This document shows, piece after piece, positions 1 to 64,000 of a stretch of 64,000 bases of DNA. Within the stretch, counting starts at the first letter, position 1; every line of letters begins with the position of its first letter. The notes under the pieces were generated by a model. It saw only the letters and a list, made by a program, of their open reading frames with translations. It was not told the origin of the DNA and searched no databases. Source of the DNA: Halomicronema sp. CCY15110 (GTDB lineage: Bacteria; Cyanobacteriota; Cyanobacteriia; Phormidesmidales; Phormidesmidaceae); assembly GCF_016888165.1 (NCBI RefSeq), contig NZ_JACSWC010000299.1, positions 46,193-110,192 of the forward strand, read 5' to 3'. The position numbers and the translations under genes were made by a program.

Positions 1-1
1 A

Positions 2-1039
2 ATCGAACGGAACTGCTGCGACTTGGGAAACCCGGTAGATGAGTTGGTCTGAGGGTAAGCACGCTAACACACGATTCAGGGTCTTAATTACAGGAAAGAA
101 TTGATATGAGTAAGCTAGGAGGGTATTCATATTATGGAGACCAATAGCCCAATCGTTTTGCAAGCCATAGGTTAATTGCTTAGAAATGCCTGGTAGCGCT
201 AAGAGCGTAATTTTGCCCAGGCCTAAGCGATGGTTAGATGAACCCATAAGAAACCCAATCGACCTGAGCAGCCAGGCATCAGGACGCATGATTATCACGC
301 TGACCGCTACGCTGAAAAACACGCTGACCGCCACGCCGAAAAACGCGCCGCTTGCCACGCCGAAAAACACGCCGAAAAACGCGCCGCCCGCCACGCCAAA
401 CGTCACGCCAAGTACTACGCCTGTCGCTACGCTGCCCGCCACGCTTAACGCCACGCCACCTGTCACACCTCCCACCGCGCCTGCAAACACGCCGACCGTC
501 ATCACTCCCGCCACCACTCCCGCCACCACTCCCGCCACGCCTTCCGCCACGAATCCTGACACGCTTCCTACCACGCCGCCCGCCACGCCAAACGTCACGC
601 CACCTACTACGCCGAACGCTACGCCGCCTGCAACGCCGAACGCCACGTTTCCCATCACGCCGCCCACCACGCCGCCCGTCACAGCGAACGCCACACCAAA
701 AAATACGCAGAACGCCATGATTCCCCAATTGATGGGGATGCGGAGCTGCTCAAGACCGATCACCACGCTCAAAGGTGTCACCACCGTAAGTAATAGCCCA
801 TGCAGCAGCAGTTGTCGTTGCACTGGGTTGTGGCGAAGAATTTCCCAGCCCTTGCGCCAGTTCATTTCTTTGTTTGGAATATAGCCCCTGCCAAAGGTAT
901 TGACATACCACCGCAACGCCTGCGGAAAGTAGAACACCCAGTACAGCAACCGTAGATAGTCCAGCGGGTTCCATAAGGAGAGGGGGCGCTTGAGTTTGGG
1001 GGCGAGGTCGAGTCGCGGGACTGCGGTGGGGCGAGGCAT
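2..1039 (-). CDS. Glycine-zipper-repeat membrane protein, 3' end beyond window start. Minus frame is open from stop-bounded position 1075 down to position 2. Candidate ATG at 1037-1039 (minus).
   Basis: Manual translation of the minus frame with codon low-ends at 2 mod 3. The frame upstream closes at 1076-1078 (TAG), which is the same stop that ends track ORF 1076..1270. No stop down to the window edge. N-term reads MPRPTAVPRLDLAPKLKRPLSLWNPLDYLRLLYWVFYFPQALRWY, followed by hydrophobic helices. Then ~35 tandem GVxGGVxF glycine-zipper-like units encoded by the 300-720 repeat, then a non-repetitive C-terminal part. Not in the ORF track because it is truncated at the edge. Confidence 0.5.
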   Translation of the reverse strand, partial: MPRPTAVPRLDLAPKLKRPLSLWNPLDYLRLLYWVFYFPQALRWYVNTFGRGYIPNKEMNWRKGWEILRHNPVQRQLLLHGLLLTVVTPLSVVIGLEQLRIPINWGIMAFCVFFGVAFAVTGGVVGGVMGNVAFGVAGGVAFGVVGGVTFGVAGGVVGSVSGFVAEGVAGVVAGVVAGVMTVGVFAGAVGGVTGGVALSVAGSVATGVVLGVTFGVAGGAFFGVFFGVASGAFFGVAVSVFFSVAVSVIIMRPDAWLLRSIGFLMGSSNHRLGLGKITLLALPGISKQLTYGLQNDWAIGLHNMNTLLAYSYQFFPVIKTLNRVLACLPSDQLIYRVSQVAAVPFD

Positions 1040-1097
1040 GGTGGGGAGTGGCTGGGTAGCAGGGTAGTTGGGTGGCTAGATGATTGGGTGCGAAGGC

Positions 1098-2384
1098 CTA
1101 GGTTTGGCGGTATTGGTTGTAGAGAGTGTGGCAGGCTTGGGTGAGGGCTTGGGGATTGCCGTTGGCGTCGTTGATGAGCTGGTCAATTTCGCGCTCGGAA
1201 AACTGAATCGTGCTGTTGGCCAAGCGGACGGCAATATAGGCACGGGCGGTATCTGGTGCCCAAGGGGCAATGGGCTGCTCTTGACAAATATTTTCGAAGG
1301 GGGAAACGGTGAGTTCTTGATTTCGGTCTGGAAACAACATGTCTAAAGACACTCTGGCTGCGATCACAATTTTTAGCGGCGCATCTTGGGTGTCGGCAAT
1401 GCCACGTAGCTGTTCTCGAATATTACGGGTAAATCCTGCTTGGGCAAAGCGTTCCACTTCATCCAGCAACAGCAAATAGGAATGGTTGGCTTTTTCTCGG
1501 TTCAGCTTGCGCACTAAGGCGCGGCCATTCAGCGTTTCGATCTTGATCGCGGTGCAGAGATCTTCAAAGAATTCCGCTTCCGTAAACACGTTGGTGAGGT
1601 CAAGAAAGATAGGAGTGCGATCAACAGTTAACCGTTCCGGGGCTTGGCGCATGAGGGCGCGCAGGAGCGAAGACTTCCCCGAATTATGCTCGCCAATCAG
1701 GGCCACGTTATGGTTCGTGTTCAGCAACTCGAACAGGGTATTGAGCAGCCGTTCACGGTCAAAAAACTGCTCAGGCTGTTCAATGCCGCCGTGCAGCGGA
1801 AAAAACGGATTGGTGGCGTCCTCGGGATTGTCGGCAAGGGCCGGGAATGACGGCTGACTGTCGGGCTTGGCGCGATCGGTTGCCTCATTTTCTGAGACCG
1901 CCTCTAAATTCAGCTCACCGAGAAAATTGGCGCGACGCGTGTAATAGTCCTTTCGCTGCTGCTCGTTACTGGCCAACCGTTCCAGAATAAGGGTCGCCAG
2001 CTGTTCGGGCGTTTTCTGATCCAATTCAATGAAGCCAGAGGCAGGGCTGAGCCCATCGGCAGTGGCATAGTCAAAGCGGCAGGGCATTACCCGTTCGCCG
2101 TCAGCTTTCGTCAGCAAGCCGTAGATCTGCACCCATTCCCAGCCAGTCCAGCGTTTCTGGTCGTAGTCTGGGCACAGCACCGGCACAATCAGAGCAGACT
2201 GTTCGCTGTAGAGTCGCGGCAAATAGAGGCCCAGGTCATAACGAGCAAATTCCGCCTCGCAATACTTGTCGTAGAGAATCTGCGCTTCGCCAAAATAGTC
2301 GGCCAGTAGTGCCGCTACCTGTTCGACAAAGTCGCGCTTTTCTCCTGCAAAGGAAAAGGCCACCCGAAATCGCTTGGTGCTCAT
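1098..2384 (-). CDS. TIR-like domain fused to a P-loop NTPase (AAA/STAND-like ATPase)
   Basis: N-term FRVAFSFAGEKRDFVEQVAALL...SALIVPVLCPDYDQKRWTGWEW has a TIR-like pattern (FxFxGE ... W..E). Walker A is ALIGEHNSGKSSLL and Walker B is YLLLLDEVE. The gene ends 58 bp upstream of the glycine-zipper ORF on the same strand. Confidence 0.7.
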   Translation of the reverse strand: MSTKRFRVAFSFAGEKRDFVEQVAALLADYFGEAQILYDKYCEAEFARYDLGLYLPRLYSEQSALIVPVLCPDYDQKRWTGWEWVQIYGLLTKADGERVMPCRFDYATADGLSPASGFIELDQKTPEQLATLILERLASNEQQRKDYYTRRANFLGELNLEAVSENEATDRAKPDSQPSFPALADNPEDATNPFFPLHGGIEQPEQFFDRERLLNTLFELLNTNHNVALIGEHNSGKSSLLRALMRQAPERLTVDRTPIFLDLTNVFTEAEFFEDLCTAIKIETLNGRALVRKLNREKANHSYLLLLDEVERFAQAGFTRNIREQLRGIADTQDAPLKIVIAARVSLDMLFPDRNQELTVSPFENICQEQPIAPWAPDTARAYIAVRLANSTIQFSEREIDQLINDANGNPQALTQACHTLYNQYRQT

Positions 2385-2554
2385 CGAATCACGCTGTGCA
2401 AGTCAACAACTCTCCCCTCAGTTTTAACCCGTGGATAAAGAATTCCGACACGGAGGGCCGATATCAACACCGCCTTAGCCCAAGTTGGCCCGCGATCGCT
2501 CGCCTCCCACCCCTGCTTTACAGCCTCGCTCAATTTTCGCCACACTAGAGAAAA

Positions 2555-4111
2555 ATGGGTGATGGGAAATCGATGAATACAGACGTAGTCGTCATTGGCA
2601 GTGGCATCGGGGGCCTGAGCTGCGCGGCCTTGCTGGCACGGTATGGGCTGGAGGTCGTCGTCTGCGAAAGCCACACGATCCCCGGTGGAGCGGCCCACGG
2701 ATTTGAGCGGGACGGGTTCACCTTTGACTCCGGGCCATCGCTGTATTCCGGCCTGTCCTACAGCCCCTCCCACAATCCCCTGCGCCACGTGTTCGATGCC
2801 ATTGGCGAAGCCCCCGAATGGCACACCTACGACACCTGGGGCTGCTGCCTGCCCGAAGGCACCTTTGAGACCCAGGTGGGAGCCGAACAATTTTGCGAGG
2901 TACTGGGAAAATTGCGGGGCAGCGAGGCGATCGCCCAGTGGCGCAATCTCCAAACCTTTATGCAGCCCTATGGTGAAGCGGCTGTCGCCTTGCCTCCAGC
3001 AGCGCTGCGCTTCGACTGGGGAGCCGTCCAAACCGTAGCGCCGTTCGCCTTGCCGATGCTGCGTCACGCTCCCTGCATGTTGGATCTCACGGGGCCGTTT
3101 ACCCGCCTGATGGATCGGGTGGTGAGCGATCGCTTTCTCCGCCACTGGCTGGATCTGCTGTGCTTTTTGCTGTCGGGCCTCCCCGCGTCCGGCACCAGCG
3201 CCGCCGAGATGGCCTTCATGTTTGCCGACTGGTATCGCCCCGGTGTCGCGCTGGATTATCCCGTGGGCGGCAGTGCGGCCCTGGTGAATGCTCTGGTGCG
3301 CGGGCTGGAGAAACATGGCGGCACCCTGCGCCTTGGTGCCCACGTCGAGGAAATTTTGGTGACGGGCGATCGCGCTTCTGGAGTGCGCCTGCGATCCGGC
3401 GAAACCCTCCACGCCAAACGCGCCGTAGTTGCCAACGCCTCCATTTGGGACACGTTGAAGTTGCTGCCGGATCATCCCGCCACGCGATCGCTCCGTCGCC
3501 AGCGCCAAGCCCTGCCCCCCTGCGACAGCTTCATGCATCTGCACCTGGGCATTGACGCCGCCGGACTCCCCGACGATTTGGCCTGTCACCACATCGTCGT
3601 CAACGATTGGGATTTGGGCGTCACCGCACCGCAAAACGTAGTACTCATCTCCATCCCCTCCCGCCTTGACCGCACCCTCGCCCCATCCGGCAAAGACACA
3701 ATCCACGTCTACACCCCCGGCAACGAACCCTATGACCTCTGGCAGGGGCTCGATCGCCGCAGCGACGCCTACCACCAGCTCAAGACGGCCCGCTCCCAAG
3801 TGATATGGCAGGCGCTGGAGCGGGTGATTCCCGACATTCGCGATCGCGCCGAAGTTTCCCTCGTCGGCACGCCCCTCACCCACGAGCGCTTTTTGCGACG
3901 ACATCGCGGCAGTTATGGCCCCGCGATCGCGGCTGGCAAGGCCCTCTTCCCCGGCCCCACCACGCCCCTTGACGGGTTGCTTTGTTGTGGCGACTCCACC
4001 TTTCCCGGTATTGGTCTGCCAGCGGTGGCCGCCAGCGGTTGGCTCACCGCCAATACCCTTGTGCCCGTCCACGACCAAATAAAGCTACTAGAAACTATCG
4101 GGCTGCGTTAA
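2555..4111 (+). CDS. FAD-dependent oxidoreductase, phytoene desaturase/carotenoid isomerase (CrtISO/CrtH-like) family
   Basis: N-terminal dinucleotide-binding motif VVVIGSGIGGLSCAALLARYGLEVVVCESHTIPGG. Length 518 aa. Confidence 0.75.
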   Translation: MGDGKSMNTDVVVIGSGIGGLSCAALLARYGLEVVVCESHTIPGGAAHGFERDGFTFDSGPSLYSGLSYSPSHNPLRHVFDAIGEAPEWHTYDTWGCCLPEGTFETQVGAEQFCEVLGKLRGSEAIAQWRNLQTFMQPYGEAAVALPPAALRFDWGAVQTVAPFALPMLRHAPCMLDLTGPFTRLMDRVVSDRFLRHWLDLLCFLLSGLPASGTSAAEMAFMFADWYRPGVALDYPVGGSAALVNALVRGLEKHGGTLRLGAHVEEILVTGDRASGVRLRSGETLHAKRAVVANASIWDTLKLLPDHPATRSLRRQRQALPPCDSFMHLHLGIDAAGLPDDLACHHIVVNDWDLGVTAPQNVVLISIPSRLDRTLAPSGKDTIHVYTPGNEPYDLWQGLDRRSDAYHQLKTARSQVIWQALERVIPDIRDRAEVSLVGTPLTHERFLRRHRGSYGPAIAAGKALFPGPTTPLDGLLCCGDSTFPGIGLPAVAASGWLTANTLVPVHDQIKLLETIGLR

Positions 4112-4187
4112 GTTGTCTGACCTGGCGGCTAGTTTCTCCGGGCGATCGCTCAGACGGGGCGAAACATGAGTCGAAGGTTCTCAGCAT

Positions 4188-5267
4188 TTGACCATGTCCT
4201 CTTCTTTCTCTGCTTCGGAGCCTGCCACTCCTGTCATTCCTGTCACCGCCGGGGCGATCGCCACCGCCCCGGTGGACTTGTCGGAGTGGCAGCGCTTTCT
4301 CCAGTCCCAACCTTTGAATGCTGAGGCCATCGCCAGCCTGGATGAGCCAGCTTGCGATCTGGACGCCACACCGTCAGCCTCAATGTGGCGGCTGCTGGGC
4401 CAAACGCTCGGGAGCCTGTCTAGTAGTTGGCCTCTCGGCCTCTTAGCTGGGGCCGTCGCCGCTGGGAACCTGACGCTGCTAGCCTTTGATCACCTATTGA
4501 CGTTGCCGACAGAGCCTGACTGTGACGCTTGGGCGAGCCTCGACTTGGCGCGTGACCAATTAACCTGCTGGCAAACGGCGATCGCAAACGGCGACACTCA
4601 GGCAAAGCAAATGGCCCTGGCCGAGGTGAGCCGCTGGCCCGTCAGCCATCCCCTCTTTAGCGAAGGGCAAAACTTATTGGAGGACTGGTCGCACACCGCG
4701 CTGCAAGAAGCCCAGCAGGCCGCCACCGACGACAATTGGGCCACGGCGATCGCCCTGGTCGCACAAGTGCCTGGGCAGAGCCCGCACTTTCAGGCCGCCC
4801 AGGCACTGCAAGCCCAGCTACAAACTCAACAACAGAAATTAGCCCAGGCGCTTAACACTCAAGCTCAGTCGGCCCTCGCAGTGGCGGACTGGGCGACCGC
4901 TTACCAGGCTCTATCACAGCTACAGCAACTCGATCACGCTGCCGTCCCCTTAGATTCACCCCAGCAACTAGCGCAGCAAATCACCGCCGAACGCGAAGCT
5001 GTCCGATTGTGGAATGAAGCCCAGCGGTTATGGGATTCTGGCCTGGTCACCAATCGCGACACGGCGATCGCGATCGCCTATCAAATCGATTCCCGTACCC
5101 ATCGCTGGCAAGCCATTCAACCCGTCGTGAGTCGTTGGCGCGAGGCCCAGCTGACCCTGGCGCAGACCGACACCGCCCCCACTGCAACCCCCATGTCTCC
5201 GCCCCAACTGGTTTCGTTCCCTTACCAACCGCACTTTAGCGGGAGTCTTCAGCCCGTTCAGTATTAG
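4188..5267 (+). CDS. Hypothetical Ala/Gln-rich protein
   Basis: Long ORF with low-complexity A/Q-rich, coiled-coil-like sequence. No recognisable domain. Confidence 0.4.
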   Translation: MTMSSSFSASEPATPVIPVTAGAIATAPVDLSEWQRFLQSQPLNAEAIASLDEPACDLDATPSASMWRLLGQTLGSLSSSWPLGLLAGAVAAGNLTLLAFDHLLTLPTEPDCDAWASLDLARDQLTCWQTAIANGDTQAKQMALAEVSRWPVSHPLFSEGQNLLEDWSHTALQEAQQAATDDNWATAIALVAQVPGQSPHFQAAQALQAQLQTQQQKLAQALNTQAQSALAVADWATAYQALSQLQQLDHAAVPLDSPQQLAQQITAEREAVRLWNEAQRLWDSGLVTNRDTAIAIAYQIDSRTHRWQAIQPVVSRWREAQLTLAQTDTAPTATPMSPPQLVSFPYQPHFSGSLQPVQY

Positions 5268-5898
5268 TGCTCTGGTGGGGCGGCAACACTTCTGCCCGCG
5301 TCGGCCCCAGGTAGCGCGTCAGATAGGGCGAAAAGACCTCATAAATCAGCGTCAACGGCTTGCCATTGTGCCAAAACAAATAGTGCCGTCCCCAAAAAGG
5401 GCCGCGCTCGCCAAAAGCCACTTCCAGCGGTTGTGAATGGCCGTAATGAATGCCCCGAATGTCGCGGTACAGTTCGGCGCGGATGCGGGTGAGACTGGCC
5501 CAAATAGGCAGCGATCGATTTTGCAAATACTCATCCACATGGCTGGCTTCCCACCAAGAGGTGGCATAGGCGAGCCGCTGGCCCGAGGCAGTCCGCAACC
5601 AAACCTGGCGACGCAATCGAGGCCCAGGCACCGCATCAATGATCTGCGGCGCATCGTCAGGCTCCATACCAATCGCCGACATATCAATCACATCCACTTC
5701 AGTACGCTCGCGGGTGAGCAACTGCAAGTGCCGCGTCGGCGAGCCATCCCCCAGCAGCAAAATCTGCCAAGCGGGCGAGAGCTGATCGTGTGGCAACCCT
5801 CGTTTGACTACGGTGCCGCCGCCCTGCCAGAGAACGTCTAGGGCCAACCACGTAGAAGAACCAGAAATCACTTGGGAGGGTCTGACAACCGAAGTCAA
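5236..5898 (-). CDS. Chorismate lyase-like protein (UbiC/DUF98 family)
   Basis: Motif WQILLLGDGSPTRHLQLLT resembles cyanobacterial chorismate pyruvate-lyase family proteins. Length 220 aa. Confidence 0.55.
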   Translation of the reverse strand: MTSVVRPSQVISGSSTWLALDVLWQGGGTVVKRGLPHDQLSPAWQILLLGDGSPTRHLQLLTRERTEVDVIDMSAIGMEPDDAPQIIDAVPGPRLRRQVWLRTASGQRLAYATSWWEASHVDEYLQNRSLPIWASLTRIRAELYRDIRGIHYGHSQPLEVAFGERGPFWGRHYLFWHNGKPLTLIYEVFSPYLTRYLGPTRAEVLPPHQSTNTERAEDSR

Positions 5899-6401
5899 AA
5901 TGTTTACAAAAGTTAAGCTTCTTTCACATCATAGTACCTGCTTTCCCGCTGGGACCGCAGCCGCGCCCCAATCTCGTCCTGGTTGGGCCGCCGCCCGCCC
6001 CAGCCAAGCCCCAAAAACGAGAGAATCCCAACGGTGCGCCGTTCGCAACTGAATGCGGCGGCCACGATGCCATTGCGCGATCGCTGCCAGCCGTTGGGAT
6101 GGCCCATTGACTCAGTCAGATCTCTCTCCAGCGGTAGCATAGGGCCACAGTCAGCCACCCATCAGCCGCCTAATCGTTGCAATCCATCAATATGTGATGC
6201 ATTCATGCATCCGGTCGAATTTCTTTGGGTAATATTGAATTCTGAAACCACGTGAGTGCTTCCAGCAGTCAGATTGGGCACCTTAAAGCTTGGTTAGGGT
6301 GATATCCCGCTGCTAACGGCAGTTTCTGGTTTGGACAATTCACAACAGAACTGGCGTCAGGGCGGACAAAATTCAGTTACTAATACATCCAGTTTGGATA
6401 T

Positions 6402-7178
6402 ATGCCATCTCCCGTTCAGACTTATCAATTACTGGCAACTAAAACCGACCACCAAGGGGTGCAGGTTGGGTTTATCGATCGCACCGAAGATGTCACGCAT
6501 TTTTTGACCGCGACGGGGTTAGATAAACCGCACCTGACCTTAGTCATTGTGGGCGGTGCCAGTGGCTTGGATAATGACCAGCAGACCCAGCTAGACGGGC
6601 TCTTTCATCGCGTCCTAGCGCCCCTAGCGGAAGAAATGCAGCTCTATGTTGTGGATGGCGGCACGGATGCAGGCGTCATGCGACTGATGGGACAGGCCCG
6701 CACAGCTATTAACGGGACTTTTCCGCTGATTGGGGTGGCCCCGCGATCGCTGGTCAGCTTGCCCGACCAACCCGCGACTCATCCCGACGCCTCCACCCTA
6801 GAACCGAACCATACGCACTGCCTGCTGGTCCCTGGCGAACAGTGGGGCGATGAATCTCGCTGGATTGCCGAGATTGCCACCCATTTGTCGGGCGAGCACG
6901 AGTCCATGACTATCTTGATCAATGGCGGTTCCGTGACCGTCAGCGATGCCTACGCCAGTGTGGCCGCTGGGCGGGAAATTGTGATTGTGGCGGGTACCGG
7001 ACGCATTGCCGACGACATTGTGCAAGCGCTACGCTACAAAGTCGTCGAAGGCAGAACCATTGAAGATCCCCGGCTCGCCAAACTAATTGACACCTCGGAC
7101 GACTTACTGACTGCGATCGATTTAGACAACCGTCCTGCCGATTTCATCCAAGATCTCAAAACTTTGCTCATGACCTAA
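6402..7178 (+). CDS. Rossmann-like SLOG/LOG-family domain protein (putative nucleotide/ligand-binding)
   Basis: Gly-rich strand-loop motifs LTLVIVGGASGLDND, YVVDGGTDAGVMRLMGQA and TILINGGSVTV are reminiscent of LOG/SLOG Rossmann folds. Lies 142 bp upstream of the TIR-WD40 gene on the same strand. Confidence 0.45.
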   Translation: MPSPVQTYQLLATKTDHQGVQVGFIDRTEDVTHFLTATGLDKPHLTLVIVGGASGLDNDQQTQLDGLFHRVLAPLAEEMQLYVVDGGTDAGVMRLMGQARTAINGTFPLIGVAPRSLVSLPDQPATHPDASTLEPNHTHCLLVPGEQWGDESRWIAEIATHLSGEHESMTILINGGSVTVSDAYASVAAGREIVIVAGTGRIADDIVQALRYKVVEGRTIEDPRLAKLIDTSDDLLTAIDLDNRPADFIQDLKTLLMT

Positions 7179-7320
7179 GCCTGCCAGGCATCATTGGCCA
7201 TTTGCCCACGGTTCAGTCAGAGCCACCCAGTCGGGCAAATTTCCTTCGATATGATAGGAGGCAAGGAGTTCCCGCCATGGGCCAGATTGGGATCGTGGTC
7301 CGTGGCCTCAGCAATCAGGA

Positions 7321-10300
7321 GTGCCCATGCCAGATGATGCGTTAGACGCGCTACTCAAAGGTGAACCGAGGAAGCGGCAGTCGCGCCTGCCAGGGCTCAA
7401 GGTGGCAGATATTTTAACCATGCCATCCGAACAGCAATCGCTAGTGAATTGGTTGCTGCGTCATTATGAAGCGAATGCTGAAACCATTGCCCAGAAGATC
7501 AATCAACCGCTGCCGCAAGTGCAATCGAGCCTGGATAACCTGATCCAGCAGGGATTACTTAAAACGATCAACCGTCAAGGCGCTACTCTTTATCGCGTCA
7601 AGCTAGCGCCGAAGTCGGGCCGACAAATGCCGACGGATGTCTGGCAGGTATTGGATCAAGACACTAAGCAGGCGAATGTCTTCATCTCTTACTCGCGGCG
7701 CAACAAGGAATTTGTGCAAGAACTGCACGGCGCGTTGGAGGCCACCAAACGCGAAGTCTGGGTCGATTGGGAAAATATTCCCGTCGCGGTGGACTGGTGG
7801 CAGGAAATTCAACTGGGCATTGAATTAGCCGATACCTTCGTCTTTGTGCTGAGTCCTGACTCTGTGTCCTCTAAGGTGTGTGGCCAGGAAATAGAAGAAG
7901 CTCTGAAGCACAACAAACGCCTGGTGCCCGTCATCTGCCAGGATGTGCAACCGGATCAGGTACATCCCGAACTGGCCCGCCTCAACTGGATTTTCTTACG
8001 CGCTCAAGACGACTTTCAACAAGGATTCAAAAACCTATTAGAAGCCCTAGACCAAGATTTAGACTACGTTCGCACCCATACACGCCTTCTCGTTCGGGCA
8101 CTGGAATGGGATCGCAACGGCCAGGATGGTAGCTATCTGCTGCGGGGAGCCGATCTCGATCGCGCCAACCACTACCTCGCCCAAGGCAAAGATCAGGAAC
8201 CGCGTCCCACTGCCCTGCACCATCAATATGTTATCGCCAGTGGCGAAGTCGAAGCCGCTGTCAGGGATCTCGAACTGAGACGCCAAAAGGCGGCGATGGC
8301 AGGGCAACAGCGGTGGTTGCAACTCGTCACGGCAATTTCGGTTTTGGCCGTGGCGATGGGCATCACTAGTTGGGGTCTATCGCGGCAGGCCCAAAGCGCC
8401 CAAAAGCGGGCTGAGCAAGCTCAACTCCGAGCCCTGAACCAGTCGGCGCAGGCGTTATTCCTGTCCGACCAACGGTTTGACGCCCTCTTGTCGGCGACCC
8501 AAGCGGGACAGCTCTTCCAATCTTTAGAGCCCGAATGGCAGACGCCTGAGCTGCGATCGCAAGTGCTCAGTGCGCTCCAGCAGTCGCTGTTCTGGATTCA
8601 AGAGCGCAATCGTTTAGAGGGACATACCGGCACCGTTTGGCAGGTCGCCTTTAGCCCCGATGAGCAAAAACTAGCTTCGGTCAGTGCCGATGGCGACATT
8701 CGCCTGTGGGGACTCGATGGCCAGCTCTTAAACGTGCTGGAATGTGACGGCTCCCCCTTGCTGGATGTCGCTTTTTCGGCCGATGGCGATCGCCTCGTGG
8801 CGGTTGATGATGACGGCTCGATACACTTATGGAGTTCGAATGGCATCCTACAGGGCACCTGGCAGGCCCACCAACAGCCCACCCGAGCCGTCGCCTTTGC
8901 GCCATCAGGCACCCAAATCGCCACTGCCAGCGAAGATGCCACCGTCAAAGTTTGGTCCACAGAGGGCGACTTAGTAGCCACCCTAGAGGGCGATATCGGG
9001 GGCTTTCAGGCGCTCTTGTGGACGGCTGACGACCAAATTATCGCCGGCGACGAACAAGGCAATATCTACGTTTGGGACGCTACCGGAGTCTTGATTAGCC
9101 AGTTCTCCAGTTCCTCTGAGGCGCTGATTGCCCTGGCCTTGAGTCCCGATGGGGCCACCCTAGCAGCCGTCGGGGACGATCGCCAGGTCAGGCTACACAA
9201 TCTCGCCGATCAGTCCCTGATCCGCACATTCCCCGCCCACAACGGTGCCATCTACAACGTGCAGTTCACCCCCGATGGCGAACAGCTAATCACCGTAGGT
9301 GACGATAAGGTCATTCGCCTGTGGCAGCTAGACGGTACGGCATCGGCTAACCTCGTCGGCCACACGGGCTTGATTGCGGCGCTCGCCATTAGCCCTGATG
9401 GCTTGATGATCGCCACCTCTGGCGGCGATCACGCCATTCGATTATGGGATTTACAGCGCGATAACCTGCACCTGCTGCTGGGTCATCAAGACTCCGTTAA
9501 TAGTGTGGCGATCGCCCCGACCGAAGACCTGATTGTCACGGGCGGGCGCGATGGCACGGTGCGTCTCTGGCAGGAATCGGGCACGCCCCTCAACACGCTA
9601 ACCGGCCACGACAGAGCCGTCAATGCGGTGGCCTTTAGCCCCGATGGTGAACTCGTAGCCTCTGCGGGGGCCGATGGCACCGTGCGCCTCTGGCAAGATG
9701 TCCAGTCCAACACCCCGACCGCTCAAGTCCTGACAGGGCACGTGGGAGCCGTCAACAATGTCGCCTTTAGCCCCGATGGTGAGCTCGTGGCTTCCGTCGG
9801 CGAAGACCACACTCTCCGCTTGTGGCGACCCGATGGCCGCTTAGTGACCACCATCGAAGAAGCTCACCGAGATGGAGCCTTTGGCGTCGCCTTTAGTCCC
9901 GATGGGCAACAAATTGTGACCAGCGGCTGGGATCACCTGGCGAAAATCTGGCCCGTTGCCGACATCGACCAGGCCAAGCCGCAAATTTTAGCCGGCCACC
10001 AAGGGTGGGTGCTCGATGCTCAGTTCAGTCCGGATGGAGCCCTGATCGCCACCGCCAGTTACGACAATTCAGTACGGCTTTGGCAGGCCAGTACGGGCGA
10101 ACCGTTGACCACCCTGCAGGGCCATAGGGATGGAGTGTTATCGGTGGCATTTACCCCCAGTGGCCAAAACATTGTTACCGCGAGCAACGACAACTCCATT
10201 CGCATTTGGGACCTAGAGGGTCGAACCGTCTCGACCCTTTCCGGGCATACCCAAGGCGTGAACGCAGTCGCAGTCGACCCCAAAGAGGGCTATGTGGTGT

Positions 10301-10503
10301 CCGCCAGCAGTGATGGCCGGGGCCTGATTTGGGAACGTGATGGCATTGAAGATATTGCCACCTCGCTAGCGAGTAGCTGTGACTGGCTAGCGGATTACCT
10401 CGCCCACAACCGCCAAGATGACCCGACGCTGCAGACGCTCTGCCAGGCACCAGAGGCCGATACAGCAGTCGGTACGGCGACAACCGTCACAGACACACCC
10501 TGA
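7321..10503 (+). CDS. Winged-helix + TIR domain + WD40-repeat protein
   Basis: TIR motif ANVFISYSRRNKEFVQEL...WVDWENIPVAVDWWQEIQLGIE...VFVLSPDSVSSKVCGQEIEEA. A hydrophobic segment near residue 330 follows. After it come more than 12 WD40 repeats (GH...WD patterns such as LEGHTGTVWQVAFSPD ... IRLWD). N-terminal HTH-like region SEQQSLVNWLLRHYEANAETIAQKINQPLPQVQSSLDNLIQQGLL. Confidence 0.8.
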   Translation: MPMPDDALDALLKGEPRKRQSRLPGLKVADILTMPSEQQSLVNWLLRHYEANAETIAQKINQPLPQVQSSLDNLIQQGLLKTINRQGATLYRVKLAPKSGRQMPTDVWQVLDQDTKQANVFISYSRRNKEFVQELHGALEATKREVWVDWENIPVAVDWWQEIQLGIELADTFVFVLSPDSVSSKVCGQEIEEALKHNKRLVPVICQDVQPDQVHPELARLNWIFLRAQDDFQQGFKNLLEALDQDLDYVRTHTRLLVRALEWDRNGQDGSYLLRGADLDRANHYLAQGKDQEPRPTALHHQYVIASGEVEAAVRDLELRRQKAAMAGQQRWLQLVTAISVLAVAMGITSWGLSRQAQSAQKRAEQAQLRALNQSAQALFLSDQRFDALLSATQAGQLFQSLEPEWQTPELRSQVLSALQQSLFWIQERNRLEGHTGTVWQVAFSPDEQKLASVSADGDIRLWGLDGQLLNVLECDGSPLLDVAFSADGDRLVAVDDDGSIHLWSSNGILQGTWQAHQQPTRAVAFAPSGTQIATASEDATVKVWSTEGDLVATLEGDIGGFQALLWTADDQIIAGDEQGNIYVWDATGVLISQFSSSSEALIALALSPDGATLAAVGDDRQVRLHNLADQSLIRTFPAHNGAIYNVQFTPDGEQLITVGDDKVIRLWQLDGTASANLVGHTGLIAALAISPDGLMIATSGGDHAIRLWDLQRDNLHLLLGHQDSVNSVAIAPTEDLIVTGGRDGTVRLWQESGTPLNTLTGHDRAVNAVAFSPDGELVASAGADGTVRLWQDVQSNTPTAQVLTGHVGAVNNVAFSPDGELVASVGEDHTLRLWRPDGRLVTTIEEAHRDGAFGVAFSPDGQQIVTSGWDHLAKIWPVADIDQAKPQILAGHQGWVLDAQFSPDGALIATASYDNSVRLWQASTGEPLTTLQGHRDGVLSVAFTPSGQNIVTASNDNSIRIWDLEGRTVSTLSGHTQGVNAVAVDPKEGYVVSASSDGRGLIWERDGIEDIATSLASSCDWLADYLAHNRQDDPTLQTLCQAPEADTAVGTATTVTDTP

Positions 10504-11140
10504 ACTCTGTCTGAGCGATCGCGCTGAACGGCTAAAAACCTGCCCTCAATCCTCATGATCACCGGTTCTCCCCTGGGCATGAGGGACGGGGGAAGCGAGG
10601 CGCGGGGCGATCTGGCCTGTTGCGATCGCCCCGCGCCGATCAAAATTGCGAAGAACTCAGCGCCAAAACCGGCCCAGGCATTTTTATGTCGTCGCGTTTT
10701 ATTGACTTATGTAACGAAGACTCATTTATTTGTGACCGACAACTCTCGAAAAACCCGAAAATCCACTGAAGCCAATACTTTTCGGGAGTGTTGCAAACTG
10801 TATCAAGCTTAACAACTCGTAAATTGTGTTGCCCCGAGAGCAGTGTATAAAATTCTGGAGGGCTTAATTCAGGAGCTGCAATGACTTGCAAATAACGCTC
10901 TCGGTTATAGCAAGCATTTAATTCCAAAGGACTGTCTCTCTTGTTACATCGATTTTTCTCCTCTTTGCTGCAAAGCAGTCTTTGTGTCAAAGGTTGAAGA
11001 AATGTCAAGAAAATAAGAGTCGACTGTTGCCTCTCTTTAAGATCCTCTCATATACGCTTTTAGGCAGCGTGAGCTGACTAACTGGCGATTCCAGTCAAGA
11101 AAGAACAAACCAAACTCATCTATTTAGGAGACTGAGTCTA

Positions 11141-11659
11141 ATGTTTGACGTTTATTCCAAGGTTGTTTCCCAAGCTGACGCTCGTGGCGACTTCCTGTCC
11201 ATGGATCAGATCGATGCGCTCCAGAAAACAGTTGCTGATGGCAACAAGCGTCTGGACTCCGTTAACCGGATCACCAGCAGCGCTTCCAAGATCGTCTCTG
11301 ATGCCGCTCGGGCTTTGTTTGCTGAGCAGCCTCAGTTGATCGCTCCTGGTGGCAACGCTTACACCAACCGCCGCATGGCTGCTTGCTTGCGCGACATGGA
11401 AATCATCTTGCGCTACATCACCTACGCGGTGTTCACCGGCGACTCTTCCGTGCTGAACGATCGCTGCTTGAATGGTTTGCGTGAGACCTACGTTGCTCTG
11501 GGTGTTCCCGGTGCTTCCGTTGCCGCTGGCGTTGAGAAGATGAAGGCTTCTGCCATTGCGATCGTGAACGATCCTGCGAACATCACCCAAGGTGATTGCT
11601 CCAGCCTCGTTTCCGAAATCGGCAGCTACTTCGACCTCGCTGCTGCTGCGGTTGCCTAG
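11141..11659 (+). CDS. cpcB: C-phycocyanin beta subunit
   Basis: [20 protein letters not shown]...[19 protein letters not shown] is canonical CpcB sequence. 172 aa. RBS aggag lies 8 nt upstream. Confidence 0.95.
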
Positions 11660-11743
11660 TCTTAGGCCGTTTTCTGTGCTTAGCGCACGACTTTTCTCAA
11701 ATTACCAAGACCAAACTTGTACATCTTTTAGGAGATAGTTCCA

Positions 11744-12232
11744 ATGAAAACTCCTCTGACTGAAGCAGTTGCTGCTGCTGATTCCCAGGGCCGCTTTTTG
11801 AGCAACACTGAAATGCAGTCTGCTTTTGGCCGCTTGGACAAAGCTGCTTCTGGTTTAGAAGCTGCTAAGACCTTGACTGCCAAGGCTGATTCCTTAGTTT
11901 CTGGTGCAGCTCAAGCGGTTTACAACAAATTCCCTTACACCACCCAAATGCAAGGCCCCAACTACGCTGCTGATCAGCGTGGTAAGGACAAGTGTGCTCG
12001 TGACATCGGCTACTACCTGCGCATGGTCACCTATTGCTGCATCTCTGGTGGTACTGGCCCCATGGATGAGTACCTCATCGCGGGTTTGGATGAAATCAAC
12101 AGCACGTTTGAATTGTCCCCCAGCTGGTACGTGGAAGCGCTCGGCAACATCAAGGCGAGCCACGGTTTGAGTGGTGACCCTGCTGTAATCGCTAACTCCT
12201 ACCTCGACTACGCAATCAACGCTCTCAGCTAG
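11744..12232 (+). CDS. cpcA: C-phycocyanin alpha subunit
   Basis: [20 protein letters not shown]...[16 protein letters not shown] is canonical CpcA. 162 aa. RBS aggag is present. Confidence 0.95.
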
Positions 12233-12337
12233 GTTGCCCTAAATTGCCCGGAGGGGCAGACAGTTGTTAGCGCATTGTTAGCAGTTGTTTGCCTGTCTGG
12301 GCATTGTTGTATCTGAATTGCCTAAGGAGAACGGCCA

Positions 12338-13162
12338 ATGGCAGTCACAACTGCGGCAGGACGTCTGGGAGTGTCTCCCTTTGAGGAGAACCAAAAGGTA
12401 GAGCTACGACAAAACTGGACGAAGACAACTGATATTGATGCAGTCATTTGGGCTGCGTATCGTCAGGTGTTTGGCAACCAGTACATCATGGCGAATGAGC
12501 GGCTCGTGAGTGCAGAATCGTTATTGCGACAGGGTGACATTTCAGTGCGCGACTTTGTGCGGGCATTGGCATTGTCTGATCTGTATCGCGAAAAGTTTTT
12601 TGCTTCGGGGCCGCAAAATCGCTTTATTGAGTTGAACTTTAAGCATTTGCTAGGGCGGGCACCCTACGGGCAGGATGAAATTCAGGCCCACGGGGCGATT
12701 TACCACAGTCAAGGCTATGAAGCAGAAATCAATTCTTACATTGATTCTGCCGAATATGCAGAAAACTTTGGTGAACACACTGTGCCCTCTAGCCGTGGCT
12801 ATTTGACTCAGCGGAGTCAAAAAACGGTTGGCTTCACTCGATTCTTTAAGTTGTATCGGGGATATGCGACGAGCGATCGCTCTCAACAAGCGGGAGTGCG
12901 GGCTCGTCTGGTACAAGAGATCGCCAGAAACTCTTCATCCCCCGTGTCAGACGGTAGCACAGGTGTTGCACTTGTGGGTACCGGCGGCGGCAGCCGAGAG
13001 AAGCTCTACCGTGTGCGCACGGCTCAAGCAGCGGCCCCTGGCCAACTGCCCCGAGTGCGTCGCAGCAATACCGAATATCTGGTGCCTTACGAGCAGCTGT
13101 CTCGTAAGCTCCAGCAAATCAACCGTGCCGGTGGTCGGGTAACAAGCGTTACCGAGGCTTAA
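12338..13162 (+). CDS. cpcC: Phycobilisome rod linker polypeptide (CpcC-type, PBS-linker domain + CpcD-like C-terminal domain)
   Basis: RQVFGNQYIMANERL...LIRALALSDLYREKFF PBS linker domain. C-terminal KLYRVRT...RVTSVTEA CpcD-like domain. Confidence 0.9.
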   Translation: MAVTTAAGRLGVSPFEENQKVELRQNWTKTTDIDAVIWAAYRQVFGNQYIMANERLVSAESLLRQGDISVRDFVRALALSDLYREKFFASGPQNRFIELNFKHLLGRAPYGQDEIQAHGAIYHSQGYEAEINSYIDSAEYAENFGEHTVPSSRGYLTQRSQKTVGFTRFFKLYRGYATSDRSQQAGVRARLVQEIARNSSSPVSDGSTGVALVGTGGGSREKLYRVRTAQAAAPGQLPRVRRSNTEYLVPYEQLSRKLQQINRAGGRVTSVTEA

Positions 13163-13267
13163 ACCAGCACTCAAATCGGCAAACTGCCTCGGCGGAGCCT
13201 GAGACTTTTTACGGAAAGGTCTTATCGCTCTTCCGGGTCAGTTTGCGTATCCTGTTGTTTATGGAGG

Positions 13268-14146
13268 ATGAATCCTATGCCGATTACTACGGCAGCATCC
13301 CGCTTGGGAACCGTTCCTTTTGAGGAAACGGGAAGGGTTGAATTACGCTCTAACTGGTCTGATGATGACGCCGAATTTGTCATCCGGGCAGTTTATCGTC
13401 ACTTGCTCGGCAATGACTATCTCATGAAGTCTGAGCGCCTAACCAGTGCTGAGTCATTGTTGCGCAATGGTTATATTTCGGTGCGCGAATTTGTGCGGGC
13501 CGTCGCTAAGTCTGACTTGTATAAAACCAAGTTTTTTCATAACAGCTTTCAAACGCGCGTGATTGAGCTGCAGTTTAAGCATTTGCTGGGCCGCGCTCCT
13601 TACAACGAGTTGGAAGTGATTGAGCACCTCGATCGCTATGAGAACGAAGGCTACGACGCCGATGTCGATTCCTTCATCGATAGCGAAGAATATGCGGCTA
13701 ACTTTGGCGAAAATGTGGTGCCCTATTACCGCAGCTTCGTCTATCAGGCGGGGCAGCAGAGCAAGGGCTTTACGCGCATGTTCCAGCTGTATCGTGGTTA
13801 CGCCACGAGCGATCGCGCCCAAATGGGTGGCGGTTTATCAAAGCTCGCCGAAGAGTTGGGCCGCAACCAATCCTCTTCGATCAAGCCGCCCAGTTCGGTC
13901 GGGTCTTCTACCACCCGTAAAGGCAGCGTTACCCCCAAGCAAGCCTTGGGCGGCACGACTCCCTTTGGCGGTCAAGATAGCAAAATGTATCGCGTCGAAG
14001 TTGTGGGCATGGCCGGGCCAGGGTATCCCCGCATCCGCCGCACCAACACAGCTTTCTTGGTGCCCTACGAGCAGCTCTCTAGCAAACTCCAGCAGATCAA
14101 CCGCATGGGGGGTCGGGTGTCGAGCGTGACCGCCGCTAGCCGGTAG
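13268..14146 (+). CDS. cpcC2: Phycobilisome rod linker polypeptide (second CpcC paralogue)
   Basis: Paralogous to the previous linker ([19 protein letters not shown]...[10 protein letters not shown]; C-term KMYRVEVVG...RVSSVTAA). Confidence 0.9.
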
Positions 14147-14160
14147 TTGATTGCCGGTTA

Positions 14161-14194
14161 CCCTGAAAATCAGGGTGGGCTATGTCCGCCCTGA
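14161..14194 (+). promoter_or_regulatory. Overlapping stem-loops (ccctgaAAAtcaggg and tcaggg-N13-ccctga) in the cpcC2-cpcD intercistronic spacer. Probable transcript-processing/attenuating structure of the cpc operon.
   Basis: Read directly from the sequence. cpc operons are known to produce segmented transcripts. Confidence 0.4.
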
Positions 14195-14297
14195 TTTGTG
14201 ACTTAATTCCACTGTTTAGTACTGAGAAGAACAGCTTGCAGCGAACTCCTTAACTTACAGTGGAGATGCTGTTTTATTGCGTAGGAGATATCTCGAC

Positions 14298-14534
14298 ATG
14301 ATGGGTCAACATGCCTTCGGGACTGCGACCGCTTCCCCATCTAAGGGGCGCATGTTTTTGTACGAAGTGACAGGCATGCGCCAAAATCAAGAAACTGACA
14401 AGAATGGCTATCCCATTCGTCAGAGCGGCAGCACTTTCATCAAAGTGCCCTACAGCCGCATGAACCAAGAGATGCAGCGCATCACTCGTATGGGTGGTGA
14501 AATTGTCAGCATCAAGCCATTAACTGGCGAATAG
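14298..14534 (+). CDS. cpcD: Phycobilisome rod-capping small linker CpcD
   Basis: MMGQHAF...RMFLYEVTGMRQNQETDK...RMGGEIVSIKPL CpcD-type domain. Start chosen at ATG 14298, preceded by RBS aggag. The track ORF start at 14277 is over-extended. Confidence 0.8.
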   Translation: MMGQHAFGTATASPSKGRMFLYEVTGMRQNQETDKNGYPIRQSGSTFIKVPYSRMNQEMQRITRMGGEIVSIKPLTGE

Positions 14535-14718
14535 GTAACGGTTGGTGACCTACACCAATCTTTACTAACTCACCCTTTGGGGTTCTCAATCTTATTTTTG
14601 AGACGCCATTATGGGGATCTAGGGAGCCGAAAAACCAGTGTACAAACACCGTTTTCTCGGATTCTTTGAATTCCATAAGGGCGTCTCTTTATTTTGTCTT
14701 TAACTGCCTTTTTCTCTG

Positions 14719-15537
14719 ATGACGGATATTGAAATCACAAGCGAATCGCTGACTAAAGAAGAGGCGATCGCCAACCTGCAGCAAACCGCTGACCCCAGCT
14801 TGCGATATTACGCAGCTTGGTGGCTCGGACGCTTTCGCGTCAGTGAGCCCATCGTGATTCAAGCATTAGAAGCCGCCCTCGAAGATACTGACAGTCGCTC
14901 GCCCGATGGGGGCTATCCGCTACGGCGCAACGCTGCCCGCGCCCTGGGTAAATTGGGTAACCCCCGTGTGGTGCCAGCCTTGACCCGTTGCCTCGGCAGC
15001 GACGATTATTATGTGCGCGAGGCGGCGGCCCAAGCCTTGGCCGAACTGGGCGACGTGCAATGTGCGCCGCAGCTATTAGCGCTACTAGCCGGGGGAATTG
15101 AAGTCGCGACTCAGGTGCCGGGCAAGCCGCATCTCACCCAACCGTATGCCGCCATCATTGAGGCGCTGGGCATGTTGCAGGTCACAGATGCTGTCTCTTT
15201 AATTGCACCTTTCGTTGAGCATGATTTTGCCACCGTCAAAAATGCGGCGGCCCGGGCCCTCTATCAACTCACCGGCAATACTCAGTATGCCGATCGTTTG
15301 ATCACGACGTTGCAAGGCCACAGCCTGCAATTACGCCGCTCGGCCCTGATGGATTTGGGGGCCATTGGCTATTTGCCCGCGGCGGAAGCGATCGCCGCCG
15401 CCCTGACGGAAAATAGCTTGAAACTGATTGCCATGAAGGGACTCATGGATAATCATCTACCCTCAGATCAGGCGACTCCGCCGGAGCTGACACCCCGCGC
15501 GATTGAAGTGATGCAGCTCATGGACGGATTGCTTTAA
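14719..15537 (+). CDS. cpcE: Phycocyanobilin lyase alpha subunit (HEAT-repeat)
   Basis: LRYYAAWWLGRFRVSEP...RRNAARALGKLGNPRVVPAL...VREAAAQALAELGD HEAT/E-Z repeats. Position after cpcD. Confidence 0.9.
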   Translation: MTDIEITSESLTKEEAIANLQQTADPSLRYYAAWWLGRFRVSEPIVIQALEAALEDTDSRSPDGGYPLRRNAARALGKLGNPRVVPALTRCLGSDDYYVREAAAQALAELGDVQCAPQLLALLAGGIEVATQVPGKPHLTQPYAAIIEALGMLQVTDAVSLIAPFVEHDFATVKNAAARALYQLTGNTQYADRLITTLQGHSLQLRRSALMDLGAIGYLPAAEAIAAALTENSLKLIAMKGLMDNHLPSDQATPPELTPRAIEVMQLMDGLL

Positions 15538-15651
15538 TTTGAGGTCTGCCGCCGCCGTCGGGGGAGCGCCTCCTGGCATATCCAGAAAATTCCAGATCGT
15601 TAACGGCTGCACCCTCAGCTCTACCCTTTCCATTCTCCACTCATCATCCCC

Positions 15652-16290
15652 ATGCTTGTGACCGATTCCGCGAACGTTCAATCTTTAATTGATGCTGTTG
15701 ACACGGCTGACTCTGCCACTGCATTGATTGGGGCGGTGCGATCGCTGGCGGCAGCCCAATCGCCAGCAGCCGTGACGACGCTGATCACTGTCCTCGGGTT
15801 CAATAATCCGGGGGCGGCAGTGGCGGCAGTGGATGGCTTAGTCGCCTTGGGTCAAGCTGCCGTTCCGGCTTTGCTAGAGCAGCTAGACGGGTATAACTAC
15901 GGAGCCAGAGCCTGGGCCATCCGAGCCTTGTCAATGATTGGTGATCCCCGTGCCCTTGACGTGTTGATCGAAACAGCGCGGGGGGATTTTGCCCTCAGTG
16001 TGCGGCGAGCTGCCGCTAAGGGGCTGGGCGGCATTGATTGGGACGGGTTACCCGATGAGCGTCGAATCCCGGCACAGACCTTAGCGATCGACACGTTGCT
16101 AGGTGCTTTGAACGATCCAGAATGGGTGGTGCGTTATGCCGCGATCGTGGGGCTCTCCGGTCTGCTAGCAGTGCGGCCTCAGCCGGATGCAGCGGTGGAG
16201 AATGTCAGAGACCGACTGGCTAGTTGCAGCCGTGACGATGCCGAAGTTGTGGTGCGGGCTCGTGCCCAAATGGCGTTGATGCCGCAGTGA
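15652..16290 (+). CDS. cpcF: Phycocyanobilin lyase beta subunit
   Basis: HEAT-repeat protein of 212 aa that follows cpcE (AWAIRALSMIGDPRALDVL...RAAAKGLGG). Confidence 0.85.
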   Translation: MLVTDSANVQSLIDAVDTADSATALIGAVRSLAAAQSPAAVTTLITVLGFNNPGAAVAAVDGLVALGQAAVPALLEQLDGYNYGARAWAIRALSMIGDPRALDVLIETARGDFALSVRRAAAKGLGGIDWDGLPDERRIPAQTLAIDTLLGALNDPEWVVRYAAIVGLSGLLAVRPQPDAAVENVRDRLASCSRDDAEVVVRARAQMALMPQ

Positions 16291-16300
16291 CGTGAGGCCA

Positions 16301-17497
16301 TCACCCCGGTGTGAGCAGGAGGTACTGCTGTCGTTGCAGCGATCGCACATCATCTAATGTGCAGTCTACCGTCGCCAAAATATCCTCGACCGTTTGTTGG
16401 CCAGCGGCTTTACCCGAGGCCACGAGAAACTCCCAGGGAGCTTGCTCCAGCGTCACCAGCTGGTAGTCCTGGTTGAAAAATTGGGGACTGTGTTGCCAAC
16501 TTTCCAAACAGGGGCTCGGCTCAGGAATGGCCTTCAGCAAGGTGGCGTCGTCTTGCCAAGTTTGTTTGAGTAACGGGGGCCGCGCCAAAAAGAATTCGTA
16601 GTGGGTGACATTACCGGGGTCGAGCAGTTCGATCAGCCGATACCGCTCGCGATCGCTCAATCCCTGCGCCCGTTCCATCAGCTCCGGGGCACTGCCGACC
16701 AGGCGACTCAGATCCCAGGCCTGGGGGTTCGACAAGCCCACAAACTCCAAGCCAGACGCATCAATCAGATCAAACACAGTATTGATGTTGTAGTCGATTT
16801 CCTGAGGATGAACGTACATATCGGCAAAGCATTCATCCCGCTGATTTTCCAACGACCACCGCTCTTGCTCCCGCTGGCGGAGGCGATTATTTTCCGGTAA
16901 GTTGGCGAAAATCTGGCGACCGATCGCCACCCCATCGGTATAGTCGCCTTGGCGATCGCCTTGCAGCAGCGCGATCGCCTCCTGCATTAGCTTGATCTCC
17001 CAGCGGCCCAACTCCCCATAGACAAATACATGGAGCAAACCACCGGGAGCCAGCTTTTTCGCTAATGCCTGAATGCCGCCGACGGGATCGGGCGTGTGGT
17101 GCAGCACCCCGACGCAGTTGATCAGGTCAAATTCTCCCGCTAGTTGCTCCGCATCAAACAAGCTCAGGTGATGGAACTCGGCCCGCGTGGCTCCCGATTT
17201 TTGGCAGCGTTCTTTCGCGACGGCTAGCGCTCCGGCACTCAGATCGATGCCCGTCACCGCCGCCTCGGGGTTGAGATGCACCAAATATTCCGTACCGACG
17301 CCCGTGCCGCAACCCGCATCCAGAATGCGCACGTCTTCGCGGGGCGGTTTTTGTCCGGTGCAAAACGCATAGGCCGTGAGCCAGTTCCAGCGCCAGTTGT
17401 AGCCGGGGGGCGGTTCGTCTAACAGCGGTTCTGGCGGGAAAGGGTAGGTGTCGTAGAGTTTGGCAACGGCGGCACTGATTTGCTGGGAGTCTGACAT
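16301..17497 (-). CDS. Class I SAM-dependent methyltransferase with C-terminal extension
   Basis: Motif I VRILDAGCGTGVGTEYL. Acidic post-I residue IDLS. Confidence 0.7.
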   Translation of the reverse strand: MSDSQQISAAVAKLYDTYPFPPEPLLDEPPPGYNWRWNWLTAYAFCTGQKPPREDVRILDAGCGTGVGTEYLVHLNPEAAVTGIDLSAGALAVAKERCQKSGATRAEFHHLSLFDAEQLAGEFDLINCVGVLHHTPDPVGGIQALAKKLAPGGLLHVFVYGELGRWEIKLMQEAIALLQGDRQGDYTDGVAIGRQIFANLPENNRLRQREQERWSLENQRDECFADMYVHPQEIDYNINTVFDLIDASGLEFVGLSNPQAWDLSRLVGSAPELMERAQGLSDRERYRLIELLDPGNVTHYEFFLARPPLLKQTWQDDATLLKAIPEPSPCLESWQHSPQFFNQDYQLVTLEQAPWEFLVASGKAAGQQTVEDILATVDCTLDDVRSLQRQQYLLLTPG

Positions 17498-18072
17498 GGA
17501 TTGGCAATTCCTGGTGACGTGGCCTGTGGCCTGGAAGGATGTCGCGGGTTTTCGCCCCGCTCGCCCGGCGTGGCAGCCCCTGACAAATTTATCAGACGGT
17601 GACGACTGATACCGTCAGTTTACAAAGCTTCAGGCGTTACTCTGGCGGGGGCAACTGCGGTTTCGCGCTGCCGGTTGGGAGCGGTGTCATTAACGGGGCT
17701 GGACGCGATCGCCCCCATCGACCGATTCGGGATAAGCAATCTCGGTATCACCTGCTGTAAGGCCAATGGTCACTTCTGCGATCATGCTGGACGATACGGC
17801 TACACTATTTTCGGACAATGCGGGAGTAGGCCGAACAGGAAGGTGATGTCGTGCGCATGCTCAAAGAACTCGACATTCTGCCCGAACAATTGCTGGCTGA
17901 GACCGCAGAGCTGGACGATAATATTCGTGCCTAGGCGAATAAATATCACGCAGCGGGCGGGCCATCGACGGTGCTGCAAATGACGATGAACTATTAAGAC
18001 GCGATCGCCAAGACTACTGATAGTTGATGATGGTCTTATCAGCTAGCTGGTCGCGCCTCATCTGATAGTCGG

Positions 18073-18648
18073 CTACTGCATCTGGTAAACGTTCCACTCT
18101 TGAATATTGAGCGGATTTAAAACGTTAGTAGCCTTTTCCACTTGTGTTTGAGTGCCTTCTAACATCAGCAAAAACTGACCATCGGTAACCCGATCTTGGT
18201 AGAGTTTGGCTTGTTTTTCCGGCACTCCCCAGCCGGCTAAGCCACCAATCAGGCCACCGCCCGCTGCGCCAGCAACCCCGCCGATGACTGCGGTGGCAAG
18301 GGCATTAGCAGCCACTGTGCCAAACAGCAAGACTTGACCAGCCCCAGGCAATAAAGCTAACGCCGTCGTCGCGACGCCTAACGCCTCTAGAGCCCCGAGC
18401 ACAGCCCCGCCCACTCCGCCGACTGCGGCCCCAGTGCGAGCGGCAGCACCTGACTTATTGCCAACTGTTTCTTGAACCTGAACGCCTGACATAGGGGCAT
18501 CGTTTTCTTGATCTTGCTTGGCTACGACAGACATTTGCTGTAGCGGAAAGCTATTGGCCTGTAAGGCGTCGATGGCAGCTTCTAACTGGGCTTTAGAGGC
18601 AAAAACGCCGACTGCATGTTGAATTGATTCGTGACCTTTCATGGGCAT
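18073..18648 (-). CDS. General stress protein (YflT-like N-domain + Gly-zipper membrane segment, DUF1269-like)
   Basis: N-term AVGVFASKAQLEAAIDALQANSFPLQQMSVVAKQ matches the YflT-type pattern. Central GAAVGGVGGAVLGALEALG glycine zipper. Confidence 0.55.
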   Translation of the reverse strand: MPMKGHESIQHAVGVFASKAQLEAAIDALQANSFPLQQMSVVAKQDQENDAPMSGVQVQETVGNKSGAAARTGAAVGGVGGAVLGALEALGVATTALALLPGAGQVLLFGTVAANALATAVIGGVAGAAGGGLIGGLAGWGVPEKQAKLYQDRVTDGQFLLMLEGTQTQVEKATNVLNPLNIQEWNVYQMQ

Positions 18649-18738
18649 TGATATATTTAATTCATCCTTTTCAATCTCATTGATTAGGTATTTTTCCGCA
18701 TCCCTCTAACAAAGGATTCTGAGCGATCGCGCCCGCAA

Positions 18739-19026
18739 CTATCGGGACGTCAGGCCTCCCGTTGCCGGTTCTGGCAGCCCAGGGACATCAATAATCACGT
18801 CTCGCAGCATCTGCATCTGCACCTGCTGCATCCCCGGAATGGCTTGGTTGCGATCGCGCAAATGTTCCGGTGCCCGCTGGAGCTGCACAAATACATCCGC
18901 AAAGCGGTACTGCTCGTCATAGCTCTGCTGGGTCAGTTTGAAAGAATCGTACGCACTCAGCATCGCCACCACCTGGCCCCGCAGACGCAGGAGGTCGCGG
19001 ATGAGCTTGCGATCGAGGGCGGTCAT
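18739..19026 (-). CDS. Hypothetical protein
   Basis: ORF only. No recognisable motif. Confidence 0.3.
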   Translation of the reverse strand: MTALDRKLIRDLLRLRGQVVAMLSAYDSFKLTQQSYDEQYRFADVFVQLQRAPEHLRDRNQAIPGMQQVQMQMLRDVIIDVPGLPEPATGGLTSR

Positions 19027-19384
19027 GGAGGCGTGGATGGAGATATGGGGCGGTGAGGGTGAGAATCGACGGGGCGATGGCGGAGGGAGAGGCAGTCATT
19101 TTTTCGTGTTAGGAACCTGGGGGGATGCTGATTGCCGGGATAAAAGAAATTCATCCCAGTCTCCGTTATGCGACGGCTGTTAGCCCCCGTGGAAAAGTCC
19201 CGATCAGCCCGATGATTAATCTCCTGAGAACTCGAAAAAACGCCTGATTTCTCGGCGCGACGGCAGCGCGCCAGGATGAGTGCAGGGGCCGGGAACTATG
19301 CTGAAAACCCTGGAGCCGCTTCCGGAATGCCCGGTGGCTGATTTGTAGACTGATACCTGAAGCAAACTGACGCTTTACCGTGCC

Positions 19385-20548
19385 ATGAGGTTATCAACCA
19401 TGCTTAACTTTCCCTCCCTGCTCCGCTACGGGCGATCGCTGCGCTGGCTGGGGTTACTGCTCGCAACTGGTTTCAGCGTGGTGAGCCTGTCCCTGGGGTC
19501 GGCGAGTGCGCAAGACAGTAACCGCAATCCGGGGAGTGATTCGGCCTTCTGCGTTGCCGATACCGAGCCGCTATCCGAGCCGGTGCAGGGGCGCAGCTAC
19601 GGCGACCCACACATCAATACCTACGATGGGCTGCACTACAGCTTTCAGCTGGTGGGCGAATTCATCTTGACCCAAGCCGAGGATGCGGGCTTTGAAGTGC
19701 AAGCCCGGCAGAAAGCCGTGGCGGGTCGAAGTGGCGTTTCGTTAAATTCGGCGGTCGCCATGCGCGTGTGTGGTCATCGGGTCGCGATCTACGCTCAGGA
19801 TATTCCCAATGGCGGCTCCACACCCGTGTGGATTGACGGCATTCCCAGCCCCTTTGAAGTGGACGCTTTGCCGCTACCCGGGGGCGGTGAAATTCAGCGC
19901 AACGGGGGTGATAATTACGCGATTATTTGGCCCAGCGGCGACCAAGTCATCATTCGCTCCATTCGCGCCGGGGGAGACACCTTTCTCAATATCATGCCGA
20001 CCTTGCGCCGCGCTCAACCCGCTGACTGGGAGGGCCTATTGGGTAATTTCAATGGCTCGACTGACGATGATTTAATGGGCCGCGGTGGCTCCATTGTGCC
20101 CGCTCAGTCCACCTATAGTTTGGCGACCAATGTGATTGACCGAGCGCTCCCGGCAGTGATCCCCGTTCGCACGATCGAAGATAGCTATTTTGACATGCTG
20201 TACCGACAGTTTGGCGATAGTTGGCGCATCCAGCCGTCCGAGTCGCTGTTTGATTATCCTTTGGGACAGTCCACCGCTGATTTCACCGATACCGCCTTCC
20301 CCCGCCAATTGGTGACGTTGAATGGCGTGGCCCCGGCCCGGATTGACGCGGCGTTAACGACCTGCCAAGACGCCGGAGTCGATGAGGCGTTGTTGGATGG
20401 TTGCGTTTTTGATGTGGCGGCAACGGGTGACAACAGCTTTGCCAATGCGGCGGCGAATGCGATCGCCAACGCGGTGGTACAAGAGCTCACCGATCGCGTC
20501 ATTGATGAAGTGCTGGACAGTCTGCCGATCCCCAGATTCCCGTTCTAG
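19385..20548 (+). CDS. Secreted von Willebrand factor type D (VWD) domain protein
   Basis: N-terminal signal peptide (LLLATGFSVVSLSLGSASA). GDPHINTYDGLHYSFQLVGEFIL matches the VWD GDPH..T.DG..Y.F signature. Confidence 0.6.
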   Translation: MRLSTMLNFPSLLRYGRSLRWLGLLLATGFSVVSLSLGSASAQDSNRNPGSDSAFCVADTEPLSEPVQGRSYGDPHINTYDGLHYSFQLVGEFILTQAEDAGFEVQARQKAVAGRSGVSLNSAVAMRVCGHRVAIYAQDIPNGGSTPVWIDGIPSPFEVDALPLPGGGEIQRNGGDNYAIIWPSGDQVIIRSIRAGGDTFLNIMPTLRRAQPADWEGLLGNFNGSTDDDLMGRGGSIVPAQSTYSLATNVIDRALPAVIPVRTIEDSYFDMLYRQFGDSWRIQPSESLFDYPLGQSTADFTDTAFPRQLVTLNGVAPARIDAALTTCQDAGVDEALLDGCVFDVAATGDNSFANAAANAIANAVVQELTDRVIDEVLDSLPIPRFPF

Positions 20549-20631
20549 AAGAAGCTAGCCGCGCTCGACGGGGCTGGCGCAGCATCCACATTGAAGTCGC
20601 TGCGCCCAATTAACGGCGAACCAATCGCTGC

Positions 20632-20698
20632 TTTCGACTCCGCTCAATCAGCTAGGTTGCCTGCAAGGTCAACCGTTGAGGGTTGAGCGGAGTCGAAA
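20632..20698. terminator. 16-bp perfect inverted repeat (tttcgactccgctcaa / ttgagcggagtcgaaa) forming a long stem-loop between the convergent VWD gene and rnpB. Possible bidirectional terminator.
   Basis: Arms at 20632-20647 and 20683-20698, read directly from the sequence. Confidence 0.4.
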
Positions 20699-20815
20699 CC
20701 CGTCTACGAATAATGGTGCCTGTCCACTTACCAGGCCCCGTCCCCCTATCCCTTGAAAATTCCCCAGCGCTATGGCTAGGGGCGATTGGGGGCAAAACAA
20801 GGGCATGACAGCAAT

Positions 20816-21193
20816 AATCGGGAAGAGTCAGACATAAGCCGGGTTCTGTTCTCTCAGACGAGCTGAGAGGGCGATTATCTATCTGGGACGGCTGTTACCA
20901 ACCGCCTCTTGCGGTACACCTACAGCGAGACAGGAAAAAGACCAACCCTTGTCTCTGCGACCTTGCTCCCGACCGGGGTTTACCGAGCCAGCACCTCTCG
21001 ATGCTGCTGGTGCGCTCTTACCGCACCTTTGCACCCTTACCTGTGAGCGATCGCTCCATCGGCGGTATGTTTCTGTGGCACTATCCTCACGGTCACCCGC
21101 ACTGGGCGTTACCCAGCAAGTCTGGTCTTTCGGGAGCCCGGACTTTCCTCGGGCCAGCCATGCCAACCCGTAATCGCCTCGCTAGCTCTTCCC
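20816..21193 (-). ncRNA. rnpB: RNase P RNA (type A)
   Basis: Minus strand contains GGAAAGUCCGGGCUCC (P4, rc of 21131-21147), GGUAAGAGCGCACCAGC and ACAGAACCCGGCUUAU. The 5' GGGAAGAG pairs with 3' CUCUUCCC to form P1. Overlapped by spurious ORFs 20879..21166 and 20949..21207. Confidence 0.85.
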
Positions 21194-21409
21194 TATCCTT
21201 AGTCTAGAAGCAATCTCAGCGTTCAGAAAGCCGGACTTAGGAGACACTGTCAGCAATTTTCGCCGGCGAGCCCGTTGTCGCAATAGTCTGTCACGGGGGC
21301 CGGGATTTCCGATCGGTTTATTGCAAGTGACTGCCATTAAGGCTATGATTCCATAGAAGAATTACTCTCAGCTGTCTCGGTTGTCTGAGGTGGCCGAGGG
21401 TCCTAAGCC

Positions 21410-22228
21410 TTGGAGCATATCAGGTTAGTGCAGTTGGTTTTCCCTTTTCAGGCCAAGCGATCGGTCGTCATTTCCGCCACAGTCGTTGCGCTTTCCGCGA
21501 TCGCCCATAGCGCCATCTTCTGGGTGCCAATGCCCCAACCCCAAGCCACAGAATCGGTGGCGACAGGCACCGGGCCGGACGAATCAGCCCCACATGACGA
21601 GATTGACGTGGTGATGTTGCCACAGTCCGAACCTCCCCCACCGCCGCCGGAATCAACGACCGAGGCAGCGCCTTCGCCCCCGTCTCAGCGAGCAGCATCC
21701 CCCGCGCCTGCCCCCTTGTTGCCAACAGATGTCATCGTGGAGCCCGTCGCGCCGCCCCCAACGGCGGCTAACTTGCCCCCGCAACCGATTGATCCACCCG
21801 CGATCGAAGACCTACCCGTAGCGGACGGGGATAACACTCCAGCCTTTGCCCCACCCACCCATGACGGTCCTTTGTTGAGTTATGGTGAGCAATTTCCCCA
21901 TTTTGAGGGAGCTACGAGTGGCTGTTTGGGCCTGGGGGAATGCCGCCAAGTGACGGGGGTCGGGACCTATCGTGAGGTCGCGGATTCGCTCATTGCTGGG
22001 TTGGAAAACCAAGGTTACGGGGTCGATCTGCGGGATGACCTTGAAGATACCGGGCGCAATGTGTACGAACTGACCCCGCCCGGTGACGGGGCGGCGAAGC
22101 AATTTTTGCTCGTGTTTCAGGGCGCAGAGATTGGCTCCGCGATTTATGTCATGAGTCCAGAAATTATGACCCTTGACCAGTTAAAGTCCCTCGCGGCGCA
22201 GGTGGCAGATCCTCGTCAAGCGGTGTGA
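21410..22228 (+). CDS. Proline-rich membrane-anchored protein, hypothetical
   Basis: N-terminal TM helix, long PPPPP/APSPP tract, globular C-terminus. Its stop lies 1 nt before the start of the downstream permease gene. Confidence 0.45.
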   Translation: MEHIRLVQLVFPFQAKRSVVISATVVALSAIAHSAIFWVPMPQPQATESVATGTGPDESAPHDEIDVVMLPQSEPPPPPPESTTEAAPSPPSQRAASPAPAPLLPTDVIVEPVAPPPTAANLPPQPIDPPAIEDLPVADGDNTPAFAPPTHDGPLLSYGEQFPHFEGATSGCLGLGECRQVTGVGTYREVADSLIAGLENQGYGVDLRDDLEDTGRNVYELTPPGDGAAKQFLLVFQGAEIGSAIYVMSPEIMTLDQLKSLAAQVADPRQAV

Positions 22229-22229
22229 T

Positions 22230-23942
22230 ATGGCTGATCTGACGATTCCTAAAATGCGGGGACGGTCTGCTCAGCGACCCCGGTCATCACTGCGGGTATC
22301 GGGGTGGTCGCTGGGGGTTTTGCTGATTGCGCTATTGATTTCGACGCCGCTGCTCTCTGTCCTGTTTAGCGCCCTCTATGCGGGTGAAGAGTCTACGGGC
22401 GAAGTCTGGCAGCACCTCGCGTCCACAGTGCTGCCGAGCTACATCTTCAATTCCCTAGGGCTGATGGTAGGCGTGGGCCTTGGCGTGCTGATATTGGGCG
22501 TCAGTACCGCCTGGTTAGTGACCATGTGTCGTTTTCCGGGCAGCCGCATTTTTGAATGGGCGCTGTTGTTGCCGCTGGCCGCCCCCTCCTATCTGCTGGC
22601 CTATACGTACACCGATTTTTTGGAGTATTACGGCCCGGTGCAAATGGGGTTGCGAACCTTGTTTGGTTGGGAAAGCGCCAATGATTATTGGTTTCCCAAT
22701 GTGCGATCGCTGCCAGGGGCGATCGTCCTGTTCAGCCTGGTGCTGTATCCCTACGTTTACATGTTGGCGCGGGTAGCCTTTCAGGAACAGTCACTGTGCA
22801 CGCTGGAAGCCAGTCGCTCACTCGGGTGCAATCCCTGGCGGAGCTTCCGTACGGTGGCGCTGCCGTTGGCTCGTCCGGCGATCGCGGCCGGGACGGCCCT
22901 CGCGCTGATGGAAACCTTGAACGACTTTGGCACCGTGGAATATTTCAGCGTACCCACCTTTACCACGGGCATCTATCGCACCTGGTTTGGCATGGGAGAA
23001 CGACTCGCGGCTACCCAACTCGCCAGTGTGTTGCTGCTCTTCATTGCCGTCCTGATCGTGTTGGAACGGTTTTCGCGGCGACAGGCCCGGTATTACCAAG
23101 GGTCAGGCAGTCAGTCCAGTGTGTCGCAGTTTCAACTGAGGGGAGTGCGGGCGATCGCGGCAATGTTGACCTGTACGCTGCCCATTGCCCTGGGGCTGCT
23201 GCTGCCCGCTGCCCTGCTGGCATGGATGACCCTCACGAATTGGCAGAAATCGCTCAATCGCGAATTTTTGGAACTGGCCAGTCACAGTCTGGTTTTGGCG
23301 GGGGTGACGGCCGGGTTAGGCATTGTGCTGGCCTTGATTTTGGCTTATGGAGCCCGGCTGCAACCGGGACCAGGCGTGCGGTTTGGGGTGCAGGTGGCAG
23401 CTTTAGGCTATGCCGTACCGGGGGCGGTGATTGCCGTCGGCATTCTTGTGCCCGTCGGTCGGTTAGATAACGCCATTGCCCACCTGGCAGACCAGTGGTT
23501 AGGGATTTCCACTGGCCTGCTGTTGAGCGGCACGGTGGCGGCGCTGGTGTTTGCTTATTTGGTCAGATTTTTGGCGATCGCCATCAGCACCGTACAAGCT
23601 GGACTCACGAAAATTCGCCCGACCCTGGACGACGCCTCCCGCTGTCTGGGCAACACCCCCACGCAAACCTTGACCCAGATACACGCCCCGTTGCTCAGCG
23701 GCAGTTTGCTCACGGCAGCGGTGCTGGTGTTTGTAGATGTGATGAAAGAACTGCCCGCCACCATGGTGATTCGCCCGTTCAACTTCGACACGCTGGCAGT
23801 GCGAGTATTTCAATACGCCTCGGACGAGCGGTTGGTGGATGCGGCCGCTCCGGCTCTCGCCATTCTCGTGGTCGGCATCGTGCCGGTGATTTTGCTCAGC
23901 TACCGCATCACCCGAAGTCGCCGCTATACGGATGCAGACTAG
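22230..23942 (+). CDS. Iron(III) ABC transporter permease (FutB/FbpB-like, duplicated permease domains)
   Basis: 570 aa with two binding-protein-dependent permease modules (EAS...G...P signature regions in both halves). Confidence 0.8.
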   Translation: MADLTIPKMRGRSAQRPRSSLRVSGWSLGVLLIALLISTPLLSVLFSALYAGEESTGEVWQHLASTVLPSYIFNSLGLMVGVGLGVLILGVSTAWLVTMCRFPGSRIFEWALLLPLAAPSYLLAYTYTDFLEYYGPVQMGLRTLFGWESANDYWFPNVRSLPGAIVLFSLVLYPYVYMLARVAFQEQSLCTLEASRSLGCNPWRSFRTVALPLARPAIAAGTALALMETLNDFGTVEYFSVPTFTTGIYRTWFGMGERLAATQLASVLLLFIAVLIVLERFSRRQARYYQGSGSQSSVSQFQLRGVRAIAAMLTCTLPIALGLLLPAALLAWMTLTNWQKSLNREFLELASHSLVLAGVTAGLGIVLALILAYGARLQPGPGVRFGVQVAALGYAVPGAVIAVGILVPVGRLDNAIAHLADQWLGISTGLLLSGTVAALVFAYLVRFLAIAISTVQAGLTKIRPTLDDASRCLGNTPTQTLTQIHAPLLSGSLLTAAVLVFVDVMKELPATMVIRPFNFDTLAVRVFQYASDERLVDAAAPALAILVVGIVPVILLSYRITRSRRYTDAD

Positions 23943-24250
23943 CGGGTTCGTTTACCAGGGCATTCCATAACTTTGCCATGGGCCTTGTTCGCCATAAAGT
24001 TTCCAACACCTCATTCACGACTCATACGGTTTTAGGCTTGCCATGTCCCGTATGCACATTCGGCTTATGGCAGTACATAGCCCAACAAGCTTCAAAGAAT
24101 ATCAGCTCTGATGTGGGACATTTCAAAACTAAATTGGGATGAAATAGCCCTACCTCACGAAGTACTTTCCCCAGCATCATCAGTATCTGTTGCACTTCAA
24201 ATTTGAATTGGCGCATTATCGATCAGCATCCTTGATAAAGGCTCAAAAAT

Positions 24251-25366
24251 CTAAGCAGTCATTCCCATTTTTCGTAACCAACGATAATGAGATAATAATC
24301 CTGACCGAAAAGAACGATGCTGGTTATATCTCACTCCATATTCTCGACAAGTCTGCTCCACGACTTTAGAAATTTCAGGATAGTTGACATGGCAGATATT
24401 AGGAAATAAATGGTGCTCGACCTGAAAATTCAAACCACCCAGAAGCCATGTCATTACATGGTTATTTCGAGAGAAGTTTACTGTTGTTTCGATCTGATGC
24501 ACTGCCCACTCTTTCTCAATGAGATTCAACTCGACAATTGGTGATGGAAAATCGGCGGCTTCGACCACATGCGCTAGTTGAAATACTACGCTCAGCACTA
24601 GCCCTAAGGTAATAGCGACTAATCCATAGCTGGCTAAAACTTGCCATAGCGTGTGAACGGATAATGGAATCGCAAAGGCAAGCACGAAGAATACTAGTTT
24701 ACCGCCCAAAAATATGGCTAGATTGCTGGATTTAGGACGTGGATAGCGGCGATCGCCAATTTTGCCCGAGATCAGAGAATAAAAATCGTCATAGAAATGC
24801 CACTTAATCGCTAACAATCCATACAGCAACCACAAATAATAGTGTTGCCAACGGTGGAAGGCGAAGTGCGAATGAGAAGGAGCAAGTCGCCCAAAAATCC
24901 CCACATTCAGATCCATGTCATGATCAGCAATGTTGGTATAGGTATGATGGAAGAAATTGTGCTTCCAATGCCAAATATAAGAACTACCGCCAATCAGATC
25001 TAAACTCATTGCCATGAGCTGATTCACCCATCGCACATCAGAATAGGCGTGATGGGCACCATCATGTTGAATCCCAAAACCAATGCTTGCTGTAACGGCA
25101 CCAAGCATGATGCACAAAGGAATGACCTGCCACCAGGTCTGAGCAACCCAAACTAATAGAGCATATAACCCGAAAAAACTCAGCAACAAGATAATGGTTT
25201 TTGCATACATTTGCGGACAATCCCGCACCTTGCGATCTGGATTTTGAAAAAAATCGTCAACCCTTCGTCTTAATTCCGTCTGAAACCCACTATTCTTAGT
25301 AAACTTTATTTTTTTTGCAACCTCTTCTCCAAGAACCACAGACTGATGAGATTTATCGACTTGCAT
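24251..25366 (-). CDS. Acyl-lipid fatty acid desaturase (front-end/Delta6-like His-box pattern)
   Basis: Three His boxes: HDGAHH, HNFFHHTYTN and QVEHHLFPNICH. Multiple TM helices. The gene is distinctly AT-richer than its surroundings. Confidence 0.85.
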   Translation of the reverse strand: MQVDKSHQSVVLGEEVAKKIKFTKNSGFQTELRRRVDDFFQNPDRKVRDCPQMYAKTIILLLSFFGLYALLVWVAQTWWQVIPLCIMLGAVTASIGFGIQHDGAHHAYSDVRWVNQLMAMSLDLIGGSSYIWHWKHNFFHHTYTNIADHDMDLNVGIFGRLAPSHSHFAFHRWQHYYLWLLYGLLAIKWHFYDDFYSLISGKIGDRRYPRPKSSNLAIFLGGKLVFFVLAFAIPLSVHTLWQVLASYGLVAITLGLVLSVVFQLAHVVEAADFPSPIVELNLIEKEWAVHQIETTVNFSRNNHVMTWLLGGLNFQVEHHLFPNICHVNYPEISKVVEQTCREYGVRYNQHRSFRSGLLSHYRWLRKMGMTA

Positions 25367-25653
25367 CTTTTACTGTACCTAGCTCTCAACTATTGATATC
25401 TTGAGTCAGCGTCCAAGCATCTCTTCTCCCTAAATTATTTAAGCAAACGCGACGTCACAACATGGCATTGATCTGTTTTAGAAGCTTACGCTCGAGTGCA
25501 TATCATCCGGTTTCAGTTTTGAAATGCCACAGATGAAAATCTGGCTATCGCCAGTTAGACATTACCTATCGGGACTCTGCTCCCAATTCCGATGTGTGGT
25601 ATTCCAAAACCAAATTGGTATCACCCAGCCAGTCACTGTCCTCAGTCGAAATG

Positions 25654-26046
25654 TTACTTTCCCGCTAATCCCTCAGGCTCTAGCGCAAGTAAAAAATCGG
25701 GAATCTCTAAAACGTGCCAATACACCAGGGCAGTGACGATAACGGTATACAGCGTCGAACTCCCAAACCCAATCAGCAAATCTCGTTGAGGATGCCGCCG
25801 CTCGTCGGCCAAGAAGATATCCGTGGCGCCAAACTGCATCATGACCATTCCCAAAACGTTCGATAGCCAATAGCCCGCGAGCGTACCGGGCACAAACCAA
25901 CTGGGGTGCAGCCAGCTAATCGCATAGCCGACCACGATCGCGATCGGCAGATTAAAAAACACATCATTCCACCAGGACAGGGGCGACAGCATATAGCCGA
26001 CGCCAACGAGCAGACCCCCACGCAAGTTTTGTTTGAGCGACTTCAT
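25654..26046 (-). CDS. Small integral membrane protein, hypothetical
   Basis: 130 aa with several hydrophobic helices. Confidence 0.4.
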   Translation of the reverse strand: MKSLKQNLRGGLLVGVGYMLSPLSWWNDVFFNLPIAIVVGYAISWLHPSWFVPGTLAGYWLSNVLGMVMMQFGATDIFLADERRHPQRDLLIGFGSSTLYTVIVTALVYWHVLEIPDFLLALEPEGLAGK

Positions 26047-26218
26047 CGCGATCGCGGTTCCGGTTTTCCTTAGTTACCTTACCAATTGGTTGGCCACAGC
26101 GGAGATGCTTCAGGCGATGACCGACATTCATTCAACAACGGCGAAATCAGACCACATTCAAAAAGGGACTGGGTGAACCAGTCCCTTTTCTGCAAAAGCT
26201 TTATCGGAGTTCTGTGGG

Positions 26219-26581
26219 CTAAATGCCTTCTTCGTCCACGGTGATTTCTTCAGTGGCTTCAGGCGTCGTTCCCCCCTGCTGCTGCAACGCCTCTTGTCGA
26301 CGCTGCAAAAAGTCTTGGGCCTCATCGCCCAACACCCGATTTTGGTACTCAAAAAACTCTTGGGCGTTCATGCTAGGGGCGGCCATGGCATCGAGAATGA
26401 GGTCGTAGGGACTGGAGGAGTCGCCAAAGAGATCTGCGCCGTTATCATCCGTACCGACGCTGCCAAACGCTTCAGCATCAGCAGTTTGAGCCGAGGCGTG
26501 GCCCATGACGATACCGCCACCAAAGGCCAGCAAAGAGCCAGCGACCAAGCCTGTCAGAATTTGTTTCATCGAAAACATCAT
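26219..26581 (-). CDS. Small secreted acidic protein, hypothetical
   Basis: Signal-peptide-like N-terminus (LLAFGGGIVMGHASA). Confidence 0.35.
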   Translation of the reverse strand: MMFSMKQILTGLVAGSLLAFGGGIVMGHASAQTADAEAFGSVGTDDNGADLFGDSSSPYDLILDAMAAPSMNAQEFFEYQNRVLGDEAQDFLQRRQEALQQQGGTTPEATEEITVDEEGI

Positions 26582-26666
26582 GGTTCACTCCTACAACACC
26601 AGCGGTGCAATGCGGTACGACCTACGCCCTACCTTAACAAAGAATTTTGTCGGGCGATCGCCCGCC

Positions 26667-27587
26667 TTATGCGATTCTACGACGTAGCAAAGGCTGGATA
26701 AGTGCCAGCGACATACCGCAAAAGCCGATTAACACTGCCAGCGCCACCGCCATGGTGACGCCGCCAAAGGGCGCATTCATGACGACGCTACCGAGGCCCC
26801 AGTTGCCTGGGTGCAAATAGATATACCGAATCGGCTCGATCGCATAACTGAGCGGGTTCAAGCTAGCCACCACCTGCAACCACGGTGGCATAAAGGAAAG
26901 CGGCACCAACGCCGTGCTGGAAAACAGCAGCGGTAGGTTGGTCACAAAGATCACGGCAATCAACTCGATGTGTCCCGGTAGGGCAAAGGACAAACCGAGG
27001 CTCAACGCCGTGACGCCCAACACCAGGGTCAGCACAATGAGCACCACCAACGCCAACCCAGCGGGATCGGGCAGGCCCGCCCCCAGAACCGCACTCAAGC
27101 CAATAATCGCCGCCGTTTGCACCATGCTCATGGCGGCAATAAAGATGGCTGACGCCGCCACAATGGAGTAGCGAGAAGCCAACGGGGCGACTAAGAACCG
27201 ATTCAAAAAGCCAAACTCCCGGTCAAACATGACGGGCAGACCGGCATTCAACGCGCCGCCAAACGCGGTAAATACGATGATGCCAGCGCCCAAAAACTGC
27301 CCATAGTTGCGACTCTCGCCGAACAAGCCCTCGGGCACATTTTGAAACAAGGCCCCAAACAGAATCAGCCACATGACGGGTTGCACGACGCCCGCCACCA
27401 AGGTGGACGGGCGGCGCTGGAGCTGAATGAACAGCCGCCGCGTCATAGCACCCGTCTCTTGCCAAAACTCGGGAGAAAATAAGCCAGGAGTCGCCGTCGG
27501 GGCCTCATCGCGGCGCTGCGCCTTCCACTGCCGCAATTCGGGATTATCCAGCGACGATTGGGGTTTAGGGGTCAGAGTGGTGCTCAT
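26667..27587 (-). CDS. ABC-2 type transporter permease
   Basis: Six predicted TM helices. ABC-2 architecture. Directly downstream of the ATPase gene. Confidence 0.7.
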   Translation of the reverse strand: MSTTLTPKPQSSLDNPELRQWKAQRRDEAPTATPGLFSPEFWQETGAMTRRLFIQLQRRPSTLVAGVVQPVMWLILFGALFQNVPEGLFGESRNYGQFLGAGIIVFTAFGGALNAGLPVMFDREFGFLNRFLVAPLASRYSIVAASAIFIAAMSMVQTAAIIGLSAVLGAGLPDPAGLALVVLIVLTLVLGVTALSLGLSFALPGHIELIAVIFVTNLPLLFSSTALVPLSFMPPWLQVVASLNPLSYAIEPIRYIYLHPGNWGLGSVVMNAPFGGVTMAVALAVLIGFCGMSLALIQPLLRRRIA

Positions 27588-27684
27588 AGGAGTCTCTAAA
27601 ACTTGGGGTGAAGTCGTCGATTGTCAATACTGTCCGCCATCTGCCTGTATCTTAGCGGGGCGTTAGCGGCCAGGGGCGAGATCG

Positions 27685-28731
27685 TTAGCTGCCTTTCATG
27701 GCCTGTTTGCGTTCCGCTTTGAGGTCACGGCGGCCGGCGGCGGCAATTTCGGCATCCATCAGGGTGCGGCCCGTAGCGGCCAGATACACATCATCCAAAC
27801 TGGGCCGCGACTGAGAAATGCCAAACATGGGTAAGCTGGCCTCTTTCAACGCCTGCTGCACGGTCATCAAGGCATCGGATTGGGCGGTGACGACCAGATT
27901 CAGGGAGTTACCCTGGGCTTCGTTGACGATCACCTCTTCCACGCAAGAGAGGTCCTGCAGCAGGGTTTTGGCCTGGTCGGCTTCCGCATCGGGGGTGAAT
28001 TCGCGAATGCGCAGGGTAATGCGATCGCCCCCCACCCGGTCTTTCAACTCACTCGGGGTACCGACGGCAATGACTTTGCCCTGGTCGATAATGGCGACGC
28101 GATCGGATAAGGCGTCCACCTCTTCTAAATAATGGCTGGTGAGCAGAACGGTGGTGCCCGCCTCGCGCAACTGGCGTAAAAATTGCCAAACTGCCGAACG
28201 GGTTTCGATATCCAACCCGACGGTGGGTTCGTCCAGCACGAGCACATCGGGCTGATGGAGCAGCCCCATGGCTAAATCCAACCGCTTTTTCAGACCACCG
28301 GAGTAGGTGCCCGACTTTTTATCGGCCCAGTCGGTCAGCTCTAGCAGGTCGATCATTTGCGCAATGCGATCGCGGGCCACTTTGGCCGGCATATGATATA
28401 GCGCTGCTTGCAGTTGCAGCAGTTCGCGCCCGGTCAACACCTTATCCAACGCCACATCTTGAGCGATGTAGCCCAGCCGTTGACGGGCCAAAGGTGGGTT
28501 GTCGAGCACCGAGTCGCCACTGATTTCGACCTTGCCCGCATCGGGAGTGCTCAACGTGCAGAGGCAACGAATGGTCGTGGTTTTACCCGCACCGTTCGGC
28601 CCTAGCAACCCGAAGATTTCTCCGGGCTCGATGGTGAACGAGACGTCCCTGACGGCTGCGACATCGCCGTAGCACTTTTTTAATCCTTCGACTAACACCG
28701 CTGGCGGCATAGGCTCACCCATTGGTTCCAC
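27685..28731 (-). CDS. ABC transporter ATP-binding protein (DrrA-like) with C-terminal extension
   Basis: Walker A GPNGAGKTTT, signature SGGLKKRL, Walker B LVLDEPT. Confidence 0.85.
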   Translation of the reverse strand: MEPMGEPMPPAVLVEGLKKCYGDVAAVRDVSFTIEPGEIFGLLGPNGAGKTTTIRCLCTLSTPDAGKVEISGDSVLDNPPLARQRLGYIAQDVALDKVLTGRELLQLQAALYHMPAKVARDRIAQMIDLLELTDWADKKSGTYSGGLKKRLDLAMGLLHQPDVLVLDEPTVGLDIETRSAVWQFLRQLREAGTTVLLTSHYLEEVDALSDRVAIIDQGKVIAVGTPSELKDRVGGDRITLRIREFTPDAEADQAKTLLQDLSCVEEVIVNEAQGNSLNLVVTAQSDALMTVQQALKEASLPMFGISQSRPSLDDVYLAATGRTLMDAEIAAAGRRDLKAERKQAMKGS

Positions 28732-29126
28732 TGCAAGGTTACGTTACACAGCCTATTCTACCGAAGTCAGCCGTTCTGTTTCAGCGTTGACGGCACCAGT
28801 CAGGAGCGCTCAAGGTCGCGAAAGCCAAGCGGCCAAGGATTCGCCCCCCCTGATTGGAACATCATGAATGGTTGAGGTGGTCGGGCTAACCACTCCAGCG
28901 TTGCCCAACCGCAGGGGTGAGCGCTACCAGTGTCGCTGCCGCGCCATGGACAACTTTACACATTCAGCAAAGCGACCCTTGAGCCCTCCCAATAGGATTT
29001 ATGCTGAGTTGAGCACTCAACAGATCATGTAAGACGAATGAACGATCGCGCTACCCCTGTTTTTTCCTCCGCATCCCAGTCTGCGGGGTGATCGTCGGCG
29101 AATTAACTTGAGCAGGAGACAGGGAG

Positions 29127-30806
29127 ATGCATATCTATAAAACGGCAGAACCCTACGATGCGATCGTGGTGGGATCGGGGGCCAACGGCGGCGTTGCGGC
29201 CAAAGAATTGGGCGAGCGCGGCTTGCGGGTGCTCGTGCTGGAAGCGGGGCGGGATATTGATCCCCAGCGCGATCCCCATCATCCCGTTCGCGATACGGCG
29301 CGGCGGGTCATCAACATTGCGAGCCAAAAGCACACCCACCAGGCGACCCACCCCGGCTATTGGAAGGCGAATCCCGACTTTTTTGTGGATGAGCGGGAGC
29401 ACCCCTACACCACTCCCGAGCACAAACCGTTTTATTGGATTCGGGGACGGCAGGTCGGGGGGCGCAGCCACACCTGGGGTGGCATCACCCTACGACTGTC
29501 GGACTATGAATTCAAAGCGGCGCAGCGGGACGGATTTGGGGAAGACTGGCCGATCGCCCAGGCCGACCTCGCGCCTTACTACAGCCAGTTGGAGAAATAT
29601 TTTCAAGTGCAGGGCCAGCGCGATGGGCTGTCGCAGTTGCCCGATGGCGATTATCGCCCCCCCGCCCCGTTCACCCCTGCCGAAGCCGACTTACAAAGTC
29701 TGGTCAGTCAACACTGGGCCGATCGCCAACTGATCCACTCGCGCGGCTTTGCCCTCCATCATCCGACCCCCGAACAGCCCTGGTCACGGGCGGCAAGTCC
29801 CGGCTCCTCGCTGAAAACTGCCCTGGCCACGGGCAATGTGGAGCTGCGGCCCAATGCGATCGTCAGTCACCTGACGTTTGATGCTGACAGTCATCACGCC
29901 AGCGGGGTCGCCTTCATTGACCGCCTGACCCATGAGACCCATGAAGTGCGGGGACGGGTGGTGATGCTCTGTGCCTCCGCGATCGAGACGGTGCGAATTT
30001 TGCTGCATTCCACCGCTGAGCATCAGCCCCACGGCTTGGCGAACGACGCGGATCTGCTGGGGCGCTACCTGATGGATCATATTTCCGCAACGCAGTTTTT
30101 CTGGTTGCCGGGGGTGCCCATGCCACCGGAGCCGTTGCCCCTCTCGGGCAGTGAAAGCTTTTTTATCCCGCGCTTTTGCAATTTGGACAACTCGCAAAGT
30201 GAGTCATTTTTGCGAGGCTATGGTCTGTGGGGCGGCATCCAGCGCATTGCGGTGCCTTCTGTTTTACAGAAAGTGGGCGAAGGGGCGATCGGCTTTATGA
30301 TCGGCCATGGCGAAGTGCTGCCCCAGGCCGAAAATCGCGTTAGCCTCAGCCCCGATGTCGTAGACGCTTGGGGCATTCCCGCCGCTCATATCGACTGTGC
30401 CTGGTCGGATAACGAGCAGCAAATGGTGGCCCACATGCGGCAAGAAATTCAGGCCACGGTGGAGGCGGCTGGGGGGCAGTGCTATGCGCTGACGGACCTG
30501 TATCACATGCCCGCCGTGGCCCCGTTGATGCGGCGGGTGGAGAAAAGCCTTACCCCCGCTGGCCCCCCCGGCTACTACATCCACGAAGTCGGCGGCGCGC
30601 GCATGGGCACCTCGCCCCAAAACTCGGTGGTGAATGCCGATAACCAATGTTGGGAAGCGCCGAACGTGCTGGTCACCGACGGCGCCTGTTGGACCTCGTC
30701 GGGGTGGCAGAGTCCCACCCTGACGGAAATGGCGATCACGGCGCGGGCCTGCGATCGCGTCACCCAAAAGCTCCGCCACGGGTTGGCCCTACAACTGGCT
30801 GGCTGA
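29127..30806 (+). CDS. GMC family FAD-dependent oxidoreductase
   Basis: N-term YDAIVVGSGANGGVAAKELGERGLRVLVLEAG. C-terminal GMC region. Confidence 0.85.
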   Translation: MHIYKTAEPYDAIVVGSGANGGVAAKELGERGLRVLVLEAGRDIDPQRDPHHPVRDTARRVINIASQKHTHQATHPGYWKANPDFFVDEREHPYTTPEHKPFYWIRGRQVGGRSHTWGGITLRLSDYEFKAAQRDGFGEDWPIAQADLAPYYSQLEKYFQVQGQRDGLSQLPDGDYRPPAPFTPAEADLQSLVSQHWADRQLIHSRGFALHHPTPEQPWSRAASPGSSLKTALATGNVELRPNAIVSHLTFDADSHHASGVAFIDRLTHETHEVRGRVVMLCASAIETVRILLHSTAEHQPHGLANDADLLGRYLMDHISATQFFWLPGVPMPPEPLPLSGSESFFIPRFCNLDNSQSESFLRGYGLWGGIQRIAVPSVLQKVGEGAIGFMIGHGEVLPQAENRVSLSPDVVDAWGIPAAHIDCAWSDNEQQMVAHMRQEIQATVEAAGGQCYALTDLYHMPAVAPLMRRVEKSLTPAGPPGYYIHEVGGARMGTSPQNSVVNADNQCWEAPNVLVTDGACWTSSGWQSPTLTEMAITARACDRVTQKLRHGLALQLAG

Positions 30807-30941
30807 AACCCTGCCCTGATGACCGATTTCAGACGCCCTGTGAAGGTGGCTTGGCCCAGAAGTGTTACTGAAAATCCAACAGACTTCAAACGAAGCAGCG
30901 CACAGCTACTCAAATTGACTGTGCTATTTTTTCCCTTACCC

Positions 30942-33059
30942 TTAGCTCAATAGCTTGCGCGCCTGCTCCTGCATCGTGCCCGATACGTATGTCGAAGGTG
31001 ATATATCTTGAACTTCAACCCTAGTGACTTTGACTCCCCACGGTTCAGTAGCTTCATCAAGAATATCTAACAGTGCTTGATTCAATTCATTCCTACTACC
31101 GAAGACGTGCGACAAAGATATTTTGCCGATTTCCGATCTCAATGCCGCGACGACCACCTCACGAATGGCATCACTAACATTTTCAATTTCGTAGTAAGTA
31201 CGCTCTAGATCCATGATTTTCCAATACACTACAGCGTCGATATCCAACGGAAAGTTGTCATGTGTAGTAATTGAAAGTGGCAGCACATCTAGCATGCGTT
31301 CCCGAATACTTTCTTCCCAGACAATCGTGTCTAAAAAAGGAACTATGAAATTTAGACCTGGTCTAAGCTTTCTGTGGTATCGGCCCAAGCGCTCGACTAA
31401 TGCTTGATTGCTCTGATTGACTATTCTTATAGCACCAACTGTGTAGCCACCAATGACTATGAGGGCTAAGATGGGAAATAGAGAGGGAGCCATGGCCGCA
31501 TTTGGAGTGGCGTAAAGAAGGATAAAAGCAAAAAAGCCAATGATCACATATGGAATTATCCATTTTTTAAGGAATAACGTATTATTAGTTTTTCTCCGTG
31601 AATTTTCTGCTTCCGTATTTTGATCTGCGCTCTTTTTAATGAATTCGATAACTTGAACAAAATTCTTAGTATATCTTTCTGCCCAAACAAAATTATTCTC
31701 GTATTTTCTTTTCCAATTAAGTGCTATTTTCAAGTCAAGATCTCTCATGAGGGCAGCCTTTCCTTCTTCATATGCTTGGGCACGATCTGACAAACGTATA
31801 TAGTCTCGTGCTGCCTCAGCTTCTTCATCCATCCAACTCTGAAGACGGCCCCAAATACGCATGAGGCTTTCTTGTGAAATATCAATGATGGTGTCTTCCT
31901 GCAGATCGTTGACTAAAGGTGGCATTAGATACGAAACACCTCGCTCTCGAAAACGATTAATGATCGGAATAAGCTCTGATTTGTTTTTTCTAGTGACTGA
32001 ACCGAGTTCTGCCACAGAACAAGGGCGACGGATTTCTCGATTATCAACACCACGTTCTGTTAATCTCTTAAAGATTGTTTCAATTATTTTCCGAGATTCC
32101 TGATTAGAGAAGCTCAGATAAATTTGATCGGCATGAAGAGAGAGGGCCTGGGCCATGCCGCCGATCTCCTCGTAATGTTCCAGATCCAGCGGGACGTCTG
32201 GAGTGTGCTGATCTTCCCAGTGGTCCCAGGTGCGCATGAGGGCATGCTGCAAAATCGGCAACTGATCGGGGTTATCCCCGGTGTCGTTCAGCAACCGATT
32301 TACCAGGCGCGGCGTAATGGTCGCGCCGCCCACCGCCACTGGCCCCTCAATGGCTCGCCGCAACTGATCCCGCGTCAGTCGAGGAATCAGATACTGGCTA
32401 TCGTTCAGGGTTTCCGGCAGGTCACGAAACTGGGCACAGTCGCCCAAAAAGTCCGATCGCATGGTCAGCACCACAAAAATCGGCACCGTCCGCTGGTTCA
32501 CCGCGGCGAGCAGCAGCTTCACAAAGGCGGCCGCCTCATCTTCCGCCTCTAAGTAATGGCCCCCGGCCGCCGCCTGCGCTTTAAACCGAAACAGTTCCTC
32601 AAACTGGTCGACCACGACTAGCAGGCTTTCATCTGGGGCCAGGCGAGCTTGCTGGGTTACCTCCACCAGGCCCAGGCTGCCCCGCCGCAGGGTACTCTCC
32701 GTCAGGGCTCGGCGAATCACGGCTTCATCATGAGCTGCTGACACCCCAAACACATCAGGATCGTTCAACGCCGTGGCCAACTTGTACATCGGCGCACTGC
32801 CCGGCCGCAACACGGCGATGCGCCAGCTAGAGGTGGCTCCCGGCAAAAAGCCGCTGTAAAGCGAGGGCAGCAACCCCGCCCGCACCAGGGAAGATTTGCC
32901 ACTGCCAGAGGTGCCGACCACTCCCAAAAAGCGGGTACGATGCAGGCGCCGGATGAGCTCGTCAGACTGCCCTTCGCGGCCAAAAAACAGATGTTCCTCA
33001 TCCAGTTCAAAGGGCCGCAGACCGGGGAAGGGATTGGTGCGATTAGGTGTGACTACCAT
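30942..33059 (-). CDS. STAND-type P-loop NTPase fused to two TM helices and an SPFH/band-7 (stomatin/HflK-like) domain
   Basis: N-term NPFPGLRPFELDEEHLFFGREGQSDEL...FLGVVGTSGSGKSSLVRAGLLPSL (Walker A) and Walker B LLVVVDQFEE. TM helices WIIPYVIIGFFAFILLYATP and LFPILALIVIGGYTVGAI. C-term GLNFIVPFLDTIVW...ITTHDNFPLDIDAVVYWKI...VVVAALRSEIGKISLSHVF...WGVKVTRVEVQDI is an SPFH domain. The NTPase half is GC-rich. The TM/SPFH half (approx 30942-32100) is markedly AT-rich. Confidence 0.75.
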   Translation of the reverse strand: MVVTPNRTNPFPGLRPFELDEEHLFFGREGQSDELIRRLHRTRFLGVVGTSGSGKSSLVRAGLLPSLYSGFLPGATSSWRIAVLRPGSAPMYKLATALNDPDVFGVSAAHDEAVIRRALTESTLRRGSLGLVEVTQQARLAPDESLLVVVDQFEELFRFKAQAAAGGHYLEAEDEAAAFVKLLLAAVNQRTVPIFVVLTMRSDFLGDCAQFRDLPETLNDSQYLIPRLTRDQLRRAIEGPVAVGGATITPRLVNRLLNDTGDNPDQLPILQHALMRTWDHWEDQHTPDVPLDLEHYEEIGGMAQALSLHADQIYLSFSNQESRKIIETIFKRLTERGVDNREIRRPCSVAELGSVTRKNKSELIPIINRFRERGVSYLMPPLVNDLQEDTIIDISQESLMRIWGRLQSWMDEEAEAARDYIRLSDRAQAYEEGKAALMRDLDLKIALNWKRKYENNFVWAERYTKNFVQVIEFIKKSADQNTEAENSRRKTNNTLFLKKWIIPYVIIGFFAFILLYATPNAAMAPSLFPILALIVIGGYTVGAIRIVNQSNQALVERLGRYHRKLRPGLNFIVPFLDTIVWEESIRERMLDVLPLSITTHDNFPLDIDAVVYWKIMDLERTYYEIENVSDAIREVVVAALRSEIGKISLSHVFGSRNELNQALLDILDEATEPWGVKVTRVEVQDISPSTYVSGTMQEQARKLLS

Positions 33060-33062
33060 CGG

Positions 33063-34556
33063 TTATACTGACCCTCCGGCATGGCCTAACGAAGCGACAA
33101 ACTCGGCCAACAGCGTGGGCTGAAAGCCCTGATCGCCAGGAATCATTAACACCTCTGGATCAGAAAACTTTTGCTTGCCGGGGGCCGCCACATACACCGC
33201 CTTTGCCAGCAACGGTTTCGAGCGACCGTACAGCGTCTTTTTCAAGGCATTCAGGCGACGCTTGAGCCACAGGGCACTGGCCTCGCCGTAGTAAATTAGC
33301 ACCGCCTCACACTGCTGAATCAACGCCTCCGAGCGGCTGAGGGTGCCCTGCTCGTAGTCCGGCAGCATCACCTGAAAATGCTGCTCTAACCACTCATACA
33401 GCGGCTCAATTGCCGGATTGTCTAGATCGCGCTCATCGCAGTCCAAATAAATCTGCACGCGGCCATCGGGGGCCCGGTCCAGGGGCCGCGCCACCGGCGG
33501 CGTCAAGCGGGTATAGATGATATCTTTCAACGCTTCCACATTGGTGCGGATAAAATCGGGGTCGCTCTGGAGTTCGGTCACGAAGTCATCCGGGGTGATG
33601 GCATCGGTATCGGGGGGCAGCCACAGCAACCGCGAAAAGTCGGACCGTCCTTGCCCACATTGGGCCGCTAGCGCCACCTGGTCTCGGGTGCGCAGGGTCG
33701 CCAACTGGCGATAAATCTGTTCCTGAGTGGGCGACTGCCCCGCCGGTGGCTGACTCGGGTTGGGACTCAGCAGATGCACCGACAAGTGGGCGCGGGTCAG
33801 CGCTTCACACACTGTTTGCGCAAACGCCCCCGGCTCACTGGGCAACGGCTGATCCGGCAGCACCTGATGGCCCGCCTGTTCTAACTCCCGCCGAATGCAC
33901 TCGCGATCGACTTGCAAATCGGGGGTGGTGTCGGCCAGATAAATCACCTTGCGGTCAGCGGGCACCGCTCCCAGCAAAGGTGCCGCCAGGGCCGGCGGCC
34001 CGAGCTGAGCATCGAGAATGTCCAGGGTTTGATGAATGTCGTAGGCTAAGTCATTCAACTTGGCGTAAAACTTCCGCTCCTGCTCTGGCCCATAGACCCG
34101 GTCAAACTCTTGGGGCCGACCGGCATCATCAATTTCGTAAAATTCATACCCCAAGAAATTTGCCACCACCGCTGGGTGCTGCTCGATGGGCAGGTAAGTT
34201 TTGATCACCTTAAACAACCGTGTTTTGGTCTCTCCGGCCCGCAAGCCGCCCTGCTGATCCGCCGCCTGACAAAACCCCTGGAGCTCTCTCATACACCAGT
34301 CCGATTGCAAATAGCGCGGCGACAGCACCGACACCAGCAGTGCCGACTGAGTGAGGGCCTCAAAAATGGCCTCATCGAGATCTTCGTTGCCCCAGAGTCG
34401 GCGATCGCGCCAAATTCGCGATTCTTTGCCCCGCAGCTGCGACAAACGAATCTCCAAGGCTTTGTGGAAGGCGGATATCCAACCCGCTTCGTCGGGGTTT
34501 AACGATTGGTTATCAATGTGGGTGAAGCTGATAAAGACATCCTGCGCGAAAGTCAT
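33063..34556 (-). CDS. TIR domain protein (N-terminal TIR plus two further TIR-like/Rossmann-like repeats)
   Basis: DVFISFTHIDN...WISAFHKALEIRLSQLRGKESRIWRD...LLVSVLSPRYLQSDWCMRELQGF is a canonical TIR. Two further repeats with a similar strand pattern (KVIYLADT..., RVQIYLDCDE...AVLIYYGEAS). Its stop lies 3 nt upstream of the NTPase-SPFH gene start. Confidence 0.75.
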   Translation of the reverse strand: MTFAQDVFISFTHIDNQSLNPDEAGWISAFHKALEIRLSQLRGKESRIWRDRRLWGNEDLDEAIFEALTQSALLVSVLSPRYLQSDWCMRELQGFCQAADQQGGLRAGETKTRLFKVIKTYLPIEQHPAVVANFLGYEFYEIDDAGRPQEFDRVYGPEQERKFYAKLNDLAYDIHQTLDILDAQLGPPALAAPLLGAVPADRKVIYLADTTPDLQVDRECIRRELEQAGHQVLPDQPLPSEPGAFAQTVCEALTRAHLSVHLLSPNPSQPPAGQSPTQEQIYRQLATLRTRDQVALAAQCGQGRSDFSRLLWLPPDTDAITPDDFVTELQSDPDFIRTNVEALKDIIYTRLTPPVARPLDRAPDGRVQIYLDCDERDLDNPAIEPLYEWLEQHFQVMLPDYEQGTLSRSEALIQQCEAVLIYYGEASALWLKRRLNALKKTLYGRSKPLLAKAVYVAAPGKQKFSDPEVLMIPGDQGFQPTLLAEFVASLGHAGGSV

Positions 34557-34889
34557 ATGGCAGCTAACTCAGAGGGGCTCAGTTGAGAAACACGACGATC
34601 GCGATGGGGATGACGTCATTCCCATTGAAAATAACAAGAATTGCTTGAGTCACCAAATAATTTTGTCGGGTTTACCCCTGGCCGCCTGGCTTCTCCCCGG
34701 CCAGCGATCGGTATCCGACGACGACAGGGGGCGCTCAGCATGGATGCCAGCGGTTTACTGAGTGGGTCATGGCCATTTCGCTGGCGATCGCCCCACCAAT
34801 CCCAAGCAAATTTGGATCAGGTCGTTGGGGATCAACAACAGCCGATAGAATGATTTGGATCTGTATCCTGCCTTGGTTAGGAAAAGCCT

Positions 34890-37800
34890 ATGCCGCGCCG
34901 CGAAGACCTGAAAAAAATTCTCCTAATTGGTTCTGGCCCGATTGTGATTGGTCAAGCCTGCGAATTTGACTATTCCGGGACTCAGGCTTGCAAAGCGCTG
35001 CGCGAAGAAGGCTACGAAGTGGTGCTGGTGAACTCCAATCCGGCCACGATCATGACCGACCCCGAGACCGCCGATCGCACCTACATTGAGCCGCTAACGC
35101 CAGAGTTTGTGGCGAAGGTCATCGAGCAGGAACGCCCCGACGCCATGTTGCCCACCATGGGCGGCCAGACCGCCCTCAACATTGCCGTAGATTTGGCCAG
35201 AAGTGGGGTGCTCGATCGCTACGGCGTCGAGCTAATTGGGGCCAAGCTGGAAGCGATCGAAAAGGCCGAAGACCGCAAGCTCTTCAAAGATGCGATGGAA
35301 AAAATCGGCGTGGCGGTGTGCCCTTCGGGGCTGGCCGAAACCCTCAGCGACGCCAAAGAGGTGGCCAAGCACATCAACTCTTTTCCCCTCATTATTCGAC
35401 CCGCCTTCACCATGGGCGGGGCGGGCGGCGGCATCGCCTACAACCAGGAAGAACTCGAACGGATTGCCCAATCCGGACTGGATGCCAGCCCCGTGTCGCA
35501 AATCATCATCGAGCAATCCCTCCTCGGTTGGAAAGAGTACGAACTAGAGGTGATGCGCGATCTAGCCGATAACGTCGTGATCATCTGCTCCATCGAAAAC
35601 CTTGACCCCATGGGGGTACATACCGGCGATTCCATCACCGTGGCCCCGGCTCAAACCCTGACTGACAAGGAATACCAGCGACTGCGCGATGCGTCCATTC
35701 GCATCATCCGGGAAATTGGCGTGGAAACCGGGGGCTCCAACATTCAGTTCGCGGTGAACCCCACCAATGGCGAGTTCATCGTGATTGAGATGAACCCGCG
35801 CGTGTCTCGCAGTTCGGCGCTGGCCTCTAAAGCCACGGGTTTCCCCATTGCCAAGTTTGCCGCCAAGCTGGCCGTTGGTTATTCGCTGGATGAAATCAAC
35901 AACGACATTACCCAAAAAACCCCGGCCAGTTTTGAGCCCACCATTGACTATGTGGTGACCAAAATCCCCCGGTTTGCGTTCGAAAAATTCCCCGGCACCC
36001 AGGCGGTGCTGACGACGCAGATGAAGTCGGTTGGGGAAGCGATGGCGATTGGCCGCACCTTTCAGGAATCTTTCCAAAAGGCGTTTCGATCGCTAGAAAC
36101 GGGCCGCGCGGGTTGGGGCTGCGATCGCCGCGAAACCTTGCCCAATCTCTCGACCCTGCGATCGCGCTTGCGCACCCCCAGCCCCGATCGCATCTTTTCC
36201 GTGCGCCACGCCCTGCAGCTGGGCATCGACATTAGCGAAATCTACTCGTTGACGGGCATTGATCCCTGGTTTTTGCACAAGCTGGCGGATCTGCTCGCCA
36301 CCGAAAAATGGCTCAAGCGTCACGACCTCAAGACCTTGACAGCGCCACAAATGTATCGCCTCAAGCAGCAAGGCTTTAGCGATCGCCAGATTGCCTTTGC
36401 CAAAAACACCACCGAAGATGCCGTGCGCGCCCTGCGACAAGGCCTCGGGGTGAATCCCGTCTACAAAACTGTAGACACCTGCGCCGCCGAATTTGAAGCC
36501 TACACCCCCTACTACTACTCCACTTACGAGGAAGAGACCGAAGTACAGCCCAGCGATCGCCGTAAAGTCATGATTCTCGGTGGTGGCCCCAATCGCATTG
36601 GCCAGGGCATCGAGTTTGACTACTGCTGCTGCCACGCGTCCTTTGCACTGCAAGACGACGACTTCGAGACCATTATGGTCAACTCCAACCCCGAGACGGT
36701 TTCCACCGACTACGACACCAGCGATCGCCTCTACTTTGAGCCCCTGACCAAAGAGGACGTGCTGAATATTATCGAAGCCGAACATCCCGAAGGCATCATC
36801 ATCCAGTTTGGCGGTCAAACCCCGCTGAAACTGGCCGTGCCGCTGCAAGAGTATCTGCAAAACCAAGCCGCCATCGCCGCCGCCGACACCCAGCCAGCCA
36901 CCCACCCCGTCACCCAAATTTGGGGCACCTCCCCCGACTCCATCGACACGGCAGAAGATCGCGAGCGTTTTGAGCAAATTTTGCACGAGTTGGCGATCTT
37001 GCAGCCCGCCAACGGCATTGCCCGCAGCACCGCCGAAGCCCTCCAGATTGCTCGCAAAATCGACTATCCCGTGGTGGTGCGGCCCAGCTACGTCCTCGGG
37101 GGTCGGGCGATGGAGATCGTCTACTCCGATCGCGAGCTCGAACACTACATGACCTATGCCGTGCAGGTTGAGCCCGATCATCCCATTCTGGTTGACAAGT
37201 TTTTAGAAGAAGCCGTGGAAGTCGATGTGGATGCGATCGCCGATGCCACCGGCGACGTGGTCATTGGCGGCATTATGGAACACATCGAGCAAGCCGGGAT
37301 TCACTCCGGCGACTCCGCCTGCTCCCTACCCACCATCACCCTGCCCGACGCCGCCCTCGCCACCATCCGCGAGTGGACAGTCAAACTCGCTCAGCGCTTG
37401 CAAGTCATCGGGTTGATGAACATTCAATTTGCAGTCAAAGGCGAGCAAGTCTACATACTCGAAGCGAATCCCCGCGCTTCGCGGACCGTGCCTTTCGTCT
37501 CCAAGGCCACGGGGGTACCGCTGGCCAAAATTGCCGTACAGGTCATGTCGGGCAAAACCCTGGCCGAGCTAAGCGTCACCAAGGAAGTCATTCCCCAACA
37601 TATTTCGGTTAAAGAAGCGGTGCTGCCCTTCGATCGCTTCCTCGGCACCGACACCATCCTGGGCCCAGAAATGCGTTCTACCGGGGAAGTCATGGGCATT
37701 GATGTGGACTTTGGCAAAGCTTTTGCCAAGGCCGAACTGGGGGCCAACCAAAAGCTACCGCAGCAGGGGACGGTCTTTCTCTCGATGAACGATCGCGACA

Positions 37801-38156
37801 AAGAAGCCGTGGTGCCCATTGCCAAGGATTTGGCTGATCTCGGCTTTCAGCTGTTGGCGACCAGCGGCACTCAGGCCGTGCTGCAAAATCATGGCCTGAC
37901 GGTGGCTACTGTCCTCAAAGTTCACGAAGGCCGCCCCCACGTCGTTGACCAAATCAAAAATGGGCAAATTCAGCTCATCATTAACACGCCGCTGGGCGAT
38001 AAAGCCCAGCAGGATGATCATGAAATTCGGCGCACAGCACTCGCCTACAAAGTCCCGACCATCACTACCATCGCGGCGGCTCGCGCCACAGCGGCGGCTC
38101 TGCGATCGCTGCAAAACGAGTCCCTCAGCGTCAAAGCTTTGCAAGACTATTTGTAA
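34890..38156 (+). CDS. carB: Carbamoyl-phosphate synthase large subunit
   Basis: 1088 aa. [47 protein letters not shown] and duplicated ATP-grasp modules. Confidence 0.95.
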
Positions 38157-38426
38157 AGCCTCAGGAATGAGGAGCAAATAACATCCAGATTGTTAGGGCA
38201 GGCATCTTGCCTGCCTGGGGACAGCCGAGACGGCTGTTCCAACTGATTAAATTCTCATTCCTTAGCAAAGGGTTTACAGCGCCTAGACAAAAGCTCAGCC
38301 GCAAAGTTCTGACGCCTGACCAGGAACAGTCTCCATACTCATCGGCCCAGCTACCCAACCACCCAGCTACCCATTCACTTCCCACAACCGGCATGTGGTT
38401 TTCTCGCTGCTCCCTCTCGCCACTCC

Positions 38427-39161
38427 CTAAGGGTAAGGCGGAGTTGGGTAGGCACGATCGCGAGGTAAGGTCATTTTCGAACGTTGCGATCGCCGATATA
38501 ACAGCTCTAACTGCCCCCCCGCCTCTTGTATGAAGGCTCGCTGGCGGCGATATTGGCTCTGAAAATAGTTGGCAAAAATGAGGGTGGCGATCGCGATGAC
38601 CAGCCCCACCGCCGTGGTCAACAGCGCTTCCCCAATGCCGGCAATCACCGCCAACGAGCTATCCCCACCGGCACCGCCCAACTCCAGGGCAGAGAGCGCC
38701 TGCACCAACCCCAAAATCGTGCCCAGCAAACCCAGCAGCGGGGCAATGCCCACAATGGTGTTGAACGCCGTGGCAAACCGTTGCAGCAGCGGCAGTTCTC
38801 CCTGGGCGGCACTCTCCAGCGCCAGCCGAAATTCTTCGGGGGTGGCGTTGGGCAGGGTCAGCGCCGCCAAAAAGATGCGAGCCAAGGGCAGATCCGTATT
38901 TTTTTTCAGGTGCGTCACCACAATTTGGGGCTGCTGTCCGTAGGTTTCCAATACCGTACGGATCAGTTGGCGCTGGCGTTTGCCAATGCGCTGCCAAAAC
39001 CACAGCCGCTCGAAAATCAGCGTCATCGCCACGAGGGATGTCGCTAACAACGGGATGGTGACCCAACTGTCCCACAACGTGTTGGTAATATCCACGCTCT
39101 GCCATCGGTAAATGCCGCCCATCATCATAGCGATATCAGGGGCGATCGCAACGCCCCTCAT
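38427..39161 (-). CDS. MotA/TolQ/ExbB proton-channel family protein
   Basis: C-terminal FNTIVGIAPLLGLLGTILGLVQAL motif. Start moved to an internal Met to avoid overlap with the upstream gene. No exbD partner seen. Confidence 0.6.
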   Translation of the reverse strand: MRGVAIAPDIAMMMGGIYRWQSVDITNTLWDSWVTIPLLATSLVAMTLIFERLWFWQRIGKRQRQLIRTVLETYGQQPQIVVTHLKKNTDLPLARIFLAALTLPNATPEEFRLALESAAQGELPLLQRFATAFNTIVGIAPLLGLLGTILGLVQALSALELGGAGGDSSLAVIAGIGEALLTTAVGLVIAIATLIFANYFQSQYRRQRAFIQEAGGQLELLYRRSQRSKMTLPRDRAYPTPPYP

Positions 39162-39174
39162 CGGCCTCGCCCCC

Positions 39175-39987
39175 CTAGCGGGATGGGAGGCCAGCCATCG
39201 ATGTCGCACTGTCGGACACGGGCAACACATTCAACGCCTTGAGGCACTGACGTAAATTCACCGCATCTTCTAACAAGCACACATGCCCGCTCTCTGGCAG
39301 GGCGTAAATCTGGGCCTGGGGCAGCGCTTGTTGCAGCAACTGTGCTTCGGCAGGGGAGGGCAACAGGCGATCGCGCCCGCTCGCCAGCAGGCTAGTCGGC
39401 ACGTGCAGCCGCGTTAACGCCTCCCGGTTCACCTCAAAGCGATTGAGTAGATTGATCCGCCAAGCCACACAGGCTTGCGAAATGGGTCGCACAGTGCGAA
39501 CAAACAAGTCCCGCTTATCCTGGCTAATACGGTCTAAATTGGCTAACAGCGGCAGGGCAACCGCCCCGGAAGTTTGAAATAACCACTCGGGAATAGTGCT
39601 GGTATATTGCGTCAGCCATCGCATCCACGCCGAGCGGCCCAGGGCCGAAGCTGGATTGATTAGCACCAGATGGGTCAAGCGAGCCGGAGCCATCAGCGCC
39701 ACCTGCAAGGCCAAACAACCGCCAAAGGACTCGCCGCAGACATAGATGGGGCGATCGCCTCCCGCTTCTTGCATTAAGTGAATCACCGCTTGCGCCAACG
39801 CAGACCAGTCTTGACGGTTGTCTGGGGGAATCGTCAAACACCGCACATCAAAATCGTGCGCCAATGTCTGCACCTGAGAAACAAAGAGCTGACCCGTGCC
39901 ATCGAGCCCCGGCAGCAGCAACAGTAGCGGCTTGTCGAGTTGAGGCAAAACAGGCGCAAATAAACTAGGCGTAACGGATGACTTCAT
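39175..39987 (-). CDS. Alpha/beta hydrolase fold protein
   Basis: Nucleophile elbow VCGESFGG. Length 270 aa. Confidence 0.7.
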   Translation of the reverse strand: MKSSVTPSLFAPVLPQLDKPLLLLLPGLDGTGQLFVSQVQTLAHDFDVRCLTIPPDNRQDWSALAQAVIHLMQEAGGDRPIYVCGESFGGCLALQVALMAPARLTHLVLINPASALGRSAWMRWLTQYTSTIPEWLFQTSGAVALPLLANLDRISQDKRDLFVRTVRPISQACVAWRINLLNRFEVNREALTRLHVPTSLLASGRDRLLPSPAEAQLLQQALPQAQIYALPESGHVCLLEDAVNLRQCLKALNVLPVSDSATSMAGLPSR

Positions 39988-40018
39988 TAACCTCAGAGAG
40001 CATCGCTAAAGCAAACTA

Positions 40019-40840
40019 TCACTGCAATAAACCGTGAACCGCCGACCAGCAGCGATCAGTCAGGGTCTGGGCATGTTGTGTCCCTTGCCGACCTTGATAC
40101 TGTTCGCGATCGCGGGGTGTCACCCAAATCGGCTCACCCACCCGGACTTCTACCTGGCGGTAAAACACCAGCGGATGCCCGCCCTCACGCTGAAACATCG
40201 GCTCACTCGGGTCGAATAATCCCAATAACCGGAGGGGAATCGGTGACTCAAAGCCCATCTCGTCAGACACGAGGGCCACAGGCAGCAGCGCCAACGGCTC
40301 CACCGGGACTCGCAACGCCAAATGCGCAAATCCCCGATGAAACGGCTGCAACTGCCGAGGCGAGTGCAACTGCACCATCGACTGTGCCCCTTCGGGAAAG
40401 ATGCCAATCATTTCTCGCTGCCGCAAGCGCCGATATCCCTGCCGAAAAAAGCGTCGCGGCGTATCTAACGGAAAAGCACCAAACTGATGCACCATGTCCC
40501 GCAACCCCGGAACGTGCTCCATATATTGATGGCATACAAACCCAATGGAGCGATCTAACCCGGCCATTAAGATGGGGACGTCAAGAGCACTGCGGTGATT
40601 GCTAACGACCAGTGTGGGAACCCCTTCGGGAATGTTGCGCTGCCCCGACACCGTCAGCTTAACGCCCGTCAAGTGAACCACGCCTCGGGATAAATCCAAT
40701 GGCCCAGGCATCTCTAAAAAAGGAACAGTTGGTATAGAGAGAGCGGTCATTAAGAGCCCACAAACCTTATAGCGTCGTTTACATTCCTTAATGTAGCAAT
40801 TTTCGCGTCGCCTGCTGGTGCATCGCAAGACAGATATCAC
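40019..40840 (-). CDS. plsC: 1-acyl-sn-glycerol-3-phosphate acyltransferase family protein
   Basis: HX4D motif VVSNHRSALDVPIL. FPEG motif IGIFPEGA. Confidence 0.7.
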   Translation of the reverse strand: MISVLRCTSRRRENCYIKECKRRYKVCGLLMTALSIPTVPFLEMPGPLDLSRGVVHLTGVKLTVSGQRNIPEGVPTLVVSNHRSALDVPILMAGLDRSIGFVCHQYMEHVPGLRDMVHQFGAFPLDTPRRFFRQGYRRLRQREMIGIFPEGAQSMVQLHSPRQLQPFHRGFAHLALRVPVEPLALLPVALVSDEMGFESPIPLRLLGLFDPSEPMFQREGGHPLVFYRQVEVRVGEPIWVTPRDREQYQGRQGTQHAQTLTDRCWSAVHGLLQ

Positions 40841-41207
40841 GACTGCCTTGAAGGGATCAATGTTGAACGTGAGCTATCGTTCCCCGCACTGAGTTTCCCA
40901 CACTGTGAGCATAGTCTGGGGAACTTCCCAACTGGTTTTCTAGTCTTTTGGTTGAGTAATGGCGCTAATCGTAGTCACGAGGACTGGCCGATTGATGCCG
41001 ACGACCGGCGATCAAGGTTGCCTGAGTTCCCCCTTCTCGATATCGGCGACGGTAGAGCCACTCGCGATCGCGGCAACCACCCCCGTGCCGTCAACGCGGC
41101 TGTTCTAAGTGATTTTATCGCTGACTTCCCATCGAGCAAATTCGCGATCGCGCCATGCATCTTCCACCCCTGTGTTCATTCTTTTTTCTCGTCTTCGGAG
41201 TTTTTCT

Positions 41208-42446
41208 ATGTCTAATGCTTTTCGTTGGCAGTCCGGAACCGCTTTGTTGTTAGCTTTGGGCTTAGGCGTTGGGACAATTGTGCCCACCATCACCGCTGCC
41301 CCTGTGGTAGCTCAAACACAAACCCAGGTTCAATTTAGCGATGTGCCATCAGGGCACTGGGCCAGTGAATTTATCGTGAGTTTGGCTGCCCAAGACATCA
41401 TTGCTGGCTTCCCCGATGGCACCTTCCGCCCCGAAGCCCCCGTCACGCGGGCTCAATATGCAGCGATGCTGCGCCAAGCCTTCAACCAGTCTTCAGTGCG
41501 GGGTGCGACCACTTTTGTGGATGTGCCTGCTGGCTACTGGGCCACTGAGGCCATCCGTGAGGCCAATATGATGGGTTTTCTATCCGGCTATCCCGGCAAC
41601 GAATTCCGACCCAATCTGAACATTCCTCGGGCCCAAGTCCTCGTTTCTCTGGCGAATGGCCTGAATTACACCGCGACCAATACCAACAGCGTGCAGATTT
41701 ATCGCGATGCCGCCCAGATTCCTGACTATGCCGTTACTAGCATCGCCGCCGCTACTGAGCAGCGCATGGTGGTGAATTATCCCGACCTGCAAGCACTCCA
41801 GCCCAATCAAACGGCCACCCGCGCCGATGTCGCTGCCTTTATCTATCAAGCACTTGCGAGCCAAGGTCAGGTCGCGATGATCGACTCGCCTTACATTGTG
41901 GGACAGTCCATCGTGGTGAATGACTCAACCGTTCCAGCGGGTACAGTCCTCAGCGTAAGTTACGAAGAAAGTGACACCGTTGTGGTGCTGCCCGAAGAAA
42001 CCACCGACTTAACGCTTGAGGTGACCCAAGCAGTGACCAATACCAGTGGCAACATTTTGATTCCCGTCGGGAGTCAGATTGTCGGAGAACTGCGGCCCAG
42101 TGGCGAAGGCACCCAGTTTGTGGCGCAAGAACTCGTGCTCCCAGAGGGCGATCGCTTCACCTTGAACGCCACCTCACAAACGGTCACCACTACCGAAACC
42201 ATTAGCCGGGGGGCCACCCTGGGCGAAACCCTCTTGGGGGCTGCCATTGGCTCCGGGGCTGCCGCTGCGATCGCGGGCCTCACGGGTGATCAGCGCGTCG
42301 AGACCTTGGAAGTATTGGCCGGCACTGCCACTGGAGCCACCATTGCCCGCTTACTGGGGCGGGATCAAATTGAGGTGATCACAGTTAACCCCAGCGAAGA
42401 TCTAAGCTTGGTATTGAATGCACCGCTGACATTATCGGCGCAGTAG
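41208..42446 (+). CDS. S-layer homology (SLH) domain protein
   Basis: Signal peptide. Three SLH repeats (FSDVPSGHWASEFIVSLAAQDIIAGFPDGTFRPEAPVTRAQYAAML etc.). Start set at ATG 41208, preceded by ggag. Confidence 0.75.
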   Translation: MSNAFRWQSGTALLLALGLGVGTIVPTITAAPVVAQTQTQVQFSDVPSGHWASEFIVSLAAQDIIAGFPDGTFRPEAPVTRAQYAAMLRQAFNQSSVRGATTFVDVPAGYWATEAIREANMMGFLSGYPGNEFRPNLNIPRAQVLVSLANGLNYTATNTNSVQIYRDAAQIPDYAVTSIAAATEQRMVVNYPDLQALQPNQTATRADVAAFIYQALASQGQVAMIDSPYIVGQSIVVNDSTVPAGTVLSVSYEESDTVVVLPEETTDLTLEVTQAVTNTSGNILIPVGSQIVGELRPSGEGTQFVAQELVLPEGDRFTLNATSQTVTTTETISRGATLGETLLGAAIGSGAAAAIAGLTGDQRVETLEVLAGTATGATIARLLGRDQIEVITVNPSEDLSLVLNAPLTLSAQ

Positions 42447-42565
42447 ACCGACAACGATAGCGGGCTGCCAGGAATCTCCCTGATCGCCCGCTAACGCTTT
42501 TCCAATCGAGCCCCAAAACAAAACCTCTGAGACAGTTTCAAAGTCTCAGAGGTTTAATGCTTTTA

Positions 42566-42638
42566 TACCCCCAGGGGAATTCGAATCCCCGTCGCCTCCG
42601 TGAAAGGGAGGTGTCCTAGGCCTCTAGACGATGGGGGC
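42566..42638 (-). tRNA. tRNA-Glu (anticodon UUC), no encoded CCA
   Basis: Minus-strand sequence GCCCCCATCGTCTAGAGGCCTAGGACACCTCCCTTTCACGGAGGCGACGGGGATTCGAATTCCCCTGGGGGTA. 7-bp acceptor stem GCCCCCA/TGGGGGT. T-loop GGGGATTCGAATTCCCC. Anticodon loop CTTTCAC. Confidence 0.85.
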
Positions 42639-42758
42639 CTGTGTTGTTCGACACTGATCAATATAAACAAATGCTGTACCCGTGTCAAACAAATAAGCTG
42701 AGCTCAGACCGACTATCTAAAGCCAGGTAAAACCAGGTCTCTCAGCCCAGGGTATATG

Positions 42759-43058
42759 TTACTTCAAACCGCTAGCATTGCGTAGCCTGATGACCTGACG
42801 GCGCATTTCGGGGGAAGCTTCCAGCTCAGTCACTTCGTTTACCTTGACATCAGCATGCAAGGGTTCAAGATAGTTATCGCTGCCGTAGGAGTACGCATCG
42901 ATGAGAATCTGCAAAAGCTGATCGCGATCGCACTGAGCCAGTTCCTCTTCAATCAGGCGAAACTTAAGTGTTACCTCACACTCATAGATTCCCACCTGCG
43001 GCGTCGATGGTTGGACTGCCGAATGCACATTTGTGGAACAGAGTTTCATCTTTGTCAT
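42759..43058 (-). CDS. Hypothetical protein
   Basis: ORF only. Confidence 0.3.
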   Translation of the reverse strand: MTKMKLCSTNVHSAVQPSTPQVGIYECEVTLKFRLIEEELAQCDRDQLLQILIDAYSYGSDNYLEPLHADVKVNEVTELEASPEMRRQVIRLRNASGLK

Positions 43059-43884
43059 GCCGCTTAATCAGAACAGTAGTGACTTTATGGACGGAATGCC
43101 TCATCGTTATTCAGCCTATTCGCGTTTGATGAGGGCATCGCCTAAGTGCTTAACTCCATAGAACCAATTTTTTCTGGAAAAGGGCGCATTGGGATGGCGA
43201 TTTTACTGGATTAATAAATTCCCTTTCTATTAGCTTTAAACAAACGTCTGATCTCCCAGAATACACTGATGAAACCAGTTCAAAATGACCAAAACTCTTT
43301 ACAAGAAGGAGTCTTGGGGGTTATCTAGCCACCCCTCATCTCACCCATGAAATGGGTATGATAATGGCGTCGAATCAGCCCCATTTATCCGCAAAAAGAC
43401 TTAAATCAAGTCCACCTTCTCAGTTTTTTCACACACAAAGGCTTGATTAAATCGAAGTACTGAAACAGATTTCGTGTAAATAGTTTCAGTGCATCAGCAT
43501 TTACACTAGCAACGGGGTGGGTAGTAGCTTGAAATCGATCACTCTAAAATCTCAGTAGAATCTCGCACCTACGATTGGATAGCAGTCGGTGACCGGGAAA
43601 TGTAGTTGGTGCAGTTATCGATGCGGCAAAGGTAATCACTGCATGCGGCCCCAGGGGACATTCATCATTAGGAGATACAGAAAGCCCAGGTAAGTCTCAT
43701 CTGAGAGCTTCGGATGTCCTGACATATCTTCTGAAACTGCCGATTTTGAGGAGATTGACGCCTCAATGCTCCCAGTGGTGAAAGACGGGCGTTGCTTAAG
43801 AATCCTTTAGGTTCAGCGGTTGCCTGACTTTGCTGCATCACTCAACCGATCTTGCGAATCCAGTATTTGACAGCGGATAGACCA

Positions 43885-45759
43885 TTAGTTTGCTGGATTA
43901 GTGGATGAGACTTGCCACCAGCGGACGGTTTCATCGGCGGCGGTGCTGAACAGGGTCTGGCCATCCGGCGCGAATCGCAAATCACTGATCGTCCAGCCGT
44001 GATGCAGCACTGTGACCCGGTGGCGGTTGGCCGAGGCCCATTGCCAGAGGCGAATGGTGCCATCGCGACTGCCGATCGCCAGCCAGGTTTCATCCGCACT
44101 GAGGGCGATCGCGCTGACGGCATCCTGACATCGTTCGAGTTCTGCGTGCTGCCCAAAATCGAGGAGCGACCACACCACGACGCGCCCGGTGCGATCGCCG
44201 GTGATGAGGGCGGGGTCGCTGGCGCTCAGGGTCACCGCTCGTAGCGGGGCTTTGGCCGTCCAAGTATGCAGTAATTGACCGCTGGGGAGTGCCCACAGTC
44301 TCAAGGTGCCCGCTTCGCCCACACTGGCCAGGCGCGTGCCGTCGGGACTCAGCGCGAGATCGTTGACTCGGCCCGCATGACGCCTGAGATCGAAGCTGCG
44401 GGTTCCCTGGTTCAGATCCCAAAGCGAGATGCGGCCGGCGACATCAGCCACCGCCAACGTTTTGCCATCGGGGGTGAGGGCGATCGCGGTAATTTGCCCA
44501 CCGGGCTGTCGCAACGATTGTTGCAATCGATAGGTGGTCAAATCCCATTGCAAAATCTGGCCGTCTTGCCCAGCGGTGATCAGGCGATCGCCCGCTGGCT
44601 GAAACGCTACTGCCGTGACGGCATCCCGGTGACCCGCGCCGAAGCCCAGCCGGGGGGCCAGGGTTTGTAGCACTTCGCCAGTTTGCCGATCCCAAAGCTG
44701 TACGGTGTGATCGCTGTTGGCGGTGGCTATGGCTCGACCATCGGGACTCAGGGCCAGGGCGTTCACCGTGCGCCCTGGGGTCGGCCAGGTGTGGGTACAG
44801 CGCCAGGTGGTTGTCTGAGGGGCCAGCAGCGAGTTGGGCCGCGATCGCGGTGGCCCCAGTCCGGCGGGTGCCAGCTCTGCCAAAACGGCGTCAGCCGTGG
44901 CGTAACGACTGCGGAGCGATCGCGCCACCAGGCGATCAAGCACTCGCCCTAGGGCCTCGCCCACGGGGGTCGGCGCAAAGTCACGCCACACCCACCGATC
45001 TGCCGCCACGGAGTAAAGATCAAAGGGATGTTGCCCCGTCAATAAATGCAGGCAAGTGATGCCCAAGCCGTAGAGATCGCTGGCGGGCACGGCTTTGCCC
45101 AGGGCTTGCTCGGGGGCGGCGTAACCGGCGCTGCCGATAATAGTGCCCGTGCGTTCCAGTTCCGTGGCAGTGGGGGCGGTGCGGGCAGCGCCAAAATCGA
45201 CGAGGATCGGCGGCCCCTCGGGAGGCAGCAAAATATTTTCGGGCTTGATGTCGCGATGGATGATGCCCTGTTGGTGAATGAATTGCAGCACGGGCAACAG
45301 CGCCATCAGCAGCGATCGCACCTGCGGTTCATCAAAGACTCCGTCGGCCTGCAAGACCTGCTCCAAATTGCGTCCGGCGATGTAGGACTGCACCAGACAA
45401 AGGTCGCGGCTCGATTCCAGAATGGCGATGAGTTGAGGAATCTGGGGGTGTCGTCCCAGCGTGGCGAGGCGTTTGGCCTCGGCCAAGTCCCGCTCACGGC
45501 TGCCCTGCGATCGCACAATTTGTTTGATCACGCATTGCTGCGGCGGCGACTCGCCTTCATCCCACGCTAAAAACGTGCGCCCAAAGCCCCCCCGCCCCAG
45601 TTCCTTCACAGGCCGAAAGCGCTGACCCAATCGCAACCGCGCCCCGCAGGACTGGCAGCGATCGCGATCGTCCCCATTTTCCGGGTGGGGGCATTGGGGA
45701 TTGATGCAGAGGGTGACCACGACAGTGTGCGCCATGCATGGCGGTATCAGTGCTCTCAA
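43885..45759 (-). CDS. Ser/Thr protein kinase with N-terminal zinc ribbon and C-terminal WD40 repeats
   Basis: CxxC...CxxC N-term. Kinase motifs GRGGFGRTF, HRDIKPENILL, DFG, APE. C-terminal WD40 repeats (IRLWD, LWDL etc.). Confidence 0.85.
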   Translation of the reverse strand: MRALIPPCMAHTVVVTLCINPQCPHPENGDDRDRCQSCGARLRLGQRFRPVKELGRGGFGRTFLAWDEGESPPQQCVIKQIVRSQGSRERDLAEAKRLATLGRHPQIPQLIAILESSRDLCLVQSYIAGRNLEQVLQADGVFDEPQVRSLLMALLPVLQFIHQQGIIHRDIKPENILLPPEGPPILVDFGAARTAPTATELERTGTIIGSAGYAAPEQALGKAVPASDLYGLGITCLHLLTGQHPFDLYSVAADRWVWRDFAPTPVGEALGRVLDRLVARSLRSRYATADAVLAELAPAGLGPPRSRPNSLLAPQTTTWRCTHTWPTPGRTVNALALSPDGRAIATANSDHTVQLWDRQTGEVLQTLAPRLGFGAGHRDAVTAVAFQPAGDRLITAGQDGQILQWDLTTYRLQQSLRQPGGQITAIALTPDGKTLAVADVAGRISLWDLNQGTRSFDLRRHAGRVNDLALSPDGTRLASVGEAGTLRLWALPSGQLLHTWTAKAPLRAVTLSASDPALITGDRTGRVVVWSLLDFGQHAELERCQDAVSAIALSADETWLAIGSRDGTIRLWQWASANRHRVTVLHHGWTISDLRFAPDGQTLFSTAADETVRWWQVSSTNPAN

Positions 45760-45809
45760 TCTACCGAAATTGGTCGCGATCGTTCACTGCATCCAACCGT
45801 TCTCAACCG

Positions 45810-46580
45810 TTAAGGGGCGACCTTGGCCGTCGTACCGCGCAGGAGATCCATGATTTCGTCGCAATGGTGGTGAAACGGGTCAGTCCGGCGGACGGCATAG
45901 GCGCGGTGCGGCCCCAGGTGGATGCTCACTTCTGCGGCGATCGTGCCAGGACGCGCTGAGAGCACGTAGATGCGCTGGGAGAGAAACACGGCCTCGCTGA
46001 CATCGTGAGTAATCATCAAAATGCTGATGCCCAGGCGATCCCATAGTTCCAGTAAAAATTCCTGCATACTTTCTTTGGTCTGCACGTCTAAAGCGCCAAA
46101 GGGTTCGTCCATCAGCAAGATTTTGGGATGGTTAGCCAGGGCGCGGGCGATCGCTACCCGCTGTTTCATACCGCCGGACAGTTCCTTGGGCAGCGATCGC
46201 GAAAACTGCGCCAGCCCCACCACATCCAGATAGCGCGACGCTTCTTCGCGCCGCTGCTTGGCCGCCATACCTTGCAGCTTCAGGCCAAATTCCACATTCT
46301 CCTGCACCGTCATCCAGGGATAGAGGGTGTAGCTCTGGAACACCATGCCGCGATCGGCCCCCGGCCCAATCACCGGCTGCCCATCCACGGTGATTTCCCC
46401 CGCTGTGGGCATCTCTAGCCCCGCCACCAGTCGCAGCAAAGTGGACTTGCCGGAACCCGACGCGCCGACGGCACACACAAATTCCCCCGTTTCAACGTGC
46501 ATGTTGATGTCTTTGAGGGCGACGAGCGGGCCTTGGGGCGTGTTGAACTGTTTGTGGACTTTGGCGATTTCCAGGTGCAT
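45810..46580 (-). CDS. ABC transporter ATP-binding protein (NitT/TauT nitrate/sulfonate/bicarbonate family), part of the guanidine-associated transporter
   Basis: Walker A GASGSGKSTLL, signature SGGMKQRV, Walker B LLMDEPF. Confidence 0.85.
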   Translation of the reverse strand: MHLEIAKVHKQFNTPQGPLVALKDINMHVETGEFVCAVGASGSGKSTLLRLVAGLEMPTAGEITVDGQPVIGPGADRGMVFQSYTLYPWMTVQENVEFGLKLQGMAAKQRREEASRYLDVVGLAQFSRSLPKELSGGMKQRVAIARALANHPKILLMDEPFGALDVQTKESMQEFLLELWDRLGISILMITHDVSEAVFLSQRIYVLSARPGTIAAEVSIHLGPHRAYAVRRTDPFHHHCDEIMDLLRGTTAKVAP

Positions 46581-46582
46581 GG

Positions 46583-46640
46583 GTTTGGGGTGAGGGTAGC
46601 TGGGTAGCTGGGTTGTTGGGTAGCAGGGTGTGAGGGTGCT
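46583..46640. repeat. Array of degenerate octamer repeats (TGGGTAGC-like), left arm of an inverted pair flanking the four-helix-bundle gene
   Basis: ggtgagggtagctgggtagctgggttgttgggtagcagggtgtgagggtg, read directly. Confidence 0.6.
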
Positions 46641-46693
46641 TGGGTGGAAAAGGGGGAATTCTGGAAGTGTCTGTCTACACAGGGTGCGGGTGT

Positions 46694-47077
46694 ATGGGTA
46701 AGGGAATAGTCAGGGTGTATCGGGATTTGGAGGTGTATCAGACAGCATTTGCGGCAGCGATGGAGATTTTTGAGGCTTCTAAACGGTTTCCAGTGGAAGA
46801 GCGGTATTCGTTGACGGATCAGATTCGACGGTCTTCACGTTCTGTTTGTGCAAATTTGGGAGAAGCATGGCGGAAGCGACGTTATCGGGCCGCTTTCGTA
46901 GCAAAGCTGTATGACTGTCAAGCCGAGGCGACCGAGACCCAAATTTGGCTAGAGTTCTCTGTCAAATGCCAATATCTTGAACCGGAATTAGCTCGCAACC
47001 TCTATCGTGCCTACGACCAAGTGCTGGGTCAGCTTGCCAATATGGTCAAAAACGCCTCTCAATGGACAGTCCAGTAG
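46694..47077 (+). CDS. Four-helix-bundle protein (23S rRNA intervening-sequence protein family)
   Basis: IVRVYRDLEVYQTAFAAAMEIFEASKRFPVEERYSLTDQIRRSSRSVCANLGEAWRKRRY is the family pattern. Antisense to the surrounding ABC operon. Start set at internal ATG 46694. Confidence 0.7.
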   Translation: MGKGIVRVYRDLEVYQTAFAAAMEIFEASKRFPVEERYSLTDQIRRSSRSVCANLGEAWRKRRYRAAFVAKLYDCQAEATETQIWLEFSVKCQYLEPELARNLYRAYDQVLGQLANMVKNASQWTVQ

Positions 47078-47170
47078 TTGTTTACCCTCACACTCTCACA
47101 CTCAACTACCCAGCCACCCAACTACCCTCACACCCTTCCACTCCTACTTCACCGCACCTACTTCACCGCC
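47078..47170. repeat. Inverted copy of the octamer-repeat array (GCTACCCA/CACCCTCA units), right arm
   Basis: ccctcacactctcacactcaactacccagccacccaactaccctcacaccc is the reverse complement of the left arm. Confidence 0.6.
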
Positions 47171-48129
47171 CACTGACAGGTCATCCGCATGGCAGCTTGC
47201 AGAGAGAGATCGAGGATGAATCCGATGAGGCCCAGCACCAGTAAGCAGGCGAAGATGTCGTCGGTTTGAAAGAATTTTTGGGAGATGGCGATGCGCTTGC
47301 CGAGGCCGCTGTCGGCGGCGACGAGTTCGGCGACGATGACCAGGTTCCAGGAGGCGGCCATGTTGACGCGCAGGGTGTCAAAGAGGCTGGGGATAACGTA
47401 GGGGGTGATGACTTGCATCAGTACCTGGCGGCGATCGCCCCCCAAGGTATAAGTCGTCTCAATCAGCTCTTTGGGCACAAACTTGACCGCATCCATAATC
47501 ATCAGCGTGTTGAAAAACACGGTACCGATAAAAATCAGCGCAATTTTCGGTTCTTCACCCAGGCCCAAATAAATGATCAAAAGGGGAATAAAGGCCGGAG
47601 CGGGCATGTAACGAACGATGCCGACGAGGGGTTCTAGCAGCGATCGCACGCTGCGAAACGCCCCCATGCCAATACCCAGCGGAATCGCCACCAGCGCCGC
47701 CAGCAAAAAGCCCGCCGACACCCGCAAAAAGCTCGCCAGCGTGTCGGTCAGCAAATAGCCCTCTTGCCACAAGGTCACCAGGGACGCGATGACCATGCCG
47801 GGCGTCGGTAGAAACTTGTTGTCAATCCAGCCGGTGCTCGCGATCGCCCACCACAGCAACAACGGCACCAACACCGACATCACCATCAGCACCCATTTCA
47901 GCCGGATTGGGATGTCCTCAGCAATGCGCCAAAACACCGTCGGCTTCAGGCTAGGGGCCGCTGTAGACGACTCTGTATACGTGGGTGGAGAGGAGACGAC
48001 TGTCATGATGAGACCTGCGAGAGAGCGGCTAATTGAGAATGCCCGGTTTTGAGGAAGAGTGTGAGAGTAGCTGGGTAGTAGGGTGGCTGGGTAGCAGAGT
48101 GGCTGGGTAGCGGGCTGTGAATCCCTCAC
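47158..48129 (-). CDS. ABC transporter permease (NitT/TauT family)
   Basis: Permease signature region with conserved G..P spacing. 323 aa, 6 TM helices. Confidence 0.8.
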   Translation of the reverse strand: MRDSQPATQPLCYPATLLPSYSHTLPQNRAFSISRSLAGLIMTVVSSPPTYTESSTAAPSLKPTVFWRIAEDIPIRLKWVLMVMSVLVPLLLWWAIASTGWIDNKFLPTPGMVIASLVTLWQEGYLLTDTLASFLRVSAGFLLAALVAIPLGIGMGAFRSVRSLLEPLVGIVRYMPAPAFIPLLIIYLGLGEEPKIALIFIGTVFFNTLMIMDAVKFVPKELIETTYTLGGDRRQVLMQVITPYVIPSLFDTLRVNMAASWNLVIVAELVAADSGLGKRIAISQKFFQTDDIFACLLVLGLIGFILDLSLQAAMRMTCQWAVK

Positions 48130-48170
48130 ACCCTCACACCCTCACACCCTGCCACCCAAGCCCTAAGGGC
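48040..48170. repeat. Octamer-repeat array in both orientations (GGGTAGTAGGGTGGCTGGGTAGC... then CCCTCACACCCTCACACCCTCACACCC)
   Basis: Read directly. Intergenic between permease and binding-protein genes. Confidence 0.6.
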
Positions 48171-48191
48171 AGGCTTCGCCAACACACTCCC

Positions 48192-49247
48192 CTACGCATT
48201 CGCCTCGGCATAGGCCGTCACAAACTGGTCATCCAACACGGCTTCCAGATCCGGCGCTTCGGGAATGAAGCCGACTTCGACCATGAAGTTCGCCATCTCT
48301 TCAGCGGCGTAGGGCATATGCACCATGCTGTCGCCAGGGCTGAAGGCTTCCAGGTTTTCTTCGAGGGTGAAGAAGCGGGTGCCTTCCAGGTACTTTTCGA
48401 AGTCAGCGGCATCCACGCTGGCGCGATCGGCCATGATTTCGTAGGCGCGTTCCTGGTTTTCGTCAATAAAGGTGAGGATGTCGAACCAGGTGTTGACCAA
48501 GGCTTGCACCACTTCTGGCTGCTCGTCGATCAGGGTTTGGGTCACCACGAGCAGGTCAGGGATGGCACCGGGGAAGTCGGCAGAACTGGTGAGTTCTTTG
48601 CTGCCTTCACGGGTCAGCGCCGTTTCCCAGAAGGGTACCCAACCCGCAAAGGCGTCGGCTTGTCCAGCGGCAAAGGCGGCAGCGGCAGCGCCGGTTTCCA
48701 GGTTTTCAATATTCACATCATCGCGGGATTGGCCCGCTTCTTCCAGGGCCAGGGTCAGCAAAAAGTCGCCAACGACGCCTTCTTCCAGCGCCACGGATGC
48801 GCCGACGAGGTCAGCAACCGTCTCGATTTCCGCCGACACGATGACTTTGTCATTACCCGCCGAGTTGTCGTTCACCGCCACGGCGACTTCGCCATTCACG
48901 GCTTCTCCGGCGAAGGAAATGGTGTCGTTGAGGGTTTGGCAGTTGGCGTCGAGTTGTCCAGAGGCGAGCGCTTGCATGGATTCTAAATAGCCGTCGAACC
49001 AAATGAGTTCCACGTTGACGCCGTTGGCGTCGAAGAGTCCTTCTTGTTCGGCGATCGCCCAAGGCCACCAACCAGCCCAACTGCTGTAGCCCATCACAAT
49101 GGGCGTTTCATTGATGAATTCGACGGCTTCGCCAGCGGTATCAGTATCGGTCGGGGCGTCGGCAGTGTCTTGAGCGCACCCGATGGTGACAAATAGGGTA
49201 CAAAAGAACGCCAGTAACACTGGCAAGAGAGAGCGACGTTTCATCAT
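48192..49247 (-). CDS. ABC transporter substrate-binding lipoprotein (NMT1/NitT/TauT family), putative guanidine-binding
   Basis: Signal/lipobox (LLAFFCTLFVTIGC). 351 aa periplasmic binding protein that precedes permease and ATPase. Confidence 0.75.
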   Translation of the reverse strand: MMKRRSLLPVLLAFFCTLFVTIGCAQDTADAPTDTDTAGEAVEFINETPIVMGYSSWAGWWPWAIAEQEGLFDANGVNVELIWFDGYLESMQALASGQLDANCQTLNDTISFAGEAVNGEVAVAVNDNSAGNDKVIVSAEIETVADLVGASVALEEGVVGDFLLTLALEEAGQSRDDVNIENLETGAAAAAFAAGQADAFAGWVPFWETALTREGSKELTSSADFPGAIPDLLVVTQTLIDEQPEVVQALVNTWFDILTFIDENQERAYEIMADRASVDAADFEKYLEGTRFFTLEENLEAFSPGDSMVHMPYAAEEMANFMVEVGFIPEAPDLEAVLDDQFVTAYAEANA

Positions 49248-49287
49248 GGTGTTGAGACAGTGAACAAACTAGACAGCAAACACTTGA

Positions 49288-49977
49288 TCAGGCAGAAGTC
49301 AGTTCTGGAGACTTCACGGCAGAGCGCACCCAGTCAAACCAGAGCGCTAATCCTTCCCCAGACTTGGCCGACACCGGGATCACGGTGACGTGGGGATTGA
49401 TCTGGCGCACGTTGGCTTCGATCAGCGCTAGATCCACATCTAAATAGGGAGCGAGATCAATTTTTGTAATCAGAAGCACATCTGCTTCGCGAAACATGAC
49501 GGGATACTTCAGCGGTTTGTCTTCGCCCTCGGTGACGCTAAGCAGGGCAACTTTGGCGTGTTCTCCCACTCCAAACTCAGCGGGACAGACGAGATTGCCC
49601 ACATTTTCGACAATCACCATATCGAGGTCTTGGGGCGCATAGTCATGGCTCAGGGTGTGAATGCCGCCAGCGACCATGCGGGCGTCGAGGTGGCAGGCGC
49701 GGCCCGTGTTGATGGCGATCACGGGAACGTCGTATTGGCGGAGGCGATCGGCATCGAGTTCGGTGGTCATGTCGCCTTCGATCACGGCCAGGTTGAGGTC
49801 AGTCGTCAGGGCCGCCAGGGTCTTTTCTAGCAGGGCGGTTTTGCCCGCACCGGGGCTGCTCATCAGGTTTATGCAGGTGATGCCCCAGGCGTCGAAGTGG
49901 GTGCGGTTGTGGTCAGCGCCTTCCTGGTTGGCGTGGAGGAGGTTGATGCCGAGGGTGTCGTCGATGATTTGGTGCAT
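49288..49977 (-). CDS. hypB: HypB-like GTPase (Ni-insertion accessory protein, GhaB-like)
   Basis: [15 protein letters not shown]-loop. HypB/UreG family layout. Start moved to the internal MHQ Met to remove the 64-bp overlap with the upstream gene. The track ORF start at 50097 is over-extended. Confidence 0.75.
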
Positions 49978-50033
49978 GGTTTTAAAAGGGTTGGGGCGCA
50001 CGGCCGTGCGCCCGTACAGGATGCGTGAATGGG

Positions 50034-51392
50034 TCAGAAAAATTTCAGGTAGCGTTGGTGTTCCCAGTCGGAGATGTGGGTGTGGTAGTCCTCCCATTCT
50101 TGGCGTTTGAAATCGGTGTAGGTGCGATACATCAGCGGCCCCATCACCGCCTGGCTCAGCGGGTCACGCTCGAAGGCGTCAACCGCTTCTGACAGGGTGC
50201 GGGGCAGCAGATCGATGCCCATCGCATCCAGTTCCGGCAGGGTGTAGTTGTACATGTTTTCGGTGTGGGGATCGCCGGGGTCGAGTTCCTGTTCGATGCC
50301 CTCCAGTCCCGCTGCGAGCATCATCGCCGCCCCCAGGTACAGGTTGGTGGAAATATCGGCGGCGCGACACTCCACCCGTCCCCCCGCGAGGGGAATGCGG
50401 AGCATGTTGGTGCGGTTGTTGTTGCCGTAGCAAATGTAGACCGGGGCCCAGGTGAAGCCGGACATGCTGCCTTTGCGGATCAGGCGTTTGTAGCTATTGA
50501 CCGTGGGGCAGGTGACGGCGCAGATGGCTTTGGCATGGCGCAGGACGCCCGCGATGAACTGATAGCCGAGTTTCGAGAGCTGGCAGCCACGGGGATCACT
50601 GGGGTCTTCAAACAGGTTTTTGCCCGTCTCCAGATCGGCGAGGGACATGTTGTAGTGCGCGCCGCTGCCGGTGCGGTTGGCGAAAGGCTTAGGCATGAAG
50701 CTGGCGAAGTAGCCGTGTTTGCGCACAATTTCCTTCACCATGAGGCGAAAAAAGGTGAGGCGATCGCCCATGGTCAGCGCATCCGCGTAGGCAAAGTCGG
50801 TCTCAAACTGGCCGTTGGCATCTTCATGGTCAAAGGAATACACGTCCCAGCCGAGGTGGTTCATGGTGTCCACCAGTTCGGTAAGCCAGCCATAGTTGTC
50901 GAGCAGGCCGGTGAGGTCGTAGCAGGGCTTGGCCAGGGTGTCGCGATCGCTGATCGGCTCAAACCCCTGCTCGGTTTCTTTAAACACAAAGAATTCCGTC
51001 TCAATGCCCAGGTTGAACTTAAAGCCCAGGCTGGCGGCTTTGTCCAACATCCGCTTCAGAATGATGCGGGAACACGCCTCGAAGGGTTGACCGGACAGGT
51101 ACAGATCGCTGGCGAACCAGACCACTTCCTTATTCCACGGCAGGATGGTGGCGGACTGGGCATCGGGCATCGCCGCCACTTCTTCGTCGCTGATGTCCTG
51201 GGGCACGCCGTCCAGGGCCGCCCCGGTGAACAGTTCGGAGCCCTGCATCATTTGGCCCAGGTGGCTCAGGGGCACCATTTTGGCTTTCGACATGCCGTGA
51301 ATATCGACGTAGCTGGCGAGGGCATATTTGACGCCCTGGGATTCCAGCGAAGATTTGAGGGTGGCGATTTCGGCAATGGTGTCGGTGGTCAT
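50034..51392 (-). CDS. Glutamine synthetase family protein (type I-like catalytic domain, 452 aa)
   Basis: [11 protein letters not shown] beta-grasp/catalytic region. GS-like ATP-binding regions throughout. Confidence 0.85.
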
Positions 51393-51515
51393 GGGTGGGT
51401 GGAGAAGGGGATGGCAGCGATGGTCGGTGAAACATTCGGGTGCGGTAGGGGCGAGGCATTCTCGTTTGAAATGTTGTGGTTGAGGCTTAAAAGTTACTGC
51501 GAGAATGCCTCGCCC

Positions 51516-51896
51516 CTACGGGATGGGGGAATTGGGCGATCGCGCAGTCTGGGCATATTGCACGCGATCGATTTTGAGTTCCCGACCGGAGCGAATATCG
51601 TCGAGGGGCGATCGGCAGGTGGGGCAGGCATATTGCTGCCCGATTTCGGGACGGTATTCGGCCTGGCAGGGGTGGCAAAAGGCGATCAGCGGCGTTTCTT
51701 GAATCACCAGTTCGGCCCCATCGAGAAAGGTGCCCCGCGTCTGCACCTCAAAGGCGAACTGCAAGCTGGCGGGTTCGACGCAGGTGAACTTGCCCACAGT
51801 GAGAAACACCTTTTCTACGGGCGGGCGATCGGGCTGCGACTCCCACCAGTCTCGCAGGGTGATGACGAGGGCCTTGGTCATGTCGGTTTCGTGCAT
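51516..51896 (-). CDS. hypA: HypA-like Ni-insertion protein (GhaA-like)
   Basis: MHE N-terminus. Zinc finger CHPC...CPTC. Length approx 126 aa. Confidence 0.8.
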   Translation of the reverse strand: MHETDMTKALVITLRDWWESQPDRPPVEKVFLTVGKFTCVEPASLQFAFEVQTRGTFLDGAELVIQETPLIAFCHPCQAEYRPEIGQQYACPTCRSPLDDIRSGRELKIDRVQYAQTARSPNSPIP

Positions 51897-52180
51897 GGCG
51901 GCGGTAGGAGTGTGAGGGTGAATGGGTGGTTGGGTAGGGGGTGGCTGGGTAGGGGGTGGGAGAGTGAGTGAAGTGGGTGGGGTGAAGGGTAGGTGAGCTT
52001 GGTGTGTGATGGAAGCCTTACGCAATCAGGCTGAAATCCTCGATTTCTCGTTTCCAAGGTTGGGATTTACAAAAAAATCAGATCACTTCCGAACGATTTT
52101 TCCATTCGCCTACATCACCCACTCCACCTATTACCACCCTGCTACCCCCACACCCTGCCACCCTCACACACTTCTACTCC
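51897..52180. repeat. Two octamer-repeat arrays (G-rich then C-rich orientation) flanking an approx 110 bp spacer between hypA-like and gdmH
   Basis: gtgagggtgaatgggtggttgggtagggggtggctgggtagggggtggg ... and ccaccctgctacccccacaccctgccaccctcacaca, read directly. Confidence 0.55.
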
Positions 52181-53346
52181 CACGCCTGATCAACGTTCAT
52201 ATTCGCCTCGTCGCTGATATAGTCCGGCTTCTCCTGGCGAGGTAGCTGACCGGAGACGACCAGATGGGCCATGGTGTCGCAGATGACGCGGGTGGCCATG
52301 AGAGCAGTCATGTCACTGACATCGTAGGGGGGCGAGACTTCCACGATTTCGATGCCGCAAACGGTGGTTTCCTGCACGATGCGTTTGAGCAGGTGCAGGG
52401 CTTCGCGGGGCATCAGGCCGCCGGGTTCGGGCCAGCCGGTGCCGGGGACAAAGCCCGCATCAATGCAGTCAATGTCGAAGCTGATCCACACGCAGTCGGT
52501 ACCGTCGGTGGCTTTTTCAATGGCAAAATCAGCCGCCGCATCTAGGCCCATTTCCATAATGTCGGTGACGGTGAGGATGTTGGTGCCGCGCTCGCGACAG
52601 ACTTTGACGCCCTGCCGGGGGACTTGCCAGCCACCGATGCCGAGCTGCACGAGATTTTCGGCGGGCGCGTTGGCCATGTTGGTGGCGTGGAACCAAGGGC
52701 AGGTGTGCATCCGTTCGTCGAGGTCGGTTTCCTGGGTGTCGACGTGGCGATCGAAGTGGATGATGCCGACTTTTTTATCCCCTAAATGACGGCAGACGCC
52801 GCGCACGGTGGGGAAGCCGATGGAGTGGTCGCCACCCATAATGATCGGGAAGGCCCCGGAGCTGAAAATGTGGGCAATGCCTTTGGAAATTTGGTCAAAG
52901 GATTTTTCATTATTGGCGGGAATGGTGAACACGTCGCCCACATCGCAGAGGGTGATTTGCTCCCGCAGATCGACCCCGAGCTCAAAGTTGTAGGGGGTGT
53001 AGAGGGCGGAGATTTTGCGGATGCCCTGGGGGCCAAAGCGGGTGCCGGGGCGGTAGGTGGTGCCAGAGTCGTGGGGCACGCCGACGATCGCGACATCGTA
53101 GTTCCCCACCTTCCGCACATCTTCTAAATAGGGCGCTTTGAGGAAGGTGTTGATGCCCGCGTAGTGGGGCAACTCGCCGCGTGAAAAGGTGGGAATGGTG
53201 CGATCGCGAATGCTCTCTGCCGCCTCTAGCCCGTAGGTCAAACCTTGGTCAACTTCTTGTTGCCAGCCCGTCATGGGCAAGCGCGCTTCCTTTTGCAACG
53301 CCTCATTGGCCTCACTGGGGCGGCGAAAGGTGGGTTCATCCGTCAT
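52174..53346 (-). CDS. gdmH: Ureohydrolase (arginase/agmatinase family), putative Ni-dependent guanidine hydrolase
   Basis: Agmatinase-family motifs GGDHSI, DAH-type metal ligands (HFDRHVD, SFDIDCID). Start at MTDEP ATG 53346 with RBS aaggag (gives 390 aa). Sits downstream of a guanidine-I riboswitch and upstream of hypA/hypB-like genes. Confidence 0.7.
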   Translation of the reverse strand: MTDEPTFRRPSEANEALQKEARLPMTGWQQEVDQGLTYGLEAAESIRDRTIPTFSRGELPHYAGINTFLKAPYLEDVRKVGNYDVAIVGVPHDSGTTYRPGTRFGPQGIRKISALYTPYNFELGVDLREQITLCDVGDVFTIPANNEKSFDQISKGIAHIFSSGAFPIIMGGDHSIGFPTVRGVCRHLGDKKVGIIHFDRHVDTQETDLDERMHTCPWFHATNMANAPAENLVQLGIGGWQVPRQGVKVCRERGTNILTVTDIMEMGLDAAADFAIEKATDGTDCVWISFDIDCIDAGFVPGTGWPEPGGLMPREALHLLKRIVQETTVCGIEIVEVSPPYDVSDMTALMATRVICDTMAHLVVSGQLPRQEKPDYISDEANMNVDQAWE

Positions 53347-53390
53347 CACAATCTCCTTTGACAGGTCATTTGCCAGCGTATTCAGCACCA

Positions 53391-53444
53391 AAACGAAAGC
53401 CCGAGAGGGCGACAGAGACAAGATCTCTATCTAACCTCCCGGGC
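53391..53444 (-). terminator. Intrinsic terminator of the riboswitch expression platform (GCCCGGGAGG ... CCCUCUCGGGC + UUUCGUUUU)
   Basis: The stem's 5' arm overlaps the conserved 3' end of the aptamer. A U-tract follows. Read from the minus strand. Confidence 0.6.
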
Positions 53445-53568
53445 TTTTATCCCGCCGTGTACTGGCAAAAAGTCTGAGGCATGCTTAGCCAAACCTTGAA
53501 CCAGCCGCTTCTCTCGGACCAGACATTCAAACCGTGCAAGCCAGCCTGAATCGGAACCCTAGAAGCTA
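53435..53568 (-). promoter_or_regulatory. Guanidine-I riboswitch (ykkC class)
   Basis: Minus strand reads CUAGGGUUCCG ... CUGGUCCGAGAG ... ACACGGCGGGAUAAAAGCCCGGGAGG. This matches the ykkC conserved blocks in order and spacing. Confidence 0.85.
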
Positions 53569-54040
53569 ACCATAACCCCCTCAGTACGGGGAATTGAAAA
53601 CTGAATATCTGCATTAATACCAAGCGAACTGTGAGCGGACCGTAGCTGAGGCTACGGAAGTTTTATTTGGTCGGCAGCGATCGCCGCGCGATCGCGTGCT
53701 CACGACTCTGGCGGCCCAGCGGCTGAGTTTATGAATCTTTTTGAAGTTTGACGCGGCGCTGGGGCGGGGCGGCGGGCGGCTGTATCGAGCGGAGAGGGTA
53801 AGCGCCAGCCCTTGCCAGTCAAGGCTTTTGGTGGCCTTGGTGCAGATGTGGCAAGGGGCGATCGCGGGGGTGAGTGAGCCGGGCAGGGCGGGCGGTTGCC
53901 CGATCGCCACAGGACTGAGGGCGCGATCGCCGCAGACACAACAATGAAGGGTAGAATAATCATCCTGTGACTACGCGACCCCCTTGTCCAGCTTAAGTTT
54001 GTCCCTCTGTAATTAGCGTTAACGCTTCTGCTTCAACGAC

Positions 54041-55213
54041 ATGCTCAATCCCAACCTCGATGAAATTCAACTGCATCCAGAGGAGTACGAGCGCTTTTCC
54101 AGGCACCTGATTCTGCCCGAAGTGGGTCTGGAAGGGCAAAAGCGCCTGAAGGCGGCTAGCGTACTCTGCATTGGTACCGGCGGTCTCGGCTCGCCCCTAC
54201 TGCTATATTTGGCCGCAGCGGGCATTGGCCGCATCGGCATCGTCGATTTCGATATTGTGGATAAGTCGAACCTGCAACGACAGGTCATCCACGGCACCTC
54301 GTGGGTCGGCAAGCCCAAAATCGAATCGGCTAAAGATCGCATTCAGGAAATCAACCCCTTTTGCCAGGTCGATCTCTATGAAACGCGCCTCTCGTCGGAG
54401 AATGCTCTCGACATTATCGAACCCTACGACGTGGTGGTCGATGGCACCGACAACTTCCCCACCCGCTATCTGGTCAACGACGCCTGTGTGCTGCTAAACA
54501 AGCCCAACGTCTACGGTTCGATCTTCCGGTTTGAGGGTCAGGCCACCGTATTCAACTACGAAGATGGCCCCAACTATCGCGACCTCTACCCCGAGCCGCC
54601 GCCACCCGGCATGGTACCTTCCTGCGCGGAAGGCGGCGTCCTCGGCATTTTGCCGGGCATCATCGGCGTCATCCAAGCGACGGAAACGGTGAAAATCATC
54701 ATCGGCAAAGGCCGCACCCTCAGCGGTCGCCTGTTGCTGTACAACTCTCTGGATATGACCTTCCGGGAATTGAAACTACGGCCTAATCCGGTGCGCCCCG
54801 TCATTGAAGAGCTGATCGACTATGAGCAGTTCTGCGGCATTCCCCAAGCGAAGGCGGCTGAGGAAGCGGAGCAGTCCGCCGTGCCAGAAATGAGCGTGAA
54901 AGAGCTGAAGGCCCTGCTCGATGCGAAAGGCGACAACGTCCTGCTGCTAGATGTGCGGAACCCCCATGAGTGGGAGATCGCCCAGATTCCCGGGGCGGTG
55001 CTGGTGCCCCTACCCGACATCGAAAAGGGTGAGGGTGTGGACAAGGTGAAGTCACTGCTCAACGGTCACGAGCTGGTAGTTCACTGTCGATCGGGAGTGC
55101 GATCGGCCAAGGCCCTCGGCATCCTGAAAGAAAGCGGCATCACTGGCACCAACGTCGCGGGCGGCATCCTCGCCTGGAGCGAAGAAATCGACCCCTCCGT
55201 CCCGCAGTATTAA
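54041..55213 (+). CDS. moeB: Molybdopterin-synthase adenylyltransferase MoeB/MoeZ (ThiF/E1-like + rhodanese domain)
   Basis: RFSRHLILPEVGLEGQKRLKAASVLCIGTGGLGSPLLLYLAAAGIG nucleotide-binding motif. CxxC pairs. C-terminal rhodanese domain with CRSGVRS active-site loop. Confidence 0.9.
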   Translation: MLNPNLDEIQLHPEEYERFSRHLILPEVGLEGQKRLKAASVLCIGTGGLGSPLLLYLAAAGIGRIGIVDFDIVDKSNLQRQVIHGTSWVGKPKIESAKDRIQEINPFCQVDLYETRLSSENALDIIEPYDVVVDGTDNFPTRYLVNDACVLLNKPNVYGSIFRFEGQATVFNYEDGPNYRDLYPEPPPPGMVPSCAEGGVLGILPGIIGVIQATETVKIIIGKGRTLSGRLLLYNSLDMTFRELKLRPNPVRPVIEELIDYEQFCGIPQAKAAEEAEQSAVPEMSVKELKALLDAKGDNVLLLDVRNPHEWEIAQIPGAVLVPLPDIEKGEGVDKVKSLLNGHELVVHCRSGVRSAKALGILKESGITGTNVAGGILAWSEEIDPSVPQY

Positions 55214-55215
55214 CT
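55127..55215. repeat. Direct repeat copy 1 (intact moeB 3' end)
   Basis: aaagaaagcggcatcactggcaccaacgtcgcgggcggcatcctcgcctggagcgaagaaatcgacccctccgtcccgcagtattaact is repeated at 55874-55960. Confidence 0.75.
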
Positions 55216-55298
55216 CAGCCGGGTCAATTCAACGACAGTTAGGGTAGGCAGTGCTTACCCTAACTGTTAGGTTTAGGCATACGCGAAGCGAGGTAGAC

Positions 55299-55520
55299 AT
55301 GCCTACTGCGATTCAAGAAATCTATAGTCGCGTTTTGTCGACGTTATCCCCTACTGAGCGTCTACAACTGGCAACTCTGATCCTCAATAGCTTGGTTCAG
55401 GAAAATGCTGCCATAGATGACAGCGACACCTGGACAGAACAAGATCAACTCGATCTAACGACCTTTTCTTTGCAGTACGCGATGACTGCGTTTTCTGAAG
55501 ATAGCGAGATTGCTGAGTGA
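55299..55520 (+). CDS. Putative antitoxin
   Basis: Small acidic protein immediately upstream of the MazF-like gene, overlapping it by 4 nt (ATGA). Start uncertain (track start 55251, internal ATG 55299). Confidence 0.45.
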   Translation: MPTAIQEIYSRVLSTLSPTERLQLATLILNSLVQENAAIDDSDTWTEQDQLDLTTFSLQYAMTAFSEDSEIAE

Positions 55521-55846
55521 GTTATCAGCCAGGTGATGTCGTAACGGTTGATTTCCCTGGTGTGACGGGCGTGAAGCGTCGCCCAGCAGTGGTTTTATCT
55601 TCCCACGAATATCATGCCATTCGCCCCGACATCATCCTTGGCCTAATCACCTCTCAGACCAAGAATTTGGGCGTCACGGATTGCGTGCTTCAGGACTGGC
55701 AGGCAGCGGGATTGCGAGTGCCATCCATTTTTCGCAGCTTCATTGTGACATTGCCCCGCTCAGCCAATTTGAGTGTGGTTGGGCACTTGTCGTCACAGGA
55801 CTGGCAAGGCATCATTGCTTGTGTAAAAGTTGCTCTAGCTGAATAG
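55517..55846 (+). CDS. MazF/PemK-family toxin (type II TA endoribonuclease)
   Basis: GDVVTVDFPGVTGVKRRPAVVLSS...IILGLITSQ is the PemK/MazF signature. Confidence 0.75.
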   Translation: MSYQPGDVVTVDFPGVTGVKRRPAVVLSSHEYHAIRPDIILGLITSQTKNLGVTDCVLQDWQAAGLRVPSIFRSFIVTLPRSANLSVVGHLSSQDWQGIIACVKVALAE

Positions 55847-55873
55847 CCAGCGCTAACTCATACATTATCCTCA

Positions 55874-55960
55874 AAGAAAGCGGCATCACTGGCACCAACG
55901 TCGCAGGCGGCACCTCGCCTGGAGCGAAGAAATCGCCCCCTCCGTCCCGCAATATTAACT
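55874..55960. repeat. Direct repeat copy 2 (decayed duplicate of the moeB 3' end, 1-nt deletion and substitutions)
   Basis: aaagaaagcggcatcactggcaccaacgtcgcaggcggcacctcgcctggagcgaagaaatcgccccctccgtcccgcaatattaact. Confidence 0.75.
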
Positions 55961-56132
55961 TGACCTAATTAGTTCAGTGATTAGAAGGGTGGGTATTTGC
56001 TCACCCTGTTTCTTATTAGCAAGCCCCTCAACTCAAAATGTCATCCCAGGGTGTTGAAGAGTGAAACATTTCGGGAAATATTGTGGAAATAATTAAATTT
56101 TCACCTTCCAAAACTAAGCAGGAGACGCAGAT

Positions 56133-57107
56133 ATGATTGATGGGATAGACCAACTTATTGCACTTTATGGAAACCCACATAAATTTGTGAAAGCTTTTTT
56201 AGAAAGCACTTTGTTCATGCCGCCAGAGATCGTTCAGCAAAGAAATCAAGAAATGATCGAAGCTTATAAAGCTGGCGGCAAGTTTCCTATCCGGTATTCT
56301 CCATCTCATCATGAGGCTTTGGGCGTTAGAAATAAAGCAGAAGCTATTGTCTTAACAAGAGAAAATGAAACTCACTTGCCTGCTTATCCATCTTTCAATA
56401 TCAAAATTGACAACGATGGAAATCATGAGAATAGACGTTCTATAAAAAGATATCTTGGCCAAACTATTAGTACAGGCAAACATAGCACAGTAAAGAATTA
56501 CATTATTTCCCACGTATGGGGACTGGCTTCTCACCCACTGTTCTTCTCTTCTTTATGGAATATTGTATTGATCCCAGCTCATTTTAATTATTTAATGGAT
56601 AAGGACCCAGAATCGCATCCTGTGGTGAAGACAGTCAAAGAATCAATCCAGCAAAAATGTATTTCTATGTATCGGTTTTGTGAGCAGCTTGCTCCCGAAA
56701 TCTCAGAAATTGAAGAATTTAGAAGTCTGTTCTTTGTGAAACACAGCCAGGAGGATGAACCGCAATATAGCATTGCATTTTTAACGAGAGAAGGTGTCGA
56801 GCGACAACAAAAAGAGATTTCTATATCTGAAGACGAACAGGTTCTGCTTGAAAGGCTTCTAAGTAAGATGGGCAAGAAATTCTTCATTGACTATTACGAG
56901 TCTTACGCAAGCGGCGAAGACTTAATGAAAGTAATTCCGATCGGTCTTTATACTTACAGCTCGATTCAAACAAGAATTAGTACAATGAGGCGAATCTTTC
57001 GCGAAAATCTCAATCTTAAGGCTTTAGTCTATATTCTGAGCAAGGATCAGTCGAAACTCGATGACGCATCTATTGAGTTGGCGAAAGATTTAGTTGAATT
57101 AGACTGA
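56133..57107 (+). CDS. Hypothetical protein in a low-GC islet; possible HNH-like nuclease motif
   Basis: Region approx 56000-57110 is clearly AT-rich versus the flanks. Motif SHVWGLASHPLFFSSLWNIVLIPAHFN has an H...N...H spacing compatible with an HNH fold (weak). Confidence 0.45.
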   Translation: MIDGIDQLIALYGNPHKFVKAFLESTLFMPPEIVQQRNQEMIEAYKAGGKFPIRYSPSHHEALGVRNKAEAIVLTRENETHLPAYPSFNIKIDNDGNHENRRSIKRYLGQTISTGKHSTVKNYIISHVWGLASHPLFFSSLWNIVLIPAHFNYLMDKDPESHPVVKTVKESIQQKCISMYRFCEQLAPEISEIEEFRSLFFVKHSQEDEPQYSIAFLTREGVERQQKEISISEDEQVLLERLLSKMGKKFFIDYYESYASGEDLMKVIPIGLYTYSSIQTRISTMRRIFRENLNLKALVYILSKDQSKLDDASIELAKDLVELD

Positions 57108-57501
57108 TAAAAGTGAATGTCTCTGTCGAGGTTTATGGCAGCATACTTATGAAAGAATATTGTCTCTTTAAATGTAACTTAAAAATGGGAAGCGATCGCT
57201 ATCTCCGAGTTGCAGGATGATGACGATATCGCGTTCACCTCTACCCTTTAAGAAGTCAACCTTCGCCAGAGATGTCGCAAGGCGTTACACGAAGCACACT
57301 ACAGCTTCGTTATAATCCGACTAAGGCTGGATAGCCTTACTTTTATGACTGAACTTTTAGAGCAGGCGATCGCGCAACTCAGGAACCTGGATGCGGATAG
57401 GCAAGCTGCGATCGCCCCACTCCCCACAAACTCAACTACTGGCAGCGATCGCGATGTTGCATAATTTTGCTGCACTTCACCGTTGAGCCAGGAACGAAAA
57501 G

Positions 57502-58080
57502 ATGACCAAGCGATGCGAATGGTGCGGCGACGACCCGCTCTACGTCTCCTACCATGATCATGAATGGGGCATCCCGATTCATGACGATCGGCTGTTGTTT
57601 GAGTTCTTGATTCTAGAGGGGGCGCAGGCGGGGTTGAGTTGGCTCACCATCCTGAAGAAACGCGAGAACTATCGCAAGGCATTTCACAACTTCGACTGTG
57701 AACAGATTGCCAGCTACACAGAAGCAGACGTGGCACGTTTACTTTCCGATTCCGGCATTGTCCGCAATCGACTCAAGATCGAATCAGCCATCAAGAACGC
57801 CCGCGCCGTCCTGAGTATTCAAGCGGAATTTGGCTCACTGGACGCTTATCTCTGGCGCTACGTCGATGGCATTCCCCAGCAAAATGCGTGGCAATCCATG
57901 GCGAAAGTTCCAGTCAAAACAGAACTCTCGGACATGATGAGCAAAGATTTGAAAAAACGAGGATGCAACTTCGTCGGTTCAACGATCTGCTATGCATTTA
58001 TGCAAGCAGTGGGCATGGTGAACGACCACACAACCGACTGCTTTCGTTACGAAGAAATTAAGGAATTGACCAAACCGTGA
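57502..58080 (+). CDS. tag: DNA-3-methyladenine glycosylase I
   Basis: CEWCGDDPLYVSYHDHEWGIPIHDDRLLFEFLILEGAQAGLSWLTIL is the Tag signature, including the Zn-binding Cys/His. Confidence 0.85.
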   Translation: MTKRCEWCGDDPLYVSYHDHEWGIPIHDDRLLFEFLILEGAQAGLSWLTILKKRENYRKAFHNFDCEQIASYTEADVARLLSDSGIVRNRLKIESAIKNARAVLSIQAEFGSLDAYLWRYVDGIPQQNAWQSMAKVPVKTELSDMMSKDLKKRGCNFVGSTICYAFMQAVGMVNDHTTDCFRYEEIKELTKP

Positions 58081-58134
58081 ATGGACGATCGCGATCGCGA
58101 CTCATTACCCCCAACAGCCACCGGAATCGTGAAT

Positions 58135-59397
58135 TTAAATAAGAGTATCTAACAGGGCAATCAGGCGATCGCATTCTTCTAGGGTGTTGTAATGCACCAT
58201 GCTCACCCGCACCACCCCATTTTGGGACATGAGGCCGAGATCTTCAATCAGCCGGAGAGCGTAGAAGTGGCCGTAGCGAATGCCAATCTGGTGAGGATCA
58301 ATACGAGGCGGCAACATATCGCTGGACATCCCCTCTACGACGAAGGAAATCGTGGGAACTCGCTGGTCAGCATCAGCTTCAGGACAGCCGATAACACGAA
58401 CCTTGGGCTTACTGCGAAGAAAGGTGAGGAGGCGATCGCTCAAAGCTTGCTCATGCCGCTGAATCAGGTCAAAAGCCTGCTTGATTTGGGCTGAGGGTGG
58501 CTGGGCTGCCACCGTCGGCTCATGGTGCTGGGCCAACGCCTGAAAATAGTCGGGAATTGCCGTGAGACTGTAACTCAACTCATAACTTGTGCCCCCTGGC
58601 TGAAACTTGTAAGGAATGGCCGTTGGTTCGATAAAAAAGTGGTTGTAACTTGGCAACGTCAGTAAATGTTCGCGTTTGCCGTACAGCATGGCTAAGTGAG
58701 GGCCATACACCTTGTACAAACTAAAGGCGTAAAAATCTACGTCCAGGGCTTGTACATCCACTTGGCGATGGGGCGCGTAGGCGACACCATCGACGCAAAT
58801 TAATGCCCCGTGGGCATGAACGCAATCGGCGATCGCCCGAATCGGGTTAATCGTGCCCAACACGTTAGAGGTGTGAGTCACGGCCACTAGCCGCGTCCGG
58901 GACGTCAGCAACGCGGTCAAATCTGCCAATCGCAATTCAAGGGAAGCCGTATCGACCTGCCAAATTTTGACAATGACGCCCTGCTGCTGCAGTTCCATCC
59001 ACGGGGTTATGTTGGCCTCGTGGTCACTGTTGGTCACGATGATTTCATCGCCCGGTTGCAGCGTCTGCCCCCAGCAGTAGGCCAACATGCGGAACAAGGC
59101 TGAGGTGCTAGGGCCAAGAACGACCGTGTCGGGGTCGGGGGCATGAATGAGTTGAGCGATCGCGGCCGTGCCCTGAGCCACCCGGTCAGAAGCGACTTGG
59201 GACACCTCGTAAGATGCCCCGAGCTGCACGTTTGAGTCGTATAGGAACTTGGTAATCCGCTCCACCACCGGACGCAAAATCTGTGACCCACCAGCATTAT
59301 CAAAAAATGTCCAGCCTTGATCAAGAGCCGGAAAGTGAGACCGCACAAAATCAAGATCTAGGGGCTTTGGGGCCGTGAGAAAAGGATGAGGCATCAA
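58135..59397 (-). CDS. Aminotransferase class V (PLP-dependent, cysteine desulfurase/kynureninase-like)
   Basis: 420 aa class-V fold. Lys-containing SLYKVYGP region. Confidence 0.75.
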   Translation of the reverse strand: MMPHPFLTAPKPLDLDFVRSHFPALDQGWTFFDNAGGSQILRPVVERITKFLYDSNVQLGASYEVSQVASDRVAQGTAAIAQLIHAPDPDTVVLGPSTSALFRMLAYCWGQTLQPGDEIIVTNSDHEANITPWMELQQQGVIVKIWQVDTASLELRLADLTALLTSRTRLVAVTHTSNVLGTINPIRAIADCVHAHGALICVDGVAYAPHRQVDVQALDVDFYAFSLYKVYGPHLAMLYGKREHLLTLPSYNHFFIEPTAIPYKFQPGGTSYELSYSLTAIPDYFQALAQHHEPTVAAQPPSAQIKQAFDLIQRHEQALSDRLLTFLRSKPKVRVIGCPEADADQRVPTISFVVEGMSSDMLPPRIDPHQIGIRYGHFYALRLIEDLGLMSQNGVVRVSMVHYNTLEECDRLIALLDTLI

Positions 59398-59860
59398 GCT
59401 TGCAGACTATATCGTCAGCCTTCAATAGAAAAACAGGGTTTCAGAAAAACAGCATTTCACGGCGGATCCGCGATCGGTAGAATCGCCAGTGACTGAGGCC
59501 ATTTTACCGATGTCTTTTGAATTAAAGGTATCGCCACTACCTGGAGATTGAGATCGGCTCCCCCCGGCTCTTACAACCCTTTTACATTCCTTAACAATAC
59601 CTAACAGACACCCATAAAGTAGCGATGCAGCGCTCTTGACATCATCATGATGCTCAAAGGGTTTCGGTCCCAGAAAATCCAGACACTGAGCTAAGGCTGC
59701 TCTTGCTAGGAGCTTTAAGATGCCTAGTCAACAGCCACCCCTGTAGTGGGTCGGTTAGTCGTATCGTTTGAGCGAAGCCGCTTGAGTAAATTGGAGTCCT
59801 CCCCAACAGGTTCTTGCGTTTTTTATGCAGTTTCGCTGGCTTCGTACCCAGGCTAACCGT

Positions 59861-61234
59861 TCAAAGTTGACGCTGCATCAGCTCACTTCGAGCACTCGAT
59901 AACTCATCAGGTGGGGCAGCGGTCGGCCTAAATAACTGACTGAACTCAAGAGACACCGATGTAAATGCGATCGTCATCATAATGGTCTGAAAGCTATTTT
60001 GATTAGCCAATGAGCTCTCACTCATATTAATCATCAGGGTGTAAAAAATAAATGCGATCGGCCAAACATGGGGCCACGAAAAATCATTTTTGAGAATAGC
60101 CAGACCCTTGACAAAATATATCCACATCGCCAGCATAAGCAGGGCCAAACCAACAATCCCAATTTCTATAGCGAGATCCAGATAGCCATTGTGTGCATTG
60201 GGTAAATCCCATCTGACAGCGTTTCGCACATAAAATGACTCGCCATAAATTCCGTGCCAAAATCCGTCAAACCCATAGCCAAACCACAACCTTTCTTGAA
60301 TCTTTTCCAACATGACATCCCAGATGTCAGTACGGCCGGTCAACGTAGGATCCTTTCCTAACCAGCTGAGAACTGTGTTTGTAATCGTTTCTTGCCAGGT
60401 AACGATAAAGAAATAAAGACTCGCCAAAGCCATCAAAGACCAAGCAAACAACTGTCCCCGCAGCCGTAAGACCTGAATAGCATGCACGAGAAAAATAAGG
60501 AGCGATGTATATACCAGAGACGATGAAGACCTAGAGCCCACAACCATCATGAAGCTCGCAGCAAATCCTAAGTAAGCCAGCTTTTTATTAACGCAAAATC
60601 TCGTTTTTGAGTAAATGAGAAAGGTAAAGGTGCTCATGGTCATGACTGGCCCGAAAATATTCTTATGGCTGTAAATCCCTCTAAATGCCCCAGCGTGTTT
60701 ACCAAAATCAATTCCATATCCTGGAATGAGCATGAACAGGAAACTGGTCACCAGCACAACACTGAAAAACGTAATCAGCAGATTGAACTGCTCCTTTAAG
60801 CTGTAACGGCAGACAATATAGGAGCCAAACATAACCGTCCCCCCCATGCCAATCGCTGCCTTCATTGTCTCATCTGGTTTCTCAGACCAAATAACAGACA
60901 AGCCAATAAACATCAGAAATACCCAGTAAAGATAGTTGTTAGAGATAATTGCTAGCAACCGATCTTTAATCACGTTCCACTTTAAGACGAATAAACAAGT
61001 AGTAATGAGGTAGTTTAGCAACCATAGTAGAGTCAGGAAGCTGTAATCATGGTTTCCTCCTCCACCATCACCTTCTGAAGCACCACCAGTCATTATGAGA
61101 GTTACAATCCCTCTAGAAAATAGGATTAGATAGGCAAGGATCAACCACTTTTCAAGTTTGGCAAATAAATCAGTCTTTGCAAAATTGAAGGCCGGCCTTG
61201 TGACGTCTTGAACGAATGTAATTGCAGGAATCAT
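59861..61234 (-). CDS. O-antigen ligase/Wzy-like polysaccharide polymerase family membrane protein
   Basis: More than 10 TM helices. Wzy_C-type motif AHNGYLDLAIEIGIVGLALLMLAMWIYF. Low-GC gene. Confidence 0.7.
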   Translation of the reverse strand: MIPAITFVQDVTRPAFNFAKTDLFAKLEKWLILAYLILFSRGIVTLIMTGGASEGDGGGGNHDYSFLTLLWLLNYLITTCLFVLKWNVIKDRLLAIISNNYLYWVFLMFIGLSVIWSEKPDETMKAAIGMGGTVMFGSYIVCRYSLKEQFNLLITFFSVVLVTSFLFMLIPGYGIDFGKHAGAFRGIYSHKNIFGPVMTMSTFTFLIYSKTRFCVNKKLAYLGFAASFMMVVGSRSSSSLVYTSLLIFLVHAIQVLRLRGQLFAWSLMALASLYFFIVTWQETITNTVLSWLGKDPTLTGRTDIWDVMLEKIQERLWFGYGFDGFWHGIYGESFYVRNAVRWDLPNAHNGYLDLAIEIGIVGLALLMLAMWIYFVKGLAILKNDFSWPHVWPIAFIFYTLMINMSESSLANQNSFQTIMMTIAFTSVSLEFSQLFRPTAAPPDELSSARSELMQRQL

Positions 61235-61571
61235 TTTTGAATATTAGGATGCTAAAAAATAGCAGGAATATGAGCTTTGTCTTGAACTTCTAAAGGTGCT
61301 ATGAACTGAATATTGCGGATGCAGCTAGTGGATTTGCGAACCAATAGTCGAACGATCTAGAGGAGATTCCTCAGTTGGGATTAAGCTTTGGAGACAGCAT
61401 GGGACAATCAAATTCACTAACCAATCGCCCCATCATCGACTTAACTGACGATGAAAGCTTGAAGAGCTCAGGATGACATCGCAAGTCATTCTTGCCACTA
61501 ATTAAAGGGGTTTTAGTTGCCTATAGTCTGCCCTCGACACATCGTAGAAACCTGATTTCTTACCACTGATT

Positions 61572-62981
61572 CTAATGTTGAGTTTTGGCTAACTCTCGCT
61601 GTTTAGTGGTCTTGACCAAGGGGGAAGATAACACTTGAGTGCCAATAACAATACCTAAGGCCACAACCGCCCCCGCAAATACACCAACAGCGAGATACTT
61701 TTTGGTAGCACCGCCATCAGACGTCAATGGCGGACTTGCAGGTTCAATTACTGTGGTGTTGTAAGTGGCTTCGTTCTCTTGGACTTCTAGCTCTTGGACT
61801 CGCGTTAATAGGGCACTGTAGGTATCTTCGGCGACTGTGACGCGGCGCTCTAGGGCACGTTTTTGAGCACTCAGGGAAGGAATGCTGGATAGCCGCTGCT
61901 GATAGGTTGCTTGGGCGTTGCGCAAGGTCGTTAACTGCTGTTGCAAGCCAATGTAAGAAACCTCTGTATTCACAAAGTCTTGAATTAACACCTGCGCAAT
62001 ATCGTCGCCTGCGGCTCCTGCCCCTTGAATTCTGCTTAGAGAGATTCCTGAACCACCGCCTGCTAATGCAATTTGTTCTTGTAAGAACGCTTCTAATGAA
62101 TCCTTCCGAGACTGTAGCTGCCTCATGACTGGGCTACTGGGCTTGAACTGGGAGCCCTCGGCGGCCATTTCTCTTTCAACTTCTTGTAAATCCAGAAGCG
62201 CTTCTTGAACACCCGGATTCTGACGAATTGTGCCCACCAAAAACGCTTGGTCAGCGGTTAGGCCAATTTTACTTTGGAGAGCGTTGGCTTGGGCACGGGT
62301 GCCTTCCAAGGTTGATTGAACAGCGGCGGCCTCTCCGGCCAACCGCTCAACCTGATTAACCAGGGAAGTCGCTTCTTCCTCAAGAACGCCAATATTATTC
62401 TGCTCTAAAAAGTCGCGTAGCTCAGTTTCAGCTTGTTGAACAGCGAGCTCTGATTGCGGCAGCTGAGCCAGCAAAAACTCCTTCGCTTCGCTAGCCTCGG
62501 CGCGGTTTTGGGTAATTGAGTATTCTCGGTATCGATCAATAATCGTATTAACTACAGCGGCGGCTGTGTCGGGGTCGGCGCTGACGTAGTTAAGCTGGAG
62601 AACGTCGGTACCACTAACAATCCCGACTTCTAAGCTGCCACGTAGGGCATCGGGAGCAAGCAAGTCGCCATCTTCGCCCTGCAGCCCCAAAATTTCGATG
62701 GTTTCTTGCAGGACTGGCCGCGACTGAATAATCTCCATCTGTGTGGTCAACGGAGTTTGATCATTCAGCAAAGACTCCAGCCGATCGCCGCCGGCACCGG
62801 CAAAGTCGTTTAACACCGAAGCGTTGTTCTGTTTGGTAAACAGCAATTTGGCATCGGCGGTATAGGTTGGTTCAACCCTGGTCGAGGCAAAGACTGACAG
62901 AGCCACACAGGCCGTAAATGCACCGATCGCTAACAGCCCAGATTCACGAATAGAACGATTCATTTGTCTAATCTGCTGCAT
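61572..62981 (-). CDS. Polysaccharide chain-length determinant (Wzz/GumC/PCP family) protein
   Basis: N-terminal TM helix, long coiled-coil periplasmic region, C-terminal TM helix (YLAVGVFAGAVVALGIVIG). No kinase domain. Confidence 0.7.
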   Translation of the reverse strand: MQQIRQMNRSIRESGLLAIGAFTACVALSVFASTRVEPTYTADAKLLFTKQNNASVLNDFAGAGGDRLESLLNDQTPLTTQMEIIQSRPVLQETIEILGLQGEDGDLLAPDALRGSLEVGIVSGTDVLQLNYVSADPDTAAAVVNTIIDRYREYSITQNRAEASEAKEFLLAQLPQSELAVQQAETELRDFLEQNNIGVLEEEATSLVNQVERLAGEAAAVQSTLEGTRAQANALQSKIGLTADQAFLVGTIRQNPGVQEALLDLQEVEREMAAEGSQFKPSSPVMRQLQSRKDSLEAFLQEQIALAGGGSGISLSRIQGAGAAGDDIAQVLIQDFVNTEVSYIGLQQQLTTLRNAQATYQQRLSSIPSLSAQKRALERRVTVAEDTYSALLTRVQELEVQENEATYNTTVIEPASPPLTSDGGATKKYLAVGVFAGAVVALGIVIGTQVLSSPLVKTTKQRELAKTQH

Positions 62982-63576
62982 GTCTAGACCTCTTGACTCT
63001 TAAACAATTGCATAGTTCAGCCTGTGACCGCTTAAACCCTTGAGGCATCCAGTAAAACCCATGAAAATTGGTCTTGGCCACCCGATCGCTCGGCAGTACT
63101 AGGCAGTAGATGAATCTTAACCATCATTTTGGGGTGACTCAAGACTTTCAATTTCTCTTATCGAATCATGTTAACCGCTTGCTTATGTCTGGAGGGAATG
63201 CCTATCGTGACACTGAGAGTGACTGCCAGGGAGTTCGCTTTTTTGGGTCAACTTGCCAGTGCTAGAAGCAGCCTAGGCTGAGGCCAGTCATCCGCGATCG
63301 CTCGCAGACATATCCGTGAAATTCAGGAATAAACTGCCCATTAAGATTGATTTCACAGTGTAATCCTAGAAATAAAAGGTGAATTGCCGAACCCCAGATC
63401 GACTCTATTCTCGGACACTTCACACTTGAGAAGCGAAGTTAAAGCTTATGTAAAGTCCAGGTGCCGCTGACTCCGTAATAATAAGGACGAAATTGGTGGG
63501 GCGGCGCGCTCCTAAATGGCCAAGCTGGTTGAGGGAGCTTGGTGAGTACGTTGATCTACGGTGGAGAGGGTGCCTT

Positions 63577-63900
63577 TTAGTAAGCGCGGCGGCGATCGCC
63601 AAACTGCTGTTGGTAAGCCACATAAATCGCTTCTAAAAACTGCTCGGCGGGCATTTCAGCTTGGGGCAGTTCTGAGAGTTCGATCATGGCTTGCAGCTGT
63701 TGCGCCAACTGGACACTCAGCTGTTTGCGGGCGGCGGTGGTCATGACCTGGCGGCGTAATAGATAGGCGCGCAGGGTGGCAAAGTCATCGGGCAAGAGGT
63801 TGCCAATCTGGGCCTGCTCCATCAAATCAGCGGCCAAGGTTTGGGCGGCCGGTGAAATCTTGACCTGGGCCTCACCGACTACTGTTTCTGACTGCACCAC
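63577..63900 (-). CDS. Hypothetical protein
   Basis: ORF only. Confidence 0.3.
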   Translation of the reverse strand: MVQSETVVGEAQVKISPAAQTLAADLMEQAQIGNLLPDDFATLRAYLLRRQVMTTAARKQLSVQLAQQLQAMIELSELPQAEMPAEQFLEAIYVAYQQQFGDRRRAY

Positions 63901-64000
63901 CAGAGTGCCGGCCAGCCAATCGCCGAGGCGTTTTTCTTGATGGCTAAAGATGATGCAGAAAAAGCCGAGGAAGAGAATGTCATCGACGGGGCGTAAGAGG

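Follow-up and report, generated by a model that had tools for sequence, protein, structure and literature searches.

Recombination junction and compositional step within an nSTAND1 NTPase gene carrying a stomatin-like membrane tail in Halomicronema sp. CCY15110

Organisation of the TIR-nSTAND1 locus

The stretch of DNA analysed (64,000 nt of Halomicronema sp. CCY15110, hereafter the window) carries a two-gene operon on its minus strand, in which a TIR gene is followed by a single ORF, here called the mosaic ORF, that encodes an NTPase and a membrane-associated C-terminal part. Only 3 nt separate the stop codon of the TIR gene from the start codon of the nSTAND1 gene, and the downstream neighbour is a convergent GMC oxidoreductase. 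Elsewhere in the window, other accessory-type genes are AT-rich (a Wzy-like gene, a desaturase gene and one ORF without a Pfam match). The features of the locus, in window coordinates, are as follows.

33063-34556, minus strand: upstream TIR partner gene, 497 aa (Pfam TIR_2, E 3.5e-14; GC3 0.70)
30942-33059, minus strand: mosaic ORF, 705 aa; nSTAND1 NTPase (E 4.7e-96), TM hairpin and truncated SPFH (Band_7, E 2.4e-31)
32139-33059, minus strand: GC-rich core module, aa 1-307 (GC 0.61, GC3 0.71)
32137-32149, minus strand: recombination junction at codons 304-308, gene nt 911-923 (codon alignment, maximum chi-square, GC3 breakpoint)
31575-32138, minus strand: M-module, aa 308-495, AT-rich (GC3 0.30); winged helix as far as about aa 400, then a long helical arm
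31509-31574, minus strand: TM helix 1, about aa 496-517 (hydropathy)
30945-31493, minus strand: stomatin-derived part, aa 523-705 (tblastn, blastn, QmcA match)
31428-31481, minus strand: TM helix 2, aa 527-544, within the stomatin-like part
30960-31424, minus strand: SPFH core, aa 546-700, within the stomatin-like part (Pfam)
30858-32129, no strand: AT-rich tract, GC 0.41 (maximum-likelihood boundaries)
30759-34400, no strand: stretch free of HIP1 (octamer GCGATCGC), nearly the whole two-gene operon

A full-length match to the nSTAND1 profile (PF20703, positions 1-374 of 379) was obtained for aa 10-433 of the mosaic ORF. Its core module comprises a P-loop NBD (about aa 30-225), with Walker A at G49-S56 (GTSGSGKS, 32892-32915) and Walker B at L146-E155 (LLVVVDQFEE, 32595-32624), and a helical lid (aa 230-283). 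An AF2 model of the NTPase (pLDDT 91, pTM 0.85) contained the three-part STAND fold of P-loop NBD, helical lid and winged helix (WHD), and its top Foldseek matches were Cdc6/Orc1, CED-4 and ZAR1; no solved structure was matched by sequence search for either the NTPase part or the TIR protein. The His of the winged-helix motif IDISHESL, kept in 65 of 72 aligned homologues, is replaced by Gln in the mosaic ORF (Q396) and likewise in P0121, P0241 and P0242, which share its tail (see below). The TIR partner consists of an N-terminal TIR domain and a C-terminal part of about 350 aa of no known family, and in all the cyanobacterial loci a homologue of about 490 aa lies upstream of the nSTAND1 gene (identities of 72% in L082, 80% in L002 and 58% in L092).

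The SPFH part derives from a QmcA-like cyanobacterial stomatin. Residues 1-176 of the standalone stomatin P0123 aligned by tblastn with window positions 31493-30963 (78% identity), gene nt 1567-2052 aligned by blastn with nt 1-483 of a standalone stomatin gene (73%), and residues 10-176 of the 305 of QmcA were matched (PDB 8z5g, E 9e-35). The similarity begins at the equivalent of Met1 of the standalone stomatin (MAPS...) and takes in the N-terminal membrane helix and the SPFH (Band 7) core that follows it (PF01145, E 2.4e-31). The mosaic protein ends at about residue 178 of 288 of the stomatin, before the coiled-coil region; the C-terminal, cage-building coiled coil is absent, and every member of the fusion group stops at this point. 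Standalone homologues of both halves of the ORF had been proposed as a check in the original prediction: standalone stomatins were found for the SPFH part (78% identity), and the 5' part of the AT-rich sequence proved to be nSTAND1's own. In contrast to standalone stomatin relatives, which occur in NfeD-SPFH operons, the mosaic gene has no adjacent NfeD gene, its neighbours being the TIR gene and the GMC oxidoreductase; its product also lacks the parts beyond QmcA residue 176 or so and is fused behind an NTPase. The TM hairpin would leave the NTPase and the SPFH domain both cytoplasmic, at the membrane.

Compositional step and recombination junction

The original prediction held that a sharp compositional break divides this ORF into a GC-rich 5' and an AT-rich 3' part. 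Both the break and its polarity were confirmed by sliding-window GC and GC3 breakpoint analysis. In 300-nt windows GC was 0.59-0.63 but dropped to 0.34-0.45 in the interval from about 30850 to 32150, the maximum-likelihood GC3 breakpoint was located at codon 306 (0.709 to 0.368, LR 82.4), and the corresponding all-base breakpoint at gene nt 931 (window position of about 32129). The AT-rich tract (GC 0.41, against 0.59 in the flanks) begins at the junction and continues past the stop codon for about 85 nt, and the AT-rich run quoted in the prediction lies at 31590-31628. As LR values did not exceed 12.1 in the 25 other long ORFs of the window, or 18.1 in codon shuffles of the mosaic ORF itself, the GC step is real, exceptional and unique within the window.

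It was considered whether the step might be an artefact, either of chimeric assembly or of membrane-protein or Lys/Asn-rich coding. TM helices are indeed encoded in part of the tail, and its FYMINK content is raised. The third codon positions, however, show the largest step (0.71 to 0.37), and GC1 also falls (0.69 to 0.50), so that the composition break is more than an amino-acid effect; even at residues identical to the standalone stomatin, GC3 is 0.39 in the mosaic ORF against 0.60. Furthermore, the reading frame is intact, the tail is functional (dN/dS below 0.2), and four assemblies made independently from separate samples have the same junction, which leaves an artefact barely conceivable.

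The position of the break was not the predicted one. A low-GC TM and SPFH module had been proposed to have been freshly fused onto a complete resident NTPase, the GC break being the domain junction, and an AT-rich 3' part next to a 5' part at host GC is what such an event would leave. The break was found, however, at aa 306-308, where the winged helix begins; it precedes the TM/SPFH part by about 190 codons. As nSTAND1 spans aa 10-433, TM helix 1 begins at about aa 496 and the stomatin-like part at aa 523, it falls inside the NTPase domain. The AT-rich piece includes 188 codons of homologous NTPase sequence, namely the NTPase's own winged helix and arm, and the exchange was therefore one between two nSTAND1 genes, with no new domain fusion.

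A loss of nucleotide homology was observed at the same place. By blastn over gene nt 1-942, the mosaic ORF was 84% identical to L002 and 82% to L082, the alignment ending at nt 941-942, and homology to these nearest relatives was lost at gene nt 911-942 or thereabouts. In a codon alignment, third-position identity was 0.6-0.85 before aa 307 or so and 0.2-0.3 beyond it, whereas the control pair L082/L002 showed no such break. Maximum chi-square analysis placed breakpoints at nt 911-915, 918-923 and 921-923 (p<0.0005), with a chi-square of 63 for the last of these; the control triplet gave p=0.18. The junction sits in a conserved motif, HYExIGGMxxALS-(R/L)HADQIY (hyphen at the junction), within the helix that opens the winged-helix domain (helix 301-315 in the AF2 model).

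Separate phylogenies of the two sides, built by neighbour-joining from short segments, were incongruent, in line with the separate history expected from the original prediction. The core tree never united the three full-length SPFH fusions (monophyletic in 0 of 300 bootstraps); each had its own partner among the non-SPFH relatives (support of 99, 95 and 100%), the core of the mosaic ORF clustering with L002/P0001 (99%). In the M-module tree, the same three fusions were monophyletic with 98% support. The mosaic ORF is thus a recombinant, joined between codons 304 and 308, and an evolutionary history of the AT-rich 3' part distinct from that of the 5' part is supported by these trees and the homology break; contrary to the prediction, the join does not separate NTPase from TM/SPFH. 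As dS between the core and its nearest relatives is 0.64-0.74, the exchange can be called recent only in a relative sense.

The surroundings were searched for traces of a mobile element. The borders of the AT-rich tract showed no flanking direct or inverted repeats and no promoter or terminator matches above chance level; no transposase adjoins the operon, and the only tRNA gene of the window is at 42566-42638. The marks of a classical genomic island or transposon insertion (flanking repeats, an adjacent transposase, a tRNA at the tract borders) are lacking. No relative was found among viral contigs, plasmids yielded generic SPFH proteins only (below 42% identity), and no further copies or fragments occur in the window. 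The cyanobacterial HIP1 octamer has 101 copies in the window, where chance would give 2, yet the interval from 30758 to 34401 contains no copy. The window flanks (GMC oxidoreductase, CarB, ABC transporter) accompany the operon in 0 of 15 related loci, so that in-situ replacement at an orthologous site is not demonstrable.

The tail lineage and its AT-rich composition

The tail lineage is rare, and four other sequences of it were found (full-length P0121 and P0242 and two fragments). In all members that span the junction, its position and the GC step are shared but the GC-rich core differs, the junction motif (ALS-LHADQ) being found in four sequences with different cores. The nearest relatives of the M-module were only P0121, P0242 and P0241 (59-65% identity), other homologues reaching 49% or less. 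The tails of P0121 and P0242 are 55-65% identical to that of the window gene, with synonymous sites saturated. As the nSTAND1-TM-SPFH arrangement is shared by diverged members whose cores differ, the fusion is old and core/tail exchange recurs, contrary to the claim of a recent fusion. The window SPFH is 78% identical to standalone stomatins, as against 54-60% to other fused SPFHs, and the three fused SPFHs group weakly (41% support); the main grounds for a single fusion origin are therefore the truncation point and the M-module that the fusions have in common. It was also considered whether a further mosaic boundary lies where the SPFH part begins; this is less likely, as the common truncation point and M-module favour one origin.

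The source of the low GC content was sought outside the window. A word-indexed search with the M-module added only the fragment P0241 to the tail lineage, phmmer against 1.8 billion representatives returned P0242 as its sole close relative, and a scan of JGI metagenomes gave only a 32%-identical locus. A member of the lineage with an AT-rich core was not found among 5.8 billion proteins, the 1.8 billion representatives and the JGI metagenomes. The standalone cyanobacterial stomatin genes from which the SPFH part derives are themselves not AT-rich (GC 0.53, GC3 0.6), and the lower-GC source that had been postulated did not emerge. With the position of the break, the NTPase sequence within the AT-rich piece, the same fusion in P0121 and P0242 and this stomatin source all against it, a fresh fusion of a low-GC module is very unlikely, even though the separate history of the 3' part agrees with it.

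Low GC3 is a lasting property of these tails, and the AT shift in the amino-acid composition of the tail likewise speaks for AT-richness of long standing. GC3 falls from 0.74 to 0.35 in L001, from 0.81 to 0.33 in L092 (at codon 305, LR 175) and from 0.78 to 0.30 in L087, and the four tails, saturated at synonymous sites, have GC3 of 0.30-0.37 despite GC-rich cores. Had the tails simply been transferred, once and recently, and then ameliorated, such persistent AT-richness in four diverged tails would not be expected. The closest relative, L082, has an ordinary GC-rich winged-helix region, no TM-SPFH tail and no GC step. GC3 steps occur in most cyanobacterial TIR-nSTAND1 loci, at domain boundaries (positions of about 204-225 in L088 and L089, about 295-307 in six loci, and at the TM helix, about 465-504, in L002, L005, L006 and L007), and are absent in homologues of other phyla.

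These observations also bear on another account, in which no foreign low-GC donor existed and the GC step is the edge of a recombining tract. Only the conserved core would have homology enough to recombine among paralogues and strains, its GC3 being held high by GC-biased gene conversion or selection, and the rare, non-recombining tail would drift to an AT-rich mutational equilibrium. The frequency of GC3 steps at several module boundaries, the AT-richness of four long-diverged tails and of further accessory-type genes of the window, the tendency of core GC to lie above that of the flanks in relatives (0.56-0.66 against 0.49-0.55) and the absence of an AT-rich donor from the protein and metagenome searches are all consistent with it. 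However, the effects of GC-biased gene conversion usually reported in bacteria are far smaller than the GC3 difference of 0.34-0.48 seen here, the AT shift extends to the amino-acid composition of the M-module, and the WD40 repeat arrays of L003, which show clear concerted evolution, are not GC-rich. This account is possible though doubtful, and as it explains composition and still requires recombination at the junction, it complements exchange of core and tail and does not replace it.

A putative membrane-tethered conflict system

The locus probably arose by recombination of a GC-rich core with an AT-rich SPFH-fusion tail, the fusion being old and repeatedly re-assorted, within a TIR plus STAND conflict system. 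The GC-rich core comprises the TIR gene, NBD and helical lid, closely related to Leptolyngbya/Nodosilinea-like TIR-nSTAND1 operons, and the AT-rich tail the winged helix, helical arm, TM helix and the first 180 or so stomatin residues. The nSTAND1-SPFH fusion may have had a single origin, in which the NTPase frame was read through, in phase, into the beginning of a stomatin gene, after which cores and tails would have been reshuffled repeatedly by homologous recombination or gene conversion, the tract stopping where homology stops, at the lid/winged-helix boundary. Either the tail may have moved onto resident cores, or cores may have been overwritten by paralogues.

Among the closest known systems are the nSTAND1 NTPase counter-invader systems (Kaur, Iyer, Burroughs & Aravind, eLife 2021, PMC8195603; Pfam PF20703). 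The locus shares with them the full-length NTPase match, the predicted NBD/lid/WHD fold, the pairing with a TIR effector and occurrence in filamentous cyanobacteria, and relatives of the mosaic NTPase bear the WD40 or TPR arrays known from these systems. It differs in having a TM hairpin and truncated stomatin SPFH at the sensor position, Gln in place of the winged-helix His, and TIR as a separate upstream gene. In the WD40-type relatives L002-L007, a TM helix at about aa 495-520 occupies the same position as TM helix 1 of the mosaic ORF, and the stomatin-like module may stand in for their TM-coiled-coil-WD40 sensor, with a sensing or regulatory role. On activation, the NTPase would oligomerise and switch on its TIR partner. 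We infer a two-gene TIR plus STAND conflict (anti-phage) system with a membrane-tethered, stomatin-derived sensor. Among the defence systems in PADLOC v2 (Avs, bNACHT, Thoeris and others), which include no model for this protein, no meaningful match was obtained: matches to the NTPase were at P-loop level only (E 0.002 or worse), and the TIR protein gave a weak ThsB-like match (E 1e-5) with no ThsA. A literature search found no description of nSTAND1 combined with a TM hairpin and truncated stomatin SPFH. SPFH/Band7 domains are also found in another predicted NTP-dependent conflict system, the VMAP ternary systems, where Band7-like domains in vWA proteins were proposed to form a multimerising scaffold (Kaur et al., eLife 2020, PMC7159879); there, however, the partner is vWA/MoxR and not nSTAND1, and position and system differ too.

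The gene layout also recalls E. coli Rhs, in which a GC-rich conserved core is followed, after a fixed motif, by an AT-rich variable C-terminal tip (PMC7259588). As in Rhs/CdiA, a single ORF starts with a GC-rich core that is conserved and finishes with an AT-rich part that varies, the two meeting at a conserved peptide motif, different tips occur on near-identical cores, and core composition partly departs from that of the flanks. By contrast, the mosaic gene has no YD or filamentous haemagglutinin repeats, toxin tip, immunity gene or orphan tip cassette nearby, and its product is predicted to be cytoplasmic or membrane-bound, not secreted. The relation appears to be an analogy of gene architecture, not membership. 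A stronger version, in which AT-rich sensor tips re-arm a GC-rich core in Rhs-like fashion and the tip here is a stomatin bait for phage interference, is unlikely. If true, the TIR-nSTAND1 operons of filamentous cyanobacteria would have an invariant signalling core (TIR, NBD and lid) that is re-armed repeatedly at fixed domain boundaries, and the bait, copied from the host's own stomatin, would join or mimic the stomatin membrane scaffold, phage interference with which would trip the switch; such a tip would be a bacterial counterpart of the integrated decoys of plant NLRs. Diversification by DGR hypermutation was rejected, as there is no C-type lectin target and the 1.27-kb AT-rich tract is unsuited to it.

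Plant NLR-IDs likewise combine a STAND/NLR switch with a sensor-end copy of a housekeeping host protein, and here the stomatin fragment is such a copy (78% identical to standalone cyanobacterial stomatins, from Met1). Sensing mediated by a host protein is also known from a bacterial NLR-like system, bNACHT25 and DnaJ (PMC12169576). By analogy with these systems, the fragment might have a decoy-like role.

Under exchange of core and tail, the locus offers a nucleotide-resolution view of a bacterial NLR-like immune gene gaining a new sensing end, in which the swap at the lid/winged-helix boundary leaves the signalling core in place. This boundary has been used independently at least three times. 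The undescribed combination of nSTAND1, TM hairpin and truncated stomatin leads to the hypothesis of membrane-scaffold surveillance. The polarity of GC-rich core against AT-rich sensor is family-wide and is not explained by simple amelioration theory; GC polarity may prove a cheap sequence signature for module boundaries in defence genes.

Position of the compositional step

The original prediction of a sharp compositional break inside a single ORF was borne out by sliding-window GC and codon comparison of the two halves of the window gene, the step being strongest at third codon positions (GC3). In 300-nt windows GC was 0.59-0.63 before dropping to 0.34-0.45 over the interval from about 32150 to 30850, and per-codon analysis of 30942-33059 assigned most of this drop to third positions, GC3 being 0.709 upstream of codon 306 and 0.368 downstream (likelihood ratio, LR, 82.4). 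GC1 also decreased across the break (0.69 to 0.50), with GC2 almost unchanged; when all bases were used, the breakpoint was gene nt 931. The same statistic was at most 12.1 in 25 other long window ORFs and reached a maximum of 18.1 in codon-shuffled versions of the window gene. The AT-rich tract, which includes the run quoted in support of the prediction (31590-31628), reaches about 85 nt beyond the stop codon, and no repeats, tRNA or transposase were found at its borders.

30942-33059, minus strand: window gene, 705-aa ORF
30858-32129: AT-rich tract (maximum-likelihood boundaries), GC 0.41 versus 0.59 in flanks
aa 10-433: nSTAND1 (Pfam)
about aa 30-225: P-loop domain (AlphaFold2 model)
aa 230-283: helical lid (AlphaFold2 model)
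about aa 293-400: winged-helix domain (AlphaFold2 model)
winged-helix domain to first TM helix: long helices (AlphaFold2 model)
about aa 496-517 and aa 527-544: two TM helices (hydropathy)
aa 546-700: Band_7/SPFH (Pfam)

The AlphaFold2 model covers aa 1-522 (pLDDT 91, pTM 0.85), and its structural matches in Foldseek were Cdc6/Orc1, CED-4 and ZAR1. From its domain limits, the break (codons 306-308) therefore lies within the first helix of the nSTAND1 winged-helix domain and not, as had been proposed, at a domain-fusion point, the TM/SPFH part beginning about 190 codons further downstream. The original prediction thus had the coordinates correct and the domain assignment wrong.

Further low-GC stretches are present in the window, covering the whole gene wherever a long ORF was overlapped, and no other tested window ORF contained an internal GC step. 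The four whole-gene islands are accessory-type membrane or envelope genes:

24251-25366: fatty-acid desaturase, GC 0.43
56133-57107: ORF without Pfam match, GC 0.38
59861-61234: Wzy/O-antigen-ligase-like protein, GC 0.43
61572-62981: Wzz/GNVR chain-length-determinant-like protein, GC 0.51

A 1.4-kb stretch at 42450-43900 (GC 0.45), without an ORF of at least 100 aa, contains tRNA-Glu(UUC) (42566-42638) and adjoins a GC-rich Ser/Thr kinase-WD40 gene (43885-45759). The 1060-aa ORF at 7321-10503, whose C-terminal part is ~34% identical to the WD40 array of the nSTAND1 protein of related locus L002, is uniformly GC-rich, and WD40 coding is thus not intrinsically AT-rich in this genome. Two RNA features were also present:

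20820-21189: RNase P RNA, class A, 260 bits
53434-53573: guanidine-I riboswitch, upstream of ORF 52174-53421 (minus strand)

A mosaic gene joined at codons 304-308

The best matches to aa 1-306 were nSTAND1 proteins of 470-516 aa from filamentous cyanobacteria (87-70% identity), none of which contained SPFH. Those to aa 307-705 were a fusion protein (P0121, 51%), a fragment (P0122) and then standalone stomatins, which aligned across no more than the final 44% of the query, with identities of 76-78%. With blastn, related loci L002 and L082 aligned to gene nt 1-942 (84%) and 17-941 (82%), respectively, and neither aligned downstream of nt 941-942. Third-position identity with both loci in the codon alignment was 0.6-0.85 to aa ~307 and 0.2-0.3 thereafter; in the control pair, L082 versus L002, nucleotide identity of 0.7-0.85 was maintained across the same point. 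L082, the closest relative without the tail, carries the same TIR and nSTAND1 operon as the window, and its gene has an ordinary GC-rich winged-helix region, lacks TM-SPFH and is evenly GC-rich (GC3 0.63-0.85). When the window gene was tested by maximum chi-square as a recombinant of L002-like and L001-like parents, the breakpoint fell between gene nt 921 and 923 (chi2 63.3, p<0.0005); other parent pairs placed it at 911-915 and 918-923, and a control triplet gave no significant breakpoint.

32137-32149: recombination junction (maximum chi-square)

Separate phylogenies of the two parts (neighbour-joining, 300 bootstraps) conflict, confirming separate histories. In the aa 1-306 tree the three full-length SPFH fusions were never monophyletic, each sitting with a different non-SPFH relative (the window gene with L002/P0001, 99%; P0121 with P0004, 95%; P0242 with P0002, 100%). 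The same three fusions were monophyletic (98%), on a long branch, in the aa 308-470 tree. The window gene is therefore a mosaic of core (aa 1-307) and tail, joined within the winged-helix domain, rather than a TM/SPFH module added to an NTPase. Core and tail were brought together on at least three independent occasions, and the SPFH fusion predates the join, so that the fusion cannot be called recent as had been suggested. The exchange would have proceeded by homologous recombination or gene conversion, ending where homology ends.

The tail lineage and the origin of its AT-richness

Four other sequences were found with the same kind of tail, consisting of an M-module (winged helix and helical arm, aa 308-495) and TM-SPFH.

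Related proteins with the same kind of tail
P0121 (L001): 696 aa, full-length fusion; GC3 0.74 to 0.35
P0242 (L092): 723 aa, nSTAND1 and Band_7; GC3 0.81 to 0.33 at codon 305, LR 175
P0241 (L087): fragment, transposase-like gene follows; GC3 0.78 to 0.30
P0122 (L086): fragment, tail alone; GC3 0.29

In L092, GC returns to 0.51-0.54 directly past the stop codon. In L087 (36-1140), the M-module copy stops early, at about codon 419, and is probably disrupted; an IS630-like transposase gene (HTH_23/28/32/33) comes next. The tails share 54-65% identity with each other, with saturated synonymous sites, and are under purifying selection, given dN/dS below 0.2; the window core is much less diverged (dS 0.64 versus L002, 0.74 versus L082). 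The AT shift extends to amino acids, with FYMINK of 0.26-0.30 versus 0.17-0.21, and K/(K+R) of 0.38-0.42 versus 0.15-0.24, in homologous regions of relatives. Of 72 homologues, 65 have the conserved His of the winged-helix motif IDISHESL; the four tail-lineage sequences spanning the motif (window, P0121, P0241 and P0242) have Gln instead. This His may be a candidate counterpart of the His that senses nucleotide in other STAND proteins, and its replacement may be relevant to the switch.

31872-31874, minus strand: Gln codon 396 of the window gene, IDISHESL His position

It is possible that the tails are AT-rich because they came from a low-GC donor pool, but no such donor was seen, and the lower-GC source of the original prediction was not supported. 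When phmmer was run exhaustively with the M-module, P0242 alone exceeded 50% identity, and a JGI metagenome scan gave no close match to the tail lineage. Alternatively, accessory DNA that does not recombine would be AT-rich by default, the recombining core being held GC-rich. Core GC was above flank GC in several relatives.

GC3 steps were common in the cyanobacterial clade and clustered in three places:

codons ~204-225: L088 (LR 122), L089 (LR 66)
codons ~295-307: window, L001, L087, L092, L004, roughly L003
codons ~465-504, at the TM helix: L002, L005, L006, L007

Steps were absent in L082 and L090, in which the gene or the contig terminates at around codon 473-483, and in L010 and L011. 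Among homologues from other phyla, LR was above 40 in one of 72 (median 6.3). The window break is thus one case of a clade-wide polarity, in which the 5' core is conserved and GC-rich and the 3' end variable and AT-rich. Sharper steps were seen in the TIR-nSTAND1 operons of L088 (gene 6001-7473; GC3 0.78 to 0.29, codon ~225) and L089 (gene 6001-7551; 0.68 to 0.31, codon ~204), whose AT-rich 3' parts are not related to the window tail; in L089 an ISL3 transposase gene overlaps the nSTAND1 3' end.

All cyanobacterial loci examined have a gene for a ~490-aa TIR protein upstream of nSTAND1; in the window this gene stops 3 nt ahead of the nSTAND1 start codon. The loci have no flanking genes in common, and no phage or plasmid relatives were found. 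Across the window the cyanobacterial HIP1 octamer GCGATCGC has 101 copies, about one every 630 nt, and is absent between 30758 and 34401, a stretch which takes in the operon's GC-rich parts too. This absence suggests that the operon in its entirety is accessory to this genome and reached it relatively late.

30759-34400: HIP1-free stretch, 3.6 kb, containing nSTAND1 in full and the larger part of the TIR gene

The stomatin-derived end and predicted function

Standalone cyanobacterial stomatins of 285 aa matched window aa 523-705 through their residues 1-176, with 78% identity (73% for nucleotides), the alignment beginning at the stomatin Met1 (window ...AAMAPSLFPILAL, standalone MAPSIFAILAL). 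The standalone genes lie within NfeD-SPFH operons (GC 0.53, GC3 about 0.6), and the fusion would have originated by read-through into a stomatin gene. The closest solved structure was E. coli QmcA (residues 10-176 of 305); as the match ends at residue 176, the cage-building coiled coils and C-terminal region are absent. Wherever the 3' end is known (window, P0121, P0242 and P0122), the protein is cut off at roughly the same point. Charges flank the TM hairpin (RRKTNNTLFLKK on the NTPase side, RIVNQ...RYHRKLRPG on the SPFH side), from which the NTPase and SPFH domain would both be cytoplasmic, in agreement with the orientation of QmcA. At the equivalent position, ordinary relatives carry a TM helix, then a coiled coil and WD40 repeats, and the stomatin piece therefore occupies the usual sensor place in the fusion. 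In L002-L007 a single TM helix (codons ~495-520) separates the NTPase from a long coiled coil with WD40 array; it coincides with the GC3 step in L002, L005 and L007, the L006 step (codon 465) being just upstream. If this helix crosses the membrane once, the relatives' WD40 sensor would be extracytoplasmic. The nSTAND1 protein P0357 carries a C-terminal PrsW-type intramembrane protease domain, a further case in this family of a membrane-embedded module placed at the sensor or effector end.

nSTAND1 was introduced as a clade within STAND whose members are predicted to belong to counter-invader systems (PMC8195603). Other conflict systems contain Band7-like domains, proposed there to be multimerising scaffolds (PMC7159879). 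No description of an nSTAND1 and SPFH combination was found in the literature, and PADLOC has no model for the window protein. Our working model, predicted from family knowledge, is a TIR and STAND abortive-infection-type system in which a membrane-tethered stomatin fragment would be the sensor or regulatory module. Modular exchange is known in STAND defence genes, and the window gene is a variant of it, its distinguishing aspects being a fixed junction with lasting compositional polarity and a host-derived stomatin fragment in sensor position.

Follow-up and report, generated by a model that had tools for sequence, protein, structure and literature searches.

Here we describe a minus-strand operon of Halomicronema sp. 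CCY15110 that is almost certainly a guanidine import and breakdown system of the Synechocystis gdmH-ghaAB-gimABC kind. The core of this locus is already known; the new part is a glutamine synthetase (GS)-like gene, GSL, wedged into it. The gene turns up repeatedly in operons under guanidine control across many bacteria, and no role has been described for it so far. Together with an ammonia-capturing role for GSL, we tentatively read the locus, at somewhat less than an even chance for the joint interpretation, as a single operon, under nitrogen regulation and induced by guanidine, that serves guanidine uptake and assimilation. The window, the whole 64,000-nucleotide stretch of DNA analysed, was searched with a covariance model, with profiles and for open reading frames (ORFs), which recovered every part listed by an initial annotation where it had been placed. 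Read 5′ to 3′, the operon consists of an NtcA-type box, a Guanidine-I riboswitch with terminator, gdmH, ghaA, GSL, ghaB, gimA, gimB and gimC.

Features of the guanidine operon and its spacers in the window
Feature	Coordinates	Strand	Basis or remark
NtcA-type box GTAGCCTCAGCTAC (GTA-N8-TAC)	53642..53655	-	Exact consensus match
Guanidine-I riboswitch aptamer	53434..53573	-	Rfam RF00442, 74.7 bits, E 1.9e-11
Expression platform: 13-bp terminator stem, then CGUUUUGG (U-rich tail)	53389..53447	-	Folding
gdmH, putative Ni-dependent guanidine hydrolase, 390 aa	52174..53346	-	Match to Sll1077
gdmH-ghaA spacer, 277 nt, unusually long	51897..52173		GT-rich/CA-rich inverted repeat arms
ghaA, HypA-like Ni metallochaperone, 126 aa	51516..51896	-	TIGR00100, PF01155
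Perfect 20-bp hairpin, 35-nt loop, between ghaA and GSL	51445..51519	-	U-tract absent 3′
GSL, GmaS-family ('type III glutamate--ammonia ligase') gamma-glutamyl ligase, 452 aa	50034..51392	-	PF00120, TIGR03105
ghaB, HypB-like GTPase, 229 aa	49288..49977	-	TIGR00073, PF02492
gimA, putative periplasmic guanidine-binding protein, NitT/TauT, lipoprotein-type signal	48192..49247	-	Profile matches
gimB, permease	47158..48006	-	Profile matches
Four-helix-bundle ORF (46640-47077) with flanking 51-nt inverted repeats	46587..47134	+	Between gimB and gimC, antisense
gimC, ABC ATPase	45810..46580	-	Profile matches

The 64 kb window has five exact GTAN8TAC matches, and the NtcA-type box upstream of the riboswitch, an element beyond those of the initial annotation, is one of them. 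A -10-like TATTAAT (53613-53619) follows the box at a distance of 22 nt, and we infer that the box functions here; Synechocystis gdmH is under NtcA regulation (PMC12704784). The aptamer exceeds the RF00442 gathering score of 63 over the full model (positions 1-107), and its conserved segments CUAGGGUUCCG, GGUCCGAGAG and ACGGCGGGAUAAAAGCCCGGGAG are all intact. The terminator shares its 5′ arm, AAAGCCCGGGAGG, with aptamer P3, of which this arm forms the 3′ part, and the expression platform folds with a minimum free energy of -49.3 kcal/mol (z = -4.1 versus shuffles). Because aptamer and terminator overlap, they probably compete, and the riboswitch is predicted to be an ON-switch. Transcription from the NtcA-type promoter would enter the aptamer; when guanidine is absent the terminator, borrowing the P3 3′ strand, would halt it, and when guanidine is present the aptamer would hold and the operon would be read. 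For the operon as a whole, we infer NtcA control, a response to the ligand and co-transcription.

The gdmH reading frame opens with an ATG, 7 nt downstream of AGGAG. Its product matches the structure of Sll1077 (7esr/7oi1) at 826.7 bits over the whole length (residues 1-390 versus 3-392 of 7esr). The second match, at 583 bits, is 9fek, deposited as 'putative agmatinase 2', which we take to be the Nitrospira guanidinase; all remaining arginase-fold enzymes score at most 172 bits, solved agmatinases 126-132 bits. This difference sets GdmH outside the true agmatinases and arginases, a grouping that the initial annotation had regarded as fatal to its guanidine assignment. The motif SFDIDCIDAGFVPGTGWPEPGGLMPREAL is identical at 28 of 29 positions to the GdmH consensus SFDIDCIDAGFVPGTGWPEPGGLLPREAL quoted in 10.1101/2025.03.14.643060. 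Such likeness supports a GdmH ortholog, which would convert guanidine to urea and ammonia. In public records the protein goes by another name: a 100%-identical entry for Halomicronema sp. CCY15110 is called 'agmatinase', and NCBIfam TIGR01230 'agmatinase' is narrowly above its cut-off (179.8 versus 174.3). It is nevertheless scarcely credible that the enzyme is an agmatinase or arginase and the cluster one for polyamine or arginine catabolism, given its score to the biochemically characterised Sll1077 against those to solved agmatinases, the Guanidine-I riboswitch heading the operon, and Ni chaperone genes alongside, a context that is not that of a Mn enzyme.

HypA and HypB paralogues both lie beside gdmH and both exceed their family cut-offs, GhaA with 114 bits on TIGR00100 (cut-off 88) and GhaB with 301 bits on TIGR00073 (cut-off 121). 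Read from the translations, GhaA has an N-terminal MHE and two CxxC pairs, and GhaB has the P-loop SSPGAGKT, a CH motif, ENVGNLVCP and TKID. Profile searches also place a NitT/TauT-type binding protein, permease and ATPase within the gdmH cluster. GimA matches TIGR01728 (264.8 bits) and the 'urea-carboxylase-associated' binding protein TIGR03427 (144 bits); its W57, W60, D133, W203 and D231 may correspond to the Sll1080 ligand residues W59, W62, D135, F205 and D233, by an indirect match at a constant offset of -2. The gimB frame can reach 48129, the extra stretch being a translated CA-rich repeat, and the true start is probably the ATG at 48006. The guanidine function first proposed for the cluster is thus supported, with riboswitch, HypA/HypB paralogues and NitT/TauT transporter corresponding to gdmH-ghaA-ghaB-gimABC (PMC12704784). 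GimABC would import guanidine, and GdmH, its Ni supplied by GhaA and GhaB, would hydrolyse it to urea and ammonia.

The plus-strand ORF between the permease and ATPase genes, also additional to the initial annotation, belongs to the four-helix-bundle family of 23S rRNA intervening-sequence proteins (TIGR02436, 89 bits; PF05635, 96 bits); the flanking repeats are 82% complementary, and loci L083 and L084 have the same gimB-gimC insertion. The gdmH-ghaA spacer, with repeat arms at 51910-51937 and 52142-52169, compares with spacers of 15-50 nt in other loci where GSL is wedged in the same way. One of these, L001, has a four-helix-bundle gene at that position, and the long spacer here is probably the footprint of such a cassette. 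The ghaA-GSL hairpin is not conserved in other wedge loci and is therefore probably no required element.

GSL scores 578.7 bits on TIGR03105 (cut-off 469.6) and, against solved structures, 420 bits to the GMAS 9qur, 331 bits to RhGmaS (7cql) and at most 267 bits to GS. Counterparts 76-96% identical occur in many filamentous cyanobacteria. The protein belongs to a clade of its own, apart from GmaS; the pocket signature of this GSL clade, K-T-A-Y-Y-S-F-D-E-E-T-D-F-W, is invariant in about 70 sequences of 63-96% identity. Thr56 and Ala59 occupy the positions of GS Asp50′ and Ser53′, and Trp315 stands in place of the catalytic flap Glu (Glu327 in E. coli/Salmonella, Glu304 in B. subtilis) in a flap with a 5-residue insertion. 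At RhGmaS Gln175 and Asn188, the mutagenesis-validated methylamine pocket, GSL has Ser186 and Asp199 where both solved GmaS have Gln and Asn, and GmaS Ala48′ is Thr in all GSL-clade sequences. Judged by its sequence, GSL is not a canonical glutamine synthetase; it is, on the same grounds, a GmaS-family ligase that forms gamma-glutamyl bonds at the expense of ATP, retains the ATP, glutamate and metal motifs and has a pocket of its own.

To place GSL in its genomic context, 80 genome loci centred on it were surveyed. A Guanidine-I riboswitch occurs in 31 of the 80, nine instances being confirmed above the Rfam threshold, and GSL lies inside a riboswitch-led operon in 22. The wedge gdmH-ghaA-GSL-ghaB-gimABC, which the initial annotation had not followed into other cyanobacteria, is found there too (L001-L004, L014-L016, L056, L069, L083, L093), distributed over three GSL subclades. 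The GSL subfamily is also tied to guanidine riboswitches independently of gdmH: in Nodosilinea (L005-L011, L013) the riboswitch is followed first by GSL, and gdmH does not occur within 10 kb. L027-type operons hold GSL tightly packed, with gaps of 35-85 nt. Loci L030, L033, L045, L051, L053, L061, L074 and L079 each carry a guanidine carboxylase no more than 10 kb from GSL, and in Leptolyngbya boryana (L163) the two are adjacent. GSL accompanies both known guanidine pathways, that of GdmH and, in several phyla, that of guanidine carboxylase. No description of its association with guanidine operons was found in the searchable literature.

In all likelihood GSL is a functional, co-regulated member of guanidine regulons and no chance insertion. 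It is rare among informative gdmH loci, with about 4 of 60 carrying it, and a 91%-identical relative, L084, has the same operon with the same four-helix-bundle insertion and no GSL; the operon spacers, moreover, are visibly invaded by repeat elements and the antisense ORF. A passenger that landed between ghaA and ghaB and has no part in guanidine metabolism is still highly improbable: GSL is linked time and again to riboswitches, importers and the two degradation pathways, in many arrangements and in several phyla, the GSL frame is intact and conserved, and the wedge is kept across the three subclades.

GSL would join a small nitrogen nucleophile from guanidine breakdown to glutamate, with ammonia the foremost candidate. 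That the substrate is ammonia freed by guanidine breakdown is our preferred reading, though its probability falls clearly short of even. Ammonia is favoured because it is the sole product common to the GdmH and carboxylase routes that GSL accompanies, and because glutamine requires no additional dedicated enzyme, in keeping with a window operon that lacks any such enzyme and any gene for gamma-glutamyl processing. An Amt ammonium transporter adjoins GSL in Micrococcaceae, and RhGmaS turns over NH4+ (PMC7948447). Against ammonia, Asp50′ and the flap Glu, which in true GS define the chemistry with ammonia, are both missing from GSL. To our knowledge, GS-like enzymes without these two have proved to be amine ligases, and the Km of RhGmaS for NH4+ is about 8.7 mM. 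GSL is also dispensable, being absent from about 56 of the 60 gdmH loci, and Synechocystis grows on guanidine without it. The 10 kb around the Nodosilinea riboswitch-GSL-gimABC operon contain no gene for guanidine degradation. Were GSL a mere ammonia trap, this would be odd, unless the genome encodes gdmH at another site. If ammonia is the substrate, GSL would provide a guanidine-inducible step of nitrogen capture and detoxification that is independent of the housekeeping GS.

The Nodosilinea operons also bear on a direct action upon guanidine, in which GSL would ligate glutamate to it to form gamma-glutamylguanidine, an N-acylguanidine; acylation, like carboxylation, would activate the very stable guanidinium for hydrolysis. 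We consider this unlikely; if true, it would constitute a third route of guanidine assimilation, ATP-driven and independent of both Ni and biotin, with isochorismatase-like, MBL-fold or creatininase-like neighbours as the downstream hydrolases. At least eight Nodosilinea-type genomes have the riboswitch, then GSL, then only the guanidine importer (plus a Rieske oxygenase). Upstream, their loci have gene order (CobQ, cluster 7) in common with the wedge loci L014, L016 and L069, so that the three Ni-related genes look lost and riboswitch, GSL and gimABC kept. Riboswitch-transporter-GSL operons with a MBL-fold hydrolase, a biuret-hydrolase-like isochorismatase and no gdmH (L025, L028, L035) also speak for guanidine, as does a pocket that departs from GmaS exactly at the validated amine-site residues, the Ser, Asp and Thr replacements making it roomier and more acidic; GS-like enzymes that lack Asp50′ as well as the flap Glu do not normally use ammonia. 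However, such an activity would duplicate that of GdmH in the window, and that of guanidine carboxylase in L163, L051 and other loci. An acylguanidine would also find no enzyme in the window operon to process it, and GdmH-type guanidinases reject substituted guanidines (PMC11410670). In Arthrobacter, beside Amt, and in gammaproteobacteria, the very same pocket signature occurs without guanidine riboswitch or genes, and we know of no chemical precedent for glutamylation of guanidine. Riboswitch-controlled transporter and hydrolase units also occur separately (L086, L087), so Nodosilinea may keep gdmH elsewhere.

The nearest solved relatives of GSL, 9qur and 7cql, are glutamate--methylamine ligases, with which it shares the flap Trp and the missing Asp50′. 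GSL might accordingly act in the manner of GmaS, on methylamine or some other small alkylamine derived from substituted guanidines (methylguanidine, creatine-type) that enter via the same transporters. Creatininase-family and GbcA-like Rieske oxygenase genes recur beside GSL, and the Amt adjoining it in Micrococcaceae is of a kind that also carries methylammonium. We nonetheless hold an alkylamine substrate to be decidedly unlikely. Guanidinases gave no urea from methylguanidine (PMC11410670), so GdmH would release no methylamine. At Gln175 and Asn188, which the two solved GmaS lineages both retain, every GSL has Ser and Asp, and no glutamate-synthase-like (N-methylglutamate synthase) family is among the 25 top neighbour families listed for the 80 loci.

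The operon can be set beside known systems. Its counterpart in Synechocystis sp. PCC 6803 is sll1077-sll1082 (gdmH-ghaA-ghaB-gimABC), reportedly described by Funck et al. in 2022. The two have the same riboswitch class and terminator-type platform, a GdmH alike at full length (827 bits), HypA/HypB-type maturases and a NitT/TauT importer in the same order, and an NtcA-type box upstream; the published system comprises the riboswitch, NtcA control, GhaAB and GimABC (PMC12704784). They differ in the GmaS-family ligase wedged between ghaA and ghaB, which the initial annotation had rightly called foreign to the described cluster, and in the antisense ORF and repeat elements in the spacers here. In Synechocystis a second promoter lies upstream of gimA, whereas here no exact NtcA consensus (GTA-N8-TAC, zero mismatches) precedes gimA and the ghaB-gimA spacer measures just 40 nt, which makes a single transcript for the whole set probable.

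The riboswitch-controlled guanidine carboxylase pathway (guanidine carboxylase, CgdAB, allophanate hydrolase) neighbours GSL in L163, L030, L045, L051, L053, L061 and L074, and if GSL acted on guanidine it would follow the same logic of ATP-driven activation before hydrolysis; the window, in contrast, has the Ni-hydrolase route, and GSL is not biotin-dependent. GlnA (GS type I) shares with GSL the fold, the motifs GSGxH, NSYKR and NR...RIP and ~37% identity, but differs in Asp50′, Ser53′ and the flap Glu, which are Thr, Ala and Trp in GSL, and in lacking its flap insertion. GmaS (Rhodovulum RhGmaS 7cql, PMC7948447; 9qur) is 41-44% identical to GSL, falls likewise in TIGR03105, has the same Trp for the flap Glu and missing Asp50′, and its Asp177, Glu179, Glu186, Tyr147 and Lys30′ are conserved in GSL. 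It differs at Gln175, Asn188 and Ala48′, and GSL, unlike GmaS, accompanies guanidine riboswitches, importers and degradation genes.

Guanidine has been recognised only recently as a widespread nitrogen source, and two routes for its degradation are known: one through the Ni-dependent guanidine hydrolase GdmH, the other through the biotin-dependent guanidine carboxylase. The initial annotation had placed in the window a riboswitch-led guanidine cluster containing a glutamine-synthetase-like gene. This cluster is present, with an Rfam-detected Guanidine-I aptamer followed downstream, on the same minus strand, by seven ORFs. These encode a ureohydrolase (gdmH), HypA- and HypB-like maturases (ghaA, ghaB), a NitT/TauT guanidine importer (gimABC) and, wedged between the two maturase genes, a glutamine-synthetase-like protein that we refer to as GSL. 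All the parts originally listed stand, but a plus-strand four-helix-bundle ORF lying among them had been overlooked.

Features of the guanidine operon and its surroundings in the window
Feature	Coordinates	Strand	Evidence or remark
MoeB adenylyltransferase	54041-55213	+	divergent from operon promoter region
GTA-N8-TAC box	53642-53655		exact; upstream of aptamer, 22 nt ahead of TATTAAT
Guanidine-I aptamer, full-length	53434-53573	-	Rfam, 74.7 bits (gathering score 63)
5' arm of terminator hairpin	53435-53447		identical to 3' strand of aptamer P3
gdmH, arginase-fold protein, 390 aa	52174-53346	-	PF00491
ORF-less inverted repeat	51897-52173		gdmH-ghaA spacer
ghaA, HypA-type protein	51516-51896	-	TIGR00100, 114 bits (88)
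Hairpin	51445-51519	-	perfect 20 bp, 35-nt loop
GSL, glutamine-synthetase-fold protein, 452 aa	50034-51392	-	PF00120; TIGR03105, 578.7 bits (469.6)
ghaB, HypB-type GTPase	49288-49977	-	TIGR00073, 301 bits (121)
gimA, NitT/TauT binding protein	48192-49247	-	
ORF-less inverted repeat	~48010-48190		gimA-gimB spacer
gimB, permease	47158-48129	-	ATG at 48006 probably true start
Four-helix-bundle / 23S-rRNA-intervening-sequence-protein ORF	46640-47077	+	element 46587-47134
gimC, ATPase	45810-46580	-	
Ser/Thr protein kinase fused to WD40 repeats	43885-45759	-	starts 50 nt downstream of gimC
tRNA, anticodon UUC (Glu)	42566-42638	-	anticodon by eye
RNase P RNA, class A	20820-21189	-	260 bits

The reading of the ureohydrolase as a guanidine hydrolase, also proposed at the outset, is supported by an alignment with the structurally solved Synechocystis guanidine hydrolase Sll1077 (7esr/7oi1) that runs end to end at 826.7 bits, and by the published GdmH motif, of which 28 of 29 residues are retained. 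A protein of Halomicronema sp. CCY15110 matches it at 100 % identity, which names the organism the window comes from. The next-best structure, 9fek (583 bits), deposited under the name 'putative agmatinase 2', is the one that we take to be the Nitrospira guanidinase; the remaining arginase-fold structures score at most 172 bits. The automated name 'agmatinase' is wrong for this protein, and 'type III glutamate--ammonia ligase', attached to GSL, is unproven. As read from the translations, GhaA has an MHE Ni motif at its N-terminus and two CxxC pairs, and GhaB has P-loop, CH and ENVGNLVCP motifs. In GimA, residues W57, W60, D133, W203 and D231 correspond, as a positional match only, to the reported guanidinium-binding residues of Sll1080 (PMC12704784) with a constant shift of -2.

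Upstream of gdmH, a 13-bp hairpin followed by a U-rich tail (MFE -49.3 kcal/mol, z = -4.1) shares its 5' arm with the aptamer P3 strand. From this overlap, which is the usual layout of an ON switch, we infer such a mechanism for the operon. The GTA-N8-TAC box ahead of the aptamer would fit activation by NtcA; exact boxes number five across the 64 kb window. Only 40 nt lie between ghaB and gimA, and no exact NtcA consensus was found among them, which suggests that gimABC are probably read from the same promoter as the genes upstream. A consensus scan of the operon yielded no internal promoter- or terminator-like sites above shuffled sequence. The hairpin that overlaps the ghaA stop codon just 5' of GSL has no U-tract after it, nor is it conserved among the other wedge loci; it was dropped as a candidate regulatory element.

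The overlooked four-helix-bundle ORF separates gimB from gimC in antisense orientation and has on either side a 51-nt arm of a GT-rich/CA-rich inverted repeat, the arms being 82 % complementary. The same insertion occurs also in two metagenomic loci (L083, L084), and a homologue lies between gdmH and ghaA in L001. The element resembles a mobile cassette; in the mRNA of the operon its arms would pair into a long stem. Inverted repeats of this GT-rich/CA-rich type occur twice more in the window with no ORF between the arms, one of them filling a gdmH-ghaA spacer of 277 nt, versus 15-50 nt in relatives, and L015 has one such repeat between ghaA and GSL. The two ORF-less copies in the window are probably what the cassette left behind, or miniature forms derived from it.

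By alignment to solved structures and within an 84-sequence alignment, GSL is not a canonical glutamine synthetase (GS). Thr56 and Ala59 stand at the positions of GS Asp50' and Ser53', and Trp315 replaces the catalytic flap Glu in a flap with a 5-residue insertion; it is by these features that gamma-glutamylmethylamide synthetase (GmaS) is told apart from GS (PMC7948447). The best solved relatives are glutamate--methylamine ligases, namely 9qur (420 bits, ~44 % identity) and the Rhodovulum enzyme RhGmaS (7cql; 331 bits, ~41 %). Even so, the pocket of GSL is unlike that of either solved GmaS lineage: RhGmaS Gln175, Asn188, Ala48' and Trp189 (Tyr in 9qur) are replaced by Ser186, Asp199, Thr56 and Phe200, at positions whose importance was shown by mutagenesis (PMC7948447). 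This loss of the GmaS pocket residues weakens the idea that GSL acts on methylamine derived from methylguanidine, as do the finding that guanidinases produce no urea from methylguanidine (PMC11410670) and the absence of N-methylglutamate pathway genes among the neighbour families listed for GSL. Every one of the ~70 GSL-clade sequences examined (63-96 % identity, with Actinobacteria and Proteobacteria among them) has the invariant signature K-T-A-Y-Y-S-F-D-E-E-(T/I/V)-D-F-W, and this signature is found also in representatives of 50 %-identity clusters that are ~45-55 % identical to the window GSL. In a neighbour-joining tree GSL forms a separate clade, sister to 9qur-type GmaS. The motifs for ATP, glutamate and metal are all preserved in GSL, which is therefore expected to have ligase activity.

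Comparison of 80 genome loci centred on GSL relatives, using tblastn, ORF clustering and riboswitch search, places GSL in guanidine regulons belonging to both routes, not only in cyanobacteria but also in other phyla. A Guanidine-I riboswitch was called in 31 of the 80 loci, and nine calls also passed the Rfam threshold; the riboswitch-led operon includes GSL in 22 loci. Guanidine-I riboswitches are expected once or a few times per genome, and the enrichment is therefore very large. GSL is unlikely to be a mere passenger gene, because its linkage to guanidine genes recurs too often. The order of the window, riboswitch-gdmH-ghaA-GSL-ghaB-gimABC, is found in L001-L004, L014-L016, L056, L069 and the metagenomic L083 and L093, spread over three GSL subclades. 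Another order, riboswitch-gimC'-gimA'-(MBL hydrolase)-GSL-gimB'-(isochorismatase-like hydrolase), occurs in L025, L028 and L035 and, with gdmH-ghaA-ghaB in front and the genes tightly packed, in L027, L106 and L109. On the carboxylase side, GSL of Leptolyngbya boryana (L163) lies beside a NitT/TauT transporter, two DUF1989 (CgdAB-type) genes and guanidine carboxylase, and a carboxylase gene is found within 10 kb of GSL in further cyanobacteria (L030, L033, L045), gammaproteobacteria (L051, L053), Derxia (L061), Planctomycetota (L074) and L079. In L033, a Gloeobacterales MAG (6758-11338), GSL follows a HypA-like gene and two binding-protein genes behind one Guanidine-I riboswitch, gdmH being absent, and a second riboswitch on the opposite strand precedes two DUF1989 (CgdAB-type) genes.

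Presence of GSL is an accessory trait and not a requirement of the GdmH system. In a gdmH-centred sample of 80 metagenome loci, a GSL-clade gene was found in only four of the ~60 that were informative (L083, L093, L106, L109). The metagenomic L084, with a 91 % identical GdmH and the same four-helix-bundle insertion as the window, has ghaB directly after ghaA, and its ghaA-ghaB spacer holds no GSL remnants. Synechococcus CC9605 carries gdmH-ghaA-ghaB-gimABC-Rieske oxygenase, also with no GSL. This Rieske non-haem-iron oxygenase, absent from the window, directly follows gimC in CC9605, Nodosilinea and others (L081 14969-16039, L007 14227-15369, L015); its best family match, below cut-off, is the glycine betaine monooxygenase GbcA. 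It is a second recurrent accessory gene of guanidine operons, with a possible role in N-demethylation or N-hydroxylation. In another locus (L019, 14055-18108), the genes behind a Guanidine-I riboswitch encode, in this order, a binding protein, a member of the fatty-acid-desaturase family, another binding protein and a true creatininase (TIGR04448, 369 bits). This suggests that some cyanobacteria place creatinine-type catabolism under the control of guanidine sensing.

The only elements common to both GSL-associated degradation routes are guanidine as substrate, the importer, and ammonia as product. Urea is excluded as the GSL substrate because the carboxylase route is not known to make it. Capture of ammonia into glutamine is, tentatively, our leading single reading: GSL would couple guanidine breakdown to glutamine. 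It accounts for every GSL context, Amt included, and requires no further enzyme; the window operon has none. Ammonia capture is disfavoured by the absence of Asp50' and of the flap Glu, by the precedent that GS-like enzymes lacking both residues are, to our knowledge, amine ligases, and by the Nodosilinea operons. In these, from Nodosilinea-type genomes (L005-L013), the order is riboswitch-GSL-gimABC(-Rieske oxygenase), GSL is the first gene and no gdmH is found within 10 kb; no Nodosilinea name appears among the nearest GdmH clusters. Their upstream synteny (CobQ, cluster 7) is shared with wedge loci L014, L016 and L069, so that the three Ni-related genes, gdmH, ghaA and ghaB, look to have been lost from an otherwise intact operon. 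A glutamate--guanidine ligase, performing ATP-driven gamma-glutamylation followed by acylguanidine hydrolysis, would account for the retention of such an operon and is the best explanation for GSL standing first behind the riboswitch with the importer as sole companion. Glutamylation of guanidine is also compatible with the acidic, enlarged pocket and with the recurrent acyl-urea/acyl-guanidine-type hydrolase neighbours. It would be redundant where GdmH or carboxylase exists and is at odds with the Arthrobacter context, and we regard it as unlikely; if true, it would constitute a third route of guanidine assimilation, independent of Ni and biotin.

Some GSL contexts have no link to guanidine. 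A creatininase-family gene lies immediately upstream in some loci; others have a GATase1 gene upstream and, with it, genes for a second GmaS-like ligase and for alcohol and aldehyde dehydrogenases. Micrococcaceae have Amt and TetR on one side and GSL with a MetX-like hydrolase on the other. Rfam scans found no riboswitches in the Arthrobacter, gammaproteobacterial, Streptomyces and GATase-context GSL loci. The pairing of GSL with the MetX-like alpha/beta hydrolase (PRK07581, 460 bits) extends across phyla in 20 loci, including L063-L072 (Micrococcaceae), L062, L073, L080, L016, L029 and L059; in Arthrobacter/Pseudarthrobacter the Amt transporter and TetR regulator lie beside the pair.

GSL is either a dedicated nitrogen-capture step or a new ATP-dependent attack on guanidine, and a good experimental lead that is cheap to test. 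Uncharacterised riboswitch-associated genes have repeatedly opened up new guanidine biochemistry, two examples being the system that demethylates methylguanidine and the tRNA editing factor CtdA.

Taken together, the Guanidine-I regulons of the two degradation routes have taken in a distinct, highly conserved subfamily of the GmaS family. A GS-like gene linked to guanidine riboswitches was not found in the searchable literature, the sole published remark being that a 'GS' gene flanks gdmH in Synechococcus WH8020. In the marine-type locus L140, a ligase of a different subfamily, bearing the GmaS signature, lies 2.7 kb from gdmH and outside the operon. There (3731-9088) an SSS-family symporter gene and gdmH diverge, each behind its own Guanidine-I riboswitch, and are followed by a BCCT betaine transporter gene and the ligase, which shares 55 % identity with RhGmaS. 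The layout reported for WH8020 is probably the same, and its 'GS', judging from L140, would likewise belong to a GmaS-signature subfamily other than GSL and lie outside the operon. The system characterised in Synechocystis includes gdmH-ghaA-ghaB and gimABC, is controlled by NtcA and has a Guanidine-I riboswitch that acts on transcription (PMC12704784); the window departs from it in that its transporter genes probably share the promoter of the genes upstream. The window core is an ordinary, further member of this known GdmH system, and the wedged GSL turns the locus into a variant of it.

What the first reader, a model, noticed from the sequence alone, without database searches (positions are those of the whole stretch)
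46583..47170. Four-helix-bundle (rRNA-IVS family) gene inserted antisense inside the ABC operon, bracketed by inverted octamer-repeat arrays
The 127-aa four-helix-bundle gene lies on the opposite strand between the permease and ATPase genes of a co-directional operon. Its two flanks are mutually inverted arrays of TGGGTAGC-like octamers. The arrangement looks like a small mobile or recombination-prone cassette. Members of this protein family are typically found in intervening sequences.
Basis: seen in the sequence. Interest (0 to 1): 0.55.

Follow-up and report, generated by a model that had tools for sequence, protein, structure and literature searches.

The report
IVS-like hairpin gene cassette in operon
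A small, well-conserved four-helix-bundle gene sits in the loop of a long hairpin made of inverted 8-base repeat arrays, wedged between two genes of a transporter operon. The same layout surrounds relatives of this gene across many bacterial phyla, including true ribosomal-RNA intervening sequences, which links a large protein family of unknown function to a common class of short tandem repeats.

Summary
A 127-aa TIGR02436/PF05635 four-helix-bundle (4HB) gene (46694-47077, +) lies antisense between the permease and ATPase genes of an ABC operon. A G-rich octamer array (46581-46649) and its C-rich inverted partner (47084-47142) bracket it.

The arms form a stem of about -85 kcal/mol on either strand. 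Syntenic relatives show that the whole 577-nt block is an insertion. In one relative the permease stop overlaps the ATPase start (TAATG). In two relatives a sister copy sits 5 kb away upstream of hypA, in opposite orientations. At that hypA site this window keeps only gene-less arrays.

The architecture is not local:
- 53 of 63 testable homolog loci from about 10 phyla have flank inverted-repeat scores above every control placement.
- So do 22 of 29 distant relatives (21-41% identity).
- 5 of 6 XCC0516-like plasmid copies have both arms, and the sixth has one.
- One of these plasmid copies is a genuine 23S rRNA intervening sequence in Azospirillum.

The protein is under strong purifying selection (dN/dS 0.03-0.12).

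Best reading: an IVS-type hairpin cassette outside rRNA, gained, lost and flipped by recombination at its arms. The role of the protein is unknown. I found no paper that describes this family-wide link.

The parts
45810..46580 (-). ABC transporter ATP-binding subunit (NitT/TauT type), the host gene downstream of the insertion. Its ATG (46578-46580) directly abuts the array.
   Evidence: PF00005 E 1.7e-34; NCBIfam taurine/SaoA/nitrate-type ATPases; orthologs in L001, L009 and L032.
46581..46649 (.). 5' arm: G-rich octamer array (GGGTAGCT, GGGTTGTT, GGGTAGCA, GGGTGTGA, GGGTGCTT, GGGTGGAA). Read on the operon strand it is the C-rich leader that runs up to the ATPase start codon.
   Evidence: TRF period 8, 4.5 copies; direct-repeat family D1 and inverted repeats I1-I5; absent from the empty site in L009.
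46650..46693 (+). Cassette leader between the arm and the ATG. It contains GGGAATTCT (46654-46662), a motif (consensus GGGAATTAT) found about 30-35 nt upstream of the ATG in most cyanobacterial cassettes. It may be a -10-like promoter element (inferred).
   Evidence: Alignment A1 of 20 cassette leaders. Bacteroidota-type cassettes carry TAnnTTTG at the equivalent place. The sigma-70 consensus scan found nothing.
46694..47077 (+). Four-helix-bundle protein gene (127 aa, TIGR02436 / PF05635, '23S rRNA IVS protein' / S23p family). It is the loop cargo and lies antisense to the operon.
   Evidence: HMM hits. AF2 model with pLDDT 93.7 and four helices. Foldseek matches 2GSC (TM 0.84), 2RLD (0.75) and Avd 4DWL (0.76). 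dN/dS is 0.04 against the L001 ortholog. The protein is 100% identical to a Halomicronema sp. CCY15110 protein.
47084..47142 (.). 3' arm: C-rich octamer array complementary to the 5' arm. It starts 6 nt after the stop codon.
   Evidence: TRF period 8/16; inverted repeat I1, 51 nt at 82%; stem in the RNA folds.
47143..47156 (.). 14-nt tandem duplicate of the last 13 nt plus stop codon of the permease gene (CCTACTTCACCGCA), at the outer edge of the arm. L001 has only one copy. It is not a target-site duplication.
   Evidence: TRF period 14, 1.9 copies, 100% match; family D4; comparison with L001.
47158..48006 (-). ABC transporter permease, the host gene upstream of the insertion.
   Evidence: PF00528; TauC/SaoP-like. 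In L009 its stop codon overlaps the ATPase start.
48064..48157 (.). Gene-less inverted octamer pair (G arm 48064-48111, 11-nt loop, C arm 48123-48157) in the spacer between the binding-protein and permease genes. It has the same unit family and the same polarity.
   Evidence: It folds to -44 kcal/mol (+) and -54 kcal/mol (-), against about -36 when shuffled. It is present in L001 and absent in L032 and L009.
51897..52173 (.). Gene-less inverted octamer pair with a loop of about 140 nt, between the arginase-family gene and hypA. The same junction holds a 4HB cassette in L032 and L009 and is clean in L001. It is probably a relic or an alternative landing site.
   Evidence: It folds to -126 kcal/mol against -93 shuffled. 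It shows a weak match to the L009 cassette leader (score 39 against a shuffle maximum of 32).

Best explanation
The element is an IVS-type hairpin cassette. [quoted passage not shown]

Shown:
- The unit is an insertion relative to an uninterrupted TAATG junction in a relative.
- Its arms pair into a roughly 55-bp imperfect stem on both strands.
- Homologs across phyla have the same anatomy, including a genuine 23S rRNA intervening sequence.
- Copies differ between close relatives in presence, site and orientation.
- The protein is under strong purifying selection.

Inferred:
1. In the operon transcript the stem extrudes the antisense gene and brings the permease stop and ATPase start together at its base. 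It is probably cut by RNase III, as in rRNA intervening sequences. This would be why insertion into a translationally coupled junction is tolerated.
2. The 4HB gene is transcribed from its own promoter inside the arms.
3. Gain, loss, relocation and flipping happen without a transposase. The routes would be homologous recombination or gene conversion between the many array pairs of like polarity in the genome, intramolecular recombination between the inverted arms (inversion), and replication slippage across the hairpin base (clean loss).
4. The protein is a toroidal pentamer in solved relatives and is related to the nucleic-acid-binding Avd. It most likely acts on the arrays or their RNA, but what it does there is unknown.
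For: Anatomy and significance are given.

Insertion polymorphism: L009 has GTGCAT|TATTTCACC with no spacer. The window and L001 have the cassette. L032 has a 100-nt remnant-like spacer containing GAATTC. At the hypA junction L001 is clean (TAG-GAC-ATG), the window has arrays only, and L032 and L009 have 4HB in opposite orientations. The four copies from these syntenic genomes form one clade in a neighbour-joining tree.

Family-wide architecture:
- 53 of 63 testable loci have flank inverted-repeat scores above all of about 200 control placements, and 60 of 63 are at <=0.05.
- Period 8 dominates, and period 7 occurs in a Bacteroidota-type protein clade.
- All 6 XCC0516-like plasmid copies have arrays.
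- 22 of 29 relatives at 21-41% identity have them.

The true IVS has the same anatomy. L071 is a 23S rRNA gene (Rfam 2529 bits) with purine heptamer arm, 4HB ORF and complementary arm. The Coxiella IVS has a 28-bp terminal-repeat stem cut by RNase III and 3-4 tandem GACAGAT heptamers before the ORF (PMC4990558). The crystal-structure prototype XCC0516 has a GGGAATC array at its start (supplement of PMC4692102).

Evidence for an own promoter is the conserved GGGAATTAT and TAnnTTTG between arm and ATG. Purifying selection is shown by dN/dS of 0.03-0.12. Array pairs with large loops contain 4HB, and gene-less pairs have loops of 4-185 nt.
Against: - No direct evidence of RNase III cleavage, transcription or translation exists for this locus.
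- No promoter or terminator consensus was found, and there is no Rfam family.
- There is no target-site duplication, transposase or second copy in the window, so current mobility is unproven.
- Several cassettes sit at the same site across genera (cas4 site, sites A and B). These are mostly stable, vertically inherited residents.
- Differential loss of two ancient paralogs could explain the ABC/hypA pattern instead of relocation. The tree has no support values, and L032 carries a frameshift.
- Gene-less array pairs far outnumber 4HB genes, so the arrays may have a life of their own.
- The de novo origin of arrays at a clean junction is unexplained.
- Cyanobacterial RNase III specificity for such G.U-rich, mismatched stems is assumed.
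Confidence: 0.6

Rival explanations
1. Host regulatory system. The G-rich and C-rich arrays are cis-acting elements (hairpin, G-quadruplex or i-motif) that tune stability or translation at gene junctions. The 4HB protein is their trans-acting binding factor. Its gene sits inside a pair because it is autoregulated, not because it is selfish or mobile.
For: Arrays outnumber 4HB genes: there are 4 further array sites in this window, many per 12 kb in Nodosilinea, and 186 arrays in Xanthomonas campestris. They abut stop and start codons with fixed geometry (PMC4692102). GGG recurs every 8 nt while the other positions vary, as expected for G4 formation or periodic protein binding. The protein is strongly conserved. 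Seven polar residues are invariant down to 22% identity. Solved relatives are pentameric rings (2GSC and 2RLD have five chains each).
Against: Orthologous junctions in close relatives work with no arrays at all (L009 at the ABC site, L001 at hypA, L032 and L009 at the SBP-permease spacer), so no conserved regulatory need is visible. The same cassette occurs in unrelated contexts (rRNA, cas, BREX-like and ABC loci). The arms are mirrored copies that pair, which G4 function alone does not need. This rival is not exclusive of the best explanation.
Confidence: 0.22
2. RAYT/REP-like relationship. The 4HB protein is the factor that creates, spreads or maintains the short tandem arrays. Candidate routes are templated 3'-end extension or directed recombination. 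The gene-less pairs are its non-autonomous products.
For: The gene is flanked by inverted copies of the genome's own dispersed repeat, which is the signature that identified RAYTs. Gene-less pairs share the unit family and the strict polarity of the cassettes (33/33 and 27/30 have G>C in the 5' arm). Two cassettes 3 kb apart in one genome carry different units (L043). The 7-nt period follows a protein clade that includes an Opitutales copy rather than following host phylum. The protein is related to Avd, a cofactor of a reverse transcriptase.
Against: There is no catalytic motif, and no polymerase or nuclease partner is encoded nearby. Units within one array are heterogeneous, unlike products of a fixed template. 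Units track host lineage as well as protein clade, so the co-variation is confounded. I could not test whether genomes without 4HB lack such arrays.
Confidence: 0.12
3. Coincidence. This is an ordinary resident gene that happens to lie between two of the generic intergenic repeats (STRR-like) that litter this genome.
For: The same octamers occur at 4 other places in the window without the gene.
Against: The bracket recurs in 53 of 63, 6 of 6 and 22 of 29 independent homolog loci, against within-locus controls. It also recurs in genomes with quite different units and in an rRNA gene. The whole block, arrays included, is missing from the orthologous junction in L009.
Confidence: 0.03
4. Accessory variability determinant (Avd) of a diversity-generating retroelement, or its remnant.
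For: There are weak hits to bAvd (PF22296, E 6e-4) and to the Avd equivalog (23.4 bits). The fold resembles 4DWL (TM 0.76).
Against: The Avd model scores far below its cutoff of 80 bits. The neighbours within about 7 kb are a kinase, ABC transporter, HypA/B, GS-like and arginase-family genes, with no reverse transcriptase. No template/variable repeat pair was found. There is no homolog in the phage collection.
Confidence: 0.02

Closest known systems
23S rRNA intervening sequences that carry an S23p/4HB ORF (Leptospira, Coxiella burnetii; here also Azospirillum lipoferum 4B, L071)
   Same: The protein family is the same. The ORF lies in the loop of a stem formed by terminal inverted repeats. 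Short tandem purine-rich repeats (heptamers GACAGAT in Coxiella, AGAGGAC/GGATGAC in Azospirillum) sit 5' of the ORF, with the complement 3'. Presence is sporadic between lineages.
   Different: The host site is a spacer between two protein-coding genes, not helix 9/25/45 of 23S rRNA. The ORF is antisense to the host transcript. The arms are longer (about 60 nt, 8-nt period). The ORF is under strong purifying selection, whereas the Coxiella ORF is reported to be decaying and probably untranslated (PMC4990558). RNase III excision has not been shown here.
G-rich heptamer simple-sequence repeats of Xanthomonas and Nostoc (GGGAATC, GGGGAYT; Rehm et al. 2015, PMC4692102) and cyanobacterial STRR repeats
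   Same: Both are tandem 7-8-nt G-rich units in intergenic spacers. The G strand follows stop codons and the C strand precedes start codons. Many occur as convergent inverted pairs (70 in X. campestris). The G3N4-5 periodicity is capable of forming G-quadruplexes.
   Different: That work treats the repeats as stand-alone structural elements and does not mention the 4HB family. Here the pairs bracket a specific gene family, and the paper's own table places repeat 15 at the start of XCC0516. The unit here is an octamer with four variable positions.
REP/REPIN elements and their RAYT genes
   Same: A single small gene is flanked by inverted copies of a short repeat that is dispersed, mostly as hairpin-forming pairs, through the intergenic regions of the same genome.
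   Different: RAYTs are HUH Y1 transposase homologs with known catalytic motifs, whereas 4HB has none. REPs are fixed 20-40-nt palindromes, not arrays of 7-8-mers. 4HB genes are often multi-copy.
Avd of diversity-generating retroelements
   Same: It has a homologous four-helix-bundle fold (TM 0.76 to 4DWL) and the solved forms are pentameric. It has a nucleic-acid-binding role in a mobile-element context.
   Different: There is no reverse transcriptase and no TR/VR pair, and the Avd HMM scores below its cutoff. Avd genes are not known to be bracketed by arrays (this was not tested here).
MITEs / small non-autonomous transposons
   Same: It is of short length, has inverted ends, lies in an intergenic position, has a hairpin-forming transcript and coexists with gene-less derivatives.
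   Different: There is no target-site duplication, no cognate transposase and no conserved terminal sequence. The 'ends' are variable-length arrays that differ between orthologous copies.

Membership tests
TIGR02436 / PF05635 four-helix-bundle protein family (S23p, '23S rRNA IVS protein') | Scores above the curated HMM cutoffs | tested here: met
   PF05635 scores 97 bits (cutoff 33.8) and TIGR02436 scores 89.7 bits (cutoff 24).
TIGR02436 / PF05635 four-helix-bundle protein family (S23p, '23S rRNA IVS protein') | Four-helix-bundle fold like XCC0516 (2GSC) and BT_0352 (2RLD) | tested here: met
   The AF2 model has pLDDT 93.7 and helices at 13-29, 40-60, 65-91 and 97-119. Foldseek gives TM 0.84 and rmsd 1.3 to 2GSC, and TM 0.75 to 2RLD. 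phmmer gives E 1.4e-7 and 1.6e-5.
TIGR02436 / PF05635 four-helix-bundle protein family (S23p, '23S rRNA IVS protein') | Conserved motif RxxxSxxxNxxE (Lin 2006; Zhang and Ye 2013) | tested here: met
   R46, S50, N54 and E57 are invariant in alignment A2, together with E36, Q43 and E81. The motif is quoted in PMC3936711.
TIGR02436 / PF05635 four-helix-bundle protein family (S23p, '23S rRNA IVS protein') | Homopentameric toroid | not testable with these tools
   Only a monomer was modelled. 2GSC and 2RLD each have five chains.
23S rRNA intervening sequence (IVS) element | Inserted in a 23S rRNA helix (9, 25 or 45) | tested here: not met
   The flanks are ABC permease and ATPase genes. There is no rRNA or other Rfam hit in 45500-52600.
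23S rRNA intervening sequence (IVS) element | Terminal inverted repeats that close the element into a long stem with the ORF in the loop | tested here: met
   A 51-nt inverted repeat at 82% complementarity. The stem is present in the MFE and centroid folds on both strands. The gene-removed hairpin folds to -85 kcal/mol.
23S rRNA intervening sequence (IVS) element | Short tandem repeats 5' of the ORF (Coxiella heptamers) | tested here: met
   An octamer array lies at 46581-46649. The same feature is seen in the true IVS of L071 and in Coxiella.
23S rRNA intervening sequence (IVS) element | Excision from the host transcript by RNase III | not testable with these tools
   It is inferred from stem length only.
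DGR accessory protein Avd | Matches the Avd equivalog model above its cutoff | tested here: not met
   NF033474 scores 23.4 bits against a cutoff of 80. PF22296 scores 20.7 against 40.
DGR accessory protein Avd | Adjacent reverse transcriptase and template/variable repeat pair | tested here: not met
   Ten neighbouring proteins in 39175-55213 have no RT domain. There is no TR/VR-like long direct repeat near the gene.
MITE / inverted-repeat transposon | Target-site duplication at the insertion | tested here: not met
   The empty sites (L009 at ABC, L001 at hypA) compared with the filled sites show no duplicated host bases. The 14-nt duplicate at 47143-47169 is a one-sided tandem repeat.
MITE / inverted-repeat transposon | Several near-identical copies in the genome and a cognate transposase | tested here: inconclusive
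   Only 64 kb of the genome is available. It holds one 4HB copy (tblastn), four other array sites with different loops, and no transposase.
REP/RAYT-type repeat-gene association | Gene bracketed by inverted copies of the genome's dispersed repeat | tested here: met
   The same octamer family occurs at 1051, 38349, 48064/48123 and 51916/52132 and around the gene.
REP/RAYT-type repeat-gene association | The gene encodes an HUH Y1 transposase | tested here: not met
   It is a four-helix-bundle protein with no transposase domain.
G-rich 7-8-nt SSR arrays (Rehm 2015) / STRR | Tandem G3+N4-5 units, intergenic, with the G strand after stop codons and the C strand before start codons, often as convergent pairs | tested here: met
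   The 5' arm has G>C in 33/33 and 27/30 pairs. This geometry is as described in PMC4692102.
G-rich 7-8-nt SSR arrays (Rehm 2015) / STRR | Formation of G-quadruplex / i-motif | not testable with these tools
   The sequence is compatible (GGG every 8 nt), but no structural test was possible.

The most novel reading that the evidence does not exclude
TIGR02436 four-helix-bundle proteins and the inverted arrays of 7-8-nt repeats form one previously unrecognised, phylum-spanning genetic system. The G-rich heptamers of Xanthomonas and Nostoc and the stems of rRNA intervening sequences would belong to these arrays; cyanobacterial STRR-type repeats may too, but I did not examine them. The protein would bind its own array type and be responsible for generating, spreading or maintaining the array hairpins, in a RAYT/REPIN-like partnership with a non-enzymatic-looking protein. 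rRNA IVSs, 'cas-associated' 4HB genes and gene-less array pairs would all be manifestations of it. The strict polarity (G-rich 5' arm on both strands) would then be a footprint of the mechanism, for example templated extension of 3' ends at a break.
Probability: 0.2. Interest if true: 0.85.

Novelty: new variant of a known kind. Interest (0 to 1): 0.68.

Why it matters
Three long-standing loose ends meet here:
- **The protein family.** The '23S rRNA IVS protein' family is large: 6,225 clusters at 50% identity match this one protein. It has had crystal structures since 2006 but no function.
- **The repeats.** G-rich hepta/octamer tandem repeats in cyanobacteria, Xanthomonas and others have been known since 1990 (own knowledge) and have no known origin.
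- **The rRNA IVSs.** The origin of rRNA intervening sequences is unknown.

The gene family turns out to be the characteristic cargo of inverted array hairpins wherever it occurs, so all three become one problem with direct tests. Does the protein bind the arms? Does RNase III cut the stems? Do arrays depend on the gene?

Practically, the result explains why these genes turn up inside cas, restriction and transporter operons without belonging to them. It also warns annotators and guilt-by-association screens against reading function from their neighbours.

Tried and rejected
- **Rfam.** An E-value-mode scan of 45500-52600 found no RNA family.
- **Promoter and terminator scan.** The sigma-70 and intrinsic-terminator consensus scan of 46400-47300 found nothing.
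- **PADLOC.** No defence-system model matched.
- **Phage collection.** tblastn of the protein found no homolog, so there is no phage link.
- **hypA-site loop as a decayed 4HB gene.** I tested the 140-nt loop. It has no coding similarity, only a marginal match to the L009 cassette leader, so 'relic' stays a suggestion.
- **Target-site duplication.** None is present at either junction.
- **Protein-versus-repeat-unit co-variation.** Units follow both protein clade and host lineage, so the test is confounded. I kept only the 7-nt against 8-nt period observation.
- **Orientation of cassettes relative to neighbours.** All four arrangements occur, and the ORF-based neighbour calls are noisy in GC-rich genomes, so I drew no conclusion.
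- **Unit-permutation null for mirrored arms.** 33 of 37 cassettes are significant, but the null also breaks up array contiguity, so I use it only as support.
- **'G array upstream, C array downstream' as a marker of gene orientation.** I rejected this, because the pattern is symmetric under reverse complement.
- **Literature.** Eight searches found no paper that links the family to flanking arrays.
- **Loci in IMG/VR without arrays.** No reverse transcriptase ORF was evident by eye among the ORFs of at least 200 aa in the five such loci I checked (L079, L082, L088, L093, L099; no domain scan was run). L079 and L080 sit inside a PglX-like reading frame. I did not follow this up.
Full report
**1. 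What is in the window**

The window is cyanobacterial, with 100 HIP1 sites in 64 kb and 55% GC. The 4HB protein is 100% identical to one from Halomicronema sp. CCY15110.

On the minus strand lies a co-directional cluster:
- arginase-family gene (52174-53421)
- hypA (51516-51896)
- GS-like gene (50034-51392)
- hypB/cobW-like gene (49288-50097)
- SsuA-like binding protein (48192-49247)
- permease (47158-48006)
- ATPase (45810-46580)

Between permease and ATPase, on the plus strand, is a 127-aa ORF (46694-47077). It matches PF05635 (97 bits) and TIGR02436 (89.7 bits). Its AlphaFold model (pLDDT 93.7) has four helices. It superposes on XCC0516 (2GSC, TM 0.84), BT_0352 (2RLD, TM 0.75) and, more distantly, the DGR protein Avd (4DWL, TM 0.76).

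**2. The flanks**

The left flank, 46581-46649, is an array of octamers with constant GGGT and four variable bases. The right flank, 47084-47142, is its complement.

- The best inverted repeat is 51 nt at 82% complementarity.
- The flank-to-flank score (28.5) exceeds all of about 200 control placements in the window (maximum 12.5).
- The variants of the unit appear in mirrored order in the two arms.
- With the gene removed, the arms fold to -85 kcal/mol on either strand, against about -60 with a shuffled 3' arm.
- The stem survives in the MFE and centroid folds of the whole 591-nt RNA on both strands.

**3. It is an insertion**

Four syntenic relatives were recovered.

At the ABC site:
- L069, a 95% identical metagenome contig, has the identical cassette.
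- L001 (Leptolyngbya sp. SIOISBB) has an 88% identical ortholog at the same junction, with related but different units.
- In L009 (Leptolyngbya sp. RL_3_1) the permease stop overlaps the ATPase start (TAATG) with nothing between.
- In L032 the junction holds a 100-nt spacer with two or three degenerate G units and a GAATTC that recalls the cassette leader.

At the junction between the arginase-family gene and hypA, the pattern is the converse:
- It is clean in L001 (TAG-GAC-ATG).
- It carries a 4HB cassette in L032 and in L009, in opposite orientations relative to hypA.
- In this window it carries a G array, a loop of about 140 nt and a C array, but no gene.

The four 4HB genes of these genomes form one clade in a neighbour-joining tree. 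This is consistent with one lineage that changed site. Differential loss of two old paralogs is not excluded.

There is no target-site duplication at either junction. The 14-nt repeat at 47143-47169 is a one-sided tandem duplication of the permease 3' end.

**4. The architecture is a hallmark of the family**

Loci were retrieved by protein similarity only, so the flanks are unbiased.

*Genome sample.* In 63 testable loci (the window plus 62 genome loci), 53 have flank inverted-repeat scores above every control placement in the same locus, and 60 are at <=0.05. The loci come from Cyanobacteriota, Chloroflexota, Acidobacteriota, Planctomycetota, Verrucomicrobiota, Bacteroidota, Elusimicrobiota, Calditrichota and others. 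The period is 8 in most. It is 7 in a protein clade made of Bacteroidota plus one Opitutales copy. Units differ widely:
- GGGTGGAT in Nodosilinea
- GGGGCAGA in Nostocales
- GGAGACAA in Planctomycetota and Anaerolineales
- GCAATAG and CAGTCGG in Bacteroidota

*Plasmid sample.* A second sample covered the XCC0516-like subfamily on plasmids, at 22-31% identity to the window protein. All six had arrays; in one, only the 3' arm remains, next to an ISL3 element.

*IMG/VR sample.* A third sample at 21-41% identity from IMG/VR contigs gave 22 of 29 above all controls. Some of these loci are near-duplicates.

*A true rRNA IVS.* One plasmid locus, L071 from Azospirillum lipoferum 4B, is a genuine 23S rRNA gene (Rfam LSU, 2529 bits). 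Its intervening sequence reads purine-rich heptamer array, then 4HB ORF, then complementary array.

*Support from the literature.*
- The Coxiella IVS paper reports a 28-bp terminal-repeat stem cut by RNase III and three to four tandem GACAGAT heptamers before the ORF (PMC4990558).
- The supplementary table of Rehm et al. 2015 places a GGGAATC array at the start of XCC0516, the crystal-structure prototype, without comment (PMC4692102).
- Zhang and Ye 2013 noted these genes inside cas operons (PMC3936711). I see the same in L007, L011, L012, L016, L072 and L074. In each locus whose sequence I inspected (L012, L072 and L074), it is a cassette in a spacer.

**5. The cassette is self-contained and the protein is functional**

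Cyanobacterial copies share a GGGAATTAT motif about 30-35 nt upstream of the ATG, between the G arm and the ATG. Bacteroidota-type copies have TAnnTTTG at the equivalent place, which is that phylum's -7 promoter consensus (own knowledge). The stop codon is followed almost at once by the C arm.

Orthologous pairs give dN/dS of 0.03-0.12. Seven polar residues (E36, Q43, R46, S50, N54, E57, E81) are invariant down to 22% identity.

The family is large: 6,225 clusters at 50% identity match this single sequence.

**6. Gene-less pairs and a polarity rule**

The same octamer family occurs without a gene at 1051, 38349, 48064/48123 and 51916/52132 in the window. It also occurs many times in the flanks of related loci.

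Close inverted pairs fall into two classes by loop length: 4-185 nt (no gene) or about 360-580 nt (4HB gene). The single large loop without 4HB that I checked (L017) holds an unrelated host ORF.

In every 4HB pair (33/33) and in 27 of 30 gene-less pairs, the 5' arm is the G-rich one. This pattern reads the same on both strands, so it says nothing about gene orientation. The opposite polarity is simply not seen.

The arrays usually fill the whole space between an upstream stop codon and a downstream start codon. Rehm et al. described this geometry for the Xanthomonas repeats, including 70 convergent pairs.

**7. How it most likely works**

*Shown.* A hairpin-forming unit with its own gene has entered a translationally coupled junction. 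The unit is polymorphic in presence, place and orientation among relatives. It has the anatomy of rRNA intervening sequences.

*Inferred.*
- In the operon mRNA the stem folds the antisense gene out and places the permease stop and ATPase start at its base. A stem of more than 20 bp is the classical RNase III substrate, as demonstrated for IVSs. Either processing or proximity would keep the ATPase expressed.
- The 4HB gene is transcribed from inside the arms.
- Movement needs no transposase. Array pairs of like polarity offer homology for ectopic conversion. Inverted arms promote inversion, as in L032 against L009. Hairpins are prone to clean deletion by replication slippage, as at the L001 hypA junction.
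- The protein probably acts on the arms or their RNA. This is suggested by its Avd kinship, its pentameric relatives, its conserved polar residues and its constant physical linkage to arrays. What it does there is open.

**8. Rivals**

- A host regulatory regulon, with arrays as operators and 4HB as their binder, is compatible with much of the data. It is weakened because close relatives function with clean junctions.
- A RAYT-like role in making or spreading the arrays is the most novel reading that is not excluded.
- Coincidence and a DGR Avd role are contradicted.

**9. Caveats**

- Only 64 kb of the source genome is available.
- Many loci are MAG contigs. The L032 copy has a frameshift that may be an assembly error.
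- Some samples contain near-duplicates.
- The tree has no support values.
- The controls are within-locus placements rather than matched genes.
- Nothing about transcription, cleavage or binding has been measured.
- The literature search covers open-access text only.

**10. Verdict**

The finding is confirmed and its interpretation supported. The element is best filed as an IVS-like 4HB hairpin cassette outside rRNA, a new variant of a known kind. The wider result is that the whole protein family travels inside inverted short-repeat arrays. I could not find this described, and it makes the function of both partners testable.

Noticed in passing
window 47143-47169: A perfect 14-nt tandem duplication (CCTACTTCACCGCA/C) copies the last 13 nt and stop codon of the permease gene at the outer edge of the C arm. 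L001 has a single copy. This suggests that slippage recruits host sequence into the repeat zone.
   Followed up: partly
window 48064-48157 and 51897-52173; also 1051-1077 and 38349-38372: Gene-less inverted octamer pairs occur in two other spacers of the same operon (loops of 11 nt and about 140 nt), and there are two solo arrays elsewhere. All belong to the same GGGT[AG]G[CT]N unit family, with the G-rich arm 5'.
   Followed up: yes
window 52028-52055; L006 1293-1320: The loop of the hypA-site pair contains AGGCTGAAATCCTCGATTTCTCGTTTCC. This matches 24/28 (E 0.005) the loop of a gene-less pair at a non-syntenic site in Nodosilinea sp. P-1105. It may be a second kind of loop cargo, such as a small RNA or promoter. 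There is no Rfam hit.
   Followed up: partly
window 45810-53421, minus strand: The gene order is arginase-family, HypA, GS-like, HypB/CobW, SsuA-like binding protein, permease, ATPase. It resembles the Ni-dependent guanidine hydrolase cluster (gdmH with HypA/B-like accessory genes and an ABC importer) described in Synechocystis (own knowledge; not tested). Three of its junctions carry array hairpins.
   Followed up: no
L007, L011, L012, L016 (genome loci); L072, L074 (plasmids): 4HB cassettes sit inside CRISPR-cas operons: next to the cas4 start, between cas6 and cas4, and between cmr2 and cmr3. In L072 the arrays fill spacers of only 36 nt. This probably explains the earlier report of this family as 'cas-associated'.
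   Followed up: partly
L078, L079, L080 (IMG/VR contigs): The 4HB ORF lies within what reads as a PglX-like (BREX methyltransferase) gene region, at the same position in different contigs. L078 has arrays, while L079 and L080 do not. It may be a cassette that splits or sits inside a protein-coding gene.
   Followed up: no
L032 6001-6383: The hypA-site 4HB copy of Cyanobacteria bacterium J06626_4 has a one-base frameshift after about 35 codons. It is either a pseudogene or a MAG error.
   Followed up: no
L043 5661-6440 and 8707-9191; L055 1108-1728 and 2570-3203: Two 4HB cassettes within about 1-3 kb in one genome carry different repeat units (ACGGAGAG against GAAGGGTA; GACCCCT against GTCGGACG). 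The unit is therefore a property of the cassette and not only of the host genome.
   Followed up: partly
window 296-698: A long 12/24-nt periodic repeat (CCACGCCG...AAAAA) lies inside ORF 186-884 (+). It is a repetitive coding region unrelated to the octamers.
   Followed up: no
L073 (Nostoc sp. PCC 7120 plasmid gamma) 1399-1900: This 4HB gene has only the C-rich 3' arm. An ISL3 transposase gene ends 78 nt upstream, so the IS insertion apparently removed the 5' arm.
   Followed up: no
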